Positions 1-64,000 of a DNA stretch of 64,000 nucleotides are shown in pieces. A model generated the notes under the pieces. It was given only the letters and a program-made list of their open reading frames with translations. It did not search any database and was not told the DNA's origin. Numbering within the stretch: the stretch's first letter is position 1; the number at the start of each line of letters is the position of its first letter. The stretch comes from an uncultured delta proteobacterium (lineage in GTDB: Bacteria > Myxococcota_A > Polyangia > Polyangiales > Polyangiaceae), in NCBI GenBank assembly GCA_963763745.1, contig CAVXQJ010000001.1, positions 2,431-66,430 on the forward strand, read 5' to 3'. Position numbers and translations under genes: made by a program.

Positions 1-253
1 GTGCGCATTGCCACGGCCTATATCGCGCAGCTCAACCAGGCCAAGGTGTTTGCCTCTCCGATCGTCACCACGATCGAGCCGGACAAGGCGTTCTACCCGG
101 CTGAGGCATTATCATCAGGACTACCTGACCCTGCATCCGACCCAGCCCTATATCGCAATCAACGATCTGCCCAAGGTCGAGGCGCTGGAGCAGCTGTTCC
201 CCAATCTCTACCGTTCCGACCCGGTGCTGGTGATGGCGAAGCAGACTCAGTAG
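1..253 (+). pseudogene. msrA: peptide-methionine (S)-S-oxide reductase MsrA, 3' fragment; window starts mid-gene and there is a 1-bp insertion frameshift near nt ~105
   Basis: Frame 1 gives ...PIVTTIEPDKAFYPAE and frame 2 continues DYHQDYLTLHPTQPY.... Joined, they match the conserved MsrA C-terminal block (PIVTEI.PA..FY.AEDDHQQYL). The run gag-gcattatcatcag differs from the expected gag-gactatcatcag by one extra base. Confidence 0.5.
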
Positions 254-329
254 GCGAAACGATGACGATGATCGAGGCATCCGAACGGGAAAAGGAATCC
301 GCGCGTCGGTTCGCGAGTCCCGCGTTCAA

Positions 330-1025
330 ATGGCGGCGCGCGTTCGCCGACTGTGGGGGACGTTCCTGCTGGTGCTGGTCGGCGCGGGCGGCGATGTCGC
401 GAGCGCGCTTTCGGGCGGCGAGCTGTCGCGGACCGCGGCCTCGATCGGCCCCGGAGTCATGGTGATGGCGGCGATCTATTTCATCGGCTCGGTCAGCGGC
501 GCCCATCTCAATCCGGCGGTGACGTTCGCGTTCGCTTTGCGGCGAAACTTTCCCTGGGCCCGCGTTCCCGGCTACGTGACGGCGCAGCTTCTCGGCGCGC
601 TGCTGGCGGCGGGCCTTCTTCACGCGTTGTTCGGCGCGCTCGCCGATGTCGGCGCGACCACGCCGGAGCATGGGCTCACGCCGCTTCAGGCCGTCGTTCT
701 CGAAGGCGTGCTGACCGCGGGCCTCGTCAACGTCATCCTGGCGACGGCGTCAGGCGCCCGCAACATCGGCACCAATGCCGGCATTGCGGTCGGCGGCTAC
801 ATCGCGCTGTCCGGACTGTGGGCGTCCGTCTTCACGGGCGCGTCGATGAACCCGGCGCGGACATTGGGCCCCGACATCCTGCGCGGCGATTTCTCGACCA
901 CCTGGATCTATATCGTCGGGCCGCTCGTGGGTGCGGCGATCGGCGTCGCGTTCGAATGGATTCTGATCGGGCCGCCGACGAAGTCGGGCAGCGCCGCCGC
1001 CCAGGGCGAAGACGATCGCGGCTAG
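330..1025 (+). CDS. MIP/aquaporin family channel (aquaporin Z / glycerol facilitator-like)
   Basis: Intact 231-aa ORF with two NPA boxes (HLNPAVT, SMNPART) and a six-helix hydrophobic pattern. Codon usage is CTG/GCC-rich. Confidence 0.85.
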   Translation: MAARVRRLWGTFLLVLVGAGGDVASALSGGELSRTAASIGPGVMVMAAIYFIGSVSGAHLNPAVTFAFALRRNFPWARVPGYVTAQLLGALLAAGLLHALFGALADVGATTPEHGLTPLQAVVLEGVLTAGLVNVILATASGARNIGTNAGIAVGGYIALSGLWASVFTGASMNPARTLGPDILRGDFSTTWIYIVGPLVGAAIGVAFEWILIGPPTKSGSAAAQGEDDRG

Positions 1026-1056
1026 GCCGCTCTTGCGGGCTTAGGCTCGATGGTTC

Positions 1057-1723
1057 TTAAAAGTCGATTGGAAAATTGGCCGGCCTTTTACGCCGCGATT
1101 CCGAGCGAAGCGGCGTGCGTGAGCGTGACGCAGATCGGATGATGGTCGGAGGGAGCGGCGGCGAGCGTGCGGGCGGCAGCGCAGTCGAGACCGCGCACCA
1201 GGCAACGGTCGAGGCGCAGAGGAATGATGTCGCCGGCGCGATGGGTCGGCTGGCGCGGTCCGACGTCGCGGGAAGCCGCGCACGCGCACAGGCCCCACCA
1301 TATTGAAATCCCCGATGACCGCCGCGTGTTGCGGCAGTGTCCGACCGATGCGGCGCAACTGGCGGCGGTTGAGCACCTGGCCGTGGGACAAAGTGCACGT
1401 TGGCGACCGCGAAATCCCCCAGATCGACGATCTGGCAGACGCGTTGAATCAATAGACCTTGCTGGAGCGCCAATTCGATCGGCGATTTATGGAACGGGGC
1501 CCAGGGCCCAGGTCGCTGGGCCATGGCCATGGACGTTGCCGGGCAGCACACGGCGGACGATAACGGCTCGCCGACGGCACGGGCGAGACCGTCGATGGAG
1601 CTTGTCGAGTTCCTGCATGAGCAATACGTCCGGCTGCTCATGCTCAATGAGGGAAATCACGTCGCTCACGCTGGCTCCGGTGAGCCGCAGCAAATTCCAA
1701 CTGATGATCTTCATGACTGTCAC
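1057..1723 (-). pseudogene. endonuclease/exonuclease/phosphatase (EEP) family protein, frameshifted
   Basis: N-terminus MKIISWNLLRL...PDVLLMQE (ORF 1487..1723) continues in another frame (ORF 1057..1647) with ...VDLGDFAVANVHF.... These are EEP-family motifs, and at least two frame changes are needed. Confidence 0.55.
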
Positions 1724-1922
1724 TTATACATGGGAATTCGAGGAAACTAAGGCAAGAGCGGTGCTGACTGGAGTTCGTTTAGCATGGATCTCCGTTATCG
1801 TCCGGTAAATTTGCCGGGAGTGCCAGGTCACCCAAGTCTGCCGCGTGGTGGTGTTCGGCTCGCCGCGATGGGCCGGCCCGTTCTCGGCGTAGTCTGGTAT
1901 CACCTCAACAAACCGTGAGAGC

Positions 1923-3335
1923 GTGCGGCGCGTGCTGGGAATACCCGAACATATCGAAGCGGCGGTACTTTCGGCCGCCCACATCCTCACCGCGACCGCC
2001 GTCACGGTGCACGTCCTCCTGCACCGGCGTGACGTCGGCTCCTCGGTCGGCTGGATCGGGCTGGCCTGGCTCTCGCCGGTCGTCGGCAGCCTGCTGTATG
2101 TGCTGCTGGGCATCAACCGCGTGCGGCGGCGTGCCCGCAGCCTGAGCGTGCCTGCGGCGGACGAACCGCCGCGGCGTGCCGCCACCGCCAGGCTGCGAAC
2201 ATCTCGCGGGCCTCGAACGGCGGCGCGGCGCATCAGCCGCCGCACGTTCAGCCTGGCAATGCGGTGGCGATGCTGGCCAACGGCGACGCCGCGTACCCGC
2301 AGATGATCGCCGCGATCGACGCGGCGCCGGCGAGCATTGCGCTGTCGAGCTACATCTTCCGCGCCGATCGGGTCGGCAACGAGTTCATCGCGGCGCTGGG
2401 CCGCGCGCGCGCGGCGCGGCGTCGAGGTGCGCGTGCTGATCGATGGCTACGGCGGCGGCTACCTGCGATCGGCGAGCTATCGCAGGCTGCGCCAGGCGCG
2501 CGTTCCGGCCGCACGCTTCATGCACTCGGCACTGCCATGGCGCATGCCGTTCCTGAACCTGCGCACACACCGCAAGATCCTGTGCGTCGACGGCCGCATT
2601 GCCTTCACCGGCGGGCTGAATATCGGCGCCGAGAACGTCGTGCGCGCAATCCACAGCACGTGGTGCTCGACACTCATTTCCGCTTCGAAGGCCCGGTGGT
2701 CGCGCAGCTGTGCGAGGCATTTGCCGGGCAGTGGTACTTCACCACCGGCGAGAGCGCTGGCCGGCCCGGCCTGGTTCCCGGGCTCGAACCGGTCGGCGAC
2801 AGCCTGGTGGGCGCGATACCTCCGGCCCGGATCAGGACCTGGAAAAGATCGAGCTGCTGGTGCTGGAAGCGATCGCCTGCGCGCGCTCGTCGGTGCAGAT
2901 CATGACGCCGTACTTCCTGCCGGACGATCGCATCATCACCGCGCTGGCACTGGCCGCCATGCGCGGCGTCGCGGTGGACCTCGTGCTGCCCGACGCAGCA
3001 ATCACCCGACGTCGACTGGGCGATGCGCGCGCACATCGGGCCGCTGCTGGCGCCGGCTGCCGCGTCTGGCCTCACCCGCCGCCGTTCGATCACTCGAAGC
3101 TGTTGACCGTGGACGGCATCTGGTGCTTTGTCGGCAGCGCGAACTGGGACATGCGCAGCTTCCGGCTGAATTTCGAGATCGATCTCGAGGTCTATCACGC
3201 CGATCTGGTGCGGCAGGTCGAGGACCTGATGCGGCGATGCACGGTTCTCCGATCACGCTGACGGAGCTCAACGGCCGCTCGCTGCCGGCGCGCCTGTTGC
3301 ACAGCGCGGCGCGGCTGATGTTCCCTTATCTGTAG
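1923..3335 (+). pseudogene. cls: cardiolipin synthase (PLD superfamily), at least 4-5 frameshifts
   Basis: N-terminal two-TM segment (LLYVLLGINRVRRRA). HKD motif 1 is HRKILCVDGRIAFTGGLNIG and HKD motif 2 is HSKLLTVDGIWCFVGSANWDMRSF. The pieces lie in four different reading-frame ORFs (1923.., 2264.., 2337.., 2710..). The plausible C-terminus ...ITLTELNGRSLPARLLHSAARLMFPYL is in the frame ending at 3335. Confidence 0.75.
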
Positions 3336-3456
3336 GTTCCGGGGCGCCCGCCCGGCTTGGATCGCGACATTGATCGAGATCATTTTTCTTTCGCGCCCTT
3401 GGCCCTAGCCTGCAACGATCGCGCCTCGCGCGCGGGCATGAGGGATTCGCATTGCT

Positions 3457-4384
3457 ATGACTTGGTTTCGTCGATCGATCGCCGTGCTCGTTGCGGCTGC
3501 CGCCATGGGCTGGATGTCGATGGCGGCGGCCGGGTATTATCTCTCCGAACCCGCCAACTATTCGATCGCGCCGCCGCCGGTGAGCCTTGCGGCTGAGACG
3601 GTGACAATTCCCTCCGCGTCGGGCAGCGCGTTGGCGGGCTGGTTCGTGCCCGCCGCGCCGCGCGCCGGCGCCCCCCGTACCGGCGCAATTGTGCTCATGC
3701 ACGGCTGGACCTCGACCCGCCGCAGCATGCTGGCGCGCATTCGGTTCCTGCACGACGCCGGCTACGCGGTCCTGTCGTTGGATTTTCAATCCCACGGCGA
3801 GAGCCTCGGCACACGGATCACGTTCGGACGATTGGAGGCGCTCGACGCCGAGGCCGCGATCGCGTGGACAAAGGAAAAACTTCCGGGCGAGAAAATCGGC
3901 GTGATTGGCGTCTCGCTCGGCGGCGCCGCGGCGGTGCTCGAGCCTGGCGGCTTTCCGGCGACGCGCTGAATTCTAAATCGGTTTTTCCGGACTTCAACAG
4001 CGCGGTCAGAGACCGGCTGTCGCGCTACATCGGTCCGCTCGCGCCGCTCGCGGCTCATCTCTTCATCGCGACCGTCGCACCCATCATCCACACGCGCGAC
4101 GGAGAGCTTCGCCCGATCGACCATATCCGCGACGTGGCGGGCCGGTGTTCGTCATCGGCGGAACCGACGACCGTCTGACCCGCATCGGCGAAACGCGCGA
4201 GATGTTCGCCGCGGCCGCCGAACCCAAGCAGTTGTGGGAAGTGGAAGGCGCCGGGCACATCGATCTCGAACGGTTCGCGCGCCCCGAGTACCGCCGCCGC
4301 ATCCTGGAATTTTTCGGCCGCTACCTTCGCGGCGACGGCGCTTCGGTTGTGGGGCGATGCGTAAGTCGTCCCGACCGAAATTAG
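3457..4384 (+). pseudogene. alpha/beta hydrolase (dienelactone hydrolase-like), 2 frameshifts
   Basis: Signal/TM N-terminus, nucleophile elbow GVSLGG, and a C-terminal part (...FVIGGTDDRLT...AGHIDLE...) continuing in two other frames (3864.., 4145..). Confidence 0.6.
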
Positions 4385-5645
4385 GCCGCGGCCTTCCGCT
4401 CGACCATGACCGCGACAATCGCGGCGCCCGCCGCCGACAGTGCGGCGGCGCCGCGAGCCCTATCTCATAACCGAACGCATAGGCGCCGATCCCGGCGGCA
4501 AGCGCGATGCCCGCCAGTTGCGCGACGCGGCTGACCGCGTTGTTGACGCCCGACGCCAATCCCTGATCGGCGGCGTCCAGGGCTCGACAACACCGAAGCA
4601 GTCAACGGCGCGACCAGCACGGCGAACGGAGGCCGAGCGACGCCAACGGCCCGAGCGCGCCGACGGCGAGCGAGGCGTGTCGGCCCACCGCGAGGGTGAT
4701 GTAGGCGAGTGCTGCGCCACTCGCCCCACGATCAGCATCGGGCGCGCGCCGATACGGTCCGCCAAGGCGCCGAACGGGCGCGACAACAATCCGATGGCGA
4801 GCGTGAGCGGCAGGAAAGCGAGCCCGGCCTGGGTCGGCGCAGAGGACGCCGGTCGACCAGGTCGAACGGCAGCAGGAAGAACATCACCGAAAGTCCGGCG
4901 TAGATCAGCAACGTCGCCGCGTTGAGGCCGACGAACGTGCGGTTGGCCAAGAGGCGCGGCGGCGTCATCGGGTGCGGGGTTCGCCGCTCCCACAAGGCGT
5001 AAGCGACCAGGCCAGCGACGGCGAAGACGGCGGCCGCCGCGAGAACGGCGGTGTGCGTATCGGAAGGCTGCGCGCCCGACGGGTCGGGGCCGATCCGGCT
5101 AGAACTTCAGGCCAGCGCACCGAGGGCGGCGGCGAGCACGGCGGCGCCGACCGCGTCGAAGCTCTTGCCCTCGCGCCGGTCGGCGGGCGCGAACATGGCC
5201 AACAGGCCGACCGCGATCAACGCCAGCGGCGGGTTGATCGCGAACACCCACGGCCAGCCGTAATTGGTCGTCAGCCAGCCGCCCAGCACCGGCCCGCCGG
5301 CGGTGGTGATCGCCGAGGCCGACGCCCACACGCCGATCGCCCGGCTGCGCTCGTTCTTGGGATAGATCGCGCCGATCAGCGCGAGACTGGTCGGCGTCAA
5401 CACCGCCGCGGCGGTGCCTTGCGCGACCCGGGCCGCGATCAGCCAGGGGGCGGAGGGCGCCAGCGCGCAGGCGATCGACGCGAGTCCAATGCGAAACAGC
5501 TCACGCGCAGCATGCGCGCTTTGCCGAAGGTGTCGCCCAGCGCGCCACCCACCAGCGTGAGCGAGGCCAGCGCCAGCACGTAGCCGTTGAGCACCCACTG
5601 GACGGTGGCGAGATCGGTGGCGAACGCCGCGCGCAGTTCGGCACC
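4381..5645 (-). pseudogene. DHA2-family MFS transporter (EmrB/QacA-like) lacking its first ~25 residues; at least 3 frameshifts
   Basis: DHA2 N-terminal signature ...TVQWVLNGYVLALASLTLVGGALGDTFGKARML..., then ...GGWLTTNYGWPWVFAINPP... and ...IYAGLSVMFFLLPF..., spread over ORFs 5439..6242, 5107..5598, 4460..4993 and 4152..4559. C-terminus ...AIVAVMVERKAAA*. Codons are CTG/GCC/GGC-rich. Confidence 0.55.
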
Positions 5646-6229
5646 GCGACCGTCAGCGCGCCGAGGCCGACGAGGAAGTTGATCGCGGCGGCGGCGCGGA
5701 CGGTGTTCGCTTCGCCCAGCGGGCCCATCATCACCATCACGCTCGTGATCGATGCGATCGCCGAGCCGAGCGTGTTCACGAAGTAGAGCTGGCCCACGCT
5801 CCTGCCGACGTTGCCGCTCTTGCGGACGAAATACGCGACGAGGAGCGGCAGCGTGCCGCCCATGAGCATCGTCGGAAAGAGAACGAGCAGAAACGTGACG
5901 AGCGCGGTCGCGAGGGGCGAGAGATTGAGCGTGAACGCGCCCACCCAATGAAAGAGCGGGAGCGACACGAGACCGAACGCACCGATGGACAGCTCGACGA
6001 GCGAAAACAGAAGCAGCGCCGGCCGCTCCGGATTCTTCGACACCGCTCCGCCCGCAAACGATCCAAACCCAAGGCCGAGCATGAACGCCGTGACGACGAC
6101 CGTCACCGATTCGATGTTGATTCCGTAAATCGCGAACAGCGATCGCTGCCAAACCACTTGATAAAGCAGCGCGGCGAACCCCGACGCGAGGAACACGAAC
6201 ATCAGCCCGATCGCGGAGCGACCTTTCAT
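5646..6229 (-). pseudogene. N-terminal membrane domain of a fused MFS/spermidine-synthase-like protein, truncated at a junction near 5645
   Basis: MKGRSAIGLMFVFLASGFAALLYQVVWQRSLFAIYGINIESVTVVVTAFMLGLGFGSFAGG... is the characteristic N-terminus of membrane-anchored polyamine aminopropyltransferase-like proteins. No synthase domain follows. Below ~5645 the reading frame runs into an unrelated MFS body with a different codon style. Confidence 0.45.
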
Positions 6230-6250
6230 CGCGCGCCCTCATACCACGTT

Positions 6251-6517
6251 ATGCTTTTGGGCGTGCCGAGTCCGTTTCGCAACGATGCCGTATTTCGCGA
6301 GGAGCGGGCCGCCGCGCTGCGCGCCGAACAAGCCGATCTCGCGCGCACGCTCGCAGACGCGGAGTGGCGCATTCGCGCGGCGCGGCGCGCGCGACTCGCG
6401 CCGTGGCTCGGCAAGGTTCGCTCCGTGATCGGGGCGTGGTTCATCGTGGTCGCGCTCGTCGGCGGCTACGCGGTGGGTCGCTTCGTGGTGGGCACCGCCG
6501 CGCACGAGTGTCGCTGA
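6251..6517 (+). CDS. hypothetical small protein (N-terminal coiled coil plus one TM helix)
   Basis: 88-aa ORF with its ATG inside the larger track ORF 5948..6517. Its stop overlaps the next start (TGATG). Composition is CTC/GCG-type. Confidence 0.4.
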   Translation: MLLGVPSPFRNDAVFREERAAALRAEQADLARTLADAEWRIRAARRARLAPWLGKVRSVIGAWFIVVALVGGYAVGRFVVGTAAHECR

Positions 6518-7152
6518 TGGAACGCGAAGCGCTCGCGGCGCTCGAACGCGAAGTCGAAGAGCTCCGGATTCGCGCCGCGGAGAAGCGCGTCCACGCGGAC
6601 TCGCTCGCTCACTCGCCACCGTGGAAGCACGAAGCCGAAATGTCGACGCTCGTGCTCGCGCTCTCGGTGCTCGTGGTCTTCGTCGCGGGACGCGCGATCG
6701 GCATCGCCCACGCGTCGGTGCAAAGCTGCGCGCCCGTGCCCGCGAACGCCTACGCGTCGATCACGCTCGAGCGCGAGCAGTGCTTCGGCGACTGCCCCGC
6801 TTACCGCGTGACGATCGACACCGATGGCGCGATGACGTGGCAAGGGCAGACCGACGTCGTCACGAAGGGCTCCGTGAATCGCACCGTCGACGCGAAGGCG
6901 GTGCGCGATCTCGCTCGCGAGATGTCGACGTCGTGCTTCTTCGACATGCGGAGCCGCTATGACTCCATCCACTATCACGAGGCGCGTGCGAGGATGACGC
7001 TGCGCGTGGGCGACCGCGTCCACACCGTGATGCACACGCCGGCCGACGACCAGCGCGGCGGCTACGGTTCGTGTTTGGCGCCGCGCGCGCTCGTGAGCCT
7101 CGAGCGACGCATCGACGAGATCGCGGGAACGAAGGCGCTCATCGGTCCGTGA
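6517..7152 (+). CDS. hypothetical membrane-anchored protein (coiled coil, TM, then a C-terminal domain with a CFGDC pair)
   Basis: 211-aa ORF translationally coupled to the preceding small gene. It has the same coiled-coil plus TM layout as its neighbour. Confidence 0.5.
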   Translation: MEREALAALEREVEELRIRAAEKRVHADSLAHSPPWKHEAEMSTLVLALSVLVVFVAGRAIGIAHASVQSCAPVPANAYASITLEREQCFGDCPAYRVTIDTDGAMTWQGQTDVVTKGSVNRTVDAKAVRDLAREMSTSCFFDMRSRYDSIHYHEARARMTLRVGDRVHTVMHTPADDQRGGYGSCLAPRALVSLERRIDEIAGTKALIGP

Positions 7153-8630
7153 GGCGAAGCTTGCTGTGCTTGATGCCGTACGTGAAATAAATCACGAGGC
7201 CGACGACGAGCCACGCGCCGAGGCGCGCCCAGTTCGTCCAGCCGAGGCCGTAAATCATCGAGGCCGTTGGCGAGCACGCCGAGCACCGCGACGACGGGCG
7301 CGCCGGGAACGCGGAACTGGCGCGGCGCGTCCGGATTTTTCACGCGCATGATCCAAACGCCCGCGCACACGAGGATGAACGCGAAGAGCGTCCCGATGCT
7401 CGTCATGTCGCCGACGATGTCCTCCGGAACGAACGCGGCGAAGAGCGACGTGAGCACGAAGAACGTCGCGTTGGATTTCTACGGGCGTGCGGAACGTCGG
7501 GTGGAGCTCGGCGAAAATCGGCGGGACGAGACCGTCGCGGCTCATCGAGAAGAAGACGCGCGATTGGCCGAGGAGCATGACGAGGATGACGGAAGAGAAC
7601 CCGCCGAGGATCGCGACGGTGACGAAGTTCGAGAGCCACTCGAACCCGTGCATGTACTTCGAGATCGCGAACGCGACGGAAGCCTCGCTGCCCGACGTGC
7701 GAAAATCGTCGACGGTCGCGACGCCGCGTCAGCACGTGGGCGAAGAGGATGTAGAGCATGGTGCAGATCGACGAGCGACCCGAGGATGCCGATGGGCATG
7801 TCGCGCTTCGGGTTCTTGGCTTCTTGCGCCGCGGTCGACACCGCGTCGAAGCCGATGAACGCGAAGAACACGATGCCCGCCGCGTTCACGATTCCCCAGA
7901 AGCCGCCGTAGTTGTGCGCCACGTGCTGCGAGTCGATGTACTTCGTCGGCTCGGGAATGTAGGGCGTGTGGTTCGCCGGGTTGATGAACGACCAGCCGAA
8001 GACGATGACCATGATGACGATCGAGACCTTCATGATCACGATGATGCGCGTTCAAGAGCGCCGATTCGCGCATGCCGCGGATGAGAACAGCGTGAGCATC
8101 AGAAGGATGAACAGCGCCGGCACGTTGATGATAGCCGTGGGTCGCGGTCGCGTGGCCTTGCGCGTCGAGCAGGTGCTCGCACGGCGAGTGACACCACTCG
8201 TACGGGATCTGCACGCCGAAAAATCCGAGCAGGCTTGATTGAGGTATTGGCTCCACGCGATCGCGACGGTCGCCGCGCCGATCGCGTACTCGAGCACGAG
8301 ATCCCAACCGATGATCCACGCCATGAGCTCGCCCATCGTCGCGTACGAGTACGTGTACGCGCTGCCCGCGATCGGAATCATCGAGGCGAATTCCGCGTAG
8401 CAGAGGCCGGCGAACGCGCAGCCGACGCCCGCGAGCGCGAATCCGAGAACGACCGACGGCCCCGCGCAGTCCGCGATCGCCGCGGCGGTTCGCACGAAGA
8501 GACCCGCGCCGATGATCGCCCCGATGCCGAGCGCGATGAGACTGAACGGGCCGAGCGTGCGCTTCAGACCGTGGTCGTCGGCGTCGGCCATGAGCTTCTC
8601 GAACGGCTTGCGGAGAAAGAGGTTCGCCAT
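7139..8630 (-). pseudogene. APC-family amino acid permease, about 3 frameshifts
   Basis: N-terminus MANLFLRKPF...LIALGIGAIIGAGLFV...GSAYTYSYATMGEL (ORF 8052..8630) continues across ORFs 7542..8039, 7255..7653 and 7062..7457. The C-terminal ...LGWTNWARLGAWLVVGLVIYFTYGIKHSKLRL* was recovered by shifting frame. Confidence 0.65.
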
Positions 8631-8656
8631 CGCGAACGAGCTATATCATTCAGTCG

Positions 8657-9934
8657 CTAAGCGAAGAGGCGAACGACGCCCCACACGATCGACCCGACGA
8701 TCCCGAGCGCCGAAAGAAGAAGGAGCGCCGAGAACTCGCGCGGATGGCGGTCGACCCAGTGCAAGAACGCGTGGACGACTTTCTTCGTGAAGCTGATGTG
8801 GCACGCGACCGGAATTTTTCCCGAGAGGATGTTGCGAAGGCCGGTCTCCATCGCTGCGACCGACGCAAAGCGCTTCTCGCGATCGCGCGGGAGCCCTTTG
8901 AGGAGGAACTGCAGATACTCGACGGGCGCGCGCGCCTTGAGGCCGCGAACTTTGAAGTCGTCGGTGGCGATCTCGTTCGCGATGCGCGTGGCGATGAGCT
9001 CCTGCAGCGACTTGACGTCGTTTTGCGGGTGTTCGAGCACGAGCATCTCGTAGAAGAGGAGCGAGAGCGAGAAGACGTCGCTGCGTTCGTCGAGGTCGTC
9101 GTTTCGACCCGCGGCTTGCTCGGGTGACATGTAGAGCGGCGTGCCGACGAGCGCGCCGTGGATGGTCGAGAGGAGCTTGCCGTCGCCGGTGGATTTCTTC
9201 GTCGGCGCGGGCTCGCTCGCGGCTTCCGCGCGTCGCTCGATTTTCTTCGCGACGCCCCAGTCCATCACCGTGACCTCGCCGAATGGGCCGATCATCACGT
9301 TCGCGGGTTTGATGTCGCGATGGATGATTCCGCGATCGTGCGCGTAACGAATCGCCTGCAAGATCTCGAGGAAGACGTGCGCGCGGTATTCGTGCGTGAA
9401 GCGCTCGGTCGTTTCGGGGTCACGCTTTGCGAGCTTCTCGATGATCGTCTCGAGCGTCTCGCCTTGCACGTGCTTCATCACGAGATACGGATCGCCGCGA
9501 TCGTCGACGCCGACGTCGTAGACGGGGACGATGCCGGGATGCTCGAGCTGCCCGACGGCGCGCACCTCGTCGGCGAAGCGGAGCACCGCGTCGCCGTGGC
9601 GTTGGTTCGGCAAGAGGCGCTTCACGGCGACGGTGCGGCGGATGTCGTTGTCTTTGACGAGCGCGACCTCGCCCATGCCACCGCGACCGAGGACATCGAC
9701 CATTTCGAAGCGCGGGCGCTCTTCGATCACGGATTCGTCGTGACCTTGTTTGCGACGCGGGAGGACGGTGCGGGCGACGCCGATCGTCGCGTCGAGCTTG
9801 GGCGACGAGGGTTGTGGCGGTGGCGACTCGGCGGGAGAAGTGTCGCCGAGCTCGTCGACCTTCGGTATGCCGAGTGTCGTCTTGATCAGCGCGAGATCGT
9901 CATCGAACGTGCTGGCTTTGGGCGACACACCCAT
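8657..9934 (-). CDS. serine/threonine protein kinase with C-terminal TM anchor
   Basis: Intact 425-aa ORF with GRGGMGEV, VAVK, HRDIKPANV, DWG and SPEQ motifs. Confidence 0.85.
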   Translation of the reverse strand: MGVSPKASTFDDDLALIKTTLGIPKVDELGDTSPAESPPPQPSSPKLDATIGVARTVLPRRKQGHDESVIEERPRFEMVDVLGRGGMGEVALVKDNDIRRTVAVKRLLPNQRHGDAVLRFADEVRAVGQLEHPGIVPVYDVGVDDRGDPYLVMKHVQGETLETIIEKLAKRDPETTERFTHEYRAHVFLEILQAIRYAHDRGIIHRDIKPANVMIGPFGEVTVMDWGVAKKIERRAEAASEPAPTKKSTGDGKLLSTIHGALVGTPLYMSPEQAAGRNDDLDERSDVFSLSLLFYEMLVLEHPQNDVKSLQELIATRIANEIATDDFKVRGLKARAPVEYLQFLLKGLPRDREKRFASVAAMETGLRNILSGKIPVACHISFTKKVVHAFLHWVDRHPREFSALLLLSALGIVGSIVWGVVRLFA

Positions 9935-9947
9935 CGCGCCGATCCTA

Positions 9948-10808
9948 TCACGCGGGGTTGGCGCGCGCCGCGCGGAGGAGCGTCAGCGCGGTGTACACGA
10001 CGACGACCGCGACGAGCCACTTCACCCAATAAAGCGGAAGCTCCTTCACGATGAACGCGGCGATCAAGACCGCGGGCACGCCACCGAGCGACAAGCCGAT
10101 CGCCGCGCCCGGGGCGTAGCTCCGTTGCCGAATGAACGGGATGCTCCCGAACGACTGCAAGAACGCGCACGAGCCCATCATGATCGGGAAGCCCGCTTTC
10201 GGATTCATGCCGAGGAGCGACACGACGACGAGGCACGGTGCGTAGAGCCCGACGCCGATCGTCATCAGCGCGCCCAAAATGAAATTCGCGACGACCGCGA
10301 ACACGAATGCCGCGCCGTCGAGACCGATCTTCGTCCCGTCTTGGGGCAAACCGATTTGTCGCCACACGAGCACGCCGCACACGACGAGGAGCGCGCTGCC
10401 CAAACCGATTTGCACTTTGCGCCGCGAGAAGCGCGCGACGATGGGCGCACCGACGAGCGCGCCGAGCGTCGCCGACGTGACCATCGCGACGAGCGTGCGC
10501 GGGTCCACGTTGATCTTGTCGATGAAGATGTACGCCTCGGCGAACGTGGGGATCGTGTGGCCGATGTTGAGCGTGCCGGGGACGAGGCGATCGTCGACGG
10601 TCTTCTTCGCGCGGTAGAACGTCGTCGTCGTCGCGAACAATCCGATACCGAGCGTGTCGAAGAAATTCGTGACCGCGCCGACGAGGATTTCGTATCCGCT
10701 CGGCATGATGCGCTCGCCGCGCGCGCGCGCGGCCACGAGCCCGACCACCCACCACGAGACGAAGACGAAGAACGCGACCCCGAGCGCGGCGAAGAGCGCG
10801 GACTTCAT
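9948..10808 (-). CDS. sulfite exporter TauE/SafE family membrane protein
   Basis: Intact 286-aa polytopic protein with an internal duplication typical of TauE/SafE (DUF81). Confidence 0.75.
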   Translation of the reverse strand: MKSALFAALGVAFFVFVSWWVVGLVAARARGERIMPSGYEILVGAVTNFFDTLGIGLFATTTTFYRAKKTVDDRLVPGTLNIGHTIPTFAEAYIFIDKINVDPRTLVAMVTSATLGALVGAPIVARFSRRKVQIGLGSALLVVCGVLVWRQIGLPQDGTKIGLDGAAFVFAVVANFILGALMTIGVGLYAPCLVVVSLLGMNPKAGFPIMMGSCAFLQSFGSIPFIRQRSYAPGAAIGLSLGGVPAVLIAAFIVKELPLYWVKWLVAVVVVYTALTLLRAARANPA

Positions 10809-13341
10809 CTAGCGAACGACATCGGTTGCGTCGCGAGGCCAGAGCTTCGCGTTCGAGAACGAGTAGCCGAGCACGCCGAAGAGCGACGTGAACGCGGTTC
10901 CGTTCGTGAAGCCCGTGGGCGGGTACGGCGTCGAGGGTTGCCCGTATTGCGGAAAGAGCGAGTCATCGACGCGGCACGCGCTGTCCACGACGAACTCGAA
11001 GAACTTTCCCGTTCCGTCGGGCGTGTCGTTCGTGATCGTCGGGCTCGTCAGCACGAGCAGCATGCTCTGGTAGGCGTCGGCAAACGGCCCGCCCGTCTCG
11101 ATGTCGGACGAGCCCACCGCGATCGCCGAGAATGGAAGCACCGTTCCTGCGTCGGTGATCGTGATGCTCGTCGGAAGGATCTCGGCGAGGCCGCTCGCGT
11201 TCGTGTACACGCCCGTCACGCTCGCAACGTTACCGCGCTTGGCCGTCGTCGCCGAAGCGATCCACACGCCGCTGTATGGCGCGAGCGAAATGTCCTGGAG
11301 CGAGAATCCCGCCGCGCTCACCGCGGTGACGTACGCCCCGGGGATGCTCACGATCCCTCCATTTTTTGGGTGTCTTGGATCGCTCGGATTGCGCAGCGTC
11401 TCGATCGACATCGCGCACGCCGCGGGCCCCGCGTTCACCACGCCCGGACACGTGTCGCATGCGTCGCCGCGCCCGTCGTTGTCGCCGTCGGCTTGCGTCG
11501 CATCCGCGATGCGCGGACACACATCGACGGAGGAGACCACGCCGTCGCCGTCGAGATCGTCGGCGCTCGGTTTCGTGCAGTGGTTCGTCGCGTCGTTCGG
11601 ACAACGATCGCACGCGTCGCCGACGCCGTCGCCGTCGGTGTCGGCTTGCTTGCCGTTGTCCATCGGGCGCGCGGGGTTGAAGATCGTGGGGCAATCGTCG
11701 GTTGCGTCGTCGATGCCGTCGCCGTCTTTGTCCGTGGCGGTGATCCCATTCGGATACTCCGCTCGATAAGGCGTGCAGCTCGGCTCGCTCGTCACCGTGT
11801 CGCTCTTGCAGAAGAAGAGCGGGTAGTACTTTTCGCCCGCCGTTCGAAGCGTCGCGAGCGTGTTCGTGTTTTGGAGATCCTGTGCGACGCACGCGCGCTT
11901 CGATTGCGTGCACACGTCGAGCTGCTCGCACGCCGCGCCGCCGATCTTCGCGTCGGCGACGAGCGCGTCGTCGCCGTACAAAACCGTTCCGCCGCGAAGC
12001 ACGAGCACGACGTCCTCGACGCCCGCATCGATCACCGCGCGGTGATCCTTGCTCGCCGATCCATCGAAGATGGCGATGTCGGCGACGTAGCCCGGCTTGA
12101 GCGCGCCGATCATGTCGCTCGCGCCCGCCGCCCACGCCGCGTTGAACGTGGCCATGCGCCGCAGATCGCCATCGGAGAAATGCTTTCCGAAATAATTCGT
12201 GTTGAGCGAGTCGGCGCACTTGAGCTCGCGGAGCATGTTCATGCTGCCCGACGGCATCCAATCGGTTCCGAGAGCGATGGGCACGCCGAGCGCGTCGAAC
12301 ATCGTGACGGGCGCGGTGTTGCCGTAGAGATCGACGTTCGTTCGCGCAGACCAAACGAGCCGCGTTTGATCCGCGCGAAGCGGCGCGATGTCGGTCGGCA
12401 GCGCCGCGATGCCGTGGATCATCGCGGTGGGTTGCTCCATCAAGTCGAAGTTGCCTTGCGTGTCGTTCGTGCAGACGTACTCGTTGTGCGCGGCGGCGTT
12501 CACGCCTTCGGCGATGTGCGGCAGGTACGCGTTCTGCCCGTCGACGCTCGCTTTCGTCGCGCGGACCGGATCCGTATGCACAACCGGACGTCAGCATCGT
12601 CCCGTCGGAGTCGTCGAGCGGGAACGTGTCGAAATCGGCCGCTTGCGATCGGCAATCCTTCGCAGAGCGTCTGGTCGTCGAGGTTTCGCGCGAGCCCTTT
12701 TTCCCGCCCGACGAGACCGTCGACGTCGCGCCGCCCATCACGAAGCGAAGCTCGGCGAAGAGCTGCACGGCGGCGGACGCGCCGGAGTTGTAGTTGAGCG
12801 CCGTGTGACCGTTGAGACCGGCGCGCCACTCGTTTCGGTGATCGAAGCGCTCGGTCCCGTGCGAGACGGGCGCGTTGTTCGCGTACGTGATGTGATCGTG
12901 CGCGTTGATGAGCCCAGGCGAGATGACGCCGTTCGCACACGCGACGATGGTCGCGGCCGCGTAACCGGGCGACGCGCTGCAGTCACACGACGCACACACG
13001 ATCGTTCCCGAATCGTCGACGAGCACTTCTCCGCGATGAAGAACTTCGTTCGGCGCGAGCACCGTGCCCTTGAAGAGCTTGCCCGATGTACCGTCGGTCA
13101 CGCTGCACGTCCCCGTGGCTGGAGGCGTGAGCGGAGGTTGGTTGCACTCGGTCACTTTGAAAGGCGCGTTGTTCGCGAGCGTGGGATCGCCGGGCTGCGG
13201 CGCGGAATCGACGCTCGCGTCAACTTGCGGCGAATCGCTCGTCGCGTCGGGACCGGCATCGCTCTGCTCTTGCGGCGACGAGCATGCGGTCACGTGGACG
13301 AGCGTCAGAGCGCAAAACACCGCCGCGCTACGAATCCACAT
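10809..13341 (-). pseudogene. secreted lipoprotein: amidohydrolase domain fused to thrombospondin type-3 calcium-binding repeats plus a C-terminal domain; 1-3 frameshifts near 12560-12720
   Basis: Start MWIRSAAVFCALTLVHVTACSS (lipobox). HxH metal motif GLINAHDHI. Later LGTDWMPSGS...VADIAIFDG. Repeated DxDGDGxxD..DxCP TSP3 motifs. The N-terminal part is in the frame of ORF 11230..13683 and the rest in ORF 10809..12581. A third frame (12500..12940) may hold a short intervening segment. Confidence 0.65.
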
Positions 13342-13380
13342 GCGACCTCCGCTCGAGCCCCTTATCATGGCCTCCCTCTC

Positions 13381-13902
13381 ATGAGCGAACAACGTAAGCC
13401 GACGCTGCGGCTCGGCAAGAAACGAGATCCGCGTTCGGACTCGATGCCACCGAGCGCGCGCAAGCCGGATTCGAAGCGCGACAGCCTCGCGGCGGCAGGG
13501 GTCGACGGGGGGAGCGGCGGCGACATCGACGAGCTTTTGGGTCGTTTGCTCGCACGCGCGACGCAAGCCGAAGTGCACGCGCAACATTTGGAGCAGACGC
13601 TCGCTCGCCTCAACGAAGAGCGCCTCGTGCTCGAGTCGCGCATGACGGAGCTCGTTCGTCAGCTCGACGACGCGGACACGCAACGCGCATCGCTCGAAGC
13701 GCAGCTGAAGACGACGAGCCAGTCGCGCAGGACCGACGGCCCCGTGACGCTCGCGTACGTGCGCAGCATGGCCGCCGAGCTCGTTCGCGCGCTCGATCGC
13801 GTGGGCTCACGCTCGGGCTCGATGGTCTCCGATCTGCCGACGCCTCGTCCGCCGTCGGATCTTCCGACGCCTCGACCGCGGAGCGATCGCCCGCGACGTT
13901 GA
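13381..13902 (+). CDS. hypothetical coiled-coil protein with basic N-terminus and a C-terminal 27-nt tandem repeat (DLPTPRPPS/DLPTPRPRS)
   Basis: 173-aa ORF from an internal ATG of track ORF 12388..13902. It ends 4 nt before the radical SAM gene. Confidence 0.45.
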   Translation: MSEQRKPTLRLGKKRDPRSDSMPPSARKPDSKRDSLAAAGVDGGSGGDIDELLGRLLARATQAEVHAQHLEQTLARLNEERLVLESRMTELVRQLDDADTQRASLEAQLKTTSQSRRTDGPVTLAYVRSMAAELVRALDRVGSRSGSMVSDLPTPRPPSDLPTPRPRSDRPRR

Positions 13903-13905
13903 ATC

Positions 13906-15411
13906 GTGCATAATGCACGGGTGAGTTTCTCCGATCGCGTCCGCGAGCGACTTGCCGCGGAAGTCGGCGGGGCGCGCAAGCAAGCGCCGTTCACCGTCGC
14001 GCTCGCGTACCCATCGCCGTACGCCGCGGGAATGAGCTCGCTCGGGTACCAGCGGATTTGGCGCGCGATCAACGAGACGAACGGCATGGCATGCGAGCGC
14101 GCGTTCCTCGACGACGAAGCCGAGCGCGATCTGAAGCTCGAGAAGCATCCGCTCACGTACGAATCGCTCCGGCCCATCGAAGAATTTCCGGTGATCGCGT
14201 TCAGCGTCGCCTACGAGATCGAGCTCGCGGGCGTCGTGGCGATGCTCGACGCGGCGAACGTTCCTTTGTTTCGCGAAGAGCGCGACGCGCATCACCCGTT
14301 CGTTCTCGGCGGTGGTCCGCTCACGTTTTCGAATCCGCTCCCGCTCGCTCCGTTTTGCGACGCGATCATCATGGGTGAAGCCGAAGAGCTCGTCGTGACC
14401 GTGCTCGCGATCATCGACGAGATGCGCTCCGATCGCGCGGCGTGTCTCGCGGCGCTCGCGCGCGTGCCGCACGTCTTCGTTCCGGAAATTCACGGCGCGA
14501 TCCTCCCCGAAATCGCCAAAGTGGATCAGGCGCTCTTGCCAGCATGGGCGCCGATTCGCACGCCGCATGCGGTCCTCTCCGACATGTTCTTGATCGAGAC
14601 CGAGCGCGGTTGCTCGCGCGCTTGCAAGTACTGCGTGATGCGTCGCTCGACGAACGGCGGCATGCGGCTCGTGCCGATGGAGACGATCCTCGGGCTCGTT
14701 CCGCACGACGCGAAGCGCGTCGGGCTCGTCGGCGCCGCGGTGAGCGATCACCCGCGCATCGCGCAGATCGTTTCGACGCTCGCAGATCAAGGACGCGAGG
14801 TCGGGCTCTCGTCGCTGCGTCCCGATCGCTTGAACGACGATCTCGTTTCAGCCCTGAAAAAAGCCGGAACGCGCACGCTCACGACGGCGATGGACGGACC
14901 GTCCGACAGGCTCCGCGACATGCTCGAGCGCAAGGCGCGCATCAAGCACCTCGAACGCTGCGCCGAGCTCGCGAAGAAACACGGCATGGATCGTCTCAAG
15001 CTCTATTTGATGATCGGTCTGCCGACGGAGACGAACGCCGACATCGACGAGTGCGTCCGGTTCACGACCGAGCTCTCGAAGATCGTCCCCATCGCGCTCG
15101 GCATCGCGCCGTTTTGCGCGAAGCGAAACACCCCACTCGACGGCGAACCGTTTGCGGGGATCGACGTCGTGATGGACCGACTCGATCGATTGAAGCGCGG
15201 CCTTCGCGGACGCGCGGACGTGCGATCGACGAGCGCGAAGTGGGCGTGGGTGGAGTACGTCCTCGCACAAGGGAGCGAGAGCGAAGGTCGCGCAGTCGCA
15301 GAAGCCGCGCGTGCGGGCGGATCGTTCGCGACGTTCAAGCGCGCATTCGAAAAGCTCGAACAGGGCGCGCCCGCGCGTCCCAGGCGTGCGCTTTCGATTG
15401 CGCGCGTGTGA
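13906..15411 (+). CDS. B12-binding domain-containing radical SAM protein
   Basis: Intact 501-aa ORF with a CxxxCxxC cluster (GCSRACKYC) after an N-terminal B12-binding-like region. Confidence 0.8.
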   Translation: MHNARVSFSDRVRERLAAEVGGARKQAPFTVALAYPSPYAAGMSSLGYQRIWRAINETNGMACERAFLDDEAERDLKLEKHPLTYESLRPIEEFPVIAFSVAYEIELAGVVAMLDAANVPLFREERDAHHPFVLGGGPLTFSNPLPLAPFCDAIIMGEAEELVVTVLAIIDEMRSDRAACLAALARVPHVFVPEIHGAILPEIAKVDQALLPAWAPIRTPHAVLSDMFLIETERGCSRACKYCVMRRSTNGGMRLVPMETILGLVPHDAKRVGLVGAAVSDHPRIAQIVSTLADQGREVGLSSLRPDRLNDDLVSALKKAGTRTLTTAMDGPSDRLRDMLERKARIKHLERCAELAKKHGMDRLKLYLMIGLPTETNADIDECVRFTTELSKIVPIALGIAPFCAKRNTPLDGEPFAGIDVVMDRLDRLKRGLRGRADVRSTSAKWAWVEYVLAQGSESEGRAVAEAARAGGSFATFKRAFEKLEQGAPARPRRALSIARV

Positions 15412-15432
15412 GCATGCGCTAGATCCTATTCA

Positions 15433-15867
15433 ATGCTCGAAGCCGGGACGGAGAGCGAGATCCTCGCGAGGAACGTCGCGTTCTACGATGCGTTCAACTC
15501 GCGCGACATCCGCGCGATGGATCGCATGTGGGCCGAGCGCGCGCCCGTCGTGTGTTTGCACCCCGGTTCGACCGCGCTGCACGGCAGGTCGCAGGTGATT
15601 CGCTCGTGGCAATCGATCTTGTCGAGCGACGGCGCGCCGAAGGTTTCGATCGAAGGCTCGCGCGTCGTGATGCTCGGCGACACGGCGATGGTGCTCTGCT
15701 ACGAGCGCGTCGTCGATCCCGACACGGGCAACGGCGCGGTCCTCGCCGCGACGAACGTGTTCGTGCGCGAAGTCGGCGAGTGGCGGCTCGTGCATCACCA
15801 CTCGTCCGCGATCGGTCGCATCGTGACGGAAGACGACGCGCCCGTCGCCCCGAAGACGCTGAACTAG
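15433..15867 (+). CDS. SnoaL-like / NTF2-fold (DUF4440-like) protein
   Basis: 144-aa ORF with the N-terminal FYDAFNSRD...M..W pattern of the NTF2-like superfamily. Confidence 0.55.
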   Translation: MLEAGTESEILARNVAFYDAFNSRDIRAMDRMWAERAPVVCLHPGSTALHGRSQVIRSWQSILSSDGAPKVSIEGSRVVMLGDTAMVLCYERVVDPDTGNGAVLAATNVFVREVGEWRLVHHHSSAIGRIVTEDDAPVAPKTLN

Positions 15868-15891
15868 CGGACTCGTGCTACGAATCGGGGC

Positions 15892-16623
15892 GTGGCCAAG
15901 TCGCCTGCCAAATCGCGCGCTGCTCCAGCGGCGCCCGCTCCGCCGCCGGCGACGCCGCAGCCGCCGCCGTGGTCGTACGCCGCGTACGGTGCGTTCGTGC
16001 TCCTCGCGGCCGTGCTCGTCTACAGCTTCGTGAGCGTCGCGCGTGAGGGCGAGTCGCGTCGCGAGTGCTCGGCGCTTTGCTTGCTCCATCCGAACTACGC
16101 GGGCGCCACGCGCACCGCGCCCGATTTTCATTTGAAGGACATGGAGGGCAAGGACGTTTCGCTCTCGAGCTTTCGAGACAAAGTCGTCGTCTTGAACTTC
16201 TGGGCGTCGTGGTGTCAGCCGTGCAAAGAGGAGATGCCCGATCTCGACGAGCTCGCGCACATCTTGAAGCCCGAGAAAGACGTCGCGCTCGTCACGGTGT
16301 CGGTCGACAGCGGCCCCGACGAGGTTCGCGATCTCTTGAAGACGCTCCTCCGGGAGGACCCACCGTTTCCGGTGCTCTTCGATCCCGAAGGTCGCACGAC
16401 GGTCGGCGCGAAGTACGGGACGAATCAATTCCCCGAGACGTGGCTCATCGACAAGCGCGGCGTCATTCGCGCGCGCTTCGATGGCCAGCGCGCGTGGTCG
16501 AATCCGATCGTCGTCGAGCTGATCCAGCAGATGCGCGGTCCATCGTATTGTCCCGTCGAGATCAAAGAAGGAACGACGACGGGCAAAGCGGCGACGTTCT
16601 GCGAAGACCCGACGGGTACTTAG
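15892..16623 (+). CDS. TlpA/ResA-like periplasmic thiol:disulfide oxidoreductase (thioredoxin fold)
   Basis: GTG start, Pro/Ala-rich linker, TM helix, then VVLNFWASWCQPCKEEMP active site. Confidence 0.8.
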   Translation: MAKSPAKSRAAPAAPAPPPATPQPPPWSYAAYGAFVLLAAVLVYSFVSVAREGESRRECSALCLLHPNYAGATRTAPDFHLKDMEGKDVSLSSFRDKVVVLNFWASWCQPCKEEMPDLDELAHILKPEKDVALVTVSVDSGPDEVRDLLKTLLREDPPFPVLFDPEGRTTVGAKYGTNQFPETWLIDKRGVIRARFDGQRAWSNPIVVELIQQMRGPSYCPVEIKEGTTTGKAATFCEDPTGT

Positions 16624-17558
16624 ATTCGCGGATGCGTCGCGCGCCACGCGAGGGCGCGCGCGTCTTCGAGCTCCTTGCGCGACGCAAAAGGCTGCGGGTG
16701 CGCGTGCGTCTCGCGGAAGTACGTCGGCAAGTCGACGATGGAATATTTCTTCGCATCGAGCCAATCGAGCAGGCGCGCGAGCACGTGGACCGTCGCCCAC
16801 TTCACGTCGTGCAAGAGAACGAGACCACCCGAGCCGTAATCGAGCTGCTCGACGAGGTGCACGAACATCGTCTGCTCGTCGGGGTCCTTCATGTCCTCCG
16901 CTTCGACGCTCCACAAAACCAAACCAAGATGCCGCTCCGCGATCGCCTGTTCGCCGAACGCGTCGAGCTGACCGTACGGCGGTCGAAAGAGCTCCGGCCG
17001 CTTGCCCGTCGCGCGCTCGATCGACGCGATGCCTTCGTCGATCTGATCGAGCACCTGCGTGTGCGTGTCGGTCGTGAGCAAATCGTGATCGTGCGTGTGG
17101 CTGCCGATGATGTGACCCGCTGCCGCGATGTCACGCGCGGCTTGGCGCGCCTTCGTCGGGTGGCGCTTGTTTCCGTCGAGGTAGCGACCGATGAAGAAGA
17201 ACGTCGCGCGCACGTGGTGTTTGTCGAGGAGCTTCAAGACGGTCTGCGTGGTGTCGGGGTCGGGGCCATCGTCGAACGTGAGCGTGACGAGGCGTGGCGC
17301 GTCGGGCTCTCGCGCAGGGCCTTCGGCGAGGAGCCACGCGCGCGACTTGCTCGTCGTCAGCGTGTCGCGTCCGATCTCGCCGGGCGACGCGAGGACGGAT
17401 TCGTCGACGGGTGACGGCGCCGACGGCGCGTCCGGAACGGTTGCATTCTGCACGCGATTTTGCGCCCGTTTCCCCGCGAAAAGCGACGTTCGCGCCGCGC
17501 TCGCCGCGCTCCCCAGAGCGAGCGCGCACAAGAATCCGATCGCGAGACGCACCTTCAC
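16620..17558 (-). CDS. polysaccharide deacetylase (NodB homology domain), secreted
   Basis: Signal peptide, TFDDGP motif, and HTHDHD and LLHD histidine motifs. Intact 312 aa. Confidence 0.8.
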   Translation of the reverse strand: MKVRLAIGFLCALALGSAASAARTSLFAGKRAQNRVQNATVPDAPSAPSPVDESVLASPGEIGRDTLTTSKSRAWLLAEGPAREPDAPRLVTLTFDDGPDPDTTQTVLKLLDKHHVRATFFFIGRYLDGNKRHPTKARQAARDIAAAGHIIGSHTHDHDLLTTDTHTQVLDQIDEGIASIERATGKRPELFRPPYGQLDAFGEQAIAERHLGLVLWSVEAEDMKDPDEQTMFVHLVEQLDYGSGGLVLLHDVKWATVHVLARLLDWLDAKKYSIVDLPTYFRETHAHPQPFASRKELEDARALAWRATHPRI

Positions 17559-17599
17559 TCTGCGATTGGATCAGCTCCGGCGCGCAAGGGCCAACTTCG

Positions 17600-18693
17600 T
17601 CACCACGCGCTGCGCGGCCAGCGCAAATCCACGGCGCCGTCGCCCGCCCAGGGCGCGGCGAACGCGTCGCGCACGACGAGCTCGGCGAGCTTTCCGCGCG
17701 GCGAGAATCCCCACTCGGCCTCTTGCGACACGTCGTCGGGGTCCGCGTAGACGCGCCACACGAAGAAGCCGGCGAAGTCCGGCTCGTCGAGCAGCGGACG
17801 AACGAGCGCGCGGTATGCGAGCGCTTGCGCGTGCTCGTCGACGCGCACTTGCTTCATCGAGTCGGGCCACTCCCACGGACGGATCGCGGGATCGGGGCGC
17901 GTCGTGTAACCGATCTCCGTGAAGAGGACGGGCTTGCGCCATGTCTCGGCGAGCTTGTGCACTTTGACGCGCACGCGTTCGCCGCCCGCGCGAAGCTCGC
18001 TCTCGGTCGCGCGATCGCGATCGGCGAGCGGATAGAACGCGTTGATGCCGATCAGATCGAGCGAGCCGAGGATGACCGTGTCGTCGACGTCGTCCCAGTT
18101 CGCCGAGTACGTGAGAGGCCGTGATACGCGCGGCGCACTTCGTCGAGCACGGCGAGGAACGTCGGCGCGCGACCGCTCGTCACCCAACTGCGAAGCTCCA
18201 CGCCCGCGCTGAAGATCTCCGCGTGCGTCTCTTCCGCGACGCGCGCCCAAGCGACGACGAAGTCCCCGTAGCTGCGCGCCCATTGCGACCAGCCTTCGGT
18301 CGTCTTCGGATCGATCTCCGCGCGCCACGCGCCCGACTCGACCCACAAGTGCGGCACGAGCATGACGTGCATGCCGCGCTCGTGCGCCATGCGGATCGCG
18401 CGAATCACCTGTTCGCGATTTTTTTCGAACGGTGCTTCGAACGTCGGATCGACGCCCGCGCCGGACAGATCGTTCACGCGTCCGAACGGCGTGATCGCGA
18501 CCCAGCTCGCGCCCCACGACGCGCACTCCTCGACGGAGCGCTCGTACGCGCTCGATCCATAACCGACGCCGGGGTGATACGCGTTTTCGATGGGACCGAT
18601 CGTGACGCCGCGGACTGCGTCGCGACCGCTGAGCGACCACGCTTGACCCGCAGCGGGGAGCGCGAGCGACGCCGCGAGCACGAGCGCGCGCAT
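17600..18693 (-). CDS. secreted glycoside hydrolase (TIM-barrel, GH26/GH113-like), one frameshift near 18120
   Basis: Signal peptide MRALVLAASLALPAAG, then ...MLVPHLWVESGAWRAE... (ORF 18052..18693) joined to ...LTYSANWDDVDDTVILGSLDLIGINAFYP...FTEIGY... (ORF 17600..18640). Confidence 0.5.
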
Positions 18694-18694
18694 T

Positions 18695-19846
18695 CTAGAG
18701 GTCCATCGCGACGCCGATGCCGGCGCCCAAGCGCACCCATGGACCAGATGCGTCGAGCGATCCGTCGCTGCGCGCGCCCGTGTACGCGGGATGGATGTCG
18801 AGCGTCGCGGGGTAGATCACGAAGCGGAACATTTCGTTCATCCGCAAGGACACGTCGACGCCCGCGTATCCGCTCGGCGCGAGCGATCCACCGAAGACGC
18901 ACGACGCCGCGAAGAGATCGCCTCCGATGGGCGCGCCCGCCGCGTAGATCGCCGCGCCGAACCCGGCGCGCGCGCCGATCGTGAGCAAACGCGAGACGCG
19001 CCACGCACCGAAGACCGTGGGCATCGCGATCGTCTCGACCGCGGAGAAGTCGTTCGGCGGCGACGCGCACGTTCCAGGCGGCACGTTGGAGACGCCCGCG
19101 CTCGTCGACCACTGATCGAAACCGAGTCGCAAGCGAAGACCAAAACCGACGAGCACGTTGCTGAACGTGAACGGCGCGAAGCCGACGGCGATCTCGGGCG
19201 ATGCGCTTCCTTCGGAGACGGCGCCGCCGCCGAGCGACGAGAAGACACCGACGACGCCGAGCTCCGCGGAGAATCGACGCACGTGCTTCTGCCCAGGCGG
19301 CGGCGGCGAAGGTCGCTCGCCGCCCGTTTGGAGATCGACGCTGATGACGATCGCGCGGCCGTCGCGCGCTTCGACGTGCTTCGTCGCGGAGCCGATTTTC
19401 ACGTCGTGCGCGCCCGGCGGAAGCGTCGATGCATAGGGAGTATTACCAACGGTATGACCGTCGACGACGACGTTCGCACCCGCGGGCGTCGACGCGACGA
19501 CGAACGTCGACGGGCGGCGCTCGATCTCGTCGAGCAACCGTTTGCCGTCGGCGCGATCGCTCTCGGTGAGATCTTTGCGTTCGAGATATTCCTCGAGCGT
19601 GCGGCGTGCGTCTTCCGGGTTGTCGAGCTTGAGTTGGCAGCGCGCGACGTTCCACAGCTCCGTCGGCGGTCCGCCCGCGCGATACGACGCGGAGAAGAGC
19701 GCCATCGCGTCGCGGTAGCGATTCTCCGCGAATGCGCGAACGCCTTGTTGATCGAGAAAGCGCGCGCGCGCAAGCTCGTCGTCTTGCGCGAACGCCGCGC
19801 TGGACGAAAACACGAACGCGAGTGCCAAGGCCCATCGCTGGAGCAC
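18695..19846 (-). CDS. PEGA domain-containing secreted protein with Gly/Ala-rich C-terminal region
   Basis: GTG start giving signal peptide VLQRWALALAFVFSSSAAFA, TPR-like segment, PEGA motif VVASTPAGANVVVDGHTVGNTPY. The upstream part of track ORF 18695..20938 is compositional read-through. Confidence 0.6.
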   Translation of the reverse strand: MLQRWALALAFVFSSSAAFAQDDELARARFLDQQGVRAFAENRYRDAMALFSASYRAGGPPTELWNVARCQLKLDNPEDARRTLEEYLERKDLTESDRADGKRLLDEIERRPSTFVVASTPAGANVVVDGHTVGNTPYASTLPPGAHDVKIGSATKHVEARDGRAIVISVDLQTGGERPSPPPPGQKHVRRFSAELGVVGVFSSLGGGAVSEGSASPEIAVGFAPFTFSNVLVGFGLRLRLGFDQWSTSAGVSNVPPGTCASPPNDFSAVETIAMPTVFGAWRVSRLLTIGARAGFGAAIYAAGAPIGGDLFAASCVFGGSLAPSGYAGVDVSLRMNEMFRFVIYPATLDIHPAYTGARSDGSLDASGPWVRLGAGIGVAMDL

Positions 19847-19860
19847 GGCGTGTGAAGCTA

Positions 19861-21018
19861 TCACGCCGACATCAAGATGATCTTCGTCACCTCGGGCGGA
19901 GCTCCGACGCGCGCGGGCGGACCGACGACGCCGAAGCCGCGATTCACCCAGAGCGTCGTCTCGCCGACCTGGTAGCGACCCGAGACGTAACGAAATACGA
20001 GATCGGCGGGACGAAACCCGGGATTGAATTGTCCGCCGTGCGTGTGTCCGCTGAGCTGCAGCGCGACGCGCGACGCCCACATGTCGATGGTCGACGGTTG
20101 GTGCGAGAGCAAGATGCGCGGCGCGTCCTTCGCGACGGCCTGTTCGGCGCGATCGAGTCGCGGGCCGGGTCCTCCCGATCGCAGGCCCGCGAGATCGTCG
20201 ACGCCGAGCAGCGCGAAGCCGCCGCCGTCCTTCGCGCGAATCATGCGACCGTCGTTGACGAGCATGTCGATGCCCGCGGCGCGGAGACCTTGCGCGACTG
20301 CGTCTGCGCCCGTGTAGTGATCGTGGTTGCCTAAAATCGCGTAGACGCCATCGCGCGCGCGGATCGCGCCGAGCGCGCGCGCGGCGAGCGGGATGTAGCG
20401 CGGATCGAAATCGAGCATGTCGCCCGTGAGCACGACGAGATCGGATTTCACGCGCGCGAGCACACTGAGCCCTTCGCCGAGCTCCTTCTCGCCGACGAGC
20501 ATGCCGACGTGAATGTCCGAGATCTGCGCGATGGTGTAGCCGTCGAGAACGCGCGGCAAACCCGGGATGCGCACCGGGACCTCTTCGACGCGAAAATCGT
20601 GTCGGCCGATGATCGCACCGAAGCCGACGAGCGACGCGGTCGACGCGACGACGACCGATCCGCCGACGCGTTCGATCGCGTGCCTGCGCGAGATCTTCTC
20701 CTCGCTCGAGATCGCTTGGACGCCGCGCGCCGACGCGCGAACGATGATGAGGGGAATCGCCGAGAACAAGGCGACGATCGACTCGCACATGCACGCGATG
20801 AAGATCGCGACGGCGATTTGCGAGTGCGTGGCGATCGACACGAGTCGCATGAGCGACGGCAGCACTGTGAGCACCGCGAGCACCGCGATCACGGCGCGTC
20901 GCTTCTCTCTGACGCTTGGAAATGCATCGAAGAGCCACGTGCCGATCAGCGCGTGCGTCAGCCCGGACGCGAGCAGCCCGACCAGCGCGACGATGATCGT
21001 GCGTGTATGCACGGGCAC
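19861..21018 (-). CDS. membrane-anchored metallophosphoesterase (calcineurin-like)
   Basis: Intact 385 aa with N-terminal TM helices and GDxHG, GDMLD, GNHD and GHTH metal-binding motifs. Confidence 0.8.
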   Translation of the reverse strand: MPVHTRTIIVALVGLLASGLTHALIGTWLFDAFPSVREKRRAVIAVLAVLTVLPSLMRLVSIATHSQIAVAIFIACMCESIVALFSAIPLIIVRASARGVQAISSEEKISRRHAIERVGGSVVVASTASLVGFGAIIGRHDFRVEEVPVRIPGLPRVLDGYTIAQISDIHVGMLVGEKELGEGLSVLARVKSDLVVLTGDMLDFDPRYIPLAARALGAIRARDGVYAILGNHDHYTGADAVAQGLRAAGIDMLVNDGRMIRAKDGGGFALLGVDDLAGLRSGGPGPRLDRAEQAVAKDAPRILLSHQPSTIDMWASRVALQLSGHTHGGQFNPGFRPADLVFRYVSGRYQVGETTLWVNRGFGVVGPPARVGAPPEVTKIILMSA

Positions 21019-21034
21019 TTCATAGCACCATCAC

Positions 21035-21880
21035 TCAGTCGAAGCCGACGCAGCGCGGCCGTTCGCGCGCGAGTCGCTTCTTGCACGTGCGCACGGCGTC
21101 GAGCGCATCGTCGACGAGGACGAAGCGCCGACCTTCGAGTGTAGCGGCTTCGCCGGTCGTCCCGCTGCCGGCGAAGAAATCCAAGACGACGTCGTTCGGC
21201 TTCGAGTGAACGCGCACGATGCGTCGCAATATTCCGAGCGGCTTTTGCGTCGGGTAACCGGTCTTCTCGCGTCCGCTCGTCGGAACGATCGTGTGCCACC
21301 ACACGTCCGTCGGAGTCTTTCCGCGCGCCGCTTTCTCCGGGCCGACGAGGCCGGGCGCCATGTACGGAATGCGATCGATCGCGTCGTACGCGAACACCCA
21401 GTCGCGCGTGCTCTTCGTGTACCAGAGGATCGAGTCGTGCTTCTGCGGCCAACGCCGCTTTCCGCGACCTCCGTAGTCGTAGGCCCACACGATTTCATTT
21501 TGGAAATGATCGCGACCGATCAAACGATCGAGCGCGACCTTCACGTGATGCACCTCGCGCCAATCGAGGTGCACGAAGAGCGAGCCGTCGTCGGTGAGGC
21601 AGCGAAGCGATGCCTCGATGCGCGGCACGAGGAACGCGAGGTAGTCGTCGAACGCGTCGTCGTACGTGCTCGATTCGATCTTCACCGCGTCGTAGCGCGC
21701 GCCGCCGAATCCGCGCCGCGCGCCCTTCGCGGATTTCTTCACGCGCAATCGCTCGCGTTTTTGGACCATCCCGGTGTTGAACGGCGGATCGATGTAGACG
21801 AGTCGCGCGAACGCAGCGGGCAGCGTCGGGAGCACCTTCGCGCAATCGCCAAAGATGATCGTCGATGGGTAAGATGGCAC
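21035..21880 (-). CDS. site-specific DNA methyltransferase, beta-class amino-MTase (N6-adenine or N4-cytosine); no adjacent restriction enzyme
   Basis: DPPF motif IV precedes FAGSGTT motif I. Intact 281 aa. Confidence 0.8.
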   Translation of the reverse strand: MPSYPSTIIFGDCAKVLPTLPAAFARLVYIDPPFNTGMVQKRERLRVKKSAKGARRGFGGARYDAVKIESSTYDDAFDDYLAFLVPRIEASLRCLTDDGSLFVHLDWREVHHVKVALDRLIGRDHFQNEIVWAYDYGGRGKRRWPQKHDSILWYTKSTRDWVFAYDAIDRIPYMAPGLVGPEKAARGKTPTDVWWHTIVPTSGREKTGYPTQKPLGILRRIVRVHSKPNDVVLDFFAGSGTTGEAATLEGRRFVLVDDALDAVRTCKKRLARERPRCVGFD

Positions 21881-22263
21881 GCGTGGCAGGTTATAGCGGG
21901 ACGCCGCTCGCGCAAAAGCTCGGCATCAAGCCTGGCGGAAGCGTCGATGTCGTGAACGCGCCGCGAGGTTTTGCGCTCGTGAAGAAAAAAGGACGCGCAC
22001 CATTCGACGTCGCGCTGGTCTTCGTCACCAAGCGCGCCGCGCTGAAGAAGACGTTCGCGGCGCAGACGAAGAAGATGACCGAAGCGGGCGGCGTGTGGAT
22101 CGCGTGGCCGAAGAAATCGTCGGGCGTGAAGACCGACGTGACCGAAGATGCGCTTCGCGACGTGATCTTGCCGACGGGCTGGGTGGACAACAAAGTGTGC
22201 GCGATCGACGAGACGTACAGCGGGCTCCGATTCGTGAAGCGCAAAGAGCGACGAAAGCGCTAG
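21865..22263 (+). CDS. DUF3052-like small protein
   Basis: 132-aa ORF containing ...AGYSGTPLAQKLGIKPG.... Its 5' end overlaps the divergent MTase start by ~4-16 nt depending on start choice. Confidence 0.45.
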   Translation: MGKMARVAGYSGTPLAQKLGIKPGGSVDVVNAPRGFALVKKKGRAPFDVALVFVTKRAALKKTFAAQTKKMTEAGGVWIAWPKKSSGVKTDVTEDALRDVILPTGWVDNKVCAIDETYSGLRFVKRKERRKR

Positions 22264-24446
22264 TGCGGAGGGCGGCGGCTCGGCCACCAATTGAAGTCGC
22301 CGAAGAGGCGCATCGCAGCGGGGACGAGCAGCGTGCGCACGATCGTGGCGTCGATCGTGACGGCGATCGCCATGCCGACGCCCATCGCCTTCATCATCAC
22401 GACGCTCGCGAGCGAGAACGCGGCGAACACGCTCACCATGATCGCCGCTGCGCTCGTGATCAAACGCCCGCTTCGCGCGAGACCCTCCGTCACCGCGCGC
22501 GCGTTGTCTCCGCTCGCGAGGTACTCCTCTTGGATGCGACTGAGGAGCAGCACCTCGTAGTCCATCGACAAACCGAACACGACGCAGAAGAGGAGCACGG
22601 GCAGCGTTGGCTCGACGGGGCCCGGCTCGAACTGCAACAGCGACGCGAGGTGGCCCTCTTGGAAAATCCAAACGAGCGCACCGAACGACGCCGCGATGGA
22701 CAAGAGATTCGTGATGACCGCCTTGAGCGGGAGCACGACGGATTGAAAGAGCAGAAAGAGAATGAGGTACGTGAGGAGCGCGACGTACGCGACGGCCGCG
22801 GGGGTGTGCTCGGCGAAGAACGCGTTCGTGTCGACGTCCACCGCGGAGAGTCCGCCGACGAGGAGCGTCCCATCACCGACGCTTCGATCGCGGCGAATCG
22901 CGTGAACGGCTTGTCGTGCTTCGTGCGTGCGGGGCGCGCCCTTCGTCTGCGCCATCATGATGTGCGTGCCGCCGCCGGAGAGATGCTCGAGCGCGGTCTT
23001 GACGTCGATGGCGCGAAGCTCCGGCGGCAGGGCGAGGATCTTGTCGGCTTGCTCGGGCGGAAGCGTCGGATCGAAATCGAAGAGACTGTCGACTTGAACG
23101 ACGCCGCGCAGCGCGGCGATGCGATCGCGGAGCGTGCGAAGCGCGTGGATGCGCGCTTCGGACAAATCCGCCGACGGAAACTTCGCGACGACGAGAATTC
23201 GGTTGTTCGACTGCGCGGGAAAATCCGCGAGCACGCGCTCGTAGGTCGCGCGCGCTTCCGTTTTCATCGGGAGGACCCCGACGAACGCGCTCGCCGTGTC
23301 GAGCCGCAAAAACGGAAGACCGAGCACGAGCACGAGCGCCAGCGTGGGCAAGAGGACGACGAGCGGTCGCGCCATCACGCGCGGAACGATCTTTCGCCAG
23401 AGCGATCCATCGGCGTGTTTCCGACTGCCGAACGAGCCCGCGTCGACGCGCTTGCCGAGGAGCGCGAGCACCGACGGGAGAAGCGTGAGCGCGGACGCGA
23501 CGGAAAAAATCACGACGATCGCGCCCGCGACGCCGATCGACGACATGTACGAGTGCTTGAAGAAGAGAAGACCCGAGATGCCGACGGCCGCGGCGAGCCC
23601 GCTCCCGAGCACGGCGTGTCCCGCGGTCGACATCGCGATCTCGGTCGCGCGCTCGGGGGACGCGCCGTTCGCGAGCTCTTCGCGGAAACGACTCGTGTAG
23701 AAGAGCGAGTAGTCGATCGCGAGACCAAGCCCGATGAGCGACGCGACGTTCAGCGTGTACTCGGGCATGTCCGTGAAGCGCGATAGTTGCAAAATGCACG
23801 CAATCGCGGAGAGCACCGAAAGCGCGCCAACGACGACGGGGAGCGTCGCGGCCACCAAGCTGCGAAACACGAAGACGAGGACGAAGAGCGCGAGCGGCAA
23901 GCTCACGAGCTCGGCGACGAGCAGATCCGAGTGCAGCGTGTCGTCGAGGTCGACGCGGTATTTGACCTCGCCCGTGTACGCGACGCGGAACGGGCCGGGC
24001 TTGATCTCGTCGCGGAGCGTCGGAAACGCCTTCTTCGCGTCGGTGATGTTGCCGCGCATCGTGACGACCGCGAGCGCCGCATGCTTGTCCGCAGAGACGA
24101 GCGCGTCGCCGATTCGCGCGGGCGCTTCGACGGGCGACAGCACGCTCGCGACGTGCGGATCGTGCTCGAGCGGCGCGAGCGACTTGCCCATCGCTTCGTA
24201 GAAATCGGGATCGTCCGTCGTGAGCTTGTCGCTCCGGAACATCGCGATGACCGCAGGACCCGACAGATCACCGAGCGCGGCCTGGGCTGCGTCGGCGGCT
24301 TTCGTCGATTCGAGATCCGCGAGCGTTCCCGTCGTGAGGACACCGCCGCGAAAAAGGCCGAGCGCGCCCACCGCGAGCGCAACGATGCAACACGCGAGCA
24401 CGGCCACGCGATGCCGAAAAACGAAGCGACCCCATGCCGCGAGCAT
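22260..24446 (-). CDS. MMPL-family RND-type transporter
   Basis: Intact 728 aa with two sets of about six TM helices and MMPL-type periplasmic loops. Confidence 0.85.
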
Positions 24447-24483
24447 CCGGAGACAGTGATTACCACGGACGCGGATTGCTCCG

Positions 24484-27400
24484 ATGCGTCAGGCGCAGTA
24501 CGCAAGGTGGTCCATGGCGTTGCCCACGTTGACGGCGTTCGAGTCGACCTCCGCCGAAGCGCGCATCGCGCGCGTGCGGGAGTTTCTCGCGGAGCGCGGG
24601 CGCGCTTCGGACGTCGTCGTCGTCGGGCCGCGCAAGGATGCGCTCGCGGACGTAGTGCGCGCGGCGGCGCACGAACAAGGCGCCGTGTTCGGTTGGCAGC
24701 GCGTGACGTTCGCGCGGCTGGCAGGGACGCTCGCGGCGCCCGCGCTCGCGACGCGCGGGCTCGTTCCGATCGGCGCGCTCGGCACCGAAGCGCTGTGCGC
24801 GCGGCTCGTTCATCGCGCGAAGGGGCGCGGCGAGCTCGAGCGGCTCGCGCCGATCGCGCATTTTCCCGGATTGCCGAAGGCGCTCGCGCGGACGATCGAA
24901 GAAGCGCGTCTCGCGCGCGTCGACATCGCGATGCTCGGCGATTCGCCCGATGTCGCGAGGCTGATGCAGCCGTTCGTCGACTTGCTCGCCGAAGCGAAGC
25001 TCGCCGATCGCGCGGCCGTGCTCGAAGCGGCGCTCGCGCGCGCAAAGAACCCCGCGCCGCACGCGCTCCTCGACCGATCGACGGCGTTCTTCGACGTGGC
25101 GATCGAGTCTCAGCTCGAAGCGGAGCTGCTCGAAGCGCTCGCGGCGCGCGCGAAGGGCGCCATCATCACGATCCCGCGCGGCGACGAGGGCACGCTCGCG
25201 CGCGTTCGCGCGATGACCACCATCGAGCGCATCGCGCCGCGCGGCGCGCCCACCGCGATCCAAGAGCAGCTCTTCTCCGAGCGCGCGGACATGCGCGCGC
25301 CGGGCGAGGCGCTCACCATGTTCTCCGCGCCGGGCGAGAATCGAGAATGCGTGGAAATTGCACGCATCGCGAAGGCGGAGGCCGAGCGCGGCACGCGCTT
25401 CGATCGCATGGCGGTCCTCCTGCGCGCGCCGAGTCGTTATCGCGCGCATCTCGAGGAAGCGTTTCGTCGCGCGGCGATCCCGGCGCACTTCGCGCGAGGA
25501 ACTGCGCGTCCGGACGCATCGGGTCGCGCGCTGCTCGCGCTCCTCGCGTGCAAGCTCGAAGCGCTCTCGGCGATGCGCTTCGCCGAGTACATGTCGCTCG
25601 GAGAAATTCCGCGCGCGGATCCGCTCGGCGCGCCGCCTCCCGCGAAGGACGCAGCCGATCGTTGGGTGCCACCCGACTCGGACGTCGTCGCGGACGCGGT
25701 GTCGCGCGCCGCATTCGAGGAGGGCGAAGACGACGAAGGACCCGAAGAGGGACCCGTCGAGCACGGAACGCTTCGCGCGCCGCGCTTGTGGGAGCACCTC
25801 ATCGTCGACGCGGCCGTCATCGAAGACAAATCGCGTTGGAAGACGCGGCTCGAAGGGCTCGATCGCGAGCTCCACGCCGATCTCGAGAACGCGCGTCGCT
25901 TCGCGGAAGAAAAAGTCGCGGGCTACGAGCGATCCATCGACGCGCTCCAGAGCCTGCGCGATTTCGCGCTCCCGCTCCTCGACGAGCTCGACGCGCTCCC
26001 CGCGCGCGCGACATGGGGCGAATGGATCGAAGCGCTCTCGGTCCTCGCGAGCCGCGCGCTTCGCAAGCCGACGCGCGTGCAAGCCGCGCTCGCGGAGCTC
26101 GAGCCGATGGCCGAGGTCGGCCCGATCGATTTGCGCGAGGTGCGTCTCGTACTCGAACAGCGCTTGACCGACGTGATCGATCCGCCGAGCGGATCGCGTT
26201 ACGGAAAATTGTTCATCGCAACGCCGGACGAAGCGCGCGGCATGGACTTCGACGTGGTCTTCGTTCCCGGGCTCGCGGAGAAAATGTTTCCGCAGAAGGT
26301 CATCGAAGATCCGATTTTGCCGGACGCCGCGCGCGCGAATGCGCCGCTCCGAAAAAACGAAGAGCGATCCGCAGGCGAGCGCCTCGCGCTCCGGCTCGCG
26401 GTGGGCGCCGCGTCGCGGCGCATCGTCGCGAGCTATCCGCGGCTCGACGTCGATCAAGCGCGACCGCGCACGCCGTCGTTCTACGCGCTCGAGCTCATTC
26501 GCGCGGCGGAGGGCACGCTACCCGGATTCGACGATCTCGCGCGGCGCGCATCGAGCGCGAGCGTCGCGCATTGGTTGGCCCGCTCCGCTCGATGCGAAGG
26601 ACGCGATCGACGACGCCGAGTACGACCTCGCGATCCTCGAGCGCATCTTGCAGCGGCCCGCGCAAGAGACGGTGGGCGCCGCGCGCTACTTGCTCGGCGC
26701 GAATCCGCACCTCGGACGCGCCCTTCGATTCCGCGCGGAGCGTTGGAACAACCTCCGTTGGTACAAGAGCCGATGGCCTCGTTCATCCGACCGCCGCCGC
26801 GCACGAGCGCGCTCAAGAAGCACGACATCTCCGCGCGATCCTTCTCGCCGACGGCGCTGCAGAATTTCGCGTCGTGTCCGTATCGCTTCTTGCTCCAAGC
26901 GGTGCACAGGCTCGCGCCGCGCGAAGAGCCCGCGCCGCTCGAGGACATCGATCCGCTCCAGCGCGGATCGATCATGCACGAAGCGCAGTTCGAGACGCTC
27001 GTTGCGCTGCGCGCGGAGAACCTCTTGCCCGTCACGATGTCGAACATGTCCGCCGCGCGCACCGTGCTCGATCGCGCGACCGCGGGCGTCGCCTCGCGCT
27101 ACATGGACGATTCGAAACCGGCGATCCCGCGCGTCTGGGAAGACGGCATCGCGCGCATTCGCGCGGATCTCGCCGAGTGGCTGCGGCGCATGGCGACGGA
27201 AGACGACGAGCGCGTGTGGACGCCCGCGCACTTCGAGCTCTCGTTCGGTCTCGCGAAGGAACGTCGCGAGCAACAAGATCCGCGGAGCTCCGAAGAGCCC
27301 GTTGCGCTCGATTGCGGAATCAAGCTTCGCGGATCGATCGATCTCGTCGAGCGTCGCGCGCGCGACGGTTGGCTCCGCGCGACGGATCACAAACGGGCAA

Positions 27401-27774
27401 GGTGCGCGCGGACGAGAGCGACCGTCATCGGCGGCGGCGAAGACGCTCCAGCCGGTGCTCTACGCGCTCGCGATCGAGAAATTGTTCGGCCGGGCTCGAC
27501 GGTGTGGGGCGGGCGCCTCTACTACTGCACGTCGGCAGGCGACTACACGTCCGTGCCGATTCCGCTCGACGCAGGCGCGCGCGAAGACGCGAAGCTCGTC
27601 GCCGAGACGGTGCACGACGCGATCGATCGCGGATTTCTCCCCGCCGCTCCCGCGAAGGGCGAGTGCCAGTGGTGCGACTACGCGCGCGTGTGCGGCCCGT
27701 ACGAAGAGTCGCGCGTCGCAAAGAAACCCGCGAAGGACATCGTCCCGCTCCAGCGACTCCGGGAGCGCGCATGA
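24484..27774 (+). pseudogene. addB: AddB-like helicase-nuclease subunit (inactive helicase, C-terminal PD-(D/E)xK nuclease with Fe-S cysteines), about 5 frameshifts
   Basis: Long ORF with a frame excursion at 26575-26760 (the sequence moves into frame of ORF 26339.. and back). Three shifts within ~100 nt near 27400-27500 (TDHK|TGKVRADE|[17 protein letters not shown]|[13 protein letters not shown]). C-terminal [10 protein letters not shown] cluster. The stop overlaps the next start. Confidence 0.7.
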
Positions 27775-30700
27775 CGACCACACGACTCGTCGATCAAGAC
27801 GCGCGCGACGCGATTCGCGGCGAGCTCGACGCGACGCTCGTCGTCGAAGCCGCGGCGGGCACGGGAAAGACGACGGAGCTCGTCGCGCGCATGCTCGCGC
27901 TCCTCACGAGCGGCAAAGCGACGCTCACGTCGATGGTCGCGGTGACGTTCACCGAAAAGGCCGCGGGCGAGATGAAGCTCCGCCTCCGCACGGAGATCGA
28001 GACGCGCGCGCGCGTCGGCGACCGACGAAGTCCGCGCGCGTCTCGATCGCGCGCTCGCCGAGCTCGAGGCCGCGCACATCGGGACGATCCACGCGTTCTG
28101 CGCCGAGCTCCTCCGCGAGCGGCCCGTCGAGGCGCGCGTCGATCCGCTCTTCGATGGCGGCCGACGAGGCGAGCAAGAGCGCCTCTTCGACGAAGCGTTC
28201 GAGCGATTCGTTCCAGCGCGAGCTCGCAAGATCCACGCGAGGGCGTTCGGCGCATGCTGCGAAAGCGTTATCGCGAGCGCGAATCGGGAGGCCCCCGCGA
28301 TTTGCTCCGCCGCGCGGGGCTTGCAGCTCGTCGAGCAGCGCGACTTCGATCACCCGTGGCGGCGCGATCCATTCGATCGCAGCGGCGAGCTCGACGCGAT
28401 CGTCACGCGTCTCGCGCGAGCTCGTCGCAGCTCGTGGGCACGCCGCGCTCGACAAGACGACGTGGCTCGCGCAGAACCTCCTCGACGTCAGACGCGCATC
28501 GGTCGATCGCGCAGCGAGCATCGAGCGCGAGCGCGAGCGCGAGATCGCGGCGGCGACGCGCGACTACGACGGGCTCGAAGCGGAGCTCCGAACGCTCTCG
28601 CGCGTGCGCACGTGGAAGTGGAAGTCGGCGGGCCGAAGCAGTTCGCGCAAGGGCGTCTCGCGAAACAGACCGTCATCGACGAGCGCGACGCCGTGCGCGC
28701 GGAGCTCGAGAGCGTCTCGCAGCGCGCCGACGCCGATCTCGCCGCGTGCCTCCGCCACGAGCTCGCGCCGCTCGTCGACGGGCTACGAGCGACGTGAAGC
28801 GCAAGCGCGGCAAGCTCGACTTTCTCGATCTGCTCCTCGACGACGCGCGACATGCTCGTCACGAGACGCGAAGGCGCGCGTCGGAGCTGCAAGCGCGCTT
28901 CACGCACCTCCTCGTCGACGAGTTCCAGGACACCGATCCGCTCCAGGCCGAGATTCTGCTTCTCCTCGCGGCCGACGATCCACCGAGCGAGACGATCGCT
29001 GCGCGTGCGCGCCGTCGCCCGGCAAGCTCTTCGTCGTCGGCGATCCGAAGCAGTCGATCTACCGCTTCCGCCGCGCCGACGTGACGCTCTACGAGCGCGT
29101 CAAGCGGCAGCTCCTCGCGCAGGGCGCGCGGCTCCTGCACCTCACGACGAGCTTCCGCAGCGCGCCGGCGATCCAGAGCGCGGTGAACGCGGCGTTCGCG
29201 CCGCGCATGCAGGGCAGCGAGGACGGCAGCCAGGCCGAGTACGTCGCGCTCGAGCCATTCCGCGGAGGACCCGACGGACAGCCGACGCTCGTCGCGCTGC
29301 CCGTGCCGCGCCCGTACTCGACGAATACGGCAAGGTCGCGCAGTGGCAAGTCGAGCGAGTCGCTGCCCGACGCGGTGCGCGCGCGTTCGTCGATTGGCTC
29401 GTGCGCGAGAGCGGGTGGACGGTCGCGACGGAACGTGCGGGCGCGCGTTCCGATCGAAGCGCGCCACGTGTGCCTTCTCTTCCGCCGCTTCGTGAGCTTC
29501 GGCGACGACGTGACGCGCGCCGTACGTGCGCGCGCTCGAGGCGCGGCGCGTCCCGCACGTGCTCGTCGGCGGCCGCTCGTTTCACAAGCGCGAAGAGGTG
29601 GTCGCGCTGACGCAACGCGCTCGCCGCGATCGAGTGGCCCGACGACGAGCTCTCCGTCTTCGCGACCCTGCGCGGGCCGTTCTTCGCGCTCGCCGACGAC
29701 GCGCTCCTCGCTTTATCGCGCGCGCCATCGCGTCGCTCCGCCCGACGCACATCGACCCGATGAGCTCGACGAGCTGACGAAGCCTGTCGCCGAAGCGCTG
29801 GCGATCTTGCGCGAGCTCCACATCGCGGACGAAATCGCCGGCCGATCGCCGACACGATCGCGCGAGCTCCTCGACGCGACGCGCGCGCACGCGGGCATCG
29901 CGATTTGGCCGACGGGCGAGCAAGCGCTCGCGAACCTGCTCCGCGTGCTCGACGTCGCGCGCCGATTCGAAGCCGCGGGCGCGACGAGCTTCCGCGCGTT
30001 CGTCGTGCGCCTCGAGGAGGAGGCCGAGCGCGGCGGCGCGCGCGGAGGCGCCCGTCGTCGAAGAGGGCACCGAAGGCGTGCGCATCATGACCGTGCACAA
30101 AGCGAAGGGCCTCGAGTTCCCCGTCGTCGTGCTCGTGGATCCGACGTGCTCGCCGACGTCGAGCAAGCCGTCGCGCTGCGCTCGATCCGGAGCAAAGAAA
30201 TTGTGGGCGACGCCGCTCGACGGGTGCACGCCGATCGAGCTCATCGAGCGTCGCGAGAGGTCCTCCGTCACGACGAAGAGGAAGCCGTGCGGCTCACGTA
30301 CGTCGCGGCGACGCGCGCGCGCGATCTGCTCGTCGTGCCGGTCGTCGGCGACGAAGGGATCGATCCCGGTTGGTGGCTCGCACCGCTCGGACCTGCCGTG
30401 TATCCGCGCCCGGACGATTGGCGCGGCGCGCATCCCGCGCCGGGGTGCCCGACGTTCGGCGACGACTCGGTCCTCGAACGTCCGCAAAAAACGGAGCGCG
30501 ACAAACGCAGCGCGGTGCGCCCGGGTCTTCACGTTCCGCAAGCGGGCCATCACGCCGTCGTGTGGTGGGATCCGCGCGCGCTCAAGCTCACCGCGGCGCA
30601 GGACGCGGGGCTCAGGCAGCAGAGAATCTTGGCGGTGGACGAAGCGAGCGGACGCGACGCGGAGAGCGAGCGCGAGCACGACGCGTGGCGCACGAAGCGG

Positions 30701-31261
30701 CAAGAAGCGATCGATCGCGGCAAGGAGCCGACGCATCGCGTGGAGATCGTGACGACGCGGAGCAAGCTCGGTGGGCCCGTTTCGCTCTTGCCCGTCGCGA
30801 TCCTCCGCACCGACGCGGAGCGCGCAGGGCGTCCACGCGGAAAATCGTTCGGCGTGCTCGTTCACGCGGTGCTCGCGGAGGTCGCGTTCGACGCGAAGGA
30901 CGACGCGCTCGCCGCGGTCGCGCACGTTCAAGGTCGCATGCTCGGCGCGAGCGACGGCGACGTGAAGCACGCGATGCTCGCCGCGCGCGCCGCGCTCGCT
31001 CATCCCATCGTGCGCGAAGCCGCCGCCACGGAGCACCGCCGCGAGTCGCCGATTCTCCTCCGCGAGCCGGACGGCACGCTCGTCGAAGGCGTGCTCGACC
31101 TCGCGTTTCGACGCGGCGAAAAATGGATCATCGTCGACTTCAAGACGGACCACGAGCTCGCGGACGCGAAGGCCGCATACGAGGCGCAAGTTCGTCTCTA
31201 CGCGCGCGCCGTGTCCGAGGCGACGGGCGCGGAGGCCGAAGCCGCGCTTCTTCTCGTGTGA
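27772..31261 (+). pseudogene. addA: AddA/UvrD-like helicase-nuclease subunit A, about 8-10 frameshifts
   Basis: Walker [13 protein letters not shown], motif Ia FTEKAAGEM, motif [15 protein letters not shown], motif [19 protein letters not shown], motif V/VI TVHKAKGLEFPVV. C-terminal nuclease block IIVDFKTD...YEAQVRLYARA. Pieces are distributed over all three forward frames (ORFs 23787.., 26339.., 30078..). Confidence 0.75.
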
Positions 31262-31738
31262 TCAGAACGTCGCGCCGACCATCAACCCGGCTCCGCTTCG
31301 CAGCGGAAGCGGCGTGACGCGCACGCTCTTGTCGAGCACGAGCACCTTCTTCTTCGACAAGAGCCCGTACCAGAGCCAAACGGTGCCGACGGTCTGGAAG
31401 AAACCGTCGGCGACGAGCGTGACCACCGTCATCGGGCTGAGAGCGCCCGACGCGCAGCACGTTGCGGCGCCGAGCGCGATGAATGGACCGACGACCGGCA
31501 CGTAGAGCAACCCGAGCTCGGGGACGTTCTGCGCGACGCCGAACGTCGCCGCCGTCGCCGACACGACGTACGGAATGCCGAAGAGCAGCGCGCCGCCGAT
31601 GATGTCGCGCTTGCGCATGCGCTCCTCGACGCGAAATCCCGGCGGCGGCGGATCGCCCGGCTGCCAATCGTCGTCGGCGCGCGCGGTCGCTGCGATCGCG
31701 AAGGCGCACCCAAAAGCGACGAACGCCGTGAATCGCAT
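31262..31738 (-). CDS. hypothetical secreted/membrane protein
   Basis: Internal ATG gives signal peptide MRFTAFVAFGCAFAIAATARA. 158 aa, hydrophobic. Confidence 0.4.
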   Translation of the reverse strand: MRFTAFVAFGCAFAIAATARADDDWQPGDPPPPGFRVEERMRKRDIIGGALLFGIPYVVSATAATFGVAQNVPELGLLYVPVVGPFIALGAATCCASGALSPMTVVTLVADGFFQTVGTVWLWYGLLSKKKVLVLDKSVRVTPLPLRSGAGLMVGATF

Positions 31739-31808
31739 CGATGCATTTCGGCAACGAGAGGAAGATCTTCGCCATCGCCACGTAGACAGGCGCGGAGGCA
31801 ATCTTCAA

Positions 31809-33140
31809 ATGCGTCATTCCAAGCTTCTCGCGAGCGGCGGCCTGCTCGCCTTCGCTTTTGCGTGTGCGGTCAACAACACGAACGGCGATCCGCTCGCGGA
31901 TACGACCGTGCGCGCGCAGGGCACGATCACCCTCGGCGCGTCGCACTCGCCCGGCTCGAGCACCGTCTCGCCGAGCGTCTCCGTGTCGTTCGTGCCGGAC
32001 ACGAGCGCGACGATGACCGTGTGCGGACAAACCGCAATCGACACGTGCACCGTCATTCAAGCTCCCGACTGCAAAGACCTCGGATGCAAAGTCGGCGAGA
32101 CGTGCGGATGGGACTCGTCGTCGTGCAGCGCCGCGTGCGTTCCGGCGTGCACGCTCTCGTGCGGCGACAACCAGAAGTGCTCGATGGGCGGCGACGGCTC
32201 GATGAGCTGCGTCGCGATTCAAACGTTCGACGCGGGACCGATCGCGTTCTCCGGAACGAACATGCCGATCGCCGTGTATCCGCCGTACGCGTGGAAAGGC
32301 ACCGACGAAGGCTCGCCCTTCGTCCCCGGCGCCTCGATCCGCGTTCAAGCGACGGGCCCGACCGCTGCGGGCTTCGCCGCATTCGATGTGTCGTTCAACG
32401 CGACGACGCTCCTCGAAGCGAACCCGTCGCTCGACACGCTCAACCTCGACGACGTCTTCGGCACGAGCGATCTCGGGCTCGGTTGGGTTCCCGGAAAAGA
32501 CCGCATCTACATTCTCGCGACTGGCGCTGGAGCGAGCGCGAAGTGCCTCGCGGACGACACGACTGGATCGTTCACGCTTCCGCGCTCCGTCATCGACGCC
32601 GTCATCGGAGGCACGGGCGTGAACGCGCTCTCGCTCTCCATTCAGCGTTGGAAAATCGATCGCCACCAAGACGCGAAGACCGTCGGCGCGCTCGACTCGC
32701 AGACGATTCAAAGCAAGGCGTGGCTCGATCTCGTCACGACCTCGACCGAATCGATCGCGCTCCAAGCGTGCAAGACGAACGAGACCTCGTGCGGAACGAA
32801 GTGCGTGAGCACGAGCTCCGACCCGAACAACTGCGGCGGTTGCGGAAACTCGTGCAACGGCAAGGCATGCGTGAACGGGAGCTGCTCGACGTCGAGCGGC
32901 GGAACGTGCACGTCGTGCGAGGCGACCGCGAACAGCGGAACGTGCTCGTCCGAGTTCGCGTCGTGCACGGGTCAGTGCCAGAGCCTGCTCTCGTGCGTGA
33001 ACGGATGCGCGGGAAACACGACGTGCTTGAGCAGCTGCTACAGCTCGTATCCGAGCGGGCAAACCGCGTTCGACAACTACTACGCGTGCCTCTGCGGCAG
33101 CGCGTGCACGACGGAGTGCGCGACGACGTGTGGCCAGTAA
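31809..33140 (+). CDS. secreted cysteine-rich protein (C-terminal CxxC / CGGCGNSCNG-type repeats)
   Basis: ATG at 31809 inside track ORF 31575..33140. Signal peptide MRHSKLLASGGLLAFAFACA, then about 40 cysteines arranged in repeated C-x-x-C blocks. Confidence 0.6.
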   Translation: MRHSKLLASGGLLAFAFACAVNNTNGDPLADTTVRAQGTITLGASHSPGSSTVSPSVSVSFVPDTSATMTVCGQTAIDTCTVIQAPDCKDLGCKVGETCGWDSSSCSAACVPACTLSCGDNQKCSMGGDGSMSCVAIQTFDAGPIAFSGTNMPIAVYPPYAWKGTDEGSPFVPGASIRVQATGPTAAGFAAFDVSFNATTLLEANPSLDTLNLDDVFGTSDLGLGWVPGKDRIYILATGAGASAKCLADDTTGSFTLPRSVIDAVIGGTGVNALSLSIQRWKIDRHQDAKTVGALDSQTIQSKAWLDLVTTSTESIALQACKTNETSCGTKCVSTSSDPNNCGGCGNSCNGKACVNGSCSTSSGGTCTSCEATANSGTCSSEFASCTGQCQSLLSCVNGCAGNTTCLSSCYSSYPSGQTAFDNYYACLCGSACTTECATTCGQ

Positions 33141-33230
33141 ACCGCTACGGCTTGTTCTTGGCATCCTCGGCATGGCTGACGTTCCCCGCGAGCGATCATC
33201 CAAGGCACAATCTCAGCTAAGTTGTGATGT

Positions 33231-34886
33231 GTGACTGACGCCACGCTCCTTGGTGGGCGCTACCGCCTTCTCGAACCCCTCGGCAGAGGGGGAATGGGGA
33301 CGGTGTACACGGCGATTCAGGAAGGGCTCGGGCGACGCGTCGCCGTGAAGCTCCTCGATCCGCGCCTCGTGGAAGATCGCGACCAGCTCGAGCGATTCCG
33401 GCGCGAAGCGGAGGTGGTCGCGGCGCTGGGTCATCCGAACATCGTGCAGGTCACGGATTTTCAATATCCCGACGAGGACAACCGGCAGCCGTTTCTCGTC
33501 ATGGAGCTCTTGCGGGGCGAGTCGTTCGGCGCATGCATCGCGCGTCAGACCGCGCTGCCATACGGTCGCGTCGCTTTCATCGCGGCGCAGGTGCTGTCGG
33601 CGCTCACGGCCGCTCACCGCGCGGGAGTGGTGCATCGCGACATCAAACCGGACAACGTGTTCTTGCTTTCGGACGCGGCCGTTCCGGACACGGTCAAAGT
33701 GCTCGACTTCGGCATTGCGAAGATGAGCATCGAAGGGCAGGCGAAGCTGACGGGGACGGGCGCGATGCTCGGCACGCCCGCGTTCATGGCGCCCGAGCAA
33801 GCACGCGGCGCGGTGGACGTCGACGCGCGTGCGGATCTCTACGCGGTCGGCGCGATGATGTATCAGGCGCTCACGGGCAAGCTCCCTCACGAAGCGCCGA
33901 GCGTTCCCGCGCTGCTCTTCGCGATCGTCGAGAAAAACCCTGTGCCGCTTCGCGAAGCGAGGCCCGACCTGCCCGCGGAGCTCGCGGCCATCGTCGAGCG
34001 CGCAATGGCGAAAGACAGAAACGCGCGGTTCTCCGACGCAGAGGAGATGCGACGCGCACTCGCGCCGTGGTCGGGTCTGCCGGCGAGCATGCCACCACCC
34101 GTATCCGTGACGGCGGCAACCATGGTTGGCGTCGCGACGCCTCTGTCCGAGGCGACGCCGATCGTCGTCCATCGAACACCACCGCCGAACGTGCCAGCGA
34201 CCAAGAAGGTGCCGGTGGCGGCGGAGGGTGAACCTCCGAAGCGATCGCTCGCCACCATGATCATGATCACGCTCGTCGCCATCGTCGGCGTGCTCACGCT
34301 CGGCGTGGTGCTGATCGTCTCGATTCTCGTGAAGGCTCGGGAGCCGAACACGAAGCGTGAAGAGCTGCCTGCGGTCGCGGTCTCCAGCATCGCGCTCGGT
34401 CAGACCATTGCGCAGCAAGCGATCTCGAACGTGGCGAGCAGCGTCGCGGCGCCGTCGCCTACACCGCCCGCGAGCGTTTCTTTGGCGACGGCTCCTCCAG
34501 TGCAGCACCGGTACAGCGGTTCGACGGGCTTCGTTGGCGGCAGTGACTTCAGCGATTGCCCGCAGTGCGAGTGGGAAACGTTCCGCAACGACATGGGAAT
34601 GAAGGTCGCCGAGATCAACGCTTGCTTCAAAGCATCCGAGCACGAGCCGCCCAAACACGAGAGCACGTACTACAAGGTTGGCGTCACCGCCTCGGGCGAC
34701 TACACGACGTTCGAGCTGCAGGGAGATGAGAAGATCCCGCCGCGACTCGACCGCTGCTTGACGGGCATCATCAAACGCACGCCGCTCCGCAAGCCCGGTG
34801 GCGGCGTTGGATCGTTCAAGGTCGGGTTTCGCAGCGAGTGCCCGAAGTGGGCACCGCCAGATACGCTCAAGTGGTGCGCCGATTAG
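33231..34886 (+). CDS. serine/threonine protein kinase with TM helix and extracytoplasmic C-terminal domain
   Basis: Intact 551 aa with GRGGMGTVY, VAVK, HRDIKPDNV, DFG and APE motifs. Confidence 0.85.
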   Translation: MTDATLLGGRYRLLEPLGRGGMGTVYTAIQEGLGRRVAVKLLDPRLVEDRDQLERFRREAEVVAALGHPNIVQVTDFQYPDEDNRQPFLVMELLRGESFGACIARQTALPYGRVAFIAAQVLSALTAAHRAGVVHRDIKPDNVFLLSDAAVPDTVKVLDFGIAKMSIEGQAKLTGTGAMLGTPAFMAPEQARGAVDVDARADLYAVGAMMYQALTGKLPHEAPSVPALLFAIVEKNPVPLREARPDLPAELAAIVERAMAKDRNARFSDAEEMRRALAPWSGLPASMPPPVSVTAATMVGVATPLSEATPIVVHRTPPPNVPATKKVPVAAEGEPPKRSLATMIMITLVAIVGVLTLGVVLIVSILVKAREPNTKREELPAVAVSSIALGQTIAQQAISNVASSVAAPSPTPPASVSLATAPPVQHRYSGSTGFVGGSDFSDCPQCEWETFRNDMGMKVAEINACFKASEHEPPKHESTYYKVGVTASGDYTTFELQGDEKIPPRLDRCLTGIIKRTPLRKPGGGVGSFKVGFRSECPKWAPPDTLKWCAD

Positions 34887-34893
34887 AACACAG

Positions 34894-34980
34894 CGGAGGA
34901 GAAGAGATTCGAACTCTTGGAGGGCTTGCACCCTCGCCGGTTTTCAAAACCGGTGCCATAGACCACTCGGCCACTCCTCC
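34894..34980 (-). tRNA. tRNA-Ser (anticodon TGA), type II with long variable arm
   Basis: Reverse complement reads GGAGGAG(TGGCCGAGTGGTCTATGGCA)CCGGT-TTTGAAA-ACCGG(CGAGGGTGCAAGCCCTCC)AAGAGTTCGAATCTCTT CTCCTCC G. The acceptor, D, anticodon and T arms are all base-paired. CCA is not encoded. Confidence 0.85.
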
Positions 34981-35041
34981 AAACCCGATCGGCTCTTGTC
35001 CACATAGCCGACGCACGAGACCAACGGTAGCCTGACGCGGG

Positions 35042-35668
35042 TTGACGACGATCCTTCTCCTCGCGCGCCACGGTGAGACCGCCGAAAACGCGCAGCGCGT
35101 ATTCCAAGGTCAAGGCGGCGGGCCGCTGAACGAGCGCGGGCGCGCGCAAGCGGAGCGGCTCGCGTCGCGCATCGCGAACGAAGTGGACGTGATCGTGTCG
35201 TCCGATTTGCTTCGCGCGCGCGAGACCGCGCAGTTCGCCGCGAGCGCGTCGAACGCAGCGCTGACGCTCGATCGCGCGCTGCGCGAAGTCGACGTCGGCG
35301 CGTGGACGGGGCTCTCGTACGAAGAGGTCGTCGCGCGATTCCCCGACGAGTGGAACGCGTGGCGCGCGGGCGTCGACGTGCCGCGCGGCGGCGGCGAGAC
35401 GTACGAGCATCTCGCGCAGCGCATCACCACCGCGCTCGTGCGCATCGCGAACGCTCATGCGGGAAAGCGCGTGCTCGTCGTCTCGCATGGCGCGGCGCTG
35501 CGGAGCGCGATTTGTTCCACGCTCGGGCTCGTGCCGCGCTGGAGCGCTCCGCTCGGCGCGCTCCACAACGCAGCCGTTTCGACGCTCCACTACGGCGACG
35601 GCCCGCCGCGCGTCGTCACGTACAACGACTCGGCCCACCTGGCCGGTTTGGACCCACCACTGACCTGA
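35042..35668 (+). CDS. histidine phosphatase family protein (phosphoglycerate mutase-like)
   Basis: TTG start. LARHGET catalytic motif, and RARET and SHG motifs. Confidence 0.75.
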
Positions 35669-35708
35669 GTTGCGGGAATTCCGAGCGGGTGCTACATCGT
35701 GCCGCCCC

Positions 35709-35948
35709 ATGGCCCGCGTCACCGTAGAAGATTGCCTCGAGCGCGAAGAGAACCGCTTCGCCCTCGTCATCCTCGCAGCGCATCGCACCCGTCAGCTCAT
35801 GAAGGGAAGCGACGCGCTCGTCCACTCGAAGAACAAAGCGGCCGTCACCGCGCTCCGCGAAATCGCGGCCGGTCACGTCCACTACGACCGCCCGACCAAC
35901 GACGCGGTGCAGGAGTGGATCGAAGGCCAGCACCGTCAGGGCATGTGA
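35709..35948 (+). CDS. rpoZ: DNA-directed RNA polymerase subunit omega
   Basis: [30 protein letters not shown] matches the RpoZ N-terminal consensus. 79 aa. Confidence 0.85.
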
Positions 35949-35955
35949 CGGGGAT

Positions 35956-36756
35956 GTGAAACGCGATCACGAGCTGCGCGTCGGCGCGCTCGCCCACTTC
36001 GAAGATCCCGCGTTCTACGCGCGCACGTACGCGCGGCGCGTCGAAGATATTGCATACTACACGCAATTGGCGCGGCGTTCTCGCGGTCCCGTGCTCGAAT
36101 ACGGAATCGGCGCGGGGCGCATCGCGATCTCGGTGGCGCACGCCGGCGCGACCGTCGTCGGAGTCGATCACTCGCGTCCGATGCTCGCCGAGCTCGCGCG
36201 CACGCTCGCGCTCCAGCCGCATGACGTTCGCCGCCGCGTCCGCGCGTGCTTCGGCGACATGCGCACGAAGAAGCTCCATCGACGCTTCCCGCTCGTCATC
36301 GCCCCGTTCAACGTGCTGCTTCATCTCTACACGCGCGTCGACGTCGAGCGCTTCCTCGCGCGCGTTCGCGAGCACCTCGCGCCCGGCGGCCGCTTCGTCA
36401 TGGATCTCTCCGTGCCGATGCCCGAGGACCTCGCGCGCGATCCACTGCGCCCGCTGCGCGCGCCGCGCTTTCGACATCCGAGCGCGGGCGTCGTCCGTTA
36501 CCAAGAGTTCTTCGATTACGATCGCGCGCGCCAAATCCTTTTCGTGACGATGGACATGACGCCCGAATCGAACCCGAGCGCCTCGTTCGTGGTTCCGCTC
36601 GCGCACAGGCAATTTTTTCCGCGCGAGTGGGAGGCGCTCCTTCACTACAACGGCTTCGCGATCGAGCATCTCTACGGAGATTTTTCGCGCGGGCCGTTCG
36701 ACACGAACAGCGACGTCATGGTCGTTCACGCTCGCAAGACGAAGAGGGCGCGTTGA
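35956..36756 (+). CDS. class I SAM-dependent methyltransferase
   Basis: GTG start. Motif I VLEYGIGAGR, and an acidic residue ending the second beta strand (VVGVDHS). Confidence 0.65.
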   Translation: MKRDHELRVGALAHFEDPAFYARTYARRVEDIAYYTQLARRSRGPVLEYGIGAGRIAISVAHAGATVVGVDHSRPMLAELARTLALQPHDVRRRVRACFGDMRTKKLHRRFPLVIAPFNVLLHLYTRVDVERFLARVREHLAPGGRFVMDLSVPMPEDLARDPLRPLRAPRFRHPSAGVVRYQEFFDYDRARQILFVTMDMTPESNPSASFVVPLAHRQFFPREWEALLHYNGFAIEHLYGDFSRGPFDTNSDVMVVHARKTKRAR

Positions 36757-37430
36757 GCATCGCGTCGGCCATCGCGGACGTGCGCGCGCGCATCGCGTCG
36801 GCGGCGCGCGCGGCGGGTCGCGATCCAACCGCGGTGAAGCTGGTCGCGGTTTCGAAGACGCACGCGCCGGACATGATTCGCGAAGCCTACGCGGCGGGGC
36901 AGCGCGCGTTCGGCGAGAGCTACGCGCAAGAGCTCGACGACAAATCGAAGGCCCTCGCGGACCTCGCCGACATCGAGTGGCACTTCATCGGTCACTTGCA
37001 GAGCAACAAGGCCAAGATCGTCACGCGGTCGGCGCGCGTGATCGAAACGGTGCACTCGGTGGAGCTCGCCGGCGAAATCGGAAAGCGCGCGGCGAGCGCG
37101 TCTCGCGCGCCGATGGACGTGCTCGTCGAGGTGAAGCTCAGCGAAGAGGCGAGCAAGCATGGCGTAGCGCCCGCGGATCTCGGCGCGCTGCTCGACGCGA
37201 TCGAAAAGGATTCGCGCCTGCGGCTGCGTGGGCTCATGACGATGCCGCCGCTCGGCGACGCGGTCGTCGCGAAGCGCGTCTTCGACGAGCTGCGCGCGCT
37301 GCGCGATCGTCACGGCGGCGCGGCGCGCTTGCCGGATCTGTCGATGGGCATGACCGGCGATTTCGAAATCGCGATCGCGTGCGGCGCGACGCTCGTGCGC
37401 ATCGGTACCGCCATTTTCGGCGCGCGCTGA
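36753..37430 (+). CDS. yggS: YggS-family pyridoxal-phosphate homeostasis protein
   Basis: TTG start overlapping the upstream stop (TTGA). LVAVSKT lysine motif and the alanine-racemase-fold pattern. 225 aa. Confidence 0.8.
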   Translation: MSIASAIADVRARIASAARAAGRDPTAVKLVAVSKTHAPDMIREAYAAGQRAFGESYAQELDDKSKALADLADIEWHFIGHLQSNKAKIVTRSARVIETVHSVELAGEIGKRAASASRAPMDVLVEVKLSEEASKHGVAPADLGALLDAIEKDSRLRLRGLMTMPPLGDAVVAKRVFDELRALRDRHGGAARLPDLSMGMTGDFEIAIACGATLVRIGTAIFGAR

Positions 37431-39209
37431 CTATTTGAAAAGACGATCGATCCAGCTCGTGCGCTTGGTTGGCGTAGCGAGCTCGTCGCGCATCGTCGTC
37501 GCGCGCGTCGATGATGGATCGAGCTCGGCCGCGCGCTTGGCGTGCGCGGCAGCCGTGTCGCGATCGGTCGCCCGGTAGAGCGTCGCGAGCTCGAGATGGA
37601 CGAGTGGCGCGCTCTCGGCGAGCGCGAGCGCGCGCATCGCATCCGCTTTGGCGCGCTCGATGCGACCGAGCCTGCGCTCGGCGATCGCCGCGGCGAGATG
37701 AGCGACCCAGCTCTCGTGCTCTTCGGCGAGCCTTCGCGCGCGCGTCGCCAGCGCTTCGAGATCGTGTGCGTCGGGCTCACTCACCGCGCGGATCGCGGCG
37801 TCGACCGCTGCTGCCGCGAGCGGGTCGCGAATTTGAAGACGCACGCGCGCAGCCTCCGCGGCGACCATCGTCCCGCGCGCGGCGAGCTCGACGGCAAGAG
37901 CGCGCTCGAGCGCCGTTTCGCGTTCGCCCATCTCGGCGAGCGCGCGCGTGTAGAGGAGCGCGGCCACGCCGTCCTTCGGCTCCCGCTCGACGAGCGCGCG
38001 CAAGAGCGACGCGAGACGCGATCCGCGCGCGACGCTCGCGGGCTCGACTTGAAGCGCGACCTGCACCGCGCGACGCAGCATGTCCACCGGCGCGACGGAG
38101 CGACTGGCGAGCGCGTGATCGACGACGCTTTGCGCGAGGGCGACGTCACCGCGATCGAGCGCCATCGTCGCGAGGTTCGCGAACGCGGGGAGGTGGTTCG
38201 CGTGAGACGCGAGGAGCTTGTTCCATTCGACTTGGGCGCCGAGCGCGTCTCCGCTCGCGAGGAGCAACACGGCGCGCTCGTTCTGTACGTAGGGATCGTT
38301 CTCGCCCAGCGCCGCAGCCGCGGCGATCGCGCGGTGCGCGCCGGCGAGGTCGCCGCGGACACGTCGCGCTTCCGCGAGGAGCGCGTGTGGAAGTGCGCGG
38401 GCCACGTCGCGCTCGATCGCGCGCTCGGCGTGTGCGATCGCATCCGGAACGCGACCGAGCCGGAGACACAGCGCGGCCGATGCGGAGTCGAGCGCTGCAG
38501 CCGGCGAGTCGTCGCGCGCGGCGTCGAGCGTGCGAAGCGCGGCTTCGAGCGCGCGCTCGTCGTTCGGGCCGCGAGCCATCTCGATTGCGATGGTCGCGAG
38601 GCGCTCGGCGGGAAACGACGCGTCGCGCGCCTCGCTCACCGCGCGTCCGAGGTGCGCGAGCGCCGCGACGACTCCGCTCGGATCCGTTCCGCTGAGCGCG
38701 CGAACGCGCCACGTCTCCGCCATGATCACGCTCTCGAGCGCGTCCCACCCGAGCCCCTCGAGCCCGCGAAGCGCGCCGACGTCACCGCCGACGCGCGCGC
38801 ACAGCGACTCGAGCGTCGTCACGATCGATCGCCCCGCGCCGTCCGCGTCGAGCACTGCTTCGAATTTCGCGCGCGCCTCGCCCGTCTTCGCGTCGAACGC
38901 GACCACGGAGAACGCGCCGCGCCCATCGCGCGGCGGATCGAACGCGCCCGTGAGCACCATCGACACGTGCGAGGGCGTCTCCTCGGCGCCCGGCATCGCG
39001 CGCCATTGCGCGCCCGTGACGAACGCTTCGACCATGCCCGTCACGCCGCCGTCGTTTCCGTGTTTGCGGATCTGCGCGAGCGCGACGTCGCCGTCTTCGA
39101 TTCGCGCGAACGCATGGACGAGCGACGCGAGCCCGAGCCCGAGGCCCTTGCCCGCGTCCGGCACGCCGAACGGAATCACGAGCGCGCGTGGCGCGTGCTT
39201 GCCGTCCAT
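37431..39209 (-). CDS. tetratricopeptide-repeat protein
   Basis: Intact 592 aa, Ala/Leu/Arg-rich, with repeated TPR-like helical pairs. Confidence 0.7.
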   Translation of the reverse strand: MDGKHAPRALVIPFGVPDAGKGLGLGLASLVHAFARIEDGDVALAQIRKHGNDGGVTGMVEAFVTGAQWRAMPGAEETPSHVSMVLTGAFDPPRDGRGAFSVVAFDAKTGEARAKFEAVLDADGAGRSIVTTLESLCARVGGDVGALRGLEGLGWDALESVIMAETWRVRALSGTDPSGVVAALAHLGRAVSEARDASFPAERLATIAIEMARGPNDERALEAALRTLDAARDDSPAAALDSASAALCLRLGRVPDAIAHAERAIERDVARALPHALLAEARRVRGDLAGAHRAIAAAAALGENDPYVQNERAVLLLASGDALGAQVEWNKLLASHANHLPAFANLATMALDRGDVALAQSVVDHALASRSVAPVDMLRRAVQVALQVEPASVARGSRLASLLRALVEREPKDGVAALLYTRALAEMGERETALERALAVELAARGTMVAAEAARVRLQIRDPLAAAAVDAAIRAVSEPDAHDLEALATRARRLAEEHESWVAHLAAAIAERRLGRIERAKADAMRALALAESAPLVHLELATLYRATDRDTAAAHAKRAAELDPSSTRATTMRDELATPTKRTSWIDRLFK

Positions 39210-39218
39210 CGCGAGATT

Positions 39219-40097
39219 CTACCGCGTGCCCGCGCGCGGGTTGAACGTGATGCGCGCGAGGAGCTTGCCTTTTCCGCCCTCGGGCGGCGCGAGCTTCATC
39301 CGTTGCATGACCTCCGCCGCGCAACCGAGCAGATCTTGATCGCCGTGAAACGGATCGATGTTCGCGGACGTCACGGCGCCGTTCTTGTCGATCGCCATGT
39401 CGTAGACGCCCCACGCCTCGACGTCTCTTCCCGACTGCCGCGCGCGCTCTTCGCACGCGTGAAGCTCCGGCTTCATGCCTTCGAGCGCGACGTATGCTTG
39501 CGCCGTGTACGAGTCGTTGCTCGTCGATTGCGAGTCCACGCCGCCGCGCGGCTGAAACACGACGGGGATCACGATCGTGTCTTTGCCTCCCGCGGGCGGA
39601 TCGAATCGCAACGCTTTGCCGACGTCGCGCATGCACGCGACGACGTCGTGCTGGAGCTCGCACGCGCCGAACGACTCCGTCTTCAAGACGCGACCGTTGG
39701 GGCCCACGCGCAGCACGATCGCGACGTGACCATATTGCGTGGGATCAGCCACGAGCCCGCGGTGGTAGCAGCTTCGAAACGCGTGACGCGTGTCCTCGAT
39801 GGCGCGCTCGGTGGGCGTTCGACCGAAATGCTCCGTCGATGCGGGCGCGCCGGCGTCATCGCCCGATGAGGCGCTGCTCGGCGGCGGCGACCAATCCGGG
39901 ATCTCCGGATACCACTCTTGTCCGAGCTCGCCCGGAGGCGGACACGCGGCGAAGCGGTCGACGCCGTCGCCGTTCACTTCGAAGTCGGCGACTTCGATGC
40001 TCGTACCGCGCGGGCCTTCGGGCGTCACGGGATGCGAAGCGCTGCCGCACGCGGCGAAGAGCAAGCACATCGATGAAAGCGCGACGCATCGAACCAT
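39219..40097 (-). CDS. lipoprotein with two tandem copies of a ~90-aa domain (AgmX/PglI-C-like)
   Basis: ATG at 40097 gives MVRCVALSSMCLLFAACGS (lipobox). The two repeat units end FDPPAGGKDTIVIPVVFQPRGG and LAPPEGGKGKLLARITFNPRAG. The rest of track ORF 39219..41306 is antisense to rarA. Confidence 0.55.
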   Translation of the reverse strand: MVRCVALSSMCLLFAACGSASHPVTPEGPRGTSIEVADFEVNGDGVDRFAACPPPGELGQEWYPEIPDWSPPPSSASSGDDAGAPASTEHFGRTPTERAIEDTRHAFRSCYHRGLVADPTQYGHVAIVLRVGPNGRVLKTESFGACELQHDVVACMRDVGKALRFDPPAGGKDTIVIPVVFQPRGGVDSQSTSNDSYTAQAYVALEGMKPELHACEERARQSGRDVEAWGVYDMAIDKNGAVTSANIDPFHGDQDLLGCAAEVMQRMKLAPPEGGKGKLLARITFNPRAGTR

Positions 40098-40130
40098 CGG
40101 AGCCGCTTCAGCATTACTATACTCCGCACC

Positions 40131-41390
40131 GTGGCCACGCTTTTCGAGCACGCCGTACAGTCCGGCCGATTGCCCGGCGCGCCTCCGCTCGCCGATCGCA
40201 TGCGACCGACGACGCTCGAGGAGTACGTCGGCCAAGGCCACTTGCTCGGGCAAGGCCGCTTTCTCGTGCGCGCGATTCGCGACGATCGCGTGCCGTCGAT
40301 GATCCTCTGGGGTCCTCCCGGCTCCGGGAAAACTTCGCTCGGGCGCGTCATCGCCGGGCAGACGAAGGCCGAGCTCGTTCACTTCAGCGCGGTGCTCGGG
40401 AGCCTCGCGGACCTTCGCGCGATCGTCGAAGACGCGCGTCGTCGTCGCGCTGACAGCGGCAAGCGCACGATCGTCTTCGTCGACGAGATTCACCGCTTCA
40501 ACAAGGCGCAGCAGGACGCATTTCTTCCGCACGTGGAAGCGGGGACGATCGTGCTCGTCGGCGCGACGACGGAGAACCCGTCCTTCGCGGTGAACGCGGC
40601 GCTCCTCTCGCGGTGCAAAGTCTTCCGGCTCGATCCGCTCGCCGAAGAAAATCTCGTCGCTCTCCTTCGTCGCGCGCTGACGGAAGAAACGCGCGGCCTC
40701 GGCTCGATGCACCTCGAAGCCGACGACGATGCGCTCCGTGCGATCGCGAAAGACGCGAGAGGCGACGCGCGTCGCGCGCTGACGACGCTCGAGATGGTCG
40801 CGCAACATGCATCCAAGAAGATCGATTTGGCGACGCTGACCGAAGCGCATACGCACGCGCCGCTGCTCTACGACAAGGCCGGCGAGGAGCACTACAACGT
40901 CGTCTCGGCGTTCATCAAATCGATGCGCGGATCGGATCCCGACGCCGCGATCTATTGGATGATGCGCATGCTCGAAGCCGGCGACGATCCGTTGTTCGTC
41001 GCGCGTCGCATGATCATCTTCGCGAGCGAGGACATCGGCAACGCGGACGCGCAAGCGCTCGTCGTCGCCAACGCGGCGGACCAAGCGTTTCGTCGGCTCG
41101 GCATGCCCGAAGGAATTTATCCGCTCGCGCACGCCGCGCTCTACCTCGCGAACGCGCCGAAATCGAACGCAGTGAAGAACGCATGGCAGCGCGCGAAGGC
41201 CGCGATCGACGAGCATGGCGCGCTCCCCGTCCCGCTGAAGCTCCGCAACGCGCCTACGAAGCTGATGAAGAACGAGGGCTACGGCAAAGACTACAAATAC
41301 CCGCACGACTACGAAGACGCCGTCGTCCCGGGCGAAACCTACCTACCCGACGCCCTCACCGGCGCGACCTTTTTCGAGAAGAAGAAATAG
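40131..41390 (+). CDS. rarA: replication-associated recombination protein A (AAA+ ATPase)
   Basis: Residue-level match to RarA/MgsA: ILWGPPGSGKTSL, VDEIHRFNKAQQDAFLP, GATTENPSF, SRCKVF, FASEDIGNAD, LRNAPTKLMK. Confidence 0.9.
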   Translation: MATLFEHAVQSGRLPGAPPLADRMRPTTLEEYVGQGHLLGQGRFLVRAIRDDRVPSMILWGPPGSGKTSLGRVIAGQTKAELVHFSAVLGSLADLRAIVEDARRRRADSGKRTIVFVDEIHRFNKAQQDAFLPHVEAGTIVLVGATTENPSFAVNAALLSRCKVFRLDPLAEENLVALLRRALTEETRGLGSMHLEADDDALRAIAKDARGDARRALTTLEMVAQHASKKIDLATLTEAHTHAPLLYDKAGEEHYNVVSAFIKSMRGSDPDAAIYWMMRMLEAGDDPLFVARRMIIFASEDIGNADAQALVVANAADQAFRRLGMPEGIYPLAHAALYLANAPKSNAVKNAWQRAKAAIDEHGALPVPLKLRNAPTKLMKNEGYGKDYKYPHDYEDAVVPGETYLPDALTGATFFEKKK

Positions 41391-41417
41391 ACAGGGAGAA
41401 AGGGAGAGAAGGAGAAA

Positions 41418-41434
41418 GTTTTTGGTTCAAAAAC
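41418..41434. terminator. perfect 7-bp stem / 3-nt loop hairpin (GTTTTTG-GTT-CAAAAAC) between convergent rarA and a small TPR-like gene, flanked by a 28-nt GA tract and a CT-rich tract
   Basis: Read directly from the sequence in a 104-bp intergenic region of ~45% GC in a ~69% GC genome. Confidence 0.45.
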
Positions 41435-41494
41435 ATTTCTTCCCCAAATCATCTCCCATTCTCCCACGCTCCCTGTCGACTTCTTCTTCTCTTC

Positions 41495-41803
41495 TCAAGT
41501 GAGCGCGTCGAGCGCGCTCTCGAGCTCGCCGAGCGCGTGCGAGTCGCGCTTCGCGGTCGCCACGGTGATGCCCGCTTCGAGCCATGCGCGCGCTTCCGCG
41601 CGACCCGCGTCCGCGAGCATCTGTCCGCACATCAGATACATCGGCACGTAGTCCGCGTTCTTCGCGCGGAGCGACTCGAACGTTTTCAGCGCGTCGTCGA
41701 CGCGTCCGAGCGTTTTGTATTCGAGCGCGAGCCCGTACCACGCGAATGGATCCGTCGAGCCTTCGCTCGTGATCTTCTCGAGATACGCGAGCCGCTTGCT
41801 CAT
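41495..41803 (-). CDS. small TPR-like protein
   Basis: Internal ATG gives MSKRLAYLEKITSEGSTDPFAWYGLALEYKTLGR...YVPMY... helical repeats. 102 aa. Confidence 0.5.
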   Translation of the reverse strand: MSKRLAYLEKITSEGSTDPFAWYGLALEYKTLGRVDDALKTFESLRAKNADYVPMYLMCGQMLADAGRAEARAWLEAGITVATAKRDSHALGELESALDALT

Positions 41804-41811
41804 CGGCTCGG

Positions 41812-42336
41812 TCACGCGCGTTCCACGACGCCGATGAACGGCAGGTTGCGGTGCTTCTCGGCGAAATCGAGCCCGTAACCGACGACGAATTTGTCTTCGA
41901 TCGTGAAGCCCAAATAATCGATCTTCACCTGCACGCGCGAGCGCACCGGTTTGTGGAGCAGCGCGCACACCTTCACGCTGCGCGGGTTGCGCGTGCGGAG
42001 GAGATCCATCAAGTGCGCGATGGTGAGGCCCGTGTCGACGATGTCCTCGACGATGAGGATGTCCTCATGCTCGATGGGGCGCGAAAGGTCTTGCGTGATT
42101 TGCACGACGCCGCTCGACTCGGTCCCCTCGCCGTACGAACGCACGCCGAGAAAATCGATGCGAAGCGGAAGATCGATCGCGCGCGCGAGGTCCGCGGCGA
42201 AGACGAAGCTCCCCTTCAGCACGCAAATGAGCACGAGCGAGCCATCCGCGTAGTCCTTCGTGATTTGCGCGCCGAGCTCGTGGACTCGTTTTTGGATTTG
42301 CTCGCGGTCGAGCATCGTGACGATTCGCTCCGACAT
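41812..42336 (-). CDS. hpt: hypoxanthine phosphoribosyltransferase
   Basis: [15 protein letters not shown]...[17 protein letters not shown]-binding motif. 174 aa. Confidence 0.9.
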
Positions 42337-42348
42337 GACGGTGGACGA

Positions 42349-44763
42349 TTACGGCCCTTCGTTCGAATCGTCAACGCGGAGCCACTCGCCGTTGGTCGTC
42401 ACGACGACTGCGCCCGCGCGATCCGTTCGATGAACGCGCGCGCCGGCCGCATCGAGCGTCGCGAGCGTGGCGGGAAATGGATGCCCATACCGATTGCGCA
42501 CGCCGCAGGAGATCACCGCAACCTCCGGCGAAGCCGCCGTGACGAGCGCGCGCGTGCTCGAGGTCTTGCTCCCGTGATGCCCGACCTTCAGCACGTCGGA
42601 GCGGAGCGCGCCACCGAAGCGACGAACGAGCTCGCTCTCTTCTTCGCGCTCGGCGTCGCCTTCGAACAGAAACGCGCGCCGGCCGTACGCGATGCGCATG
42701 ACGTACGAGTTGTCGTTGGGCGGGCGATCGACGCTCGCGGAGGGGCACGGCGCGAGCACGTCGACGCGCGCGCCGCCGACGATGCGCGACCCGCACGCCT
42801 CCTCCGGGCGGACAATGCGTGTATTCTGCATGCGAAATCGCTCGAGAATCCCCGCGTACGCTCCCGCGACGCCCTCGCGCTCGCCTTGCCCGGTGTCCCA
42901 GAATTGCTCGACGCGCACGCCGGCGAGCCCGGCGTCGAGACCGCCGAAATGATCCGGATGCGGATGCGTGAGGACGACGACGGCGAGCTTGTCCCTACGC
43001 CGCGCGCGCAGCAGCGGAGCGATCACGCGCCGACCGACGTCGAGCGGGCTTCCGACGATTCCGCCGCCGTCGATGAGCATCGCGCTTCCGTCGGGCAGAT
43101 CCACGAGCGCCGCGTCGCCTTGGCCCACGTCGAGGAACGTCGCGCGGAGCACGCCGCGCGGCGCGCCGCTCCATCGCACCGGCACGTCGAAGAGCACGAC
43201 GAGCGCGAGCGCGCCCGTCGCGATCGTCCACCGAGCGCGCGGCGCCCACACGATCGCCCCGAACGCGAACGCGAGCGCCGCGATCTGCCACGCGGAAGGT
43301 GAAGGCACGCCGAGCTGAAGCCAAGCGACGTTGCCGAAACCGCGCGCCACGCCGCGCACGCCGAGGAGCGCACCCGACGCAGCAAGCGCGCATCCACGCT
43401 CGGCCGATGGAATCGGCGAGAGCAGCGCGTGAAGAAGACAAAGAGGAAGAGCCGCGCTCTCGCCGAGCGGAACGGCGAGCAGGTTCGCAGCGGTCGAACC
43501 GAGCGGGAGCGACGGCGCGAACGTCGCCAGGATCGGCGCGCACGGGATGGTCGCGGCGATCGTGACCGCGAGCTGCTTGAGCGGCGCGTGGACGAGCTTC
43601 GGTGCGCGAGCCGTGAGCGCTTCGCCGATGGGTCTCGAGAACACGACGAGCCCCGCCGTCGCCCCCGCGGAGAGCGCGAACGACACATCGAAGAGCGCGA
43701 GCGGGTCGAATGCGATCGCGCCGAGGATGGAGAGCCCGAGCGTGCGCGATGCGGTCGTCCGCGCGCAAAGCGCACGCGCGCACAGCGCCGCCGTGAGCAT
43801 CCAAGACGCGCGAATCGCCGAGCCGCTTGCCCCGGCGAAATCCGCGTAGATCCAACAAAACGGAATTCCAAAAACCGCGGCGATGCGCCCGACATCCATG
43901 CGCTCCGAGAGCGGAAGAACGCGAACGAGCACGCCGCGCAGCGCCGCGACCGCACCCACCACGACGAGCACGAGATGCATCCCCGACACGGCGAGCAAAT
44001 GCGCGAGCCCGCTTGCGCGAAATGCGTCGTCGTCTTTCGCGTCGAGATCCGTCTCGCCGAGCACGAGCGCGCGCGCGAGCGGCGCAGTCGAGTCGGGAAA
44101 CGTCGCTTCGATGCGTCGCCTCACTCTGGCGCGCGCGTGATCGATCCACGCGCGCACGCCCCACGCGCGGCGCGACACGACGACATCGATCGCGCTCCCC
44201 GTGCGCAGCGTCGCGCGTCGCGTTTCGCGGATGCGCGCATCTCCGATCTCGGGATTGACGAATCGATCCGGCGCGCCGATTTGCACGACGCCGCGCACTT
44301 CATCGCCGCGCGCCGTGTCGACCGGCCCGCCGTACAAAGTCGTTCGGCCGACGTCGCGCAGCTCCACGTCGAACCGCGCGACACCATGAAGCACGACCGG
44401 CGACGTGACCACCTTTCCCGCGGCCTCGAAGCGCGGAGCGCCGTTCACGTCGGGCGCCGCGCGCACGCGCTCGCTCTCGAACGCGTCCACCGCGTGCTGC
44501 GCGCGGCCGAATCCGATCGCGAACGCAACGACGACGATCACCGTGCGACCCACACGCGCGCGAAAGAGCGCGACGACGGCGATCGCAAGCGCCGCCGCAG
44601 GTGCGAACGCGCTCACCGCCGCGCTGCCGACGAGAAGCGCGCACGCAAAAACCAAAACGAGGTCCACACGCGCGCCGTTCGCACGTCGCATGCCGCGCGA
44701 ATCTCCCGACGATTCGCGCAGGCGCGCGTGGCCGAATCGGCCGTGGCCCGGCCCTCGGGCCAC
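42349..44763 (-). CDS. comEC: DNA internalization-related competence protein ComEC/Rec2 (competence domain plus metallo-beta-lactamase domain)
   Basis: Intact 804 aa with a polytopic N-terminal region and a C-terminal HPHPDH...KVGHHGS MBL-fold signature. The true start may be the internal MRRANG at ~44691. Confidence 0.8.
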   Translation of the reverse strand: MARGPGHGRFGHARLRESSGDSRGMRRANGARVDLVLVFACALLVGSAAVSAFAPAAALAIAVVALFRARVGRTVIVVVAFAIGFGRAQHAVDAFESERVRAAPDVNGAPRFEAAGKVVTSPVVLHGVARFDVELRDVGRTTLYGGPVDTARGDEVRGVVQIGAPDRFVNPEIGDARIRETRRATLRTGSAIDVVVSRRAWGVRAWIDHARARVRRRIEATFPDSTAPLARALVLGETDLDAKDDDAFRASGLAHLLAVSGMHLVLVVVGAVAALRGVLVRVLPLSERMDVGRIAAVFGIPFCWIYADFAGASGSAIRASWMLTAALCARALCARTTASRTLGLSILGAIAFDPLALFDVSFALSAGATAGLVVFSRPIGEALTARAPKLVHAPLKQLAVTIAATIPCAPILATFAPSLPLGSTAANLLAVPLGESAALPLCLLHALLSPIPSAERGCALAASGALLGVRGVARGFGNVAWLQLGVPSPSAWQIAALAFAFGAIVWAPRARWTIATGALALVVLFDVPVRWSGAPRGVLRATFLDVGQGDAALVDLPDGSAMLIDGGGIVGSPLDVGRRVIAPLLRARRRDKLAVVVLTHPHPDHFGGLDAGLAGVRVEQFWDTGQGEREGVAGAYAGILERFRMQNTRIVRPEEACGSRIVGGARVDVLAPCPSASVDRPPNDNSYVMRIAYGRRAFLFEGDAEREEESELVRRFGGALRSDVLKVGHHGSKTSSTRALVTAASPEVAVISCGVRNRYGHPFPATLATLDAAGARVHRTDRAGAVVVTTNGEWLRVDDSNEGP

Positions 44764-44777
44764 GCTATCGTCACGAG

Positions 44778-45122
44778 ATGCGCCGCCGCATCGCGATCGC
44801 CATCGTCCTTCTGCCCGTCGTTCTGCTCGTGGCGTCCATCATCGCGCCCGTCGCGCCTTCGTGGCCGCGCGCGGGTTTCGTCTTCACGGTTTTGGGATTG
44901 CTCGTCTCGGGGATGAACGCGTGGCTTTCCATCCGACCCAAGCGCGAGCATCACGTCTCGGGCGCACCCTTGATTGGAACGCTGCTCGTCATCGTGGGTG
45001 GCGCCCTCGCGTTCGGCTCGGCCGCGATCGCTGCGCTCGGGCTCGTGGCCTATGCGATCGACACGGGCGGCATCTTCTGGTTCGTCGTCTCGGTGTGGAC
45101 GGACAAGTCGTTTTGGGAGTAG
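44778..45122 (+). CDS. hypothetical small membrane protein (3-4 TM helices)
   Basis: Internal ATG of track ORF 44601..45122. It lies divergent from comEC. Confidence 0.45.
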   Translation: MRRRIAIAIVLLPVVLLVASIIAPVAPSWPRAGFVFTVLGLLVSGMNAWLSIRPKREHHVSGAPLIGTLLVIVGGALAFGSAAIAALGLVAYAIDTGGIFWFVVSVWTDKSFWE

Positions 45123-45134
45123 GGTCCGCGCCCC

Positions 45135-45533
45135 ATGGCCGCCGAAAAGAAGACCGAGAAGAAGCCCGCCGCGAAGAAAGCCGCCGCCGCTCCCGCCAAG
45201 GAAGCGCCGAAGAGCAAGCTCGCGACGTTCCTCAGCGACAAGAAAATCGACTGGCGCCGCGTCATCACGACGTCGCACAAGCTCGAGACGCTCCGACCCG
45301 AGGATCACCAAATCAAGCTGAACCGCCGGCGCGCGAAGGGCGGCGAAGGCGAAGCCGGCCCGAAAGAGGAGCGAAAGCCCCGCAGCGGCCGCGCCGTCAC
45401 CAGCCGGGCGATGCAAGCGGCCCTCCACGGCAAGACCATCAGCGGCCCAACGAAGAGCCGCATTCTCCGGGCGGTCAACAGCCTCCTCGAGCAAAAAAAG
45501 ACCGACAAAACCGACCTTCGCGCGCTATTTTGA
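45135..45533 (+). CDS. hypothetical basic protein with Lys/Ala-rich histone-H1-like N-terminus
   Basis: MAAEKKTEKKPAAKKAAAAPAKEAPK... low-complexity basic tail followed by a ~100-aa domain. Confidence 0.45.
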   Translation: MAAEKKTEKKPAAKKAAAAPAKEAPKSKLATFLSDKKIDWRRVITTSHKLETLRPEDHQIKLNRRRAKGGEGEAGPKEERKPRSGRAVTSRAMQAALHGKTISGPTKSRILRAVNSLLEQKKTDKTDLRALF

Positions 45534-45626
45534 TGCGTGGCTGAACGAACGGACGACGACCGGCACCAGAACGGTACAGTGAGTGCCGCGCCCGCCATCC
45601 CGTTCGCCCAAATCCCGCAACGCTCG

Positions 45627-46241
45627 ATGCCGATGAAGGGGACCGAGGAGGGTGACCTTCTCGCCCGCGCAGCCAAGGGCGATACCGCCGCGTTTCGCGC
45701 GCTCTACCAGCGCCATCGCAGCGACGTCGCGCGCCTCGTGTACCGCATGCTGAATGGCTCCGCGGACGTCGACGACGTCGTCCAAGAGGTGTTCGTCCAG
45801 GTTTTCCGGAGCCTCAAGGATTTCCGCGGGCAGTCGAAGTTCAGCACCTGGGTTCACCGCGTCGCGGTCAACGTCGTCCTCATGCATCGTCGCGCGGCGC
45901 GCTCGCGCCCGACGTACACCGAGGAGCTCCCGCCCGAGCACACGCCCGACGACGCGAGCGTCCTGCCCGATGAAGACGCCGACCGCCGCGCACGCGTCCG
46001 CGCGTTCGCGGCTCTCCTCGAGAAGCTCGCGGAGAAGAAACGGACGGTCTTCATCCTCCACGAGATCGAAGGCATCTCGCCGCAAGAGATCGCCACGATC
46101 GTCGGCGCTCCGGTGCTCACGGTTCGCACGCGCCTCTTCTACGCGCGCCGCGAGCTCGAAGAGCTCATGGCGAACGAGCCCGCGCTCGCAGCGGTCCGCG
46201 GAACGTTTTCGCGAAACAACGACGACGGCGGTGACCCGTGA
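45627..46241 (+). CDS. ECF-family RNA polymerase sigma-70 factor
   Basis: Region 2 (DVVQEVFVQVFR...FSTWVHRVAVN) and region 4 (ILHEIEGISPQEIATIVG...VRTRLFYARREL). The stop overlaps the anti-sigma start (GTGA). Confidence 0.85.
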   Translation: MPMKGTEEGDLLARAAKGDTAAFRALYQRHRSDVARLVYRMLNGSADVDDVVQEVFVQVFRSLKDFRGQSKFSTWVHRVAVNVVLMHRRAARSRPTYTEELPPEHTPDDASVLPDEDADRRARVRAFAALLEKLAEKKRTVFILHEIEGISPQEIATIVGAPVLTVRTRLFYARRELEELMANEPALAAVRGTFSRNNDDGGDP

Positions 46242-47377
46242 AGCTCGACAATCTCATTCGCGACACCAAGCGCGAGAAGACGCCCGAGCCCGATTGGAAA
46301 TCGATCGACGAGAAGCTCTTCGCGCGCATCGAGCAGGAGCCGCGTCCCGTCGCCGAAGAACGCACCGAGCACGAGCGCGGTGGTCGCGTCGTGTGGATTG
46401 GCGCAGCGCTCTCGCTCGCGGCTGCTGCAGCGGCGCTCGTGTTCGTTCATCCGACGCACGACGGCACCACGAGCGAACAAGCGACGGCCGTGGCGAACGC
46501 GCACGAAGGTCGCATCGAAGTCGTCGATCACGTCGCGTACTACGAGTCGAAGAACGCCGCCGGCGAGACCGCCGTGCGTTGGTCCTCGCAGCCGGGCTCC
46601 GTGCTTCAAGTCGAGCACGCGCGCTCGCCGCTCGTGCTCTCGCTCGAGAAGGGCGTCGCCGAAGCGCAGGTCACGCCGGTTCCGTCGGGCGAAGCATTCG
46701 CGATCGACGTGACGTCGTCGTCGGGCGACGTGGTTCGCGTCGCCGTTCACGGAACGCATCTTCGCGTCGCGCGCGACGGCGACAAAGTGATCGTCGATCT
46801 GACCGAAGGCGTCGTGTCGATTGGTGCGCCGCCGCGTCGCGGCTCGACCATCGGCACGCTCGTGACGGCTCCGGCGCACGTCGAGCTCGACGCGCGCGAT
46901 CTCGCGTCGCTTCGTGTGGATCACGAGGCGAGCGCGGTTCGCATCGCCGAGAACGTGACGCCGCAAACGGCGGAGACCGATCCGAGGAACGCGTCTCGTG
47001 AAGTTTTGGGCGCGCTCGCTCCGCCGGCCGTGACGGTGATCGACTCGCCGCGCGACGTGCATCCGCAAGCGCAGCAAGTCGTGAAGCCGACCACGCCGAC
47101 GACGACCGTCGTCACGCCCGCGCCTACGCCTTTCTCCACGCCCGACGAGCTCGCTTCGGCGATCGCCGCGTGCGGCAAAGATGCAGTCGCTCCGCACACG
47201 ACCTTCGCGACGACGCTCACGCTGCAAGTCGGCGACGACGGTTCCGTGCAGAATGCACGCTTCTCCCCACCGCTCGTCCCCGAGGCGCGCGACTGCGCGG
47301 CCATCGTCATCTACAAGCGCACGAAGCTGACGTCGTCGACCGGAAACGTCGACGTGCCCGTCACCATCACCCGCTAA
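46238..47377 (+). CDS. anti-sigma factor, FecR-like periplasmic domain with single TM
   Basis: Translationally coupled to the ECF sigma gene. TM helix VVWIGAALSLAAAAAALVFV, then a beta-rich domain and a Pro/Thr-rich linker. Confidence 0.6.
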   Translation: MKLDNLIRDTKREKTPEPDWKSIDEKLFARIEQEPRPVAEERTEHERGGRVVWIGAALSLAAAAAALVFVHPTHDGTTSEQATAVANAHEGRIEVVDHVAYYESKNAAGETAVRWSSQPGSVLQVEHARSPLVLSLEKGVAEAQVTPVPSGEAFAIDVTSSSGDVVRVAVHGTHLRVARDGDKVIVDLTEGVVSIGAPPRRGSTIGTLVTAPAHVELDARDLASLRVDHEASAVRIAENVTPQTAETDPRNASREVLGALAPPAVTVIDSPRDVHPQAQQVVKPTTPTTTVVTPAPTPFSTPDELASAIAACGKDAVAPHTTFATTLTLQVGDDGSVQNARFSPPLVPEARDCAAIVIYKRTKLTSSTGNVDVPVTITR

Positions 47378-47388
47378 AGTCAGTCACA

Positions 47389-47414
47389 TGTCGCGACCAA
47401 GCCTGGTCGCGACA
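47389..47414. terminator. perfect 10-bp stem / 6-nt loop GC-rich hairpin (TGTCGCGACC-AAGCCT-GGTCGCGACA) between convergent anti-sigma and pilZ genes
   Basis: Read directly from the sequence. No strong U-tract follows on either strand. Confidence 0.4.
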
Positions 47415-47418
47415 GGAG

Positions 47419-47781
47419 TCAATCTTCCTTCTCGTACGACGCGACGAGCTCGGTGATCGTGAACGTTTCGCGCGCGCCGAGGTTGCCGAATTGGACGCCC
47501 ATGCCGTCCGGCGCGACCCAGCGCACGATCGCGGGAAGCGCGTACGCGGACGGTTCGCCCGGCACGTGAACGTGGACGACGACGTCGGTGCCGAACGCCT
47601 CGGGCGACTGCGTCTCGATGAACATGCCGCCGAGCGAAATGTCGGTGCTGTGTCCTTGCGAGCGCGCGTCGCTTCCCTTTTTGCTGAACACGACGGCCTC
47701 GGTGAACGGCACGCGATGATGTCGTCTGAGCTCCACGACGCAATCCGTACACGGAACGAGACCCCTTCGCAATGGGCCCAC
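47419..47781 (-). CDS. PilZ domain protein (c-di-GMP receptor-like)
   Basis: 120-aa ORF with RRHHRVPF...DISLGGMFIE arrangement matching the PilZ RxxxR...DxSxxG motifs. Confidence 0.7.
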   Translation of the reverse strand: MGPLRRGLVPCTDCVVELRRHHRVPFTEAVVFSKKGSDARSQGHSTDISLGGMFIETQSPEAFGTDVVVHVHVPGEPSAYALPAIVRWVAPDGMGVQFGNLGARETFTITELVASYEKED

Positions 47782-47801
47782 AAAGAAGCGATGATGGTCG
47801 C

Positions 47802-48755
47802 ATGGCGACTTTTGGGTCGACGAAAAACGACGGGCGTCTCCTCGCGCTGATTCCCGTTCTCGTCGGTGTGCTGCTCGCCGCGCTTCTCTTCCCGCGCGAG
47901 GTACCGCCGGACGACGTTCCGCTCCCTGACCTCGACCTGCACAAGCTCGCGGAGACCGAGCGCGCCGACGATGCGCGCGCCGCGAACGCCAAACAAGCGC
48001 CGCTCGACGCGGACGTGCGCGCGCTCGGCGAAGCGATTCGTCAGTTCAACGCGACCGAAGCGAAGAATCCGCCGAACGCCCCGTGGCCCGAGCTCCGCCA
48101 GCACGTCGACGAAGCGCGCAACCTCGCGCGCGCGCACGGCGCGGAGGCGCTCCTCGATTTGCGCGCCGCGCAGCTCTCTCGTTTTCTCGAGGAGGTGGCC
48201 GCGTGGCGCAAGACGGGACAATCGTCGAGCGAGCTCGAGGCCGAGGGCGGCGGGTTCATTCGCCGGATGACGATGGCCGGCTACGCCAAAGATCGCTGGC
48301 TCGCGCTCGCGGACCACGAGCTGCGCGTCGCGTTCAAGCTGAAGTGGAACAGCGTCGTCCGCCTCGATGACGATCCCGCATTCAAACCGACGCTCGACGA
48401 ATCGCGTGCACTCTACACGTTTTACATTCTGCACCCGCACGCGACCGAGTCCGCGCGCGAGACGTTCGCGGCGGCGCGCAAGAACGCACACACGCAGGCC
48501 GACTGCGACGCGCTCGGCGCGGGAGAGCGCATCGCGTCGGAGACGTGGCGGCTCGAGAAGATCGAGCGGCTCGCGCAGATCGATCCGACGTATCCGGCGG
48601 CGTACGCGCGCGGCGTCGCGCTTTATCGCGCCGCGAAGTTCGAACAATCGGCGCGCGCGTTCGAAGAGTGGCTTCGCGTCCACCCCGATGGGCCGCTCAC
48701 GCTTCGCGCGCGCAATCACCTTCGCGCGGCGATCGCCGCGGGCCGCGTGACATGA
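47802..48755 (+). CDS. hypothetical membrane-anchored periplasmic protein
   Basis: ATG at 47802 gives MATFGSTKNDGRLLALIPVLVGVLLAALLF, then an alpha-helical domain. Its 3' end overlaps the convergent next gene by ~58 nt. Confidence 0.45.
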   Translation: MATFGSTKNDGRLLALIPVLVGVLLAALLFPREVPPDDVPLPDLDLHKLAETERADDARAANAKQAPLDADVRALGEAIRQFNATEAKNPPNAPWPELRQHVDEARNLARAHGAEALLDLRAAQLSRFLEEVAAWRKTGQSSSELEAEGGGFIRRMTMAGYAKDRWLALADHELRVAFKLKWNSVVRLDDDPAFKPTLDESRALYTFYILHPHATESARETFAAARKNAHTQADCDALGAGERIASETWRLEKIERLAQIDPTYPAAYARGVALYRAAKFEQSARAFEEWLRVHPDGPLTLRARNHLRAAIAAGRVT

Positions 48756-49869
48756 GCGCGAGCGCGCAAGGCCGAAGGACCTCGCGCGCCACCAGATCCA
48801 TCGCGGCGAAGCCGCGGAGCAGATGGTCGTCATCGAGCTCGGAGAGGAAACGCGCGATCGCGTCGCGCGTCGCGTCCTCGTCGCGCGTCATCGCGAAGTC
48901 GACGATGCGCCACGCGAGCGCCGCGTGACGCTCTTCGTCCGCGGCCATCGCGTCGAGCGCGGCGGAGATCTCCGCGTCGCTCTCGTCACGCGCCATCGCG
49001 CGGAGCTCGAGCGCGGCGCAGGACTCGCCGAGACATCCATCGCGCAGCGCGTCTCGCACGAGCGATGCGACCGACGCGTCCATGCTCGCGCGTGACACGT
49101 CGAGTGGGCCCGGTCCAATGTCGCGCCCCGCGAAGCGCGACGCCATCGAGAAGCACGTCCGCGCGTGATCGATCTCGTCGAGCGCCGCGCGATGCACGTC
49201 TCGGACGAGCTCCGCCGGTGCGCCGAGCGCGAGGAGCGCGAGCGAGATGCGCGCGAACTCCGCGACGGACGCGTGCTCGAGCGTCGCGCCTTTCGCCCAA
49301 AAATCTGCGCGCGTCTCGTCGCGCTCGGCGCGCGCAGCAGCACGTGCCCACGCGCTCGTCTCCTCCGCGCGCGCCGTGATCTCCGCGCCGCCGGCGTCGC
49401 GCAGCGGCCTGCCGATCATCACGCGACCTCCACCACCACGCCGCGTGTTCACGCGGCGCGAGCACCCGCTGAAGCTCACGTAGCAACACAGGTTCGGATC
49501 GTCGTGCCGCTTCTGGTTCGTCTCCATCGGGCTGAAGTGACCGGTCTCGCCGAGCGGCGCGGGATCGCACTTCTCGTAAGGATGCCCGTACGGATACGGC
49601 GGAGGCGACGTGAGCTGCGCCACGCAATTCACGTCGCGCGTGCACGAGCCTTGGTTTGCCGGCGCGTGGGGCTCGATCGCGATGCGATGCGGAGCTGCTT
49701 CGGGCGCGGCATCCGCGATGTCCTCGGTGGTCGAGCCCGCCGTCTCTGCCATCGGAACAACGACGAGCCCATCGGAATCCGGCGACGATTTGCACGCCGC
49801 GAGCCCGAGCACCGCCAGCGCCGTCACGCGCAAACGGGTGACATCAGCGACCTTTACATTACTTTTCAC
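48697..49869 (-). CDS. lipoprotein with Cys-rich N-terminal module and ferritin-like (di-iron carboxylate) C-terminal domain
   Basis: GTG start gives VKSNVKVADVTRLRVTALAVLGLAAC (lipobox). CTRDVNC...CDP...CCYVSFSGC. C-terminal E..H-type helices (ELRAMARDESDAE...ADEERHAALAWR). The upstream half of track ORF 48697..50895 is antisense to the two-component genes. Confidence 0.5.
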   Translation of the reverse strand: MKSNVKVADVTRLRVTALAVLGLAACKSSPDSDGLVVVPMAETAGSTTEDIADAAPEAAPHRIAIEPHAPANQGSCTRDVNCVAQLTSPPPYPYGHPYEKCDPAPLGETGHFSPMETNQKRHDDPNLCCYVSFSGCSRRVNTRRGGGGRVMIGRPLRDAGGAEITARAEETSAWARAAARAERDETRADFWAKGATLEHASVAEFARISLALLALGAPAELVRDVHRAALDEIDHARTCFSMASRFAGRDIGPGPLDVSRASMDASVASLVRDALRDGCLGESCAALELRAMARDESDAEISAALDAMAADEERHAALAWRIVDFAMTRDEDATRDAIARFLSELDDDHLLRGFAAMDLVAREVLRPCALALMSRGPRRSPREGDCAREA

Positions 49870-49926
49870 GCGAGGCCTCCCGTCCCAGGCTGGAAAGGTA
49901 CATCCTGCACGAAAGCACTCAAGCCC

Positions 49927-50610
49927 ATGCGCATCCTGTTGGTCGATGACGACACCGAGCTCGCGGATTTGCTCCGCGAGTACTTTGGCGGACACGAAGT
50001 CACGCTCGACGTGGCCGCGGACGGCGACGGCGGCATCGCAAAGCTCGCGGACGGCGCCTTCGACGCCGTTCTGCTCGACGTGATGCTCCCCGGCGAAGAC
50101 GGTTTCGCCGTGTGCCGGCGCATCCGCGAGACGAGCGACGTGCCCATCATCATGCTGACTGCGCGCGGCAACGACGACGATCGCATCGTGGGTTTGGACC
50201 TCGGAGCCGACGATTATGTTCCGAAACCGTTCAATCCGCGCGAGCTCCTTTCGCGTCTCCGCGCGGTGCTCCGCCGGACGAAGAGCATGGAGGTCGCATC
50301 GCGCATCGTCGTCGGCGACCTCGTCATCGACGTCCCCGCGCAGAAGGTCTCGCTCGGCGCGGTGAACGATCTCGCGCTCACGTCGTTCGAGTTTCGTTTG
50401 CTCGTCGAGCTCGCGCGTCGCGCGGGCCGCATCGTCCGCCGCAGCGAGCTCGCCTCCGCGCTCGACTTCGGCGAGTACGATCCGAGCGTCGATCGCTCGC
50501 TCGACGTCCACATCAGTCACCTCCGCAGCAAGCTCCAAGACGACGCGCGCGATCCCAAGCGCATACGCACCGTGCGCGGCGTCGGCTACGTTCTCGTGAG
50601 ACCTTCGTGA
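49927..50610 (+). CDS. OmpR-family response regulator
   Basis: MRILLVDDD...DAVLLDVMLPGEDGF...LTARG receiver domain plus a winged-helix output domain (RTVRGVGYVL). Confidence 0.9.
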   Translation: MRILLVDDDTELADLLREYFGGHEVTLDVAADGDGGIAKLADGAFDAVLLDVMLPGEDGFAVCRRIRETSDVPIIMLTARGNDDDRIVGLDLGADDYVPKPFNPRELLSRLRAVLRRTKSMEVASRIVVGDLVIDVPAQKVSLGAVNDLALTSFEFRLLVELARRAGRIVRRSELASALDFGEYDPSVDRSLDVHISHLRSKLQDDARDPKRIRTVRGVGYVLVRPS

Positions 50611-50614
50611 AGCC

Positions 50615-51877
50615 ATGAACAAGCTCGGGCTCCGCACGCGGCTCTTCGCGTGGCTCATCGCGGCCATCGTCGCGGGGATGGGCGCGAGCACCGTCGCGTG
50701 GATGCTCCTTCGCTCCGAGCTCGACTCGGGACCGCTCCGCACGATGTCGCGCGCGCTGGGCGCGCAAGTCGCGGATCGATGGGACGATCCGGCCGCCGTC
50801 GACGCATCGATCGAACGCGCACACACCGAGCTCGGCGTCGACATCAAGCTCCGCCGCGACGTGAGCGCGCTTCCACCCGGCGTCGCGACGCACAAGACGG
50901 TCTACTTCGACAGCGACGTCGCATACGTCCCCATCGTCCGCGACGGCCACGTCGTCGGCGCGATTCAATTTCCGGCAGAAGCGCCTCCCGGCAGGAGACT
51001 GCGGCAAGTCGTGTTCTTGGGCGTCGCGCTCATCGTGCTCGCGGTCGCCGCGCGCTCGGTTTCGAAGCTCGTCGTACGTCCGCTCGAGAGCGTCGCGCAC
51101 GCCGCACACCGATTCGGCGATGGAGATCTCAGCGCGCGCGCCGGCGACGTCCCACGCGCGAGCCCGGAGGTCCGCGAGGTCGCGCGCGCGTTCGACGCGA
51201 TGGCCGCGCGCGTCGAGCGCATGGTGCGCGATCAGCGCGAGCTCCTCGCGGCCGTGAGCCACGAGCTCCGTTCGCCGCTCGGCCGCGCGCGCGTCGCCCT
51301 CGAGCTCGCACGCGATCAAGGCGCGAACGCTCCCGCGATCGAGCGCGTCGAACGCTCGATGAGCGAGGTCGACACCATCCTCGGCGACCTCCTCTCGATC
51401 ACGCGCGCCGGCTTGTCCGATTTGCACAAAGAGCCCACGCCGCTCGTTCCGTTCTTGAAGAAGCAATTCGCGGAGTCGGAGTCGGCGAACGTCGTCGTCA
51501 CGGGCGACGAAAAAATCGTCGCAACCGTCGATCCCGCGCTCTTCGGTCGCGCCGTCGCCAACGTCGTCGACAACGCGCGCAACCACGCAGGCCCCGGCGA
51601 AATCCGCGTCACCGTGAAGCCACGAGGCGATCGCGCCATCGTCGCCGTGCTCGATCACGGTCCGGGTCTCGCGCCCGAGATGATCGAAAAAGCATTCGAC
51701 CCGTTCGTGCGCGGCGATCCCGCGAGAAGCCGCAACGGGCATGCATCGACGGGCCTCGGCCTCGCGATCGTGCGCCGCGTGATCGAAGCGCACGGCGGCA
51801 GCGCGACCATTCGCAACGTCGAGCGCGCGGGGAAAATCATCGGAGCCGAGGTCTCGATCGAGCTCCCCGCCGCGTGA
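50615..51877 (+). CDS. sensor histidine kinase (TM, HAMP, HisKA, HATPase_c)
   Basis: H-box AVSHELRSPL, N-box VDNARNHA, and G-boxes DHGPGL and GLGLAIV. The start is 5 nt after the regulator stop. Confidence 0.85.
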   Translation: MNKLGLRTRLFAWLIAAIVAGMGASTVAWMLLRSELDSGPLRTMSRALGAQVADRWDDPAAVDASIERAHTELGVDIKLRRDVSALPPGVATHKTVYFDSDVAYVPIVRDGHVVGAIQFPAEAPPGRRLRQVVFLGVALIVLAVAARSVSKLVVRPLESVAHAAHRFGDGDLSARAGDVPRASPEVREVARAFDAMAARVERMVRDQRELLAAVSHELRSPLGRARVALELARDQGANAPAIERVERSMSEVDTILGDLLSITRAGLSDLHKEPTPLVPFLKKQFAESESANVVVTGDEKIVATVDPALFGRAVANVVDNARNHAGPGEIRVTVKPRGDRAIVAVLDHGPGLAPEMIEKAFDPFVRGDPARSRNGHASTGLGLAIVRRVIEAHGGSATIRNVERAGKIIGAEVSIELPAA

Positions 51878-51903
51878 GTCGGCTATGATCGAAGGCGCAC
51901 GCA

Positions 51904-52545
51904 ATGTGGCGCAAAGTGGTTCGAGTCCTGATCTGGGTTGCGGTCGTGTGCGGCGTCATCGCCGGGATCGTGCTCGCGTTCTTCGAGCCGTGGACCGTGC
52001 CGGGTGACGATGCGCAATTCGCGGTGTCGATCGAGCCGACGATCGGCCCCGGCGATTTGGTGCTCGTCTCGCGCGGCTCGAGCTCATCGGACGGTGCGCT
52101 CGTACGCTGCACCGATCCCGACGCGCCAGGCCGCTTCGTCGTGGGGCGCGTGATCGGTCGCACGGGCGACACAGTCGCGTTCTCGAAGGGCATCATGTAC
52201 GTCAACGCGAAGGTCCCAACGGCGTCATCCGCGTGCGATCCGCCCATCGTTCGCCTCAAGAATCCCGGCACGCAAGACGACGAGGACTTCAACTGCAGCC
52301 TCGAGGAGTTCGCCGGTGCGACTCACCCAGTCCTTCGTTTCGCGAGCGCGTCGGGCGTCGCGCGCGACTCGACCGCACAGGTCGAGCCGGGCAAGATCTA
52401 CCTCGTCAGCGACAACCGCATCCTCCACCTCGACTCGCGCGACTACGGCATGATCGCGCCCGGCACGTGCCAGCACATCGCGTTTCGCCTGTGGGGAACG
52501 AACGGCTGGAGCGACGCGAGAAAACGCCTGACCGTGCTGTGGTAA
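51904..52545 (+). CDS. S26-family signal peptidase I-like protein
   Basis: N-terminal TM helix, SIEPTIGPGDLVLV (matching the SMEPTL..GD box with the catalytic Ser), and VSDNRILHLDSRDYGMI (matching the GDNRDNSxDSR box). Confidence 0.65.
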   Translation: MWRKVVRVLIWVAVVCGVIAGIVLAFFEPWTVPGDDAQFAVSIEPTIGPGDLVLVSRGSSSSDGALVRCTDPDAPGRFVVGRVIGRTGDTVAFSKGIMYVNAKVPTASSACDPPIVRLKNPGTQDDEDFNCSLEEFAGATHPVLRFASASGVARDSTAQVEPGKIYLVSDNRILHLDSRDYGMIAPGTCQHIAFRLWGTNGWSDARKRLTVLW

Positions 52546-52555
52546 TCTCCGGCGC

Positions 52556-53639
52556 GTGAGCACGGAAATCGGCGTGGTGTGCGGCCGCTGCGACGCGTAC
52601 AGCCCGATGCGCACGCTCGCGTGTCCGGCGTGCGGCAACGACCTCGCGCTCTTCAAGGACAAACCCGAAAAACCCCGCTCGGAGCGGGTCACGCAACCGC
52701 GCGATGCCATCGGCTCGAACCCGCCGCTCGCGCGGATGTTCGACGAACCGCTCCACCCGCGAGCACCGATTGCACCCGCGCCCACGAGTCCGCTATCGTC
52801 GCCCACCGGAGGCGGGACCCGCGTCGTCGGCGGTGACCTGTCGCTGGAGGAGCTGATGGAACAAGCGAAGAACTTCCTCTGCCGTTCATGCTCGACGCAA
52901 GTGCCGATGGGGCACAAATTCTGCGGTCGATGCGGCGCCGCAGTGCCGCCGGAGATCTTGAACGCGCGCACGCAGTTCTTCGGCCAGCTGCAGATCCCCG
53001 GCAAGGCGAAGCTGATCTTGATCCGCGGCGAAGGCGTCGAGGGACTCAGCTACCAACTCAACGCCGAGCAGCACGTCGTCGGTCGCAACGGCCAGCTCGT
53101 GTTCCCGGACGATCCGTTCGTCTCGCCGAAGCACGCGAATCTCTTTTACCGAAACAACAAGCTCGTCGTCCGCGACGAAGGCTCGCTGAATGGCGTCTTC
53201 TTGCGCGTGCGCGGCTCGGTCGACATCGAGCCGAAGGACGAGTTTCTCGCGGGCGAGCAGCTCTTCGAGGTCGACGCATCGCCGAAGATCGGCGACGGCC
53301 CATCGTCGGACGGAACGTATTTCTACACGTCGCCGAAGCACCAGTTCCTCTTCCGCATCACGCAGATCCTCCAAGGCGGCGGTCGTGGCATGTCGGTGCT
53401 GCGCGCGCACGAGCTCGCTCCAAATCGGACGCGAGGGCGGCGATCTGAATTTCCCGAACGACCTCTACATGAGCGCGTCGCACTGCAAGATCGAAGAGTC
53501 GGGCGGGAAGCTCACGCTCACCGATCTCAACAGCCGCAACGGCACGTACTTGCGCATCAAGGACGAGCGCGAGCTCGCCCACGGCGATTACCTCTTCATG
53601 GGTCGCAAGCTCCTGCGCGTCGAAATCACCGCGGCGTAA
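52556..53639 (+). CDS. FHA-domain protein with two N-terminal zinc-ribbon motifs; one frameshift near 53400
   Basis: CGRC...CPAC and CRSC...CGRC ribbons, FHA-1 ([25 protein letters not shown]...NGVF), then FHA-2 (...[27 protein letters not shown]...SRNGTYL) in the frame of ORF 53190..53639. Confidence 0.6.
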
Positions 53640-54219
53640 GTGCGCGCCGCGTGAGCGCGCCGATCGCGCGCAGCAACTTGACGGGGACCTGCGTGAGGAG
53701 CGACTCGAGATCGATGGGTCCATCGGTCTTCGGCATGAGCTCCTCGAAGACGATGCCGAAGCGCTCGTATTTTTTTCCGAGCGAGTCGATGCGCTTGCGC
53801 AGCGCCTCAGCCTCCGCGCCGCGCGCGTTGCCGAGCATCGTCATCGCGCGTCGCGAGAGATCCTGTTTGTCGACGATCACCCGGCGGAGCTTCGCGAGGT
53901 ACGCGCCGATGATCACGTCCGGGTAAGGTCCGCGGAGCGCGAAGAGGTCGTGGCGCGCGCCGGGCAAGCGCTTCTTCTCGACGATGCCCGCCGCTTCGAG
54001 CGCGCGCAGGTTCGAGAAGATGTTGCTCTTCGATCGCCCGAGCATGTCGCTCAGCGCGTCCATCGATTGCGGCTCGTCGGCGAGATAAAGCGCCGCGATG
54101 ATCTGCCCACCGAGCCGCGTGATCCCCGGAAAGCTCGCGACCACTTCCGCGCCGACGCCATCGAGCAACGTTCGGCGCGTCGCGCGCACCGGATCTTCGG
54201 TCGAGTCCTCGCTCACCAT
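53626..54219 (-). CDS. GbsR/MarR-family winged-helix transcriptional regulator
   Basis: Internal ATG at 54219 ([10 protein letters not shown]...). HTH region ...[42 protein letters not shown]. It is divergent and only 18 bp from the next gene. Confidence 0.55.
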
Positions 54220-54237
54220 CCGCACTATAAACCGAAG

Positions 54238-56208
54238 ATGCCGAATCGCCTCGCGAACGAAGCGTCCCCGTACCTCCAGCAGCACGCGAAAAACCCCGTC
54301 GATTGGTTCCCCTGGAGCAGCGAAGCGCTCGCGAAGAGCAAGAGCGAAGACAAACCGATCCTCCTCAGCGTGGGTTATTCGGCGTGCCACTGGTGCCACG
54401 TCATGGAGCACGAGAGCTTCGAGGACGAAGCGATCGCCAAAGTGATGAACGAGCATTTCGTCTGCATCAAAGTCGATCGCGAAGAGCGCCCCGACATCGA
54501 TCAGATTTACCAACTCACCGCGCAGCTCCTCGGTCGCAGCGGCGGCTGGCCTCTCACCGTGTTTCTCACGCCCGATCAAAGACCATTTTTCGCGGGCACG
54601 TATTTTCCGCCGACCGATCGCCACGGCATGCCCGCGTTCCCGCGCATCCTTCTCGCCGTCGCCGACGCATACCGCACCAAGCGAGACGAGATCGATCTCC
54701 AAGCGCGCGAGCTCGCCGACGCCATCGCACAGGTCTCACAACCCGAAACGAAAACCGGCGAGCTCTCGACGGCGCTCCTCGCGAAAGCCGCCGAACGCCT
54801 CTCGATGCGCTTCGACGATGTGAATGGCGGCTTCGGATCGCGCCCGAAATTCCCGAGCACGATGAGCCTCGACGTCCTCCTCGCGCACGGGACGCTCAAC
54901 GGCGACGCGCGCGCGCTCGCGCGCGTTCGCAAAGCGCTCGATGGCATGCGCGGCGGCGGCATCTACGATCAGCTCGGCGGCGGCTTTCATCGCTACTCCA
55001 CCGACGAACGCTGGCTCGTGCCGCACTTCGAGAAAATGCTCTACGACAACGCGCTCCTTCTGCGGCTCTACGTCGACGGTTGGCGCGCGTTCGGCGACGA
55101 GCGCTACGCGACCTCCGCGCGTGAAATCGTCGGGTGGCTCGAGCGCGAAATGCTCGATCCGGGCGGCGCGTTCTACGCGACGCAAGACGCCGACAGCGAA
55201 GGTCACGAGGGAAAGTTCTTCGTGTGGACGAAAGACGAAGTTCGCGACGCGTGCGGCGACGACGCGGACCTCGCGTGCGCGCGCTTCGGTGTGACGGACG
55301 AGGGCAACTTCGAAGACTCCTCGTCGAGCGTTCTCCACATCGCCAAATCCATCCAAGACATCGCGCTCGCGAAATCGCTCGCACCGAGCGAAGTCACGCG
55401 GCGCCTCGAAGTCGCGCGCACGAAGCTCCTCGCGCACCGCGAAAAACGCATCAAACCGTTTCGCGACGAAAAGATCCTCGCGTCGTGGAACGGCCTCCTC
55501 ATCGGCGCGCTCGCCGACGCCGCATGCGCGCTTTCCGAGCCCACGTGGCTCGAGCTCGCCGAGCGCGCGTTCGCGTTCGTGATGGAGAAGCTCGTGAAAG
55601 ACGATCGCGTCCTTCGCCACGTCAAAGACGGCGTCCCAAAAGGCCCAGGGTTCCTCGACGACCAAGCGTACGTCGCGTGCGCCGCGATCGATCTCTACGA
55701 GGCCACGGGCAAGAGGGCGTTCCTCGATCGCGCGCGCGCGTTCGCCGAGACGATCCGCAAGCACTTCACCGGCGAAGACGGCGAGCTCTTTCTCACGTCA
55801 GACGATGGGGAGCCTCTCATCGCGCGAACGCAAGACATCTACGACCACGCGATCCCGAGCGCGTCATCCAAAGCACTCGAGCTCTTCATCCGACTTGGCG
55901 AAGAACCGAAGCAGCTCGAATCGCTCGCCGCGTCGGCTGTCGCGAACCCGTTCGGTCTCTCGTCGATCGCGCTCCTCGCCGACCGCGTCGCGCGGACGAG
56001 CACCGAAGTGACGCTCAGCGGAAACCCCAAAGAGCTTTTCGACGCGACCTACCGCGCCTTCATTCCGCACCGCGCCGTCGTGCACAAAGAAGGCACGGAA
56101 GGGTGCGCGTTTGTTTGCCACAACCACGCTTGCTCTCTGCCCGTATCTGGGTATCGTGAGCTGATGGCGCTGGTATCGCCGAAACGCGATACGAGCCCAA
56201 GTCGCTGA
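54238..56208 (+). CDS. thioredoxin-domain protein YyaL (DUF255 plus six-hairpin glycosidase-like domain)
   Basis: [26 protein letters not shown]...[19 protein letters not shown] is the canonical YyaL N-terminus. 656 aa, intact. Confidence 0.85.
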
Positions 56209-56243
56209 AATCATGAACTATCCTACACGCTCTCCAGTGCTCT

Positions 56244-56350
56244 CCGGATCTTCGCGGATCCAGCCTGGGGTATCGTGGATCCAGTCTGTGAAGCTGTAAC
56301 TCGACGACACCATCCAAATTTCCATCACATAGCGATCACGCGACTGGATC
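56244..56350. promoter_or_regulatory. cluster of four GGATC(C) motifs (three within 45 bp, phased about 11 and 21 bp) 50-150 bp upstream of the first flp pilin gene
   Basis: cggatc(56245), cggatcc(56255), tggatcc(56277), tggatcg(56344). The middle pair forms an imperfect direct repeat GGATCCAG(C/T)CTG. Confidence 0.3.
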
Positions 56351-56394
56351 GTTCGATGGCACGAAGGATGGATAGAGAGAGAACGGAGGACGGA

Positions 56395-56568
56395 ATGAAG
56401 GACGCCACCCAACGACGACGTCGCACCCGTGGTGCGGTTCAAGTCGAATACGCGTTCCTTTTGGTTTTCGTGATGGTGCCCGTAGCGGGCGTCCTCCTCG
56501 CTGGTGGTCGGCAGATGTATCAAATGTATCTGACGACGCGCTCGGCGATCCTCAGTTCAAGTCCGTGA
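56395..56568 (+). CDS. flp: Flp/Fap-family type IVb pilin (prepilin)
   Basis: 57 aa. Basic leader ending ...TRG, then AVQVEYAFLLVFVMVPVAG (G|xxxxEY processing motif plus hydrophobic helix). GGAGGA lies 5 nt upstream. Confidence 0.6.
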   Translation: MKDATQRRRRTRGAVQVEYAFLLVFVMVPVAGVLLAGGRQMYQMYLTTRSAILSSSP

Positions 56569-56590
56569 AAACACACAGGAGAGAATCGAT

Positions 56591-56770
56591 ATGAACAAGC
56601 TCGTCAAGTCCAACAAGTTCTCGAAGCTCATTGCCGACAAAAAAGGCGCGACGATGGTCGAGTACGCCATCCTCCTCTTCTTGATCCTCGTCATCGCGGC
56701 GATCGTCTACAAGAAGGTCGGTAGCAGCGTGTCGGGCGCCGGTGACTCCGCGGTGCAGCAATTCACCTGA
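56591..56770 (+). CDS. flp: Flp/Fap-family type IVb pilin (prepilin)
   Basis: 59 aa: MNKLVKSNKFSKLIADKKG|ATMVEYAILLFLILVIAAIVY.... Textbook Flp motif. AGGAGAG lies 8 nt upstream. Confidence 0.8.
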   Translation: MNKLVKSNKFSKLIADKKGATMVEYAILLFLILVIAAIVYKKVGSSVSGAGDSAVQQFT

Positions 56771-56817
56771 GTTGATCGCCTGACGGAACTCTCTCCTACG
56801 GTGGTAGAAGAGGAAGC

Positions 56818-57357
56818 ATGATCTACTTCCTCGTGGCGGCAGCGATCATCAGTGCGATCGCTGCTGCCTCGGACCTTCGGACTGGAGAGATCCCGAACTG
56901 GCTTTCGTTGGGTGCCCTGCTCATCGCTCCCGTCGCGCACCTCGTATTCGCGGTGACGAGACACATGACAGGGCACGATGCGTTGTTCGAAGGTGGGAGT
57001 TCCATCCTAGGCGCCATCCTGTGTTCGGTCGTTCCTGCGATTCTTTATCGACAGGACGCCATCGGTGGCGGTGACCTGAAGCTGCTTGCTGCGACTGGCG
57101 CTGTGTTGCAACCACGCCTCGGCCTCGAAGCGGAAATGTATTCCTTCTTCGCAGCCGGACTAATCGCTCCCGCGTTTTTGGCCTACGAGGGAAAGCTGTT
57201 TCGGACGCTCAAGAACACAGCATTGCTTGCAGTGAATCCCCTGCTACCTAAAAAGAAGAGGCGGCAGGTGGAGCCAGCGCTCTTGACATGGTTTCGTTTC
57301 GGGCCGGCCATTTTCATCGGGACGTCGATAACTGCCTACCTGCATTGGAGAACCTGA
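56818..57357 (+). CDS. cpaA: A24-family Flp prepilin peptidase CpaA/TadV
   Basis: 179-aa polytopic protein with the two catalytic Asp contexts (AASDLRTGEIPN and GGGDLKLLAA). Confidence 0.85.
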   Translation: MIYFLVAAAIISAIAAASDLRTGEIPNWLSLGALLIAPVAHLVFAVTRHMTGHDALFEGGSSILGAILCSVVPAILYRQDAIGGGDLKLLAATGAVLQPRLGLEAEMYSFFAAGLIAPAFLAYEGKLFRTLKNTALLAVNPLLPKKKRRQVEPALLTWFRFGPAIFIGTSITAYLHWRT

Positions 57358-57833
57358 TGGGTAAGAGAGAAGGGATAGTGCGAGCGCGAAGGGGAGCGGT
57401 CCTCGCTGAGTTCGCCATCGCCTTCATGCCGATATGCACCATCTTCTTGTGCCTCTGTCAGCTGTCTCGTTACTCCATCGCTCGCCTCGCGGTTCTCCAT
57501 GCCGCGCAGGTGAGCGCTCGCGCATGTGCGGTCATCATCGATCCAGACCCCGGACACGACGCTCCAACACCCCTCGATGGTCCCGACACGGACGTCCAGC
57601 GAGCCGCGCAAGTCGCGATGCAGCCGTTCGAGGGTAGCAGCGGCGAAATCACGCATACGCCGCCCACGTGCGATCATGACGGCGTCGAGAACGGTGGAAC
57701 GGACACCGTCACGATGGACGCGCAATACACGTGCCAGATTCCGGTGGCGAAGCGCATCGTGTGCTCATCCGGGACGAAGAACTTCACGGTCCACGCGCAG
57801 TTCCCGCATCAGGGCGCACGGTACAAACTCTAG
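57357..57833 (+). CDS. TadE-like pseudopilin
   Basis: Start overlaps the cpaA stop (TGATG). N-terminal RRGAVLAEFAIAFMPICTIFL TadE/TadG-type prepilin motif. Confidence 0.7.
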   Translation: MGKREGIVRARRGAVLAEFAIAFMPICTIFLCLCQLSRYSIARLAVLHAAQVSARACAVIIDPDPGHDAPTPLDGPDTDVQRAAQVAMQPFEGSSGEITHTPPTCDHDGVENGGTDTVTMDAQYTCQIPVAKRIVCSSGTKNFTVHAQFPHQGARYKL

Positions 57834-57842
57834 GAGCGTTCC

Positions 57843-59651
57843 ATGTCGGCAAACGTGATCGCCAACTCAAGTCCGCTCGACAAGGTCAAAGACAATCGCG
57901 GCGCCATCATGGTCGTCGGGATTTTCTTTGCGTGCGTGATGATTGGATGGATGTGGATGCTCGTCGGCCTCGGCGACGCGATGATCTGGCGCGATCGATC
58001 GCAAGAAGCCGCAGACTCGATGAGCTATTCGTCCGCTGCGATTCAAGCGCAGGGAATGAACCTCATCTCGTTCATCAACATCCTCATGTTGATTCTGACG
58101 GCCGTCTATCTGCTGATGTCGTTCGTCTACAACATCCTCGACTTCATGCACGTCGTCCTCGGAAGCGACGTGGACAACGCGAAGTGCATGCCCACGTCGT
58201 GCGGCGTGCGCAAAGCGGACATGACGCTTCTCTCGCAGGTCCCGTACCTCGAGTGGCTCGAGCCCGTCGCGAATTACTGGTGCGACGCAGCGAAGATCGT
58301 GGGAGAGCTCCACGACGGAAGAACCAACGGAGCACCTGGCGCGCCCAGCGTGGGTTGGCTCCTCGGTGGCCTCGAGACGATCATGGTCGACACCATGCCC
58401 GTGCTCTCCACCTTCGAGGACTTCGTCTCGTACGCATTTCCGTGGGCGGGCGAGCTCGTCGGCGCTTACACGGCAACACAATACAAGGATTGGGGCAAAG
58501 ACAGATGGGGTCTACCCATCAGTGCCACGCTGATACCCGCCACCACATCACCAGGCCAACCAGGCACGTTGATGCCCGCGAAGAAGTATGCGTCGTGCGC
58601 GGACCCGAAATGCTCGACCCCGCTCAACTGTGATGCTCACGATCCGCAGTCGTGCGCGCAGTACAACGGTGGCGACAAGCGTGAAGGTCTTCCCGTCGAG
58701 ATTCCGGACAATGGCTTTACGGCGATTTGCGATTACGCCAGCGCCAAGGTGTCCACTGCAGCGAAGAACGCAGTCAGCAGCATGCTCGGCGGCGGCATGC
58801 TCGGGACCATCGTCGGAACGCTCACGGGTTGGGTGACGAAGGCGATCGGAAGTGCGGTCACCAACGCGTATTGCAAACACGACTCGACGGGCCTCTTCCA
58901 CGGTGCCGACGACACCGTTGCGAGCATCCTGATTCCAATCACGGCGATCCAAACCGGTGGCTGGAAGAACAAGGAAAAGTGCCCTCACGACAACTGGGGA
59001 CACGGCAACAGCGGCTCGTGCGGTGGTCCGGACACCTGCAACAAAGTCTACGAGATGCAGTACAAGAACCAGAACTTCTGGGAAGACCCGTCGTTCGCGG
59101 GTGGTCCGCACCTCGTCGTCCAATACGCATCGAACGGCAACGACTGGATGCAAGTGTGGGGCGCGGTTTGGGGCGGCAATCGCGTCGAGCAATCCGAGAA
59201 GCTCGTTGGCGTCGCGGGCATGGACTCGAACGGGAGCGGGACTTGGAACACCATCATCCCGCAAAACTCCGAGTCGCTCTTCAGCCTCTATCTCTCGCAA
59301 GCGGAATTCTATTTCGATTGCAACGACAAGTGGTCGACGGACGCCTGCAACAAGAACAACAACGCGTCCTACAACATCGCTTGGCGCGCTCGCCTGCGTC
59401 GCGTGCGCGGGTTGTCGTGGGGTCAAGACCTGTTCGGTTATGTGTGGAACGGTTCGCTCGGTTCGACGTTCGACGGCGAGGTGAAGAAGGTCATCTCGGG
59501 TGCGATGGGCTCGGCGTTCTCGAATCCGCTCGTAGGCAAGGGAGCCACGCTGGCCGCCAACGCGGGCTACACCGCGCTGAAGGGCTACGCAGGCAACGCC
59601 TTGGGTAGTGCGTTCAACCCAGCATCCGCAATTCCGGACTACATCCATTGA
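57843..59651 (+). CDS. TadG-like large pseudopilin / pilus-tip-associated protein, Cys-rich
   Basis: 602 aa. N-terminal DNRGAIMVVGIFFACVMIGWMWMLVGLG pilin-like helix, then a large Cys/Gly/Asn-rich extracellular region. GC is ~56%. Confidence 0.6.
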   Translation: MSANVIANSSPLDKVKDNRGAIMVVGIFFACVMIGWMWMLVGLGDAMIWRDRSQEAADSMSYSSAAIQAQGMNLISFINILMLILTAVYLLMSFVYNILDFMHVVLGSDVDNAKCMPTSCGVRKADMTLLSQVPYLEWLEPVANYWCDAAKIVGELHDGRTNGAPGAPSVGWLLGGLETIMVDTMPVLSTFEDFVSYAFPWAGELVGAYTATQYKDWGKDRWGLPISATLIPATTSPGQPGTLMPAKKYASCADPKCSTPLNCDAHDPQSCAQYNGGDKREGLPVEIPDNGFTAICDYASAKVSTAAKNAVSSMLGGGMLGTIVGTLTGWVTKAIGSAVTNAYCKHDSTGLFHGADDTVASILIPITAIQTGGWKNKEKCPHDNWGHGNSGSCGGPDTCNKVYEMQYKNQNFWEDPSFAGGPHLVVQYASNGNDWMQVWGAVWGGNRVEQSEKLVGVAGMDSNGSGTWNTIIPQNSESLFSLYLSQAEFYFDCNDKWSTDACNKNNNASYNIAWRARLRRVRGLSWGQDLFGYVWNGSLGSTFDGEVKKVISGAMGSAFSNPLVGKGATLAANAGYTALKGYAGNALGSAFNPASAIPDYIH

Positions 59652-59659
59652 GGCGCCCC

Positions 59660-60235
59660 ATGACCAAACACTCAAGACGACGAAGGCAACGTGGTGTCGC
59701 GATGGTCGAGGCGGGGATTCTGGCGCCCATCTTCGCCATGATGATGATGATGACCATCAACTTGATGGGCGTGTACGAAACGAAATACCGCAGTTGCATG
59801 CTGTCGCGTTACGCGACGATGTCGTACGCATCGAACCACTGCACCAACAACGAGTTCAAACCCATCACGAACGACTTGCCACCGGGCATCAAGGCTGGCT
59901 CGGCTGCATCGCAAGGCTCGCAGGGCACCTCGGTCACGGACCCGCAGGATCAAAACGGCGGCACGGCGTCGAACAAGTACACGAGCCAGGCGCCAAACTC
60001 TCAGGGTGCCCAAGCCGCTTCGTCGATGTTCATGGGTCACGGCACTTCGACGCTGACGTGGGACTACAGCCCCACGTACCGCTTCAACCAAAACGGGCCG
60101 AAGCAAATCACGACGACGGGTCAATGCGTGTGCAACACGCCGCCGCCGCAAGGGGCCATTCGACTACCTCACGAACATCCTCGGCACGGTATTCTAGAGA
60201 GGCCGCATGCTCTTCCATCTCTACCTCCTCGGTAA
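59660..60235 (+). CDS. TadE-like pseudopilin (3' end uncertain; possible frameshift giving an alternative end at ~60197)
   Basis: MTKHSRRRRQRGVAMVEAGILAPIFAMMMMMTINL N-terminal motif. The tail ...PFDYLTNILGTVF* in the adjacent frame looks more protein-like than the in-frame ending. Confidence 0.6.
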   Translation: MTKHSRRRRQRGVAMVEAGILAPIFAMMMMMTINLMGVYETKYRSCMLSRYATMSYASNHCTNNEFKPITNDLPPGIKAGSAASQGSQGTSVTDPQDQNGGTASNKYTSQAPNSQGAQAASSMFMGHGTSTLTWDYSPTYRFNQNGPKQITTTGQCVCNTPPPQGAIRLPHEHPRHGILERPHALPSLPPR

Positions 60236-61194
60236 GGTTTCCAAGAAACGGCTTCTCGGCACCGCGCGCGTGCTCGTTTACGGCACGGTGGTGACGGCTG
60301 GTCTCGGCGCGCTCACGGTCCGAAACGCGGTCGCCGACACGGAGACGCGCAGCCTCGAGCTCGGACGCAAGCTCGCAGGGCTTCAAGATCTACTGCACGG
60401 CGCGCAAGAGTTCCGGTTGAACGGACAGAGCGTCTACTTCTCTGCCACGGAGTCCGACGACTCGGTCTCCAAGGTGCTCGACCGCTTCGAGAATCATTGC
60501 AACAGCTCCCACGCGTTCGAGGCGCTCAAGTGGAAGTCGCTCGGCGACGTGAAAGGCCAGGACATGGAGAAAGCCGGCGTGAGCCGGTTTGGTGTCGTTC
60601 GCAAGGAGGACGAGACGGCGCACGACGGTGTCGTCATGTGCTTCACGAAGGACAACGGTCCGAAGGACTTCCTCACGGCGCTCGACGCGTTCCGCGTGTC
60701 TGGCGATCTCCACGACCTCGGTGACGTGCGCTACGTCCACGCGGTCCGCAGAGACTCGAACACGTACATTCAAGTGATGTGGACGGAGGGAAGCTTCAAC
60801 ATCCGCAACATCATGGGCACGCCGGGAGAGGATTCGGTCGGCTCCGACTTCGCGAACATCCCGCGCCCGATCGCACTCGACGCGCACGATCACGGCCGAA
60901 GCGCTCAACACGCCGTACTCCGCGCGCGTGTACGAGTCGAGCGACGAGCCCGACGCGATTCTCGGTGCGTACTCGAGCAAGCTCCTCTCGGAGGGTTGGT
61001 CGTCGGCGACCTCGCCGGCTGTCGGAATGGACAAGATGGGTCTCGACGGTCGCATCTTCATCCGACCGGAGTCGGCGGAGCAGGCAGTCGTCTCGGTCAC
61101 CAAAAACAAAGACAACGGCAAGACGATGATCGTCGTGGCATCGGTCGGCCAGACACCGTCCGCCGACCAACTGCACACTGTGGGGCCCCGATGA
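60207..61194 (+). CDS. hypothetical membrane-anchored protein, last gene-but-one of the pilin operon; one frameshift near 60885
   Basis: N-terminal TM helix LLGTARVLVYGTVVTAGLGALTV. The protein-like sequence continues in the frame of ORF 60928..61194 (...VYESSDEPDAILGAYSSKLLSEGW...). The stop overlaps the next start (ATGA). Confidence 0.45.
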
Positions 61195-62060
61195 AACGAG
61201 TCGTCCTTCTGGTTGCGTTGATGCTGATGGTGGTGGGCATCCCCACGGCGAACGCACAACAGCAGCAGGTGCAGCCCATCCCGGAGGTCCCCAAGCCGGA
61301 TCACCCGCTGCCGCTGCTGCGATTTCCCGCGCCCGCAGCAACATACGATCTCTACGTCCAGTACTGGCTCCAGCTCATTCGCACGGCGGGGCAGCGCTAC
61401 CACGTTGGACCCGGCGAGACGGACAAAGTGGTCCTCCTCGTGAAGGACTGCGCGATGCGAGTCGAGGCGGACGGATACGTGACGCAGGGCGAGGCGCGGG
61501 ATTGCCGCGTGATGGCGATGACGAAGATGCACGAGATCGCGACGCCCTACATCGTGCAGGCCGCGGCAGGAAAACTGACGTCTCGCGCAGCGTTCATTCT
61601 CGCGCTCGTCGCGGCTTGCAACGAGGCTCCGAAGCCCACCGCCACGGACGCGTCGATCGCGACGGCGACGCCGTCGTCCGCTTCGGCGGTCGTGGACAGC
61701 GGTGCAAGCGCCGTCATCGTGGACGCGGAAGCCGACGTCGACGTCGCCGCGTTGATGGAGAGAGGGCTCGTGTTGCTCGAGGACGCGGCAACATCGTGCA
61801 CGCCAACATCGGCGATTGCGACGCGATGGCCGATCGTGTGGAAGAGTATCGCGCAGAAGCACCTCGATGGGGTCGCGCAGGTCGAGACGATGTACGAGCA
61901 AAAGCACGAGACCGAGCGAAAGCAGATCCAGCCGCAATTCCGAAAACGATTCAAGGCGGCGTGGGCGAACATTCGTCCCGGCATCGACGAAATGCAGGGG
62001 CACGCCGAAGGTGAATCGCGTCATCCACGAGATCTGGGGCGACACCGACGCCCGACGCTA
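61191..62060 (+). CDS. hypothetical secreted protein
   Basis: Signal peptide MKRVVLLVALMLMVVGIPTANAQQQQ. 289 aa. Confidence 0.5.
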
Positions 62061-62083
62061 GTGAATAGCGAGCGCGCCGATCA

Positions 62084-63197
62084 TCATCTCGTAGTGGCGG
62101 CGCAAGCGATCTCTGCATGGCCGAGAGGCGCGCCTCGAAGGAGAAGTCGCCGCTGACGAGCGAGAGCGCGTTGTCGAGCTTCGCGGCGGGCCTGGTCGAT
62201 AGGTATGGCGCGAGGTAGAGCTCCTCGAGCTCCGTGTCGGACGATGAACTCGCGGATCTTGCTCGAGGCCGTCGCGTCGCAGAGGTACTCGTCCATCACG
62301 AGGAACGGAACGTCCTGCGCGAACGCGGCGAGCATCGCGTGCCATCGCGTGCACAAATGGAGATCGAGCGCGCCGACGAGGCGCCAGCGCTCGAGCGCGG
62401 TCAGGCGCGCGGTCACGATCTTCGCGCCTGGGATCGCCGCGTGCGCCATCCGTTGGAGCTCCGAGTCTCCGTAGATCTCGCCGAACGGCATGATGACGAG
62501 CTCGATGCTGCGTTTGGCGACGAGCTTGCTCAGCGTCGAGAAGAGCTCGTTGTAGAAGAACTGATGCGCGACCATCGCGCACCGAAGTGCCGACGGAGAG
62601 ACCCGACGACGAACGCGCTCGTGTCGACGCCCGCGGCGCGCAGTGTGCGCTCGCCGAAGTCGTCGCCCGTGGGAGCGAGAGGAGCAGCGTCGGATCGGGG
62701 ACGACGTGGATCGTCGCCTGCGAAGCCGCACCGCCGAACGAATCGCGCAGTCAGCGCGTTGCGCACGCTCACGTAGGCGAGCGCCTCGCAGCAGCGCGCG
62801 ACGCGCGCGTAGTCGTCTCGTGGTCGACGAGGTACGCCGGCGTGGCCTCCGCGCCGATCGCGTTCCAGCAGCCGGGGACGTCGCGGTTCCAGTCGGCTCG
62901 CGATCGCCGAGCAAGAACGGCCTGAAGTCGGGCTCGAGACGGATGATGCCGCCGCCGCCGATGACGACCGCGTCGAGCCCTTGGCCCAGCGCACGGAATC
63001 GTCCGCGGGAATGCGCGTGATGGGCGCGCCGAGGCCGCGCTCTCCGTCCCACGCGTGATGCCAAATGTTGCCGCGGAGCTCGGGCGCGAAGAGCGACTTG
63101 CTCCGCGTCGGGAAGGCGCGCGCGAAACGCTTGCCGCACGGCGTATCCGAGGAGCTGGTCGCCCGGCGTTGTCGATCGAGTACGCGCCGAGAAAACC
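62084..63197 (-). pseudogene. polysaccharide pyruvyl transferase family protein, about 6 frameshifts
   Basis: MKRIGFLGAYSIDNAG..., ...GNIWHHAWDGE..., ...DAVVIGGGGII..., ...YVSVRNALTARF...PDPTLL..., ...MVAHQFFYNELFS...HLCTRWHAMLAAF... scattered over all three reverse frames. Confidence 0.5.
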
Positions 63198-63449
63198 GAT
63201 GCGCTTCATGAGGCCAGAGTACGTCTCGACGAGGTCGGCCGCTTTGGGGAGCGCGGCGGCCTCGGCGCGGTAGCGGCCTGACGTTCGCGGAGCGCGGCGC
63301 GCGCCGTCGTCGTCGAAGAGCAGGCGATCCATCGCGAGAAACGAACGCGGTCTCTTCGAGCACCTCGACCATCTCGATGGCCGTCGTGTACGGATTGTCT
63401 CGCGCGAGTGGCGCGAGGAATCGTGAAGAGACCGAGCGGCCACACGCGA

Positions 63450-64000
63450 AACGCGGGAGCGGCGCGGCCTCGTCGAGCCACGCGCGCAAGCGCTGGCGAC
63501 GGGGGCTCGGGAGTTTCGACGCGATCTCGTCCGTGCGCTTCCCGCGTGCGAGTTCACGCCGAGCACGACGGGAATGCCCCGACGCGATCGCCGACGCGAT
63601 CGTCGTCGCCGAGAAGTTGAAGCTGAGGAGCAAGTCGGCGGCGGCGAGCGTCTTCGCGAAACGCGCCGGGCTGCGCTGCGGGAGCCACGTGTAGCGATCG
63701 CCGAGCGCGTCATCGAACGGAAGGCGCGTCGGGCCCGACGTGCACGACGTGAACGCGCGTGCGCCAAGCCCGCGAGGCGCTCGCGCCGACGAGCTTCGGA
63801 AAGAGGAGCGCGAGGCGGCGTCCGCTCTCGTGCGCTTGGCTGTCCGGCTCTTGCCAGCGCGCGGACGTGAAGAGCACGATGCGATCGCCTTCGCGCGCGC
63901 CGAAGTCCGCGCGCATCTCTTCACGCTCTTCGGCGTCCAGTTCGGTCGGGCTCGGCAGCGCGTTGTAGAGGCCCTTCGCGCCGGTCGGGCGGTGCGAACG
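63450..64000 (-). pseudogene. glycosyltransferase (GT4-like) C-terminal part, frameshifted; gene continues beyond the window edge
   Basis: ...GDRIVLFTSARWQEPD...RRLALLFPKLV...VHVVHVGPD... then ...AKTLAAADLLLSFNFSATTIASAIASG|IPVVLGVNSH across three frames. The lower boundary is unclear. Confidence 0.35.

Follow-up and report, generated by a model that had tools for sequence, protein, structure and literature searches.

Introduction

Long-read metagenome assemblies are known to suffer from frameshift errors, clipped-read joins and contigs that are chimeric, and in soil data the frameshifts are worse (PMC13087279). In the window, by which we mean the whole 64-kb stretch of DNA analysed here, we found a join that resembles inter-genome chimeric contigs. 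The two flanks differ in phylum-level affinity and in k-mer and codon signature, the gene order of both parents is interrupted at a single point within open reading frames (ORFs), the consensus quality of the foreign part is low, and mobile-element hallmarks are absent. A 7-nt microhomology, which such artefacts do not require, is present at the join. Microhomology-mediated illegitimate recombination is another described system with which the locus can be compared, and it shares with this process a 7-nt microhomology exactly at the join of otherwise unrelated sequences and a preserved donor gene order. It differs from this process in that no second boundary is seen (the foreign flank reaches window position 1), no independent occurrence was found in JGI metagenome contigs, the acquired genes appear non-functional as sequenced, and the error density changes in a step, which points to unequal read support.

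The genes on the two sides of the join are each related to a described family. On one side is an MFS gene related to the DHA2 (EmrB/QacA) permeases; its homologues are 470-490 aa long and are annotated as EmrB/QacA by JGI, whereas the gene in the window is short of ~22 profile positions at the start (part of TM1) and carries 7 frameshifts. After frame correction, its best NCBIfam match was TIGR00711 (E=1.7e-58, 198.6 bits, profile positions 23-405 of 485). This score does not reach the curated cutoff of 230.2, and neither does that of the intact relative P0257 (213.3). By these matches, the MFS protein is DHA2/EmrB-like and not a curated TIGR00711 member. The ORF on the other side, which encodes a membrane protein, matched NF037959, the family of fused MFS/spermidine synthases (PRK03612-type membrane polyamine aminopropyltransferases), over profile positions 5-176 of 480; its 32.8 bits stay below the cutoff of 40, and no match to Pfam Spermine_synth was found in it. 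It is homologous to the N-terminal membrane domain of this family, but its lineage has a separate 199-229-aa protein without the synthase domain. It is a homologue of the NF037959 membrane half rather than a member.

Results

A sharp join at 5654-5660

A junction at ~5645, inside the interval 5590-5700, had been proposed in the original prediction. Alignments with related loci confirmed a sharp join inside this interval, but at 5654-5660 instead of ~5645. The alignments of the native relatives L095, L001, L002 and L005 to the window end at nt 5654/5655, and the alignment of the foreign relative L088 begins at nt 5660 and runs downward with 87.9% nt identity over 1265 nt, so the breakpoint was placed between these positions. 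The closest native relative, L095, shares 88% nt identity with the window and follows it through ..GGCCTCGGCGCGCTG, to nt 5654, beyond which it goes on as GCGCTCCACC; the match of L088 to the window opens at CGCGCTGACGGTCGCGGTGCCGAAACTG. The breakpoint itself (5654..5660) is a 7-nt microhomology, CGCGCTG on the minus strand, common to both inferred parents. For a random join of this base composition, the probability of a microhomology of at least 7 nt is p~8e-4, with both parents inferred from relatives. On both sides, synteny with the respective relatives extends as far as the breakpoint but not across it.

The minus-strand hybrid ORF starts at 6229, ends at 5501 and encodes 242 aa. The hybrid protein tracks the membrane protein family up to ..AAAINFLVGLGAL and then reads TVAVPNCARRS.., at the point where the family has ..ALHLRER and a short low-complexity tail. 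After frame correction, the MFS body matches P0257 (473 aa) from ..SSAL/TVAVPKLRAAFAADLATVQWVLNGY.. onwards. The sequence had been thought to continue in another frame at the join, but the analysis showed that the join is in frame (..G-A-L/T-V-A-V-P..). The frame change is caused by a 1-nt deletion at 5637-5639, 15 nt past the join, where L088 has AAA and the window has AA (CCGAAACTG and CCGAACTG, respectively).

We also searched the surroundings of the join. The junction peptide, used as a degenerate pattern against the JGI metagenome contigs (that collection only), gave 3 matches, all of which were in unrelated proteins. No integrase, transposase or tRNA gene was found near the junction, the sole tRNA of the window being located at 34.9 kb, and no meaningful flanking direct or inverted repeat was found there. 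A long shared sequence able to explain a graph mis-join is also absent at the junction.

Native genes and the lost partner gene

The native gene at the join encodes an MFS-like stand-alone membrane protein (5654..6229, minus strand, residues 1-192), whose homology ends after ..INFLVGLGAL. Over its first ~192 residues, the protein shares 81-93% identity with a large protein family from soil and peat metagenomes, with names such as 'predicted membrane-bound spermidine synthase' and 'fused MFS/spermidine synthase [Polyangiaceae bacterium]'. All of these family proteins are 199-229 aa long, indicating that a stand-alone gene of about 200-229 aa is present in all relatives. The ORF from 6229 had been described as the N-terminus of a fused MFS/spermidine synthase; the domain is indeed homologous, but it belongs to a stand-alone 199-229-aa gene. 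The copy in the window lacks only its last ~10-35 low-complexity codons, and a comparison with L002 showed no frameshift in it. A literature search for papers on the stand-alone membrane or spermidine-synthase-like protein gave nothing relevant.

In 8 related loci from at least 6 lineages (L001-L005, L092, L094 and L095), the gene next downstream of the membrane gene is invariably one of 520-522 aa, with a spacing that ranges from a 4-nt overlap to a 3-nt gap. This partner, with a Spermine_synth domain and a score of 71 bits on NF037959, is the true fused MFS/spermidine synthase. A Tricorn-like gene comes next after the partner in all loci but two short contigs, followed by thymidine kinase in most loci. 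Using tblastn with the L001/L002 genes, we found the fused MFS/spermidine synthase, the Tricorn-like and the other downstream partner genes nowhere in the 64-kb window. The earlier view that the join truncated both genes thus holds for the 5' end of the MFS gene, but the membrane gene lost only its tail, and the main loss is the partner gene.

Upstream of the membrane gene, the region is rearranged differently in L001, L002, L092 and L095, and the neighbourhood is therefore plastic.

To the right of the membrane gene, two genes lie on the plus strand: an ORF for an 88-aa coiled-coil/TM protein (6250-6517) and a DUF6438 protein gene (6514-7152), which covers profile positions 2-115 of 116 in a single frame. 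Both have the native k-mer signature, no frameshift was detectable in either of them, and they appear translationally coupled. Together with the membrane gene, they form a clean native 1.49-kb stretch abutting the junction. The next gene is a native amino-acid permease gene (7148..8630, minus strand), which has 8 frameshifts and is 91% identical to its L001 orthologue after correction. The tblastn searches with the L001/L002 genes also located the native amidohydrolase (13341-10812), TauE (10805-9975), the membrane gene match (6205-5654), and a 173-aa gene, radical SAM and SnoaL (13381-15864). The right flank is syntenic with L001, L002 and L092 in its amidohydrolase, TauE, amino-acid permease, radical SAM and SnoaL genes.

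Foreign genes at 1-5660

The gene on the foreign side of the join encodes a 5'-truncated DHA2-like MFS transporter (4381..5660, minus strand), which aligns with residues ~52-473 of P0257 and has the foreign codon regime. It contains 7 frameshifts and 1 in-frame stop, with the first indel at 5637-5639, and the frame-corrected protein shows 87-89% aa identity to P0257. The predicted absence of the first ~25 residues was right as to the 5' truncation but not as to its extent, the N-terminal loss being 53 residues compared to P0257, 19 compared to P0258 and ~22 profile positions of TIGR00711.

The remaining genes of this flank are broken as well. The alpha/beta-hydrolase gene (3457..4384, plus strand) is spread over three reading frames with at least 2 frameshifts, as judged from its ORF structure and a frame segmentation, and only its first 170-aa piece matches Pfam Hydrolase_4/Abhydrolase_6. 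The cardiolipin-synthase-like PLD (cls) gene (1932..3335, plus strand) contains at least 7 frameshifts, matches Pfam PLDc_2 and corresponds to PLDc proteins of L006 and L088. The endonuclease/exonuclease/phosphatase (EEP) gene (1091..1723, minus strand) has 5 frameshifts, and its corrected product shares 87% identity with the L006 protein. The aquaporin (MIP) gene (262..1025, plus strand; Pfam MIP, E=1.8e-48) is 86% identical to the L006 aquaporin and has 1 frameshift near 350; it is also 100% identical to P0121, a protein encoded on an NCBI/ENA contig. The window opens inside msrA (PMSR), at residue 150 of 231, so that only the 3' part of this gene (1..241, plus strand; 1 frameshift near 106) is present and foreign sequence reaches window position 1.

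The gene order msrA-MIP-EEP-PLDc (cls) is the exact order in L006 and L007, with 77% nt identity over 3.3 kb. In L088, EEP and PLDc are separated from the MFS gene by two other genes, and the intact start of this MFS gene has a TPR gene upstream of it.

Taxonomic affinity and composition of the two flanks

The right-flank proteins show 81-93% aa identity to Polyangiaceae/MYX-bin metagenome proteins. On the left, the named relatives of the MFS protein come from Paramesorhizobium, Sinorhizobium and Xanthobacteraceae (67-68%), and those of the aquaporin include Rhizomicrobium (65-69%). The matches of the left-flank DNA in a plasmid and chromid collection were mostly Rhizobium and Sinorhizobium, and a scan of genome contigs with the aquaporin gave only relatives at 67% identity or less, spread over many phyla, and was of no use for taxonomy. 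The left flank appears Alphaproteobacteria-like, as judged from the names of relatives and not from a phylogeny. Compared separately, the two halves bear out the suspicion that one of them is foreign: the right half has Polyangiaceae/Myxococcota affinity, and the left half has Rhizobiales-type or Rhizomicrobium names.

The composition changes at the same place. The tetranucleotide correlation to the 6.25-64 kb profile, calculated in 2-kb windows, was 0.78-0.85 left of the junction and 0.93-0.98 in windows between 6 and 56 kb, and a two-model Markov log-likelihood ratio reached its maximum at ~5736. With GC-normalised k-mers, positions 1-5653 gave 0.90 against L006 and 0.84 against L088, compared to 0.69-0.73 against the rest of the window, and the rest of the window gave 0.95 against its relative L001. 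The two predicted codon regimes were also found: the Leu CTC:CTG counts were 19:38 left of the join as opposed to 116:15 beyond it (Fisher p=5.5e-14), and the Ala GCG:GCC usage of the two sides differed as well (p=4.6e-4). L006 and L088 have the left pattern (CTG>CTC), and L001 has the right pattern (CTC>>CTG). In codon usage, as in the original prediction, and in k-mer composition, the flanks therefore differ from each other, and each matches its own relatives. The composition of the foreign flank is unameliorated.

A low-GC region at 56-61 kb was considered as a second foreign segment and rejected. Its GC-normalised k-mers match the Polyangiaceae-type loci L002 and L005 (0.92 and 0.88, respectively), and it was treated as native for this reason.

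Frameshifts and the nature of the indels

Frameshifts were counted by homologue-guided frameshift-aware alignment and Pfam split-domain checks. A GC3 frame plot and Viterbi segmentation by codon usage were too noisy in this high-GC DNA for window-wide frameshift counts. Suspected frameshifts at 35-37 kb proved to be separate intact genes in the Pfam split-domain check.

The left 5.65 kb contains at least 23 frameshifts, with a density of ~4 one-base indels per kb in the foreign flank. The claim that this part is riddled with frameshifts is thereby confirmed, but native genes are frameshifted too. The permease has 8 frameshifts, all between 8235 and 7259, the amidohydrolase has 3 within 12564-12701, and the GH113 gene has 1 near 18110, suggesting that the assembly as a whole is indel-prone; no frameshift was found in the native kinase, TauE and radical SAM genes. 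Native positions 5660-7150 are also free of frameshifts. One-base indels number ~35 in total from position 1 to 8.6 kb. Across the join, there are 0 indels in 1.49 kb of native sequence compared to 7 in 1.27 kb of foreign sequence, and the dense foreign indel patch starts within 20 nt of the junction. By chance, the 7 indels closest to the junction would all lie on the foreign side with a probability of p~0.004.

To judge the nature of the indels, we compared them with the substitutions in the same genes. The third-codon-position share of mismatches to relatives was 0.56-0.62 in frameshifted genes and 0.54-0.62 in intact ones. Compared with three outgroups, the MFS protein has 8 private changes at conserved sites (P0257 has 1), against 7 frameshifts. 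The frame-corrected proteins are full length and 86-91% identical to their relatives, without large deletions. Under neutral decay, an indel:substitution ratio of roughly 1:10 or lower is expected, together with some larger deletions. The two dense patches, in the foreign flank and in the permease, are opposite in bias (del:ins 6:3 versus 1:8, p~0.05), and the excess of insertions in the permease patch runs counter to the deletion bias that is usual in bacteria. Only some of the indel sites lie in homopolymers, such as the AAA to AA change at 5637-5639, and no sequencing platform was therefore assigned. From these sequence comparisons, we infer that the indels are consensus errors at roughly raw-read density, technical rather than evolutionary in origin.

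Discussion

The junction at 5654-5660 is probably a technical chimera with low-coverage foreign sequence and not a biological gene fusion. In a metagenome assembly that is prone to indel errors and probably built from long reads, a chimeric molecule, a chimeric read or a mis-join would have attached at least 5.65 kb of poorly supported Alphaproteobacteria-like chromosomal DNA to a Polyangiaceae-like myxobacterial contig, and the indels would reflect near-single-read support. If the indels are technical, their density would track read support, which would then change at the junction; this step in read support is read from error density only, and two stretches of one chromosome would not be expected to show it. 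The chimeric join of the original prediction, put forward with two alternatives, a misassembly with low-coverage foreign sequence and a real recombination/HGT breakpoint, is thus supported, and we favour the first option on account of the indel step and the technical-looking indels. The unameliorated composition, the truncation of both genes, the loss of an invariant partner and the lack of mobility features are supporting evidence for a chimera, as is the result that no junction peptide was found in a related context in the JGI metagenomes. The 7-nt microhomology counts against it, being a typical product of in-vivo illegitimate recombination and too short for a k-mer graph mis-join. It fits chimeras formed by polymerase template switching, whereas it does not fit blunt ligation or chimeric reads made in silico. 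The patchy errors (dense in the permease, absent from 1.5 kb, dense in the foreign flank) and their opposite bias are not explained by one chimeric read across the whole region.

The same microhomology would be accounted for by a genuine recent inter-phylum transfer, in which illegitimate recombination at the microhomology joined at least 5.65 kb of Alphaproteobacteria-like DNA to the myxobacterial chromosome, perhaps in a low-abundance strain only, with the frameshifts still being sequencing errors from its low coverage. In such an event, the incoming DNA would have taken the place of the fused MFS/spermidine-synthase gene, and the membrane protein would have become fused in frame to the MFS transporter, giving a hybrid of a stand-alone MFS-like half-domain and a DHA2 transporter without part of TM1. 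We consider this unlikely, although several observations agree with it: the join is in frame (with a 1/3 chance of this alone), there is no long shared sequence to explain a graph mis-join, the neighbourhood upstream of the membrane gene is plastic, and a strain-specific segment would also give a step in error density. However, the transfer would have truncated both genes and removed a partner that is invariant in 8 related loci, the composition is donor-like without amelioration, no mobility genes or attachment-site features are present, and no independent occurrence was found in the JGI metagenome contigs. In addition, the prior for a cross-phylum illegitimate recombination inside two ORFs is much lower than that for chimeric reads or contigs in metagenome assemblies, an error class that has been documented (PMC13087279).

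It is very improbable that the junction and the frameshifts are both real, with an old acquired fragment and the neighbouring permease decaying as pseudogenes. The many frameshifts and the one in-frame stop in the left-flank genes and the permease would agree with decay, but the indel:substitution ratio is ~1:1 instead of the roughly 1:10 or lower expected under neutral decay, and the codon-position pattern of the mismatches is the same as in intact genes. The high identity of the corrected full-length proteins (86-91%, without large deletions), the insertion bias of the permease patch against the usual bacterial deletion bias, and the unameliorated composition also argue against this reading.

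Under the preferred explanation, a technical chimera, the organism itself most likely does not have this join, and neither gene is unusual in itself, only the join. If the join were real, it would be a cleanly resolved case of cross-phylum illegitimate recombination, which would be interesting but not unprecedented. The main value of the finding is quality control, in that it flags contaminated, low-quality sequence. The 242-aa ORF at 5501-6229 would be an artefactual hybrid, and the numerous short ORFs in the first 8.6 kb would be genes broken by indels. Left uncorrected, such sequence may lead to false HGT calls and false pseudogene counts and may seed databases with false fusion proteins. 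The first 5.65 kb of the window, and possibly more sequence leftward, should not be assigned to the myxobacterial genome.

Gene order around the truncated membrane gene

The membrane gene of the window (5654-6229, minus strand) is a native, stand-alone MFS-like gene cut at the junction, and we compared its downstream gene order in Polyangiaceae-like relatives at the loci L001 (9014-15681), L002 (10001-16549), L092 (6001-11257), L094 (371-5972) and L095 (268-1220). In every one of these relatives, the gene for a stand-alone membrane protein of about 200-229 aa has a gene for a 520-aa fused MFS/spermidine synthase as its next downstream neighbour; the two overlap by up to 4 nt or lie up to 3 nt apart. 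The third gene in this order, on contigs that extend far enough, is a Tricorn-like gene encoding 640-1020 aa. The N-terminal membrane domain of the fused protein is a paralogue of the short membrane protein, with about 27% identity. The short protein has no synthase domain, yet some sources name it "fused MFS/spermidine synthase" or "spermidine synthase".

The neighbourhood comparison of window positions 6250-13500 with L001, L002, L092 and L095 showed that the downstream side is invariant in the relatives, while the upstream side of the membrane gene differs in each relative examined: we found a permease, a Peripla_BP_6 gene with an ABC permease, or the 173-aa gene directly. In the window, a plus-strand gene pair (6250-7152) encoding an 88-aa coiled-coil and TM protein and a DUF6438 protein is located between the amino-acid permease gene and the membrane gene; in L001 the permease gene and the membrane gene are just 20 nt apart. 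The two genes of the pair appear to be translationally coupled via a TGATG overlap at about 6514, and the coiled-coil and TM N-terminus of the DUF6438 protein resembles the 88-aa protein.

Frameshifts and repeats in native genes

The native permease gene (7148-8630, minus strand) carries eight one-base frameshifts, mostly insertions, all confined to 8235-7259, and its reading frame is regained by several frameshift pairs or triplets. Its neighbours, a kinase gene (8657-9934) and the DUF6438 gene (6514-7152), are unbroken. The indel bias towards insertion in the permease gene is opposite to that towards deletion in the foreign flank (1-5653; p~0.05).

Three further local frameshifts lie inside the native TSP_3-repeat amidohydrolase gene (13341-10812), in a stretch of 140 nt (12564-12701). 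Within this gene, a 44-nt unit also occurs four times in imperfect form (11446-11732), at a spacing of 69-90 nt, and these copies probably encode the aspartate-rich TSP_3-type calcium-binding repeats. The native GH113 glycoside hydrolase gene is split by one frameshift at about 18110, so that positions 13-161 and 161-271 of the Pfam profile fall on two overlapping ORFs (18052-18693 and 17600-18640).

Composition of the remaining window

The sole RNA gene found within the window, tRNA-Ser(TGA) (34893-34980, minus strand), is associated with no compositional break. At about 56000-61000, the GC content is 0.57-0.60 versus about 0.67, and the raw k-mer profile is deviant. Tad-pilus-type Peptidase_A24 (56818-57357) and TadE-like (57288-57833) genes are located there, followed by three ORFs (602, 195 and 649 aa; 57843-62156) without a Pfam match. 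After GC normalisation, the k-mer profile of about 56000-61000 is still like that of the Polyangiaceae-type relatives L002 and L005.

What the first reader, a model, noticed from the sequence alone, without database searches (positions are those of the whole stretch)
56209..62060. Lower-GC Tad/Flp pilin operon without adjacent secretion machinery (possible Kil-like contact-killing pilin set)
Eight tightly packed, co-oriented genes with ATGA/TGATG overlaps encode two Flp pilins, a CpaA/TadV prepilin peptidase, TadE-like, TadG-like (602 aa, Cys-rich) and TadE-like pseudopilins, and two unknown envelope proteins. The stretch is ~55-58% GC against ~69% on both flanks and has almost no frameshifts, which suggests recent horizontal acquisition. 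No secretin (CpaC/RcpA), CpaB, TadZ/CpaE, TadA/CpaF ATPase or TadB/TadC genes lie in or next to it. The flanks are a YyaL thioredoxin gene and polysaccharide genes. In Myxococcus the Tad-like Kil prey-killing apparatus is split across separate clusters, so this may be the pilin/pseudopilin half of such a system. The two C-terminal unknown proteins could be cargo or tip factors.
Basis: partly seen in the sequence, partly recalled or inferred. Interest (0 to 1): 0.75.

Follow-up and report, generated by a model that had tools for sequence, protein, structure and literature searches.

The report
Stand-alone Tad pilus-tip gene module
This is a conserved operon in uncultured Polyangiaceae (myxobacteria) that encodes only the filament and tip parts of a Tad pilus, a copy of the pilin half of complete Tad loci in related bacteria, so it probably supplies an alternative tip to a pilus machine encoded elsewhere, as in Myxococcus prey killing.

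Summary
Window 56395-62061 (+) holds nine co-oriented genes, not eight: two Flp pilins, a short A24 prepilin peptidase, three minor pilins in the order TadE-like, large Cys-rich TadG-like, TadE/F-like, then a membrane-anchored ~330-aa protein (p335), a secreted ~129-aa protein (p129) and a lipoprotein. No Tad motor, platform, CpaB or secretin gene was found anywhere in the 64 kb, nor within 10 kb in any orthologous locus. In other Myxococcota MAGs the same first seven genes, collinear and homologous gene by gene, sit directly upstream of CpaB, secretin, an FHA-fused TadA ATPase, TadB and TadC. The window locus is therefore a stand-alone paralogue of the pilin half of a complete Tad/Kil-like locus. 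The closest known analogue is the scattered kilM-kilN-kilL "Tip" clusters of Myxococcus xanthus (Herrou 2025). The horizontal-transfer idea fails. The lower GC recurs in the three orthologous loci measured, flanks are syntenic, and dS matches the flanks with dN/dS of 0.09-0.6. The 3' third has at least six frameshifts, as does the downstream flank, which points to assembly noise. I could not show a machine in the same genome. Verdict: new variant of a known kind, moderate interest.

The parts
49927..51877 (+). Context: OmpR-type response regulator (49927-50607) and HAMP/HisKA histidine kinase (50615-51877). They are conserved upstream of most orthologous stand-alone modules whose flank is long enough to show them.
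   Evidence: Pfam on the kinase. Pfam tables of L001, L002 and L005. Profile hits and tblastn.
51904..53640 (+). Context: S26 signal peptidase I (51904-52545) and a double-zinc-ribbon + FHA protein (52556-53640, frameshifted near 53400-53440 in the window). Both are conserved upstream of the module. In L013 the FHA gene directly abuts the flp genes.
53638..56208 (.). Context: MarR/TrmB-like regulator (53638-54201, minus strand) and YyaL/Thioredox_DsbH protein (54238-56208, plus strand). Present in most but not all orthologous loci; absent in L013.
56209..56394 (+). Conserved non-coding leader/promoter region. It has three GGATC(CA) boxes and an invariant TGGCACGAA-N3-TGGATA motif about 25 nt before the flp1 ATG. 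No sigma-70-like site and no Rfam match.
   Evidence: Alignment of four genomes. Scans.
56395..56568 (+). flp1: 57-aa Flp-type pilin. Leader MKDATQRRRRTRG, then cleavage motif G/AVQVEY and a hydrophobic helix.
   Evidence: Sequence. 81-84% identical orthologues. 37% identical to the first flp of the complete locus L049. No Pfam hit above threshold.
56591..56770 (+). flp2: 59-aa Flp-type pilin with G/ATMVEY motif. Same length as the KilO adapter pilin of M. xanthus Tip3.
   Evidence: Pfam Flp_Fap E=1.5e-4, 21.9 bits, below the 32.2 cut-off. Orthologues 81-86%. 41% identical to the Pfam-positive Flp of L049.
56818..57357 (+). Short (179-aa) A24 prepilin peptidase of the CpaA/TadV/KilA type. Both Asp motifs are present: SDLRTGEIPN and GGGDLK.
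   Evidence: PF01478 E=3e-13. 28% identity over 88 aa to the 179-aa KilA, with GxGD aligned. An identical gene lies on an independent 3.3-kb contig.
57357..57833 (+). Minor pilin 1, TadE/KilM-like, 158 aa. Motif G/AVLAEF; 7 conserved Cys.
   Evidence: PF07811 27.2 bits, above the 22.9 cut-off. Cys counts. 33% identical to TadE173 of L049.
57843..59651 (+). Large minor pilin, TadG/KilN-like, 602 aa. Leader ending RG|AIMVV and a hydrophobic alpha1 helix. Two long helices (52-106, 170-212) plus a beta core. 15 Cys. Invariant C-terminal ...PD.IH.
59660..60196 (+). Minor pilin 3, TadE/TadF/KilL-like, about 178 aa. Motif G/VAMVEA. Frameshift near 60140-60150 in the window; the true C-terminus ...GPFDYLTNILGTVF is in another frame.
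   Evidence: PF07811 17.2 bits, below cut-off. Orthologue tblastn. Frame inspection.
60207..61194 (+). p335: bitopic membrane protein of about 330 aa. N-terminal TM helix, then two periplasmic alpha/beta domains of the Mog1/PsbP/DcrB fold. One frameshift at 60873 in the window.
61191..61578 (+). p129: secreted protein of about 129 aa with signal peptide ...PTANA|QQ and 2 conserved Cys. In the window its stop codon is lost by an extra A in the run at 61571-61574.
   Evidence: Found in stand-alone modules only. Duplicated together with the large pilin in L016.
61554..62061 (+). Putative lipoprotein (lipobox LVAAC) with a conserved C-terminal domain of about 100 aa. Three frameshifts in the window.
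   Evidence: Orthologues in L001, L002 and L007.

Best explanation
The operon is a stand-alone pilin-and-tip module of a Tad (type IVc) pilus.

Proposed mechanism:
1. The two Flp prepilins and the three minor prepilins insert into the inner membrane.
2. The short A24 peptidase encoded in the operon cleaves them after the conserved Gly of G/XXXXE (inferred).
3. The TadE-like, large TadG-like and TadE/F-like proteins are proposed to form a disulfide-stabilised tip complex. That complex would prime filament assembly and display the distal domain of the large pilin (inferred by analogy with KilM-KilN-KilL).
4. One Flp would act as filament or adapter subunit.
5. p335, anchored in the inner membrane with two periplasmic Mog1/PsbP-like domains, is a general assembly or docking factor of this pilus lineage (inferred from its fixed place in complete loci).
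6. p129, and perhaps the lipoprotein, are partners specific to this paralogue of the large pilin.

The module has no ATPase, platform, CpaB or secretin. It must therefore be assembled in trans by a Tad/Kil-like machine encoded elsewhere. It most likely gives that machine an alternative tip. The conserved upstream two-component system and FHA protein probably control it.

Shown: gene content, motifs, synteny, paralogy to the pilin half of complete loci, purifying selection. Inferred: trans assembly, tip complex formation, any role in contact-dependent killing.
For: Gene content and motifs.

No machinery:
- None in 64 kb of window.
- None within 10 kb in the orthologous loci or in the one paralogous locus retrieved.

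Relatives in complete loci:
- The same seven genes in the same order directly precede RcpC/CpaB, secretin, FHA+T2SSE, and two T2SSF genes in L048 and L049 (Pfam).
- About 20 further loci show the same.
- Pairwise homology window vs L049: flp1 37%, flp2 41%, A24 44%, TadE 33%, TadG 24% over full length (E=1e-22), TadE/F 21%, p335 31%.

Multiplicity:
- Two stand-alone modules occur in one MAG, L007 and L010, both from SMAG_U5184.
- Tandem duplicated large pilins occur in L014, L016, L017 and L018.

Selection: dN/dS 0.09-0.6.

Match to the KilN description:
- The large pilin is Cys-rich.
- It has long helices plus a beta core.
- It has no PDB homologue.

Literature:
- M. xanthus uses four kilM-kilN-kilL Tip clusters away from the kil machinery. 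One has its own 59-aa Flp adapter, and there is a 179-aa peptidase KilA (PMC12075869).
- Cultured Polyangiales (Labilithrix, Minicystis, Sandaracinus) carry KilB/C/F/G/H homologues but no recognised Tip (PMC10196010).
Against: - A Tad/Kil machine in the same genome was not demonstrated. The source contig beyond the window could not be fetched. None of the 120 closest FHA-TadA homologues lies on a contig of the length of any stand-alone-module contig.
- Some Polyangiales genera (Sorangium, Polyangium) are reported to lack Tad machinery (PMC10196010).
- Tip complex formation could not be modelled, because no multimer prediction was available.
- Direct sequence or structure comparison with M. xanthus KilL, KilM and KilN was not possible. 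The AFDB fold library was unavailable and no sequences were at hand.
- The 3' third of the operon is frameshifted in this assembly.
- Pfam does not recognise flp1 or the large pilin.
Confidence: 0.62

Rival explanations
1. It is the only pilin set of a split Tad/Kil system. The machine cluster elsewhere in this genome has lost its own pilin genes. The locus is then the essential filament half rather than an alternative or accessory tip.
For: The M. xanthus kil genes are split over distant clusters (PMC8460266). The module carries everything needed on the pilin side, including two Flp genes and a peptidase.
Against: In every complete locus retrieved, the pilin half is contiguous with the machine. 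One MAG has two stand-alone modules, one of them without a peptidase. p129 marks the stand-alone copies as a distinct paralogue lineage.
Confidence: 0.2
2. It is a decaying, non-functional duplicate of the pilin half of a tad locus.
For: At least six frame disruptions lie between 60.1 and 62.06 kb in the window. There is no adjacent machinery.
Against: Orthologues in other MAGs are intact. dN/dS is 0.09-0.6, similar to the flanking genes. The downstream housekeeping-type genes carry just as many frameshifts, which points to assembly error. An independent 3.3-kb contig encodes identical A24, TadE and 602-aa proteins. The upstream non-coding motifs are conserved.
Confidence: 0.07
3. It is a recently acquired genomic island, as the first reader proposed from the lower GC.
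For: GC is 55-62% against 64-71% in the flanks. flp1 and the peptidase gene have lower GC3, 0.62-0.71.
Against: The same GC profile and the same low GC3 of flp1 and A24 recur in L001, L002 and L005. Flanking synteny is conserved down to about 30% identity of the large pilin. dS equals that of the flanks. No tRNA search was run, and none of the Pfam scans or orthologue gene tables I ran turned up an integrase.
Confidence: 0.03
4. The pilins are assembled by a different type IV filament machine (T4aP or T2SS), or they act as membrane or periplasmic proteins without forming a pilus.
For: No Tad machine could be shown in the same genome. Prepilin peptidases and some pilins are promiscuous (discussion in PMC12075869).
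Against: All seven core genes have their closest non-orthologous relatives inside canonical tad loci. Flp pilins are known to be assembled by Tad machines (established knowledge).
Confidence: 0.08

Closest known systems
Myxococcus xanthus Kil 'Tip' clusters: kilM-kilN-kilL (Tip1 MXAN_0354-0356, Tip2 0738-0740, Tip3 1146-1148 with Flp adapter KilO MXAN_1150, Tip4 4658-4660) and the peptidase KilA (Herrou et al. 2025, PMC12075869)
   Same: - Three adjacent minor-pilin genes in the order small TadE-like, large TadG-like, TadE/F-like.
- G/XXXXE-type cleavage motifs on the two small minor pilins; the large one has the Gly but no Glu at +5.
- A Cys-rich large pilin with long helices plus a beta scaffold and no PDB homologue.
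- A location away from the motor and secretin genes.
- A 59-aa Flp gene in the cluster, as in Tip3.
- A short 179-aa A24 peptidase, the same length as KilA with GxGD aligned.
- Several paralogous modules per genome in some relatives.
   Different: - Found in uncultured Polyangiaceae, where the authors' Tip HMMs found nothing in the cultured genera they list.
- Carries two Flp genes and its own peptidase inside the module.
- Carries three further conserved genes (p335, p129, lipoprotein).
- Has a conserved two-component system, S26 peptidase and FHA gene neighbourhood.
- The whole module is a copy of the first seven genes of a contiguous tad locus, not only of the three minor pilins.
- Homology to KilL, KilM and KilN was not tested directly. 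No predation phenotype is known.
Canonical contiguous tad/cpa loci (flp-tadV-rcpCAB-tadZABCDEFG; Caulobacter cpa). Here the Myxococcota version was seen in L019, L023, L028, L041, L048, L049 and L050.
   Same: Flp pilins, A24 peptidase, TadE-like and TadG-like pseudopilins. There is gene-by-gene homology of 21-44% to the first seven genes of L049.
   Different: No CpaB/RcpC, secretin, TadA, TadB/C, TadZ or TadD next to it. It has the extra p129 and lipoprotein genes. Pfam TadG (PF13400) and the Flp model do not reach threshold.
Minor-pilin tip complexes of other type IV filaments (T2SS GspHIJK; T4aP PilVWX-FimU-PilY1; V. cholerae TcpB-TcpF)
   Same: The concept of a priming tip complex with a large modular subunit, and possible docking of a secreted partner.
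   Different: Different pilin class: Flp/Tad, with a class III signal peptide. No sequence relationship was shown.

Membership tests
Tad/Flp pilin gene set | Flp pilin: 50-80 aa, basic leader, G/XXXXEY cleavage motif, hydrophobic helix | tested here: met
   flp1 is 57 aa with RG|AVQVEY. flp2 is 59 aa with KG|ATMVEY. Both are homologous to flp genes of complete loci, one of them Pfam-positive.
Tad/Flp pilin gene set | Pfam Flp_Fap (PF04964) at the gathering score | tested here: not met
   flp2 scores 21.9 bits against a cut-off of 32.2. flp1 has no hit.
Tad/Flp pilin gene set | A24 prepilin peptidase with two catalytic Asp | tested here: met
   PF01478 scores 50.5 bits against a cut-off of 26.5. 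The motifs SDL... and GGGD are present, and GxGD aligns with KilA.
Tad/Flp pilin gene set | TadE-like pseudopilins (PF07811) | tested here: met
   The gene at 57357-57833 scores 27.2 bits against a cut-off of 22.9. The second gene (59660-60196) scores only 17.2 bits but has G|VAMVEA.
Tad/Flp pilin gene set | TadG recognised by a curated model (PF13400 or NCBIfam) | tested here: not met
   No Pfam hit. Only a weak TIGR03816 N-terminal hit at 18 bits. The assignment rests on its position between two TadE-like genes and on full-length relatives in complete tad loci.
Complete Tad secretion/pilus locus | TadA/CpaF ATPase, TadB/C platform, CpaB/RcpC and secretin in the same locus | tested here: not met
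   None in the 64-kb window. None within 10 kb in L001-L017.
Kil 'Tip' cluster (Herrou 2025) | Adjacent kilM-kilN-kilL-type genes, each with a leader and a prepilin cleavage site | tested here: met
   The order is small, large, small. Motifs are G|AVLAEF, G|AIMVV (no Glu at +5) and G|VAMVEA.
Kil 'Tip' cluster (Herrou 2025) | Large KilN-type pilin with long helices plus a beta scaffold and no PDB homologue; many Cys | tested here: met
Kil 'Tip' cluster (Herrou 2025) | Encoded away from the machine clusters | tested here: met
Kil 'Tip' cluster (Herrou 2025) | Sequence homology to Tip1-4 proteins (authors' HMMs, E<1e-25) | not tested
   No KilL, KilM or KilN sequences or HMMs were available and the AFDB library was offline. 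The authors' table lists no Tip hit in Labilithrix, Minicystis or Sandaracinus.
Kil 'Tip' cluster (Herrou 2025) | Predicted heterotrimer with an alpha1N bundle that docks on the Flp filament | not testable with these tools
   Only monomer prediction was available.
Kil 'Tip' cluster (Herrou 2025) | Function depends on the Kil machine; role in contact-dependent prey killing | not testable with these tools
   This needs genetics in a cultured relative.

The most novel reading that the evidence does not exclude
The stand-alone modules may be exchangeable tip cassettes in which each large TadG/KilN-like pilin is paired with a cognate secreted p129 protein. p129 could be a periplasmic chaperone, a co-delivered factor, or an immunity-like partner. 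The cassettes would be switched on by their own two-component system and FHA circuit, which would programme what a single Tad machine does on contact. In that reading, p335 is a previously unrecognised universal component of Myxococcota Tad/Kil machines that hands minor pilins to the platform. A more extreme version is that genomes with the module lack any Tad machine and another filament system assembles it.
Probability: 0.15. Interest if true: 0.7.

Novelty: new variant of a known kind. Interest (0 to 1): 0.48.

Why it matters
Tad pili with interchangeable tips were described only in 2025, and only for Myxococcus and its close relatives. The same study found no Tip genes in the cultured Polyangiales genera it lists.

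This locus points to a comparable arrangement in an uncultured Polyangiaceae lineage, reached by a different route: duplication of the whole pilin half of the tad locus. The duplicate includes Flp pilins, a peptidase and the p335 protein. It has since gained a paired secreted partner (p129) and sits in a conserved regulatory neighbourhood.

It gives concrete candidates for three open questions:
- How tips are chosen: the two-component system, the FHA protein and the conserved operator-like boxes.
- How minor pilins are handed to the machine: p335.
- What tips carry: p129.

These proteins have no annotation today. All of this is comparative inference on MAGs, so the value is as a lead, not a demonstrated mechanism.

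Tried and rejected
- Fetching the source contig beyond the window. The exact-protein look-up returned only a 3.3-kb contig without DNA.
- Foldseek against AFDB, to test similarity of the large pilin to M. xanthus KilN. The library was not available.
- Linking a TadA ATPase to a genome that carries a stand-alone module. I compared contig lengths and sample ids among the 120 best FHA-TadA homologues. The only matches were to contigs that already hold complete loci. Two long-contig hits came from other MAGs.
- Naming distant family members through cluster look-up. None of the 10 carried a useful name.
- A riboswitch or structured leader upstream of flp1. There was no Rfam match (best E=0.87). RNAalifold gave no covariation support, with a covariation term of +2.12.
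- A sigma-70 promoter or intrinsic terminator scan was not informative.
- The horizontal-transfer reading was rejected.
- Pseudogenisation was considered and judged unlikely.
Full report
**What is in the sequence**

Between 56395 and 62061 on the + strand lies a tight operon. I delimited it by ORF listing and by comparison with intact orthologues from two other assemblies, L001 and L002. It has nine genes, not eight:

| Gene | Coordinates | Notes |
|---|---|---|
| flp1 | 56395-56568 | 57 aa, RG\|AVQVEY |
| flp2 | 56591-56770 | 59 aa, KG\|ATMVEY |
| A24 prepilin peptidase | 56818-57357 | 179 aa |
| TadE-like minor pilin | 57357-57833 | 158 aa, G\|AVLAEF, 7 Cys |
| TadG-like pilin | 57843-59651 | 602 aa, RG\|AIMVV, 15 Cys |
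| Second TadE/F-like pilin | 59660-60196 | G\|VAMVEA |
| p335 | 60207-61194 | about 330 aa, membrane-anchored |
| p129 | 61191-61578 | about 129 aa, secreted |
| Lipoprotein | 61554-62061 | lipobox LVAAC |

Pfam support is uneven:
- The peptidase scores 50.5 bits and the first TadE-like gene 27.2 bits. Both are above their cut-offs.
- flp2 (21.9 bits) and the second TadE-like gene (17.2 bits) are below cut-off.
- flp1, the 602-aa protein and the three downstream proteins have no hit.
- NCBIfam adds nothing beyond weak hits.

An independent 3.3-kb contig from a public sequencing run encodes identical 179-, 158- and 602-aa products. The 5' two-thirds of the operon are therefore reliable.

**Frameshifts**

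The 3' third is not clean in this assembly:
- a shift near 60145 in the third minor pilin;
- one at 60873 in p335;
- an A-run at 61571-61574 that removes the p129 stop codon;
- three shifts in the lipoprotein gene.

The PS_pyruv_trans and DUF6365 genes downstream are just as broken. I read this as assembly noise from about 60.1 kb to the window end, not decay of this operon.

**No machine nearby**

- Pfam on the 20 largest ORFs of window 1-53000 found no T2SSE, T2SSF, secretin or RcpC.
- I built CpaB, secretin, FHA-ATPase, TadB and TadC profiles from related Myxococcota loci. I searched all six frames of the window and of 48 fetched loci with them.
- The window and every orthologous or paralogous stand-alone locus (L001-L018) were negative.
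- The gene tables with 10-kb flanks agree.

**Not a recent import**

- The locus sits between the same genes in other MAGs: response regulator, histidine kinase, S26 peptidase, zinc-ribbon/FHA protein, usually MarR and YyaL upstream, and polysaccharide or LGT genes downstream.
- That holds even where the large pilin is only 30-40% identical.
- The GC dip is real but recurs in L001, L002 and L005.
- It is mainly a first-codon-position effect. GC3 is 0.73-0.92, except for flp1 and the peptidase gene, which are low in all four genomes.
- Against L001 and L002, dS is 0.4-1.5 for operon genes and 0.58-0.84 for flanking genes. dN/dS is 0.09-0.6.
- This pattern indicates vertical inheritance under purifying selection.

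**What it is related to**

- The 602-aa protein has 92 close homologues, and every one that carries an organism name is from a Myxococcota or Polyangiaceae MAG.
- A profile search finds 1105 cluster representatives.
- A scan of species-representative genomes returned 43 loci, all Myxococcota MAGs.
- In about 20 of them the large pilin sits in a complete locus. The order is flp, flp, A24, TadE-like, TadG-like, TadE/F-like, p335, RcpC/CpaB, secretin, FHA-fused T2SSE ATPase, two T2SSF genes, then a 290-aa FHA-like protein.
- Pfam confirms this for L048 and L049. My profiles confirm it for the others.
- The window's first seven genes match the first seven of L049 one by one: 37, 41, 44, 33, 24 (full length, E=1e-22), 21 and 31% identity.

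The window locus is thus a stand-alone paralogue of the pilin half of a contiguous tad locus. p129 occurs only in the stand-alone type. One MAG has two stand-alone modules (L007 and L010). Others have tandem duplicates of the large pilin, and in L016 each copy is followed by its own p129.

**Structures**

- The AF2 model of the large pilin has pLDDT 72 and pTM 0.69. It shows an N-terminal hydrophobic helix, two very long helices and a beta core.
- This fits the published description of KilN, but I could not compare them directly.
- The model of a p335 orthologue has pLDDT 78. It has an N-terminal membrane helix and two alpha/beta domains.
- That fold is common in periplasmic binding or chaperone-like proteins. 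The function of p335 is inferred only from its fixed position between minor pilins and CpaB.

**Comparison with what is known**

Herrou et al. 2025 (PMC12075869) showed the following for the M. xanthus Kil Tad pilus:
- It is tipped by four interchangeable complexes.
- These are encoded by kilM-kilN-kilL clusters scattered away from the machine genes.
- They are Cys-rich, and the large variable KilN sits at the end.
- Tip3 has its own 59-aa Flp adapter, KilO.
- The short peptidase KilA matures some tips.

The window peptidase is the same length as KilA (179 aa). It aligns over the GxGD region at 28% identity over 88 aa, E=2e-4.

Their HMMs found Tip genes almost only in Myxococcales. In Labilithrix, Minicystis and Sandaracinus they list only KilB, C, F, G and H homologues. 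Another survey reports Tad machinery in some Polyangiales genera but not in Sorangium or Polyangium.

The window locus works like a Tip cluster by anatomy. It also differs:
- It includes two Flp genes, a peptidase, p335, p129 and a lipoprotein.
- It arose as a copy of the whole pilin half of a tad locus.
- It keeps a conserved regulatory neighbourhood.

Membership in the Tip1-4 families is untested and, from the authors' table, unlikely at the sequence level.

**Mechanism and confidence**

I commit to trans assembly by a Tad/Kil-like machine encoded elsewhere, with the three minor pilins forming a tip (confidence 0.62).

Shown: content, motifs, paralogy, synteny, selection. Inferred: cleavage by the encoded peptidase, tip formation, dependence on a distant machine, any role in contact killing.

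The main gap is that I could not show a machine in the same genome.

**Verdict**

The horizontal-transfer reading is rejected. This is a new variant of a known kind, of moderate interest.

Noticed in passing
window 56209-56394 (also L001 8351-8557, L002 8353-8548, L005 8366-8560): The leader upstream of flp1 keeps invariant blocks across four genomes. There are three GGATC(CA) boxes, the first two about 11 bp apart, which resembles direct repeats bound by OmpR-type regulators. There is also TGGCACGAA-N3-TGGATA about 25 nt before the ATG. That motif resembles a sigma-54 -24/-12 element, except that the -12 GC is GG.
   Followed up: partly
window 49927-53640; L001-L017 upstream flanks: An OmpR-type response regulator, a histidine kinase, an S26 signal peptidase and a double-zinc-ribbon/FHA protein are conserved upstream of the stand-alone module. 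This holds even where the large pilin is about 30% identical. In L013 the FHA gene directly abuts the flp genes.
   Followed up: partly
window 60100-64000: The density of frameshifts is high here. There are at least six in the operon's 3' genes and at least five in the PS_pyruv_trans homologue at 62067-63209 (minus strand), and the DUF6365 homologue is also split across two reading frames. By contrast there are none in 56.4-60.1 kb and one or two in the FHA gene near 53400. This looks like local assembly error.
   Followed up: partly
L016 1954-6221; L014 7990-11575; L017 6594-11722; L018: Tandem duplicated TadG/KilN-like genes are 64-77% identical. In L016 each is followed by its own p129 gene, and the two p129 copies are 49% identical. 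This suggests that the large pilin and p129 duplicate as a pair.
   Followed up: partly
L019, L023, L028, L029, L031-L035, L037-L039, L041-L044, L046, L048, L049: A p335 homologue (TM helix plus two Mog1/PsbP/DcrB-like domains) is encoded between the minor pilins and CpaB in every complete Myxococcota tad locus examined. It has no Pfam or NCBIfam family.
   Followed up: partly
L049 10001-21764; L050 8545-20419: Complete tad loci with an FHA-fused TadA are followed by a TPR protein and a second, shorter T2SSE ATPase. They lie immediately upstream of rpsL-rpsG-fusA. This conserved chromosomal address could be used to find the machine in other genomes.
   Followed up: no
window 59600-59651 (C-terminus of the 602-aa protein): All 50 aligned family members end in a conserved ...NPAS..PD.IH motif with an invariant C-terminal His. 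The region has low model confidence and unknown meaning.
   Followed up: no
window 56395-56568 and 56818-57357: flp1 and the peptidase gene have clearly lower GC3 (0.62-0.71) than their neighbours (0.73-0.92), and this holds in all four genomes compared. flp2 has high GC3 (0.83-0.90). This may reflect different expression levels.
   Followed up: no
window 37434-41342 (-), 24463-26517 (-), 48700-50901 (-), 47730-48752 (+): Several large ORFs of 340-730 aa with coding-like GC3 have no Pfam family. A ComEC homologue lies at 42352-44838 (-) and an MMPL transporter at 22263-24488 (-).
   Followed up: no
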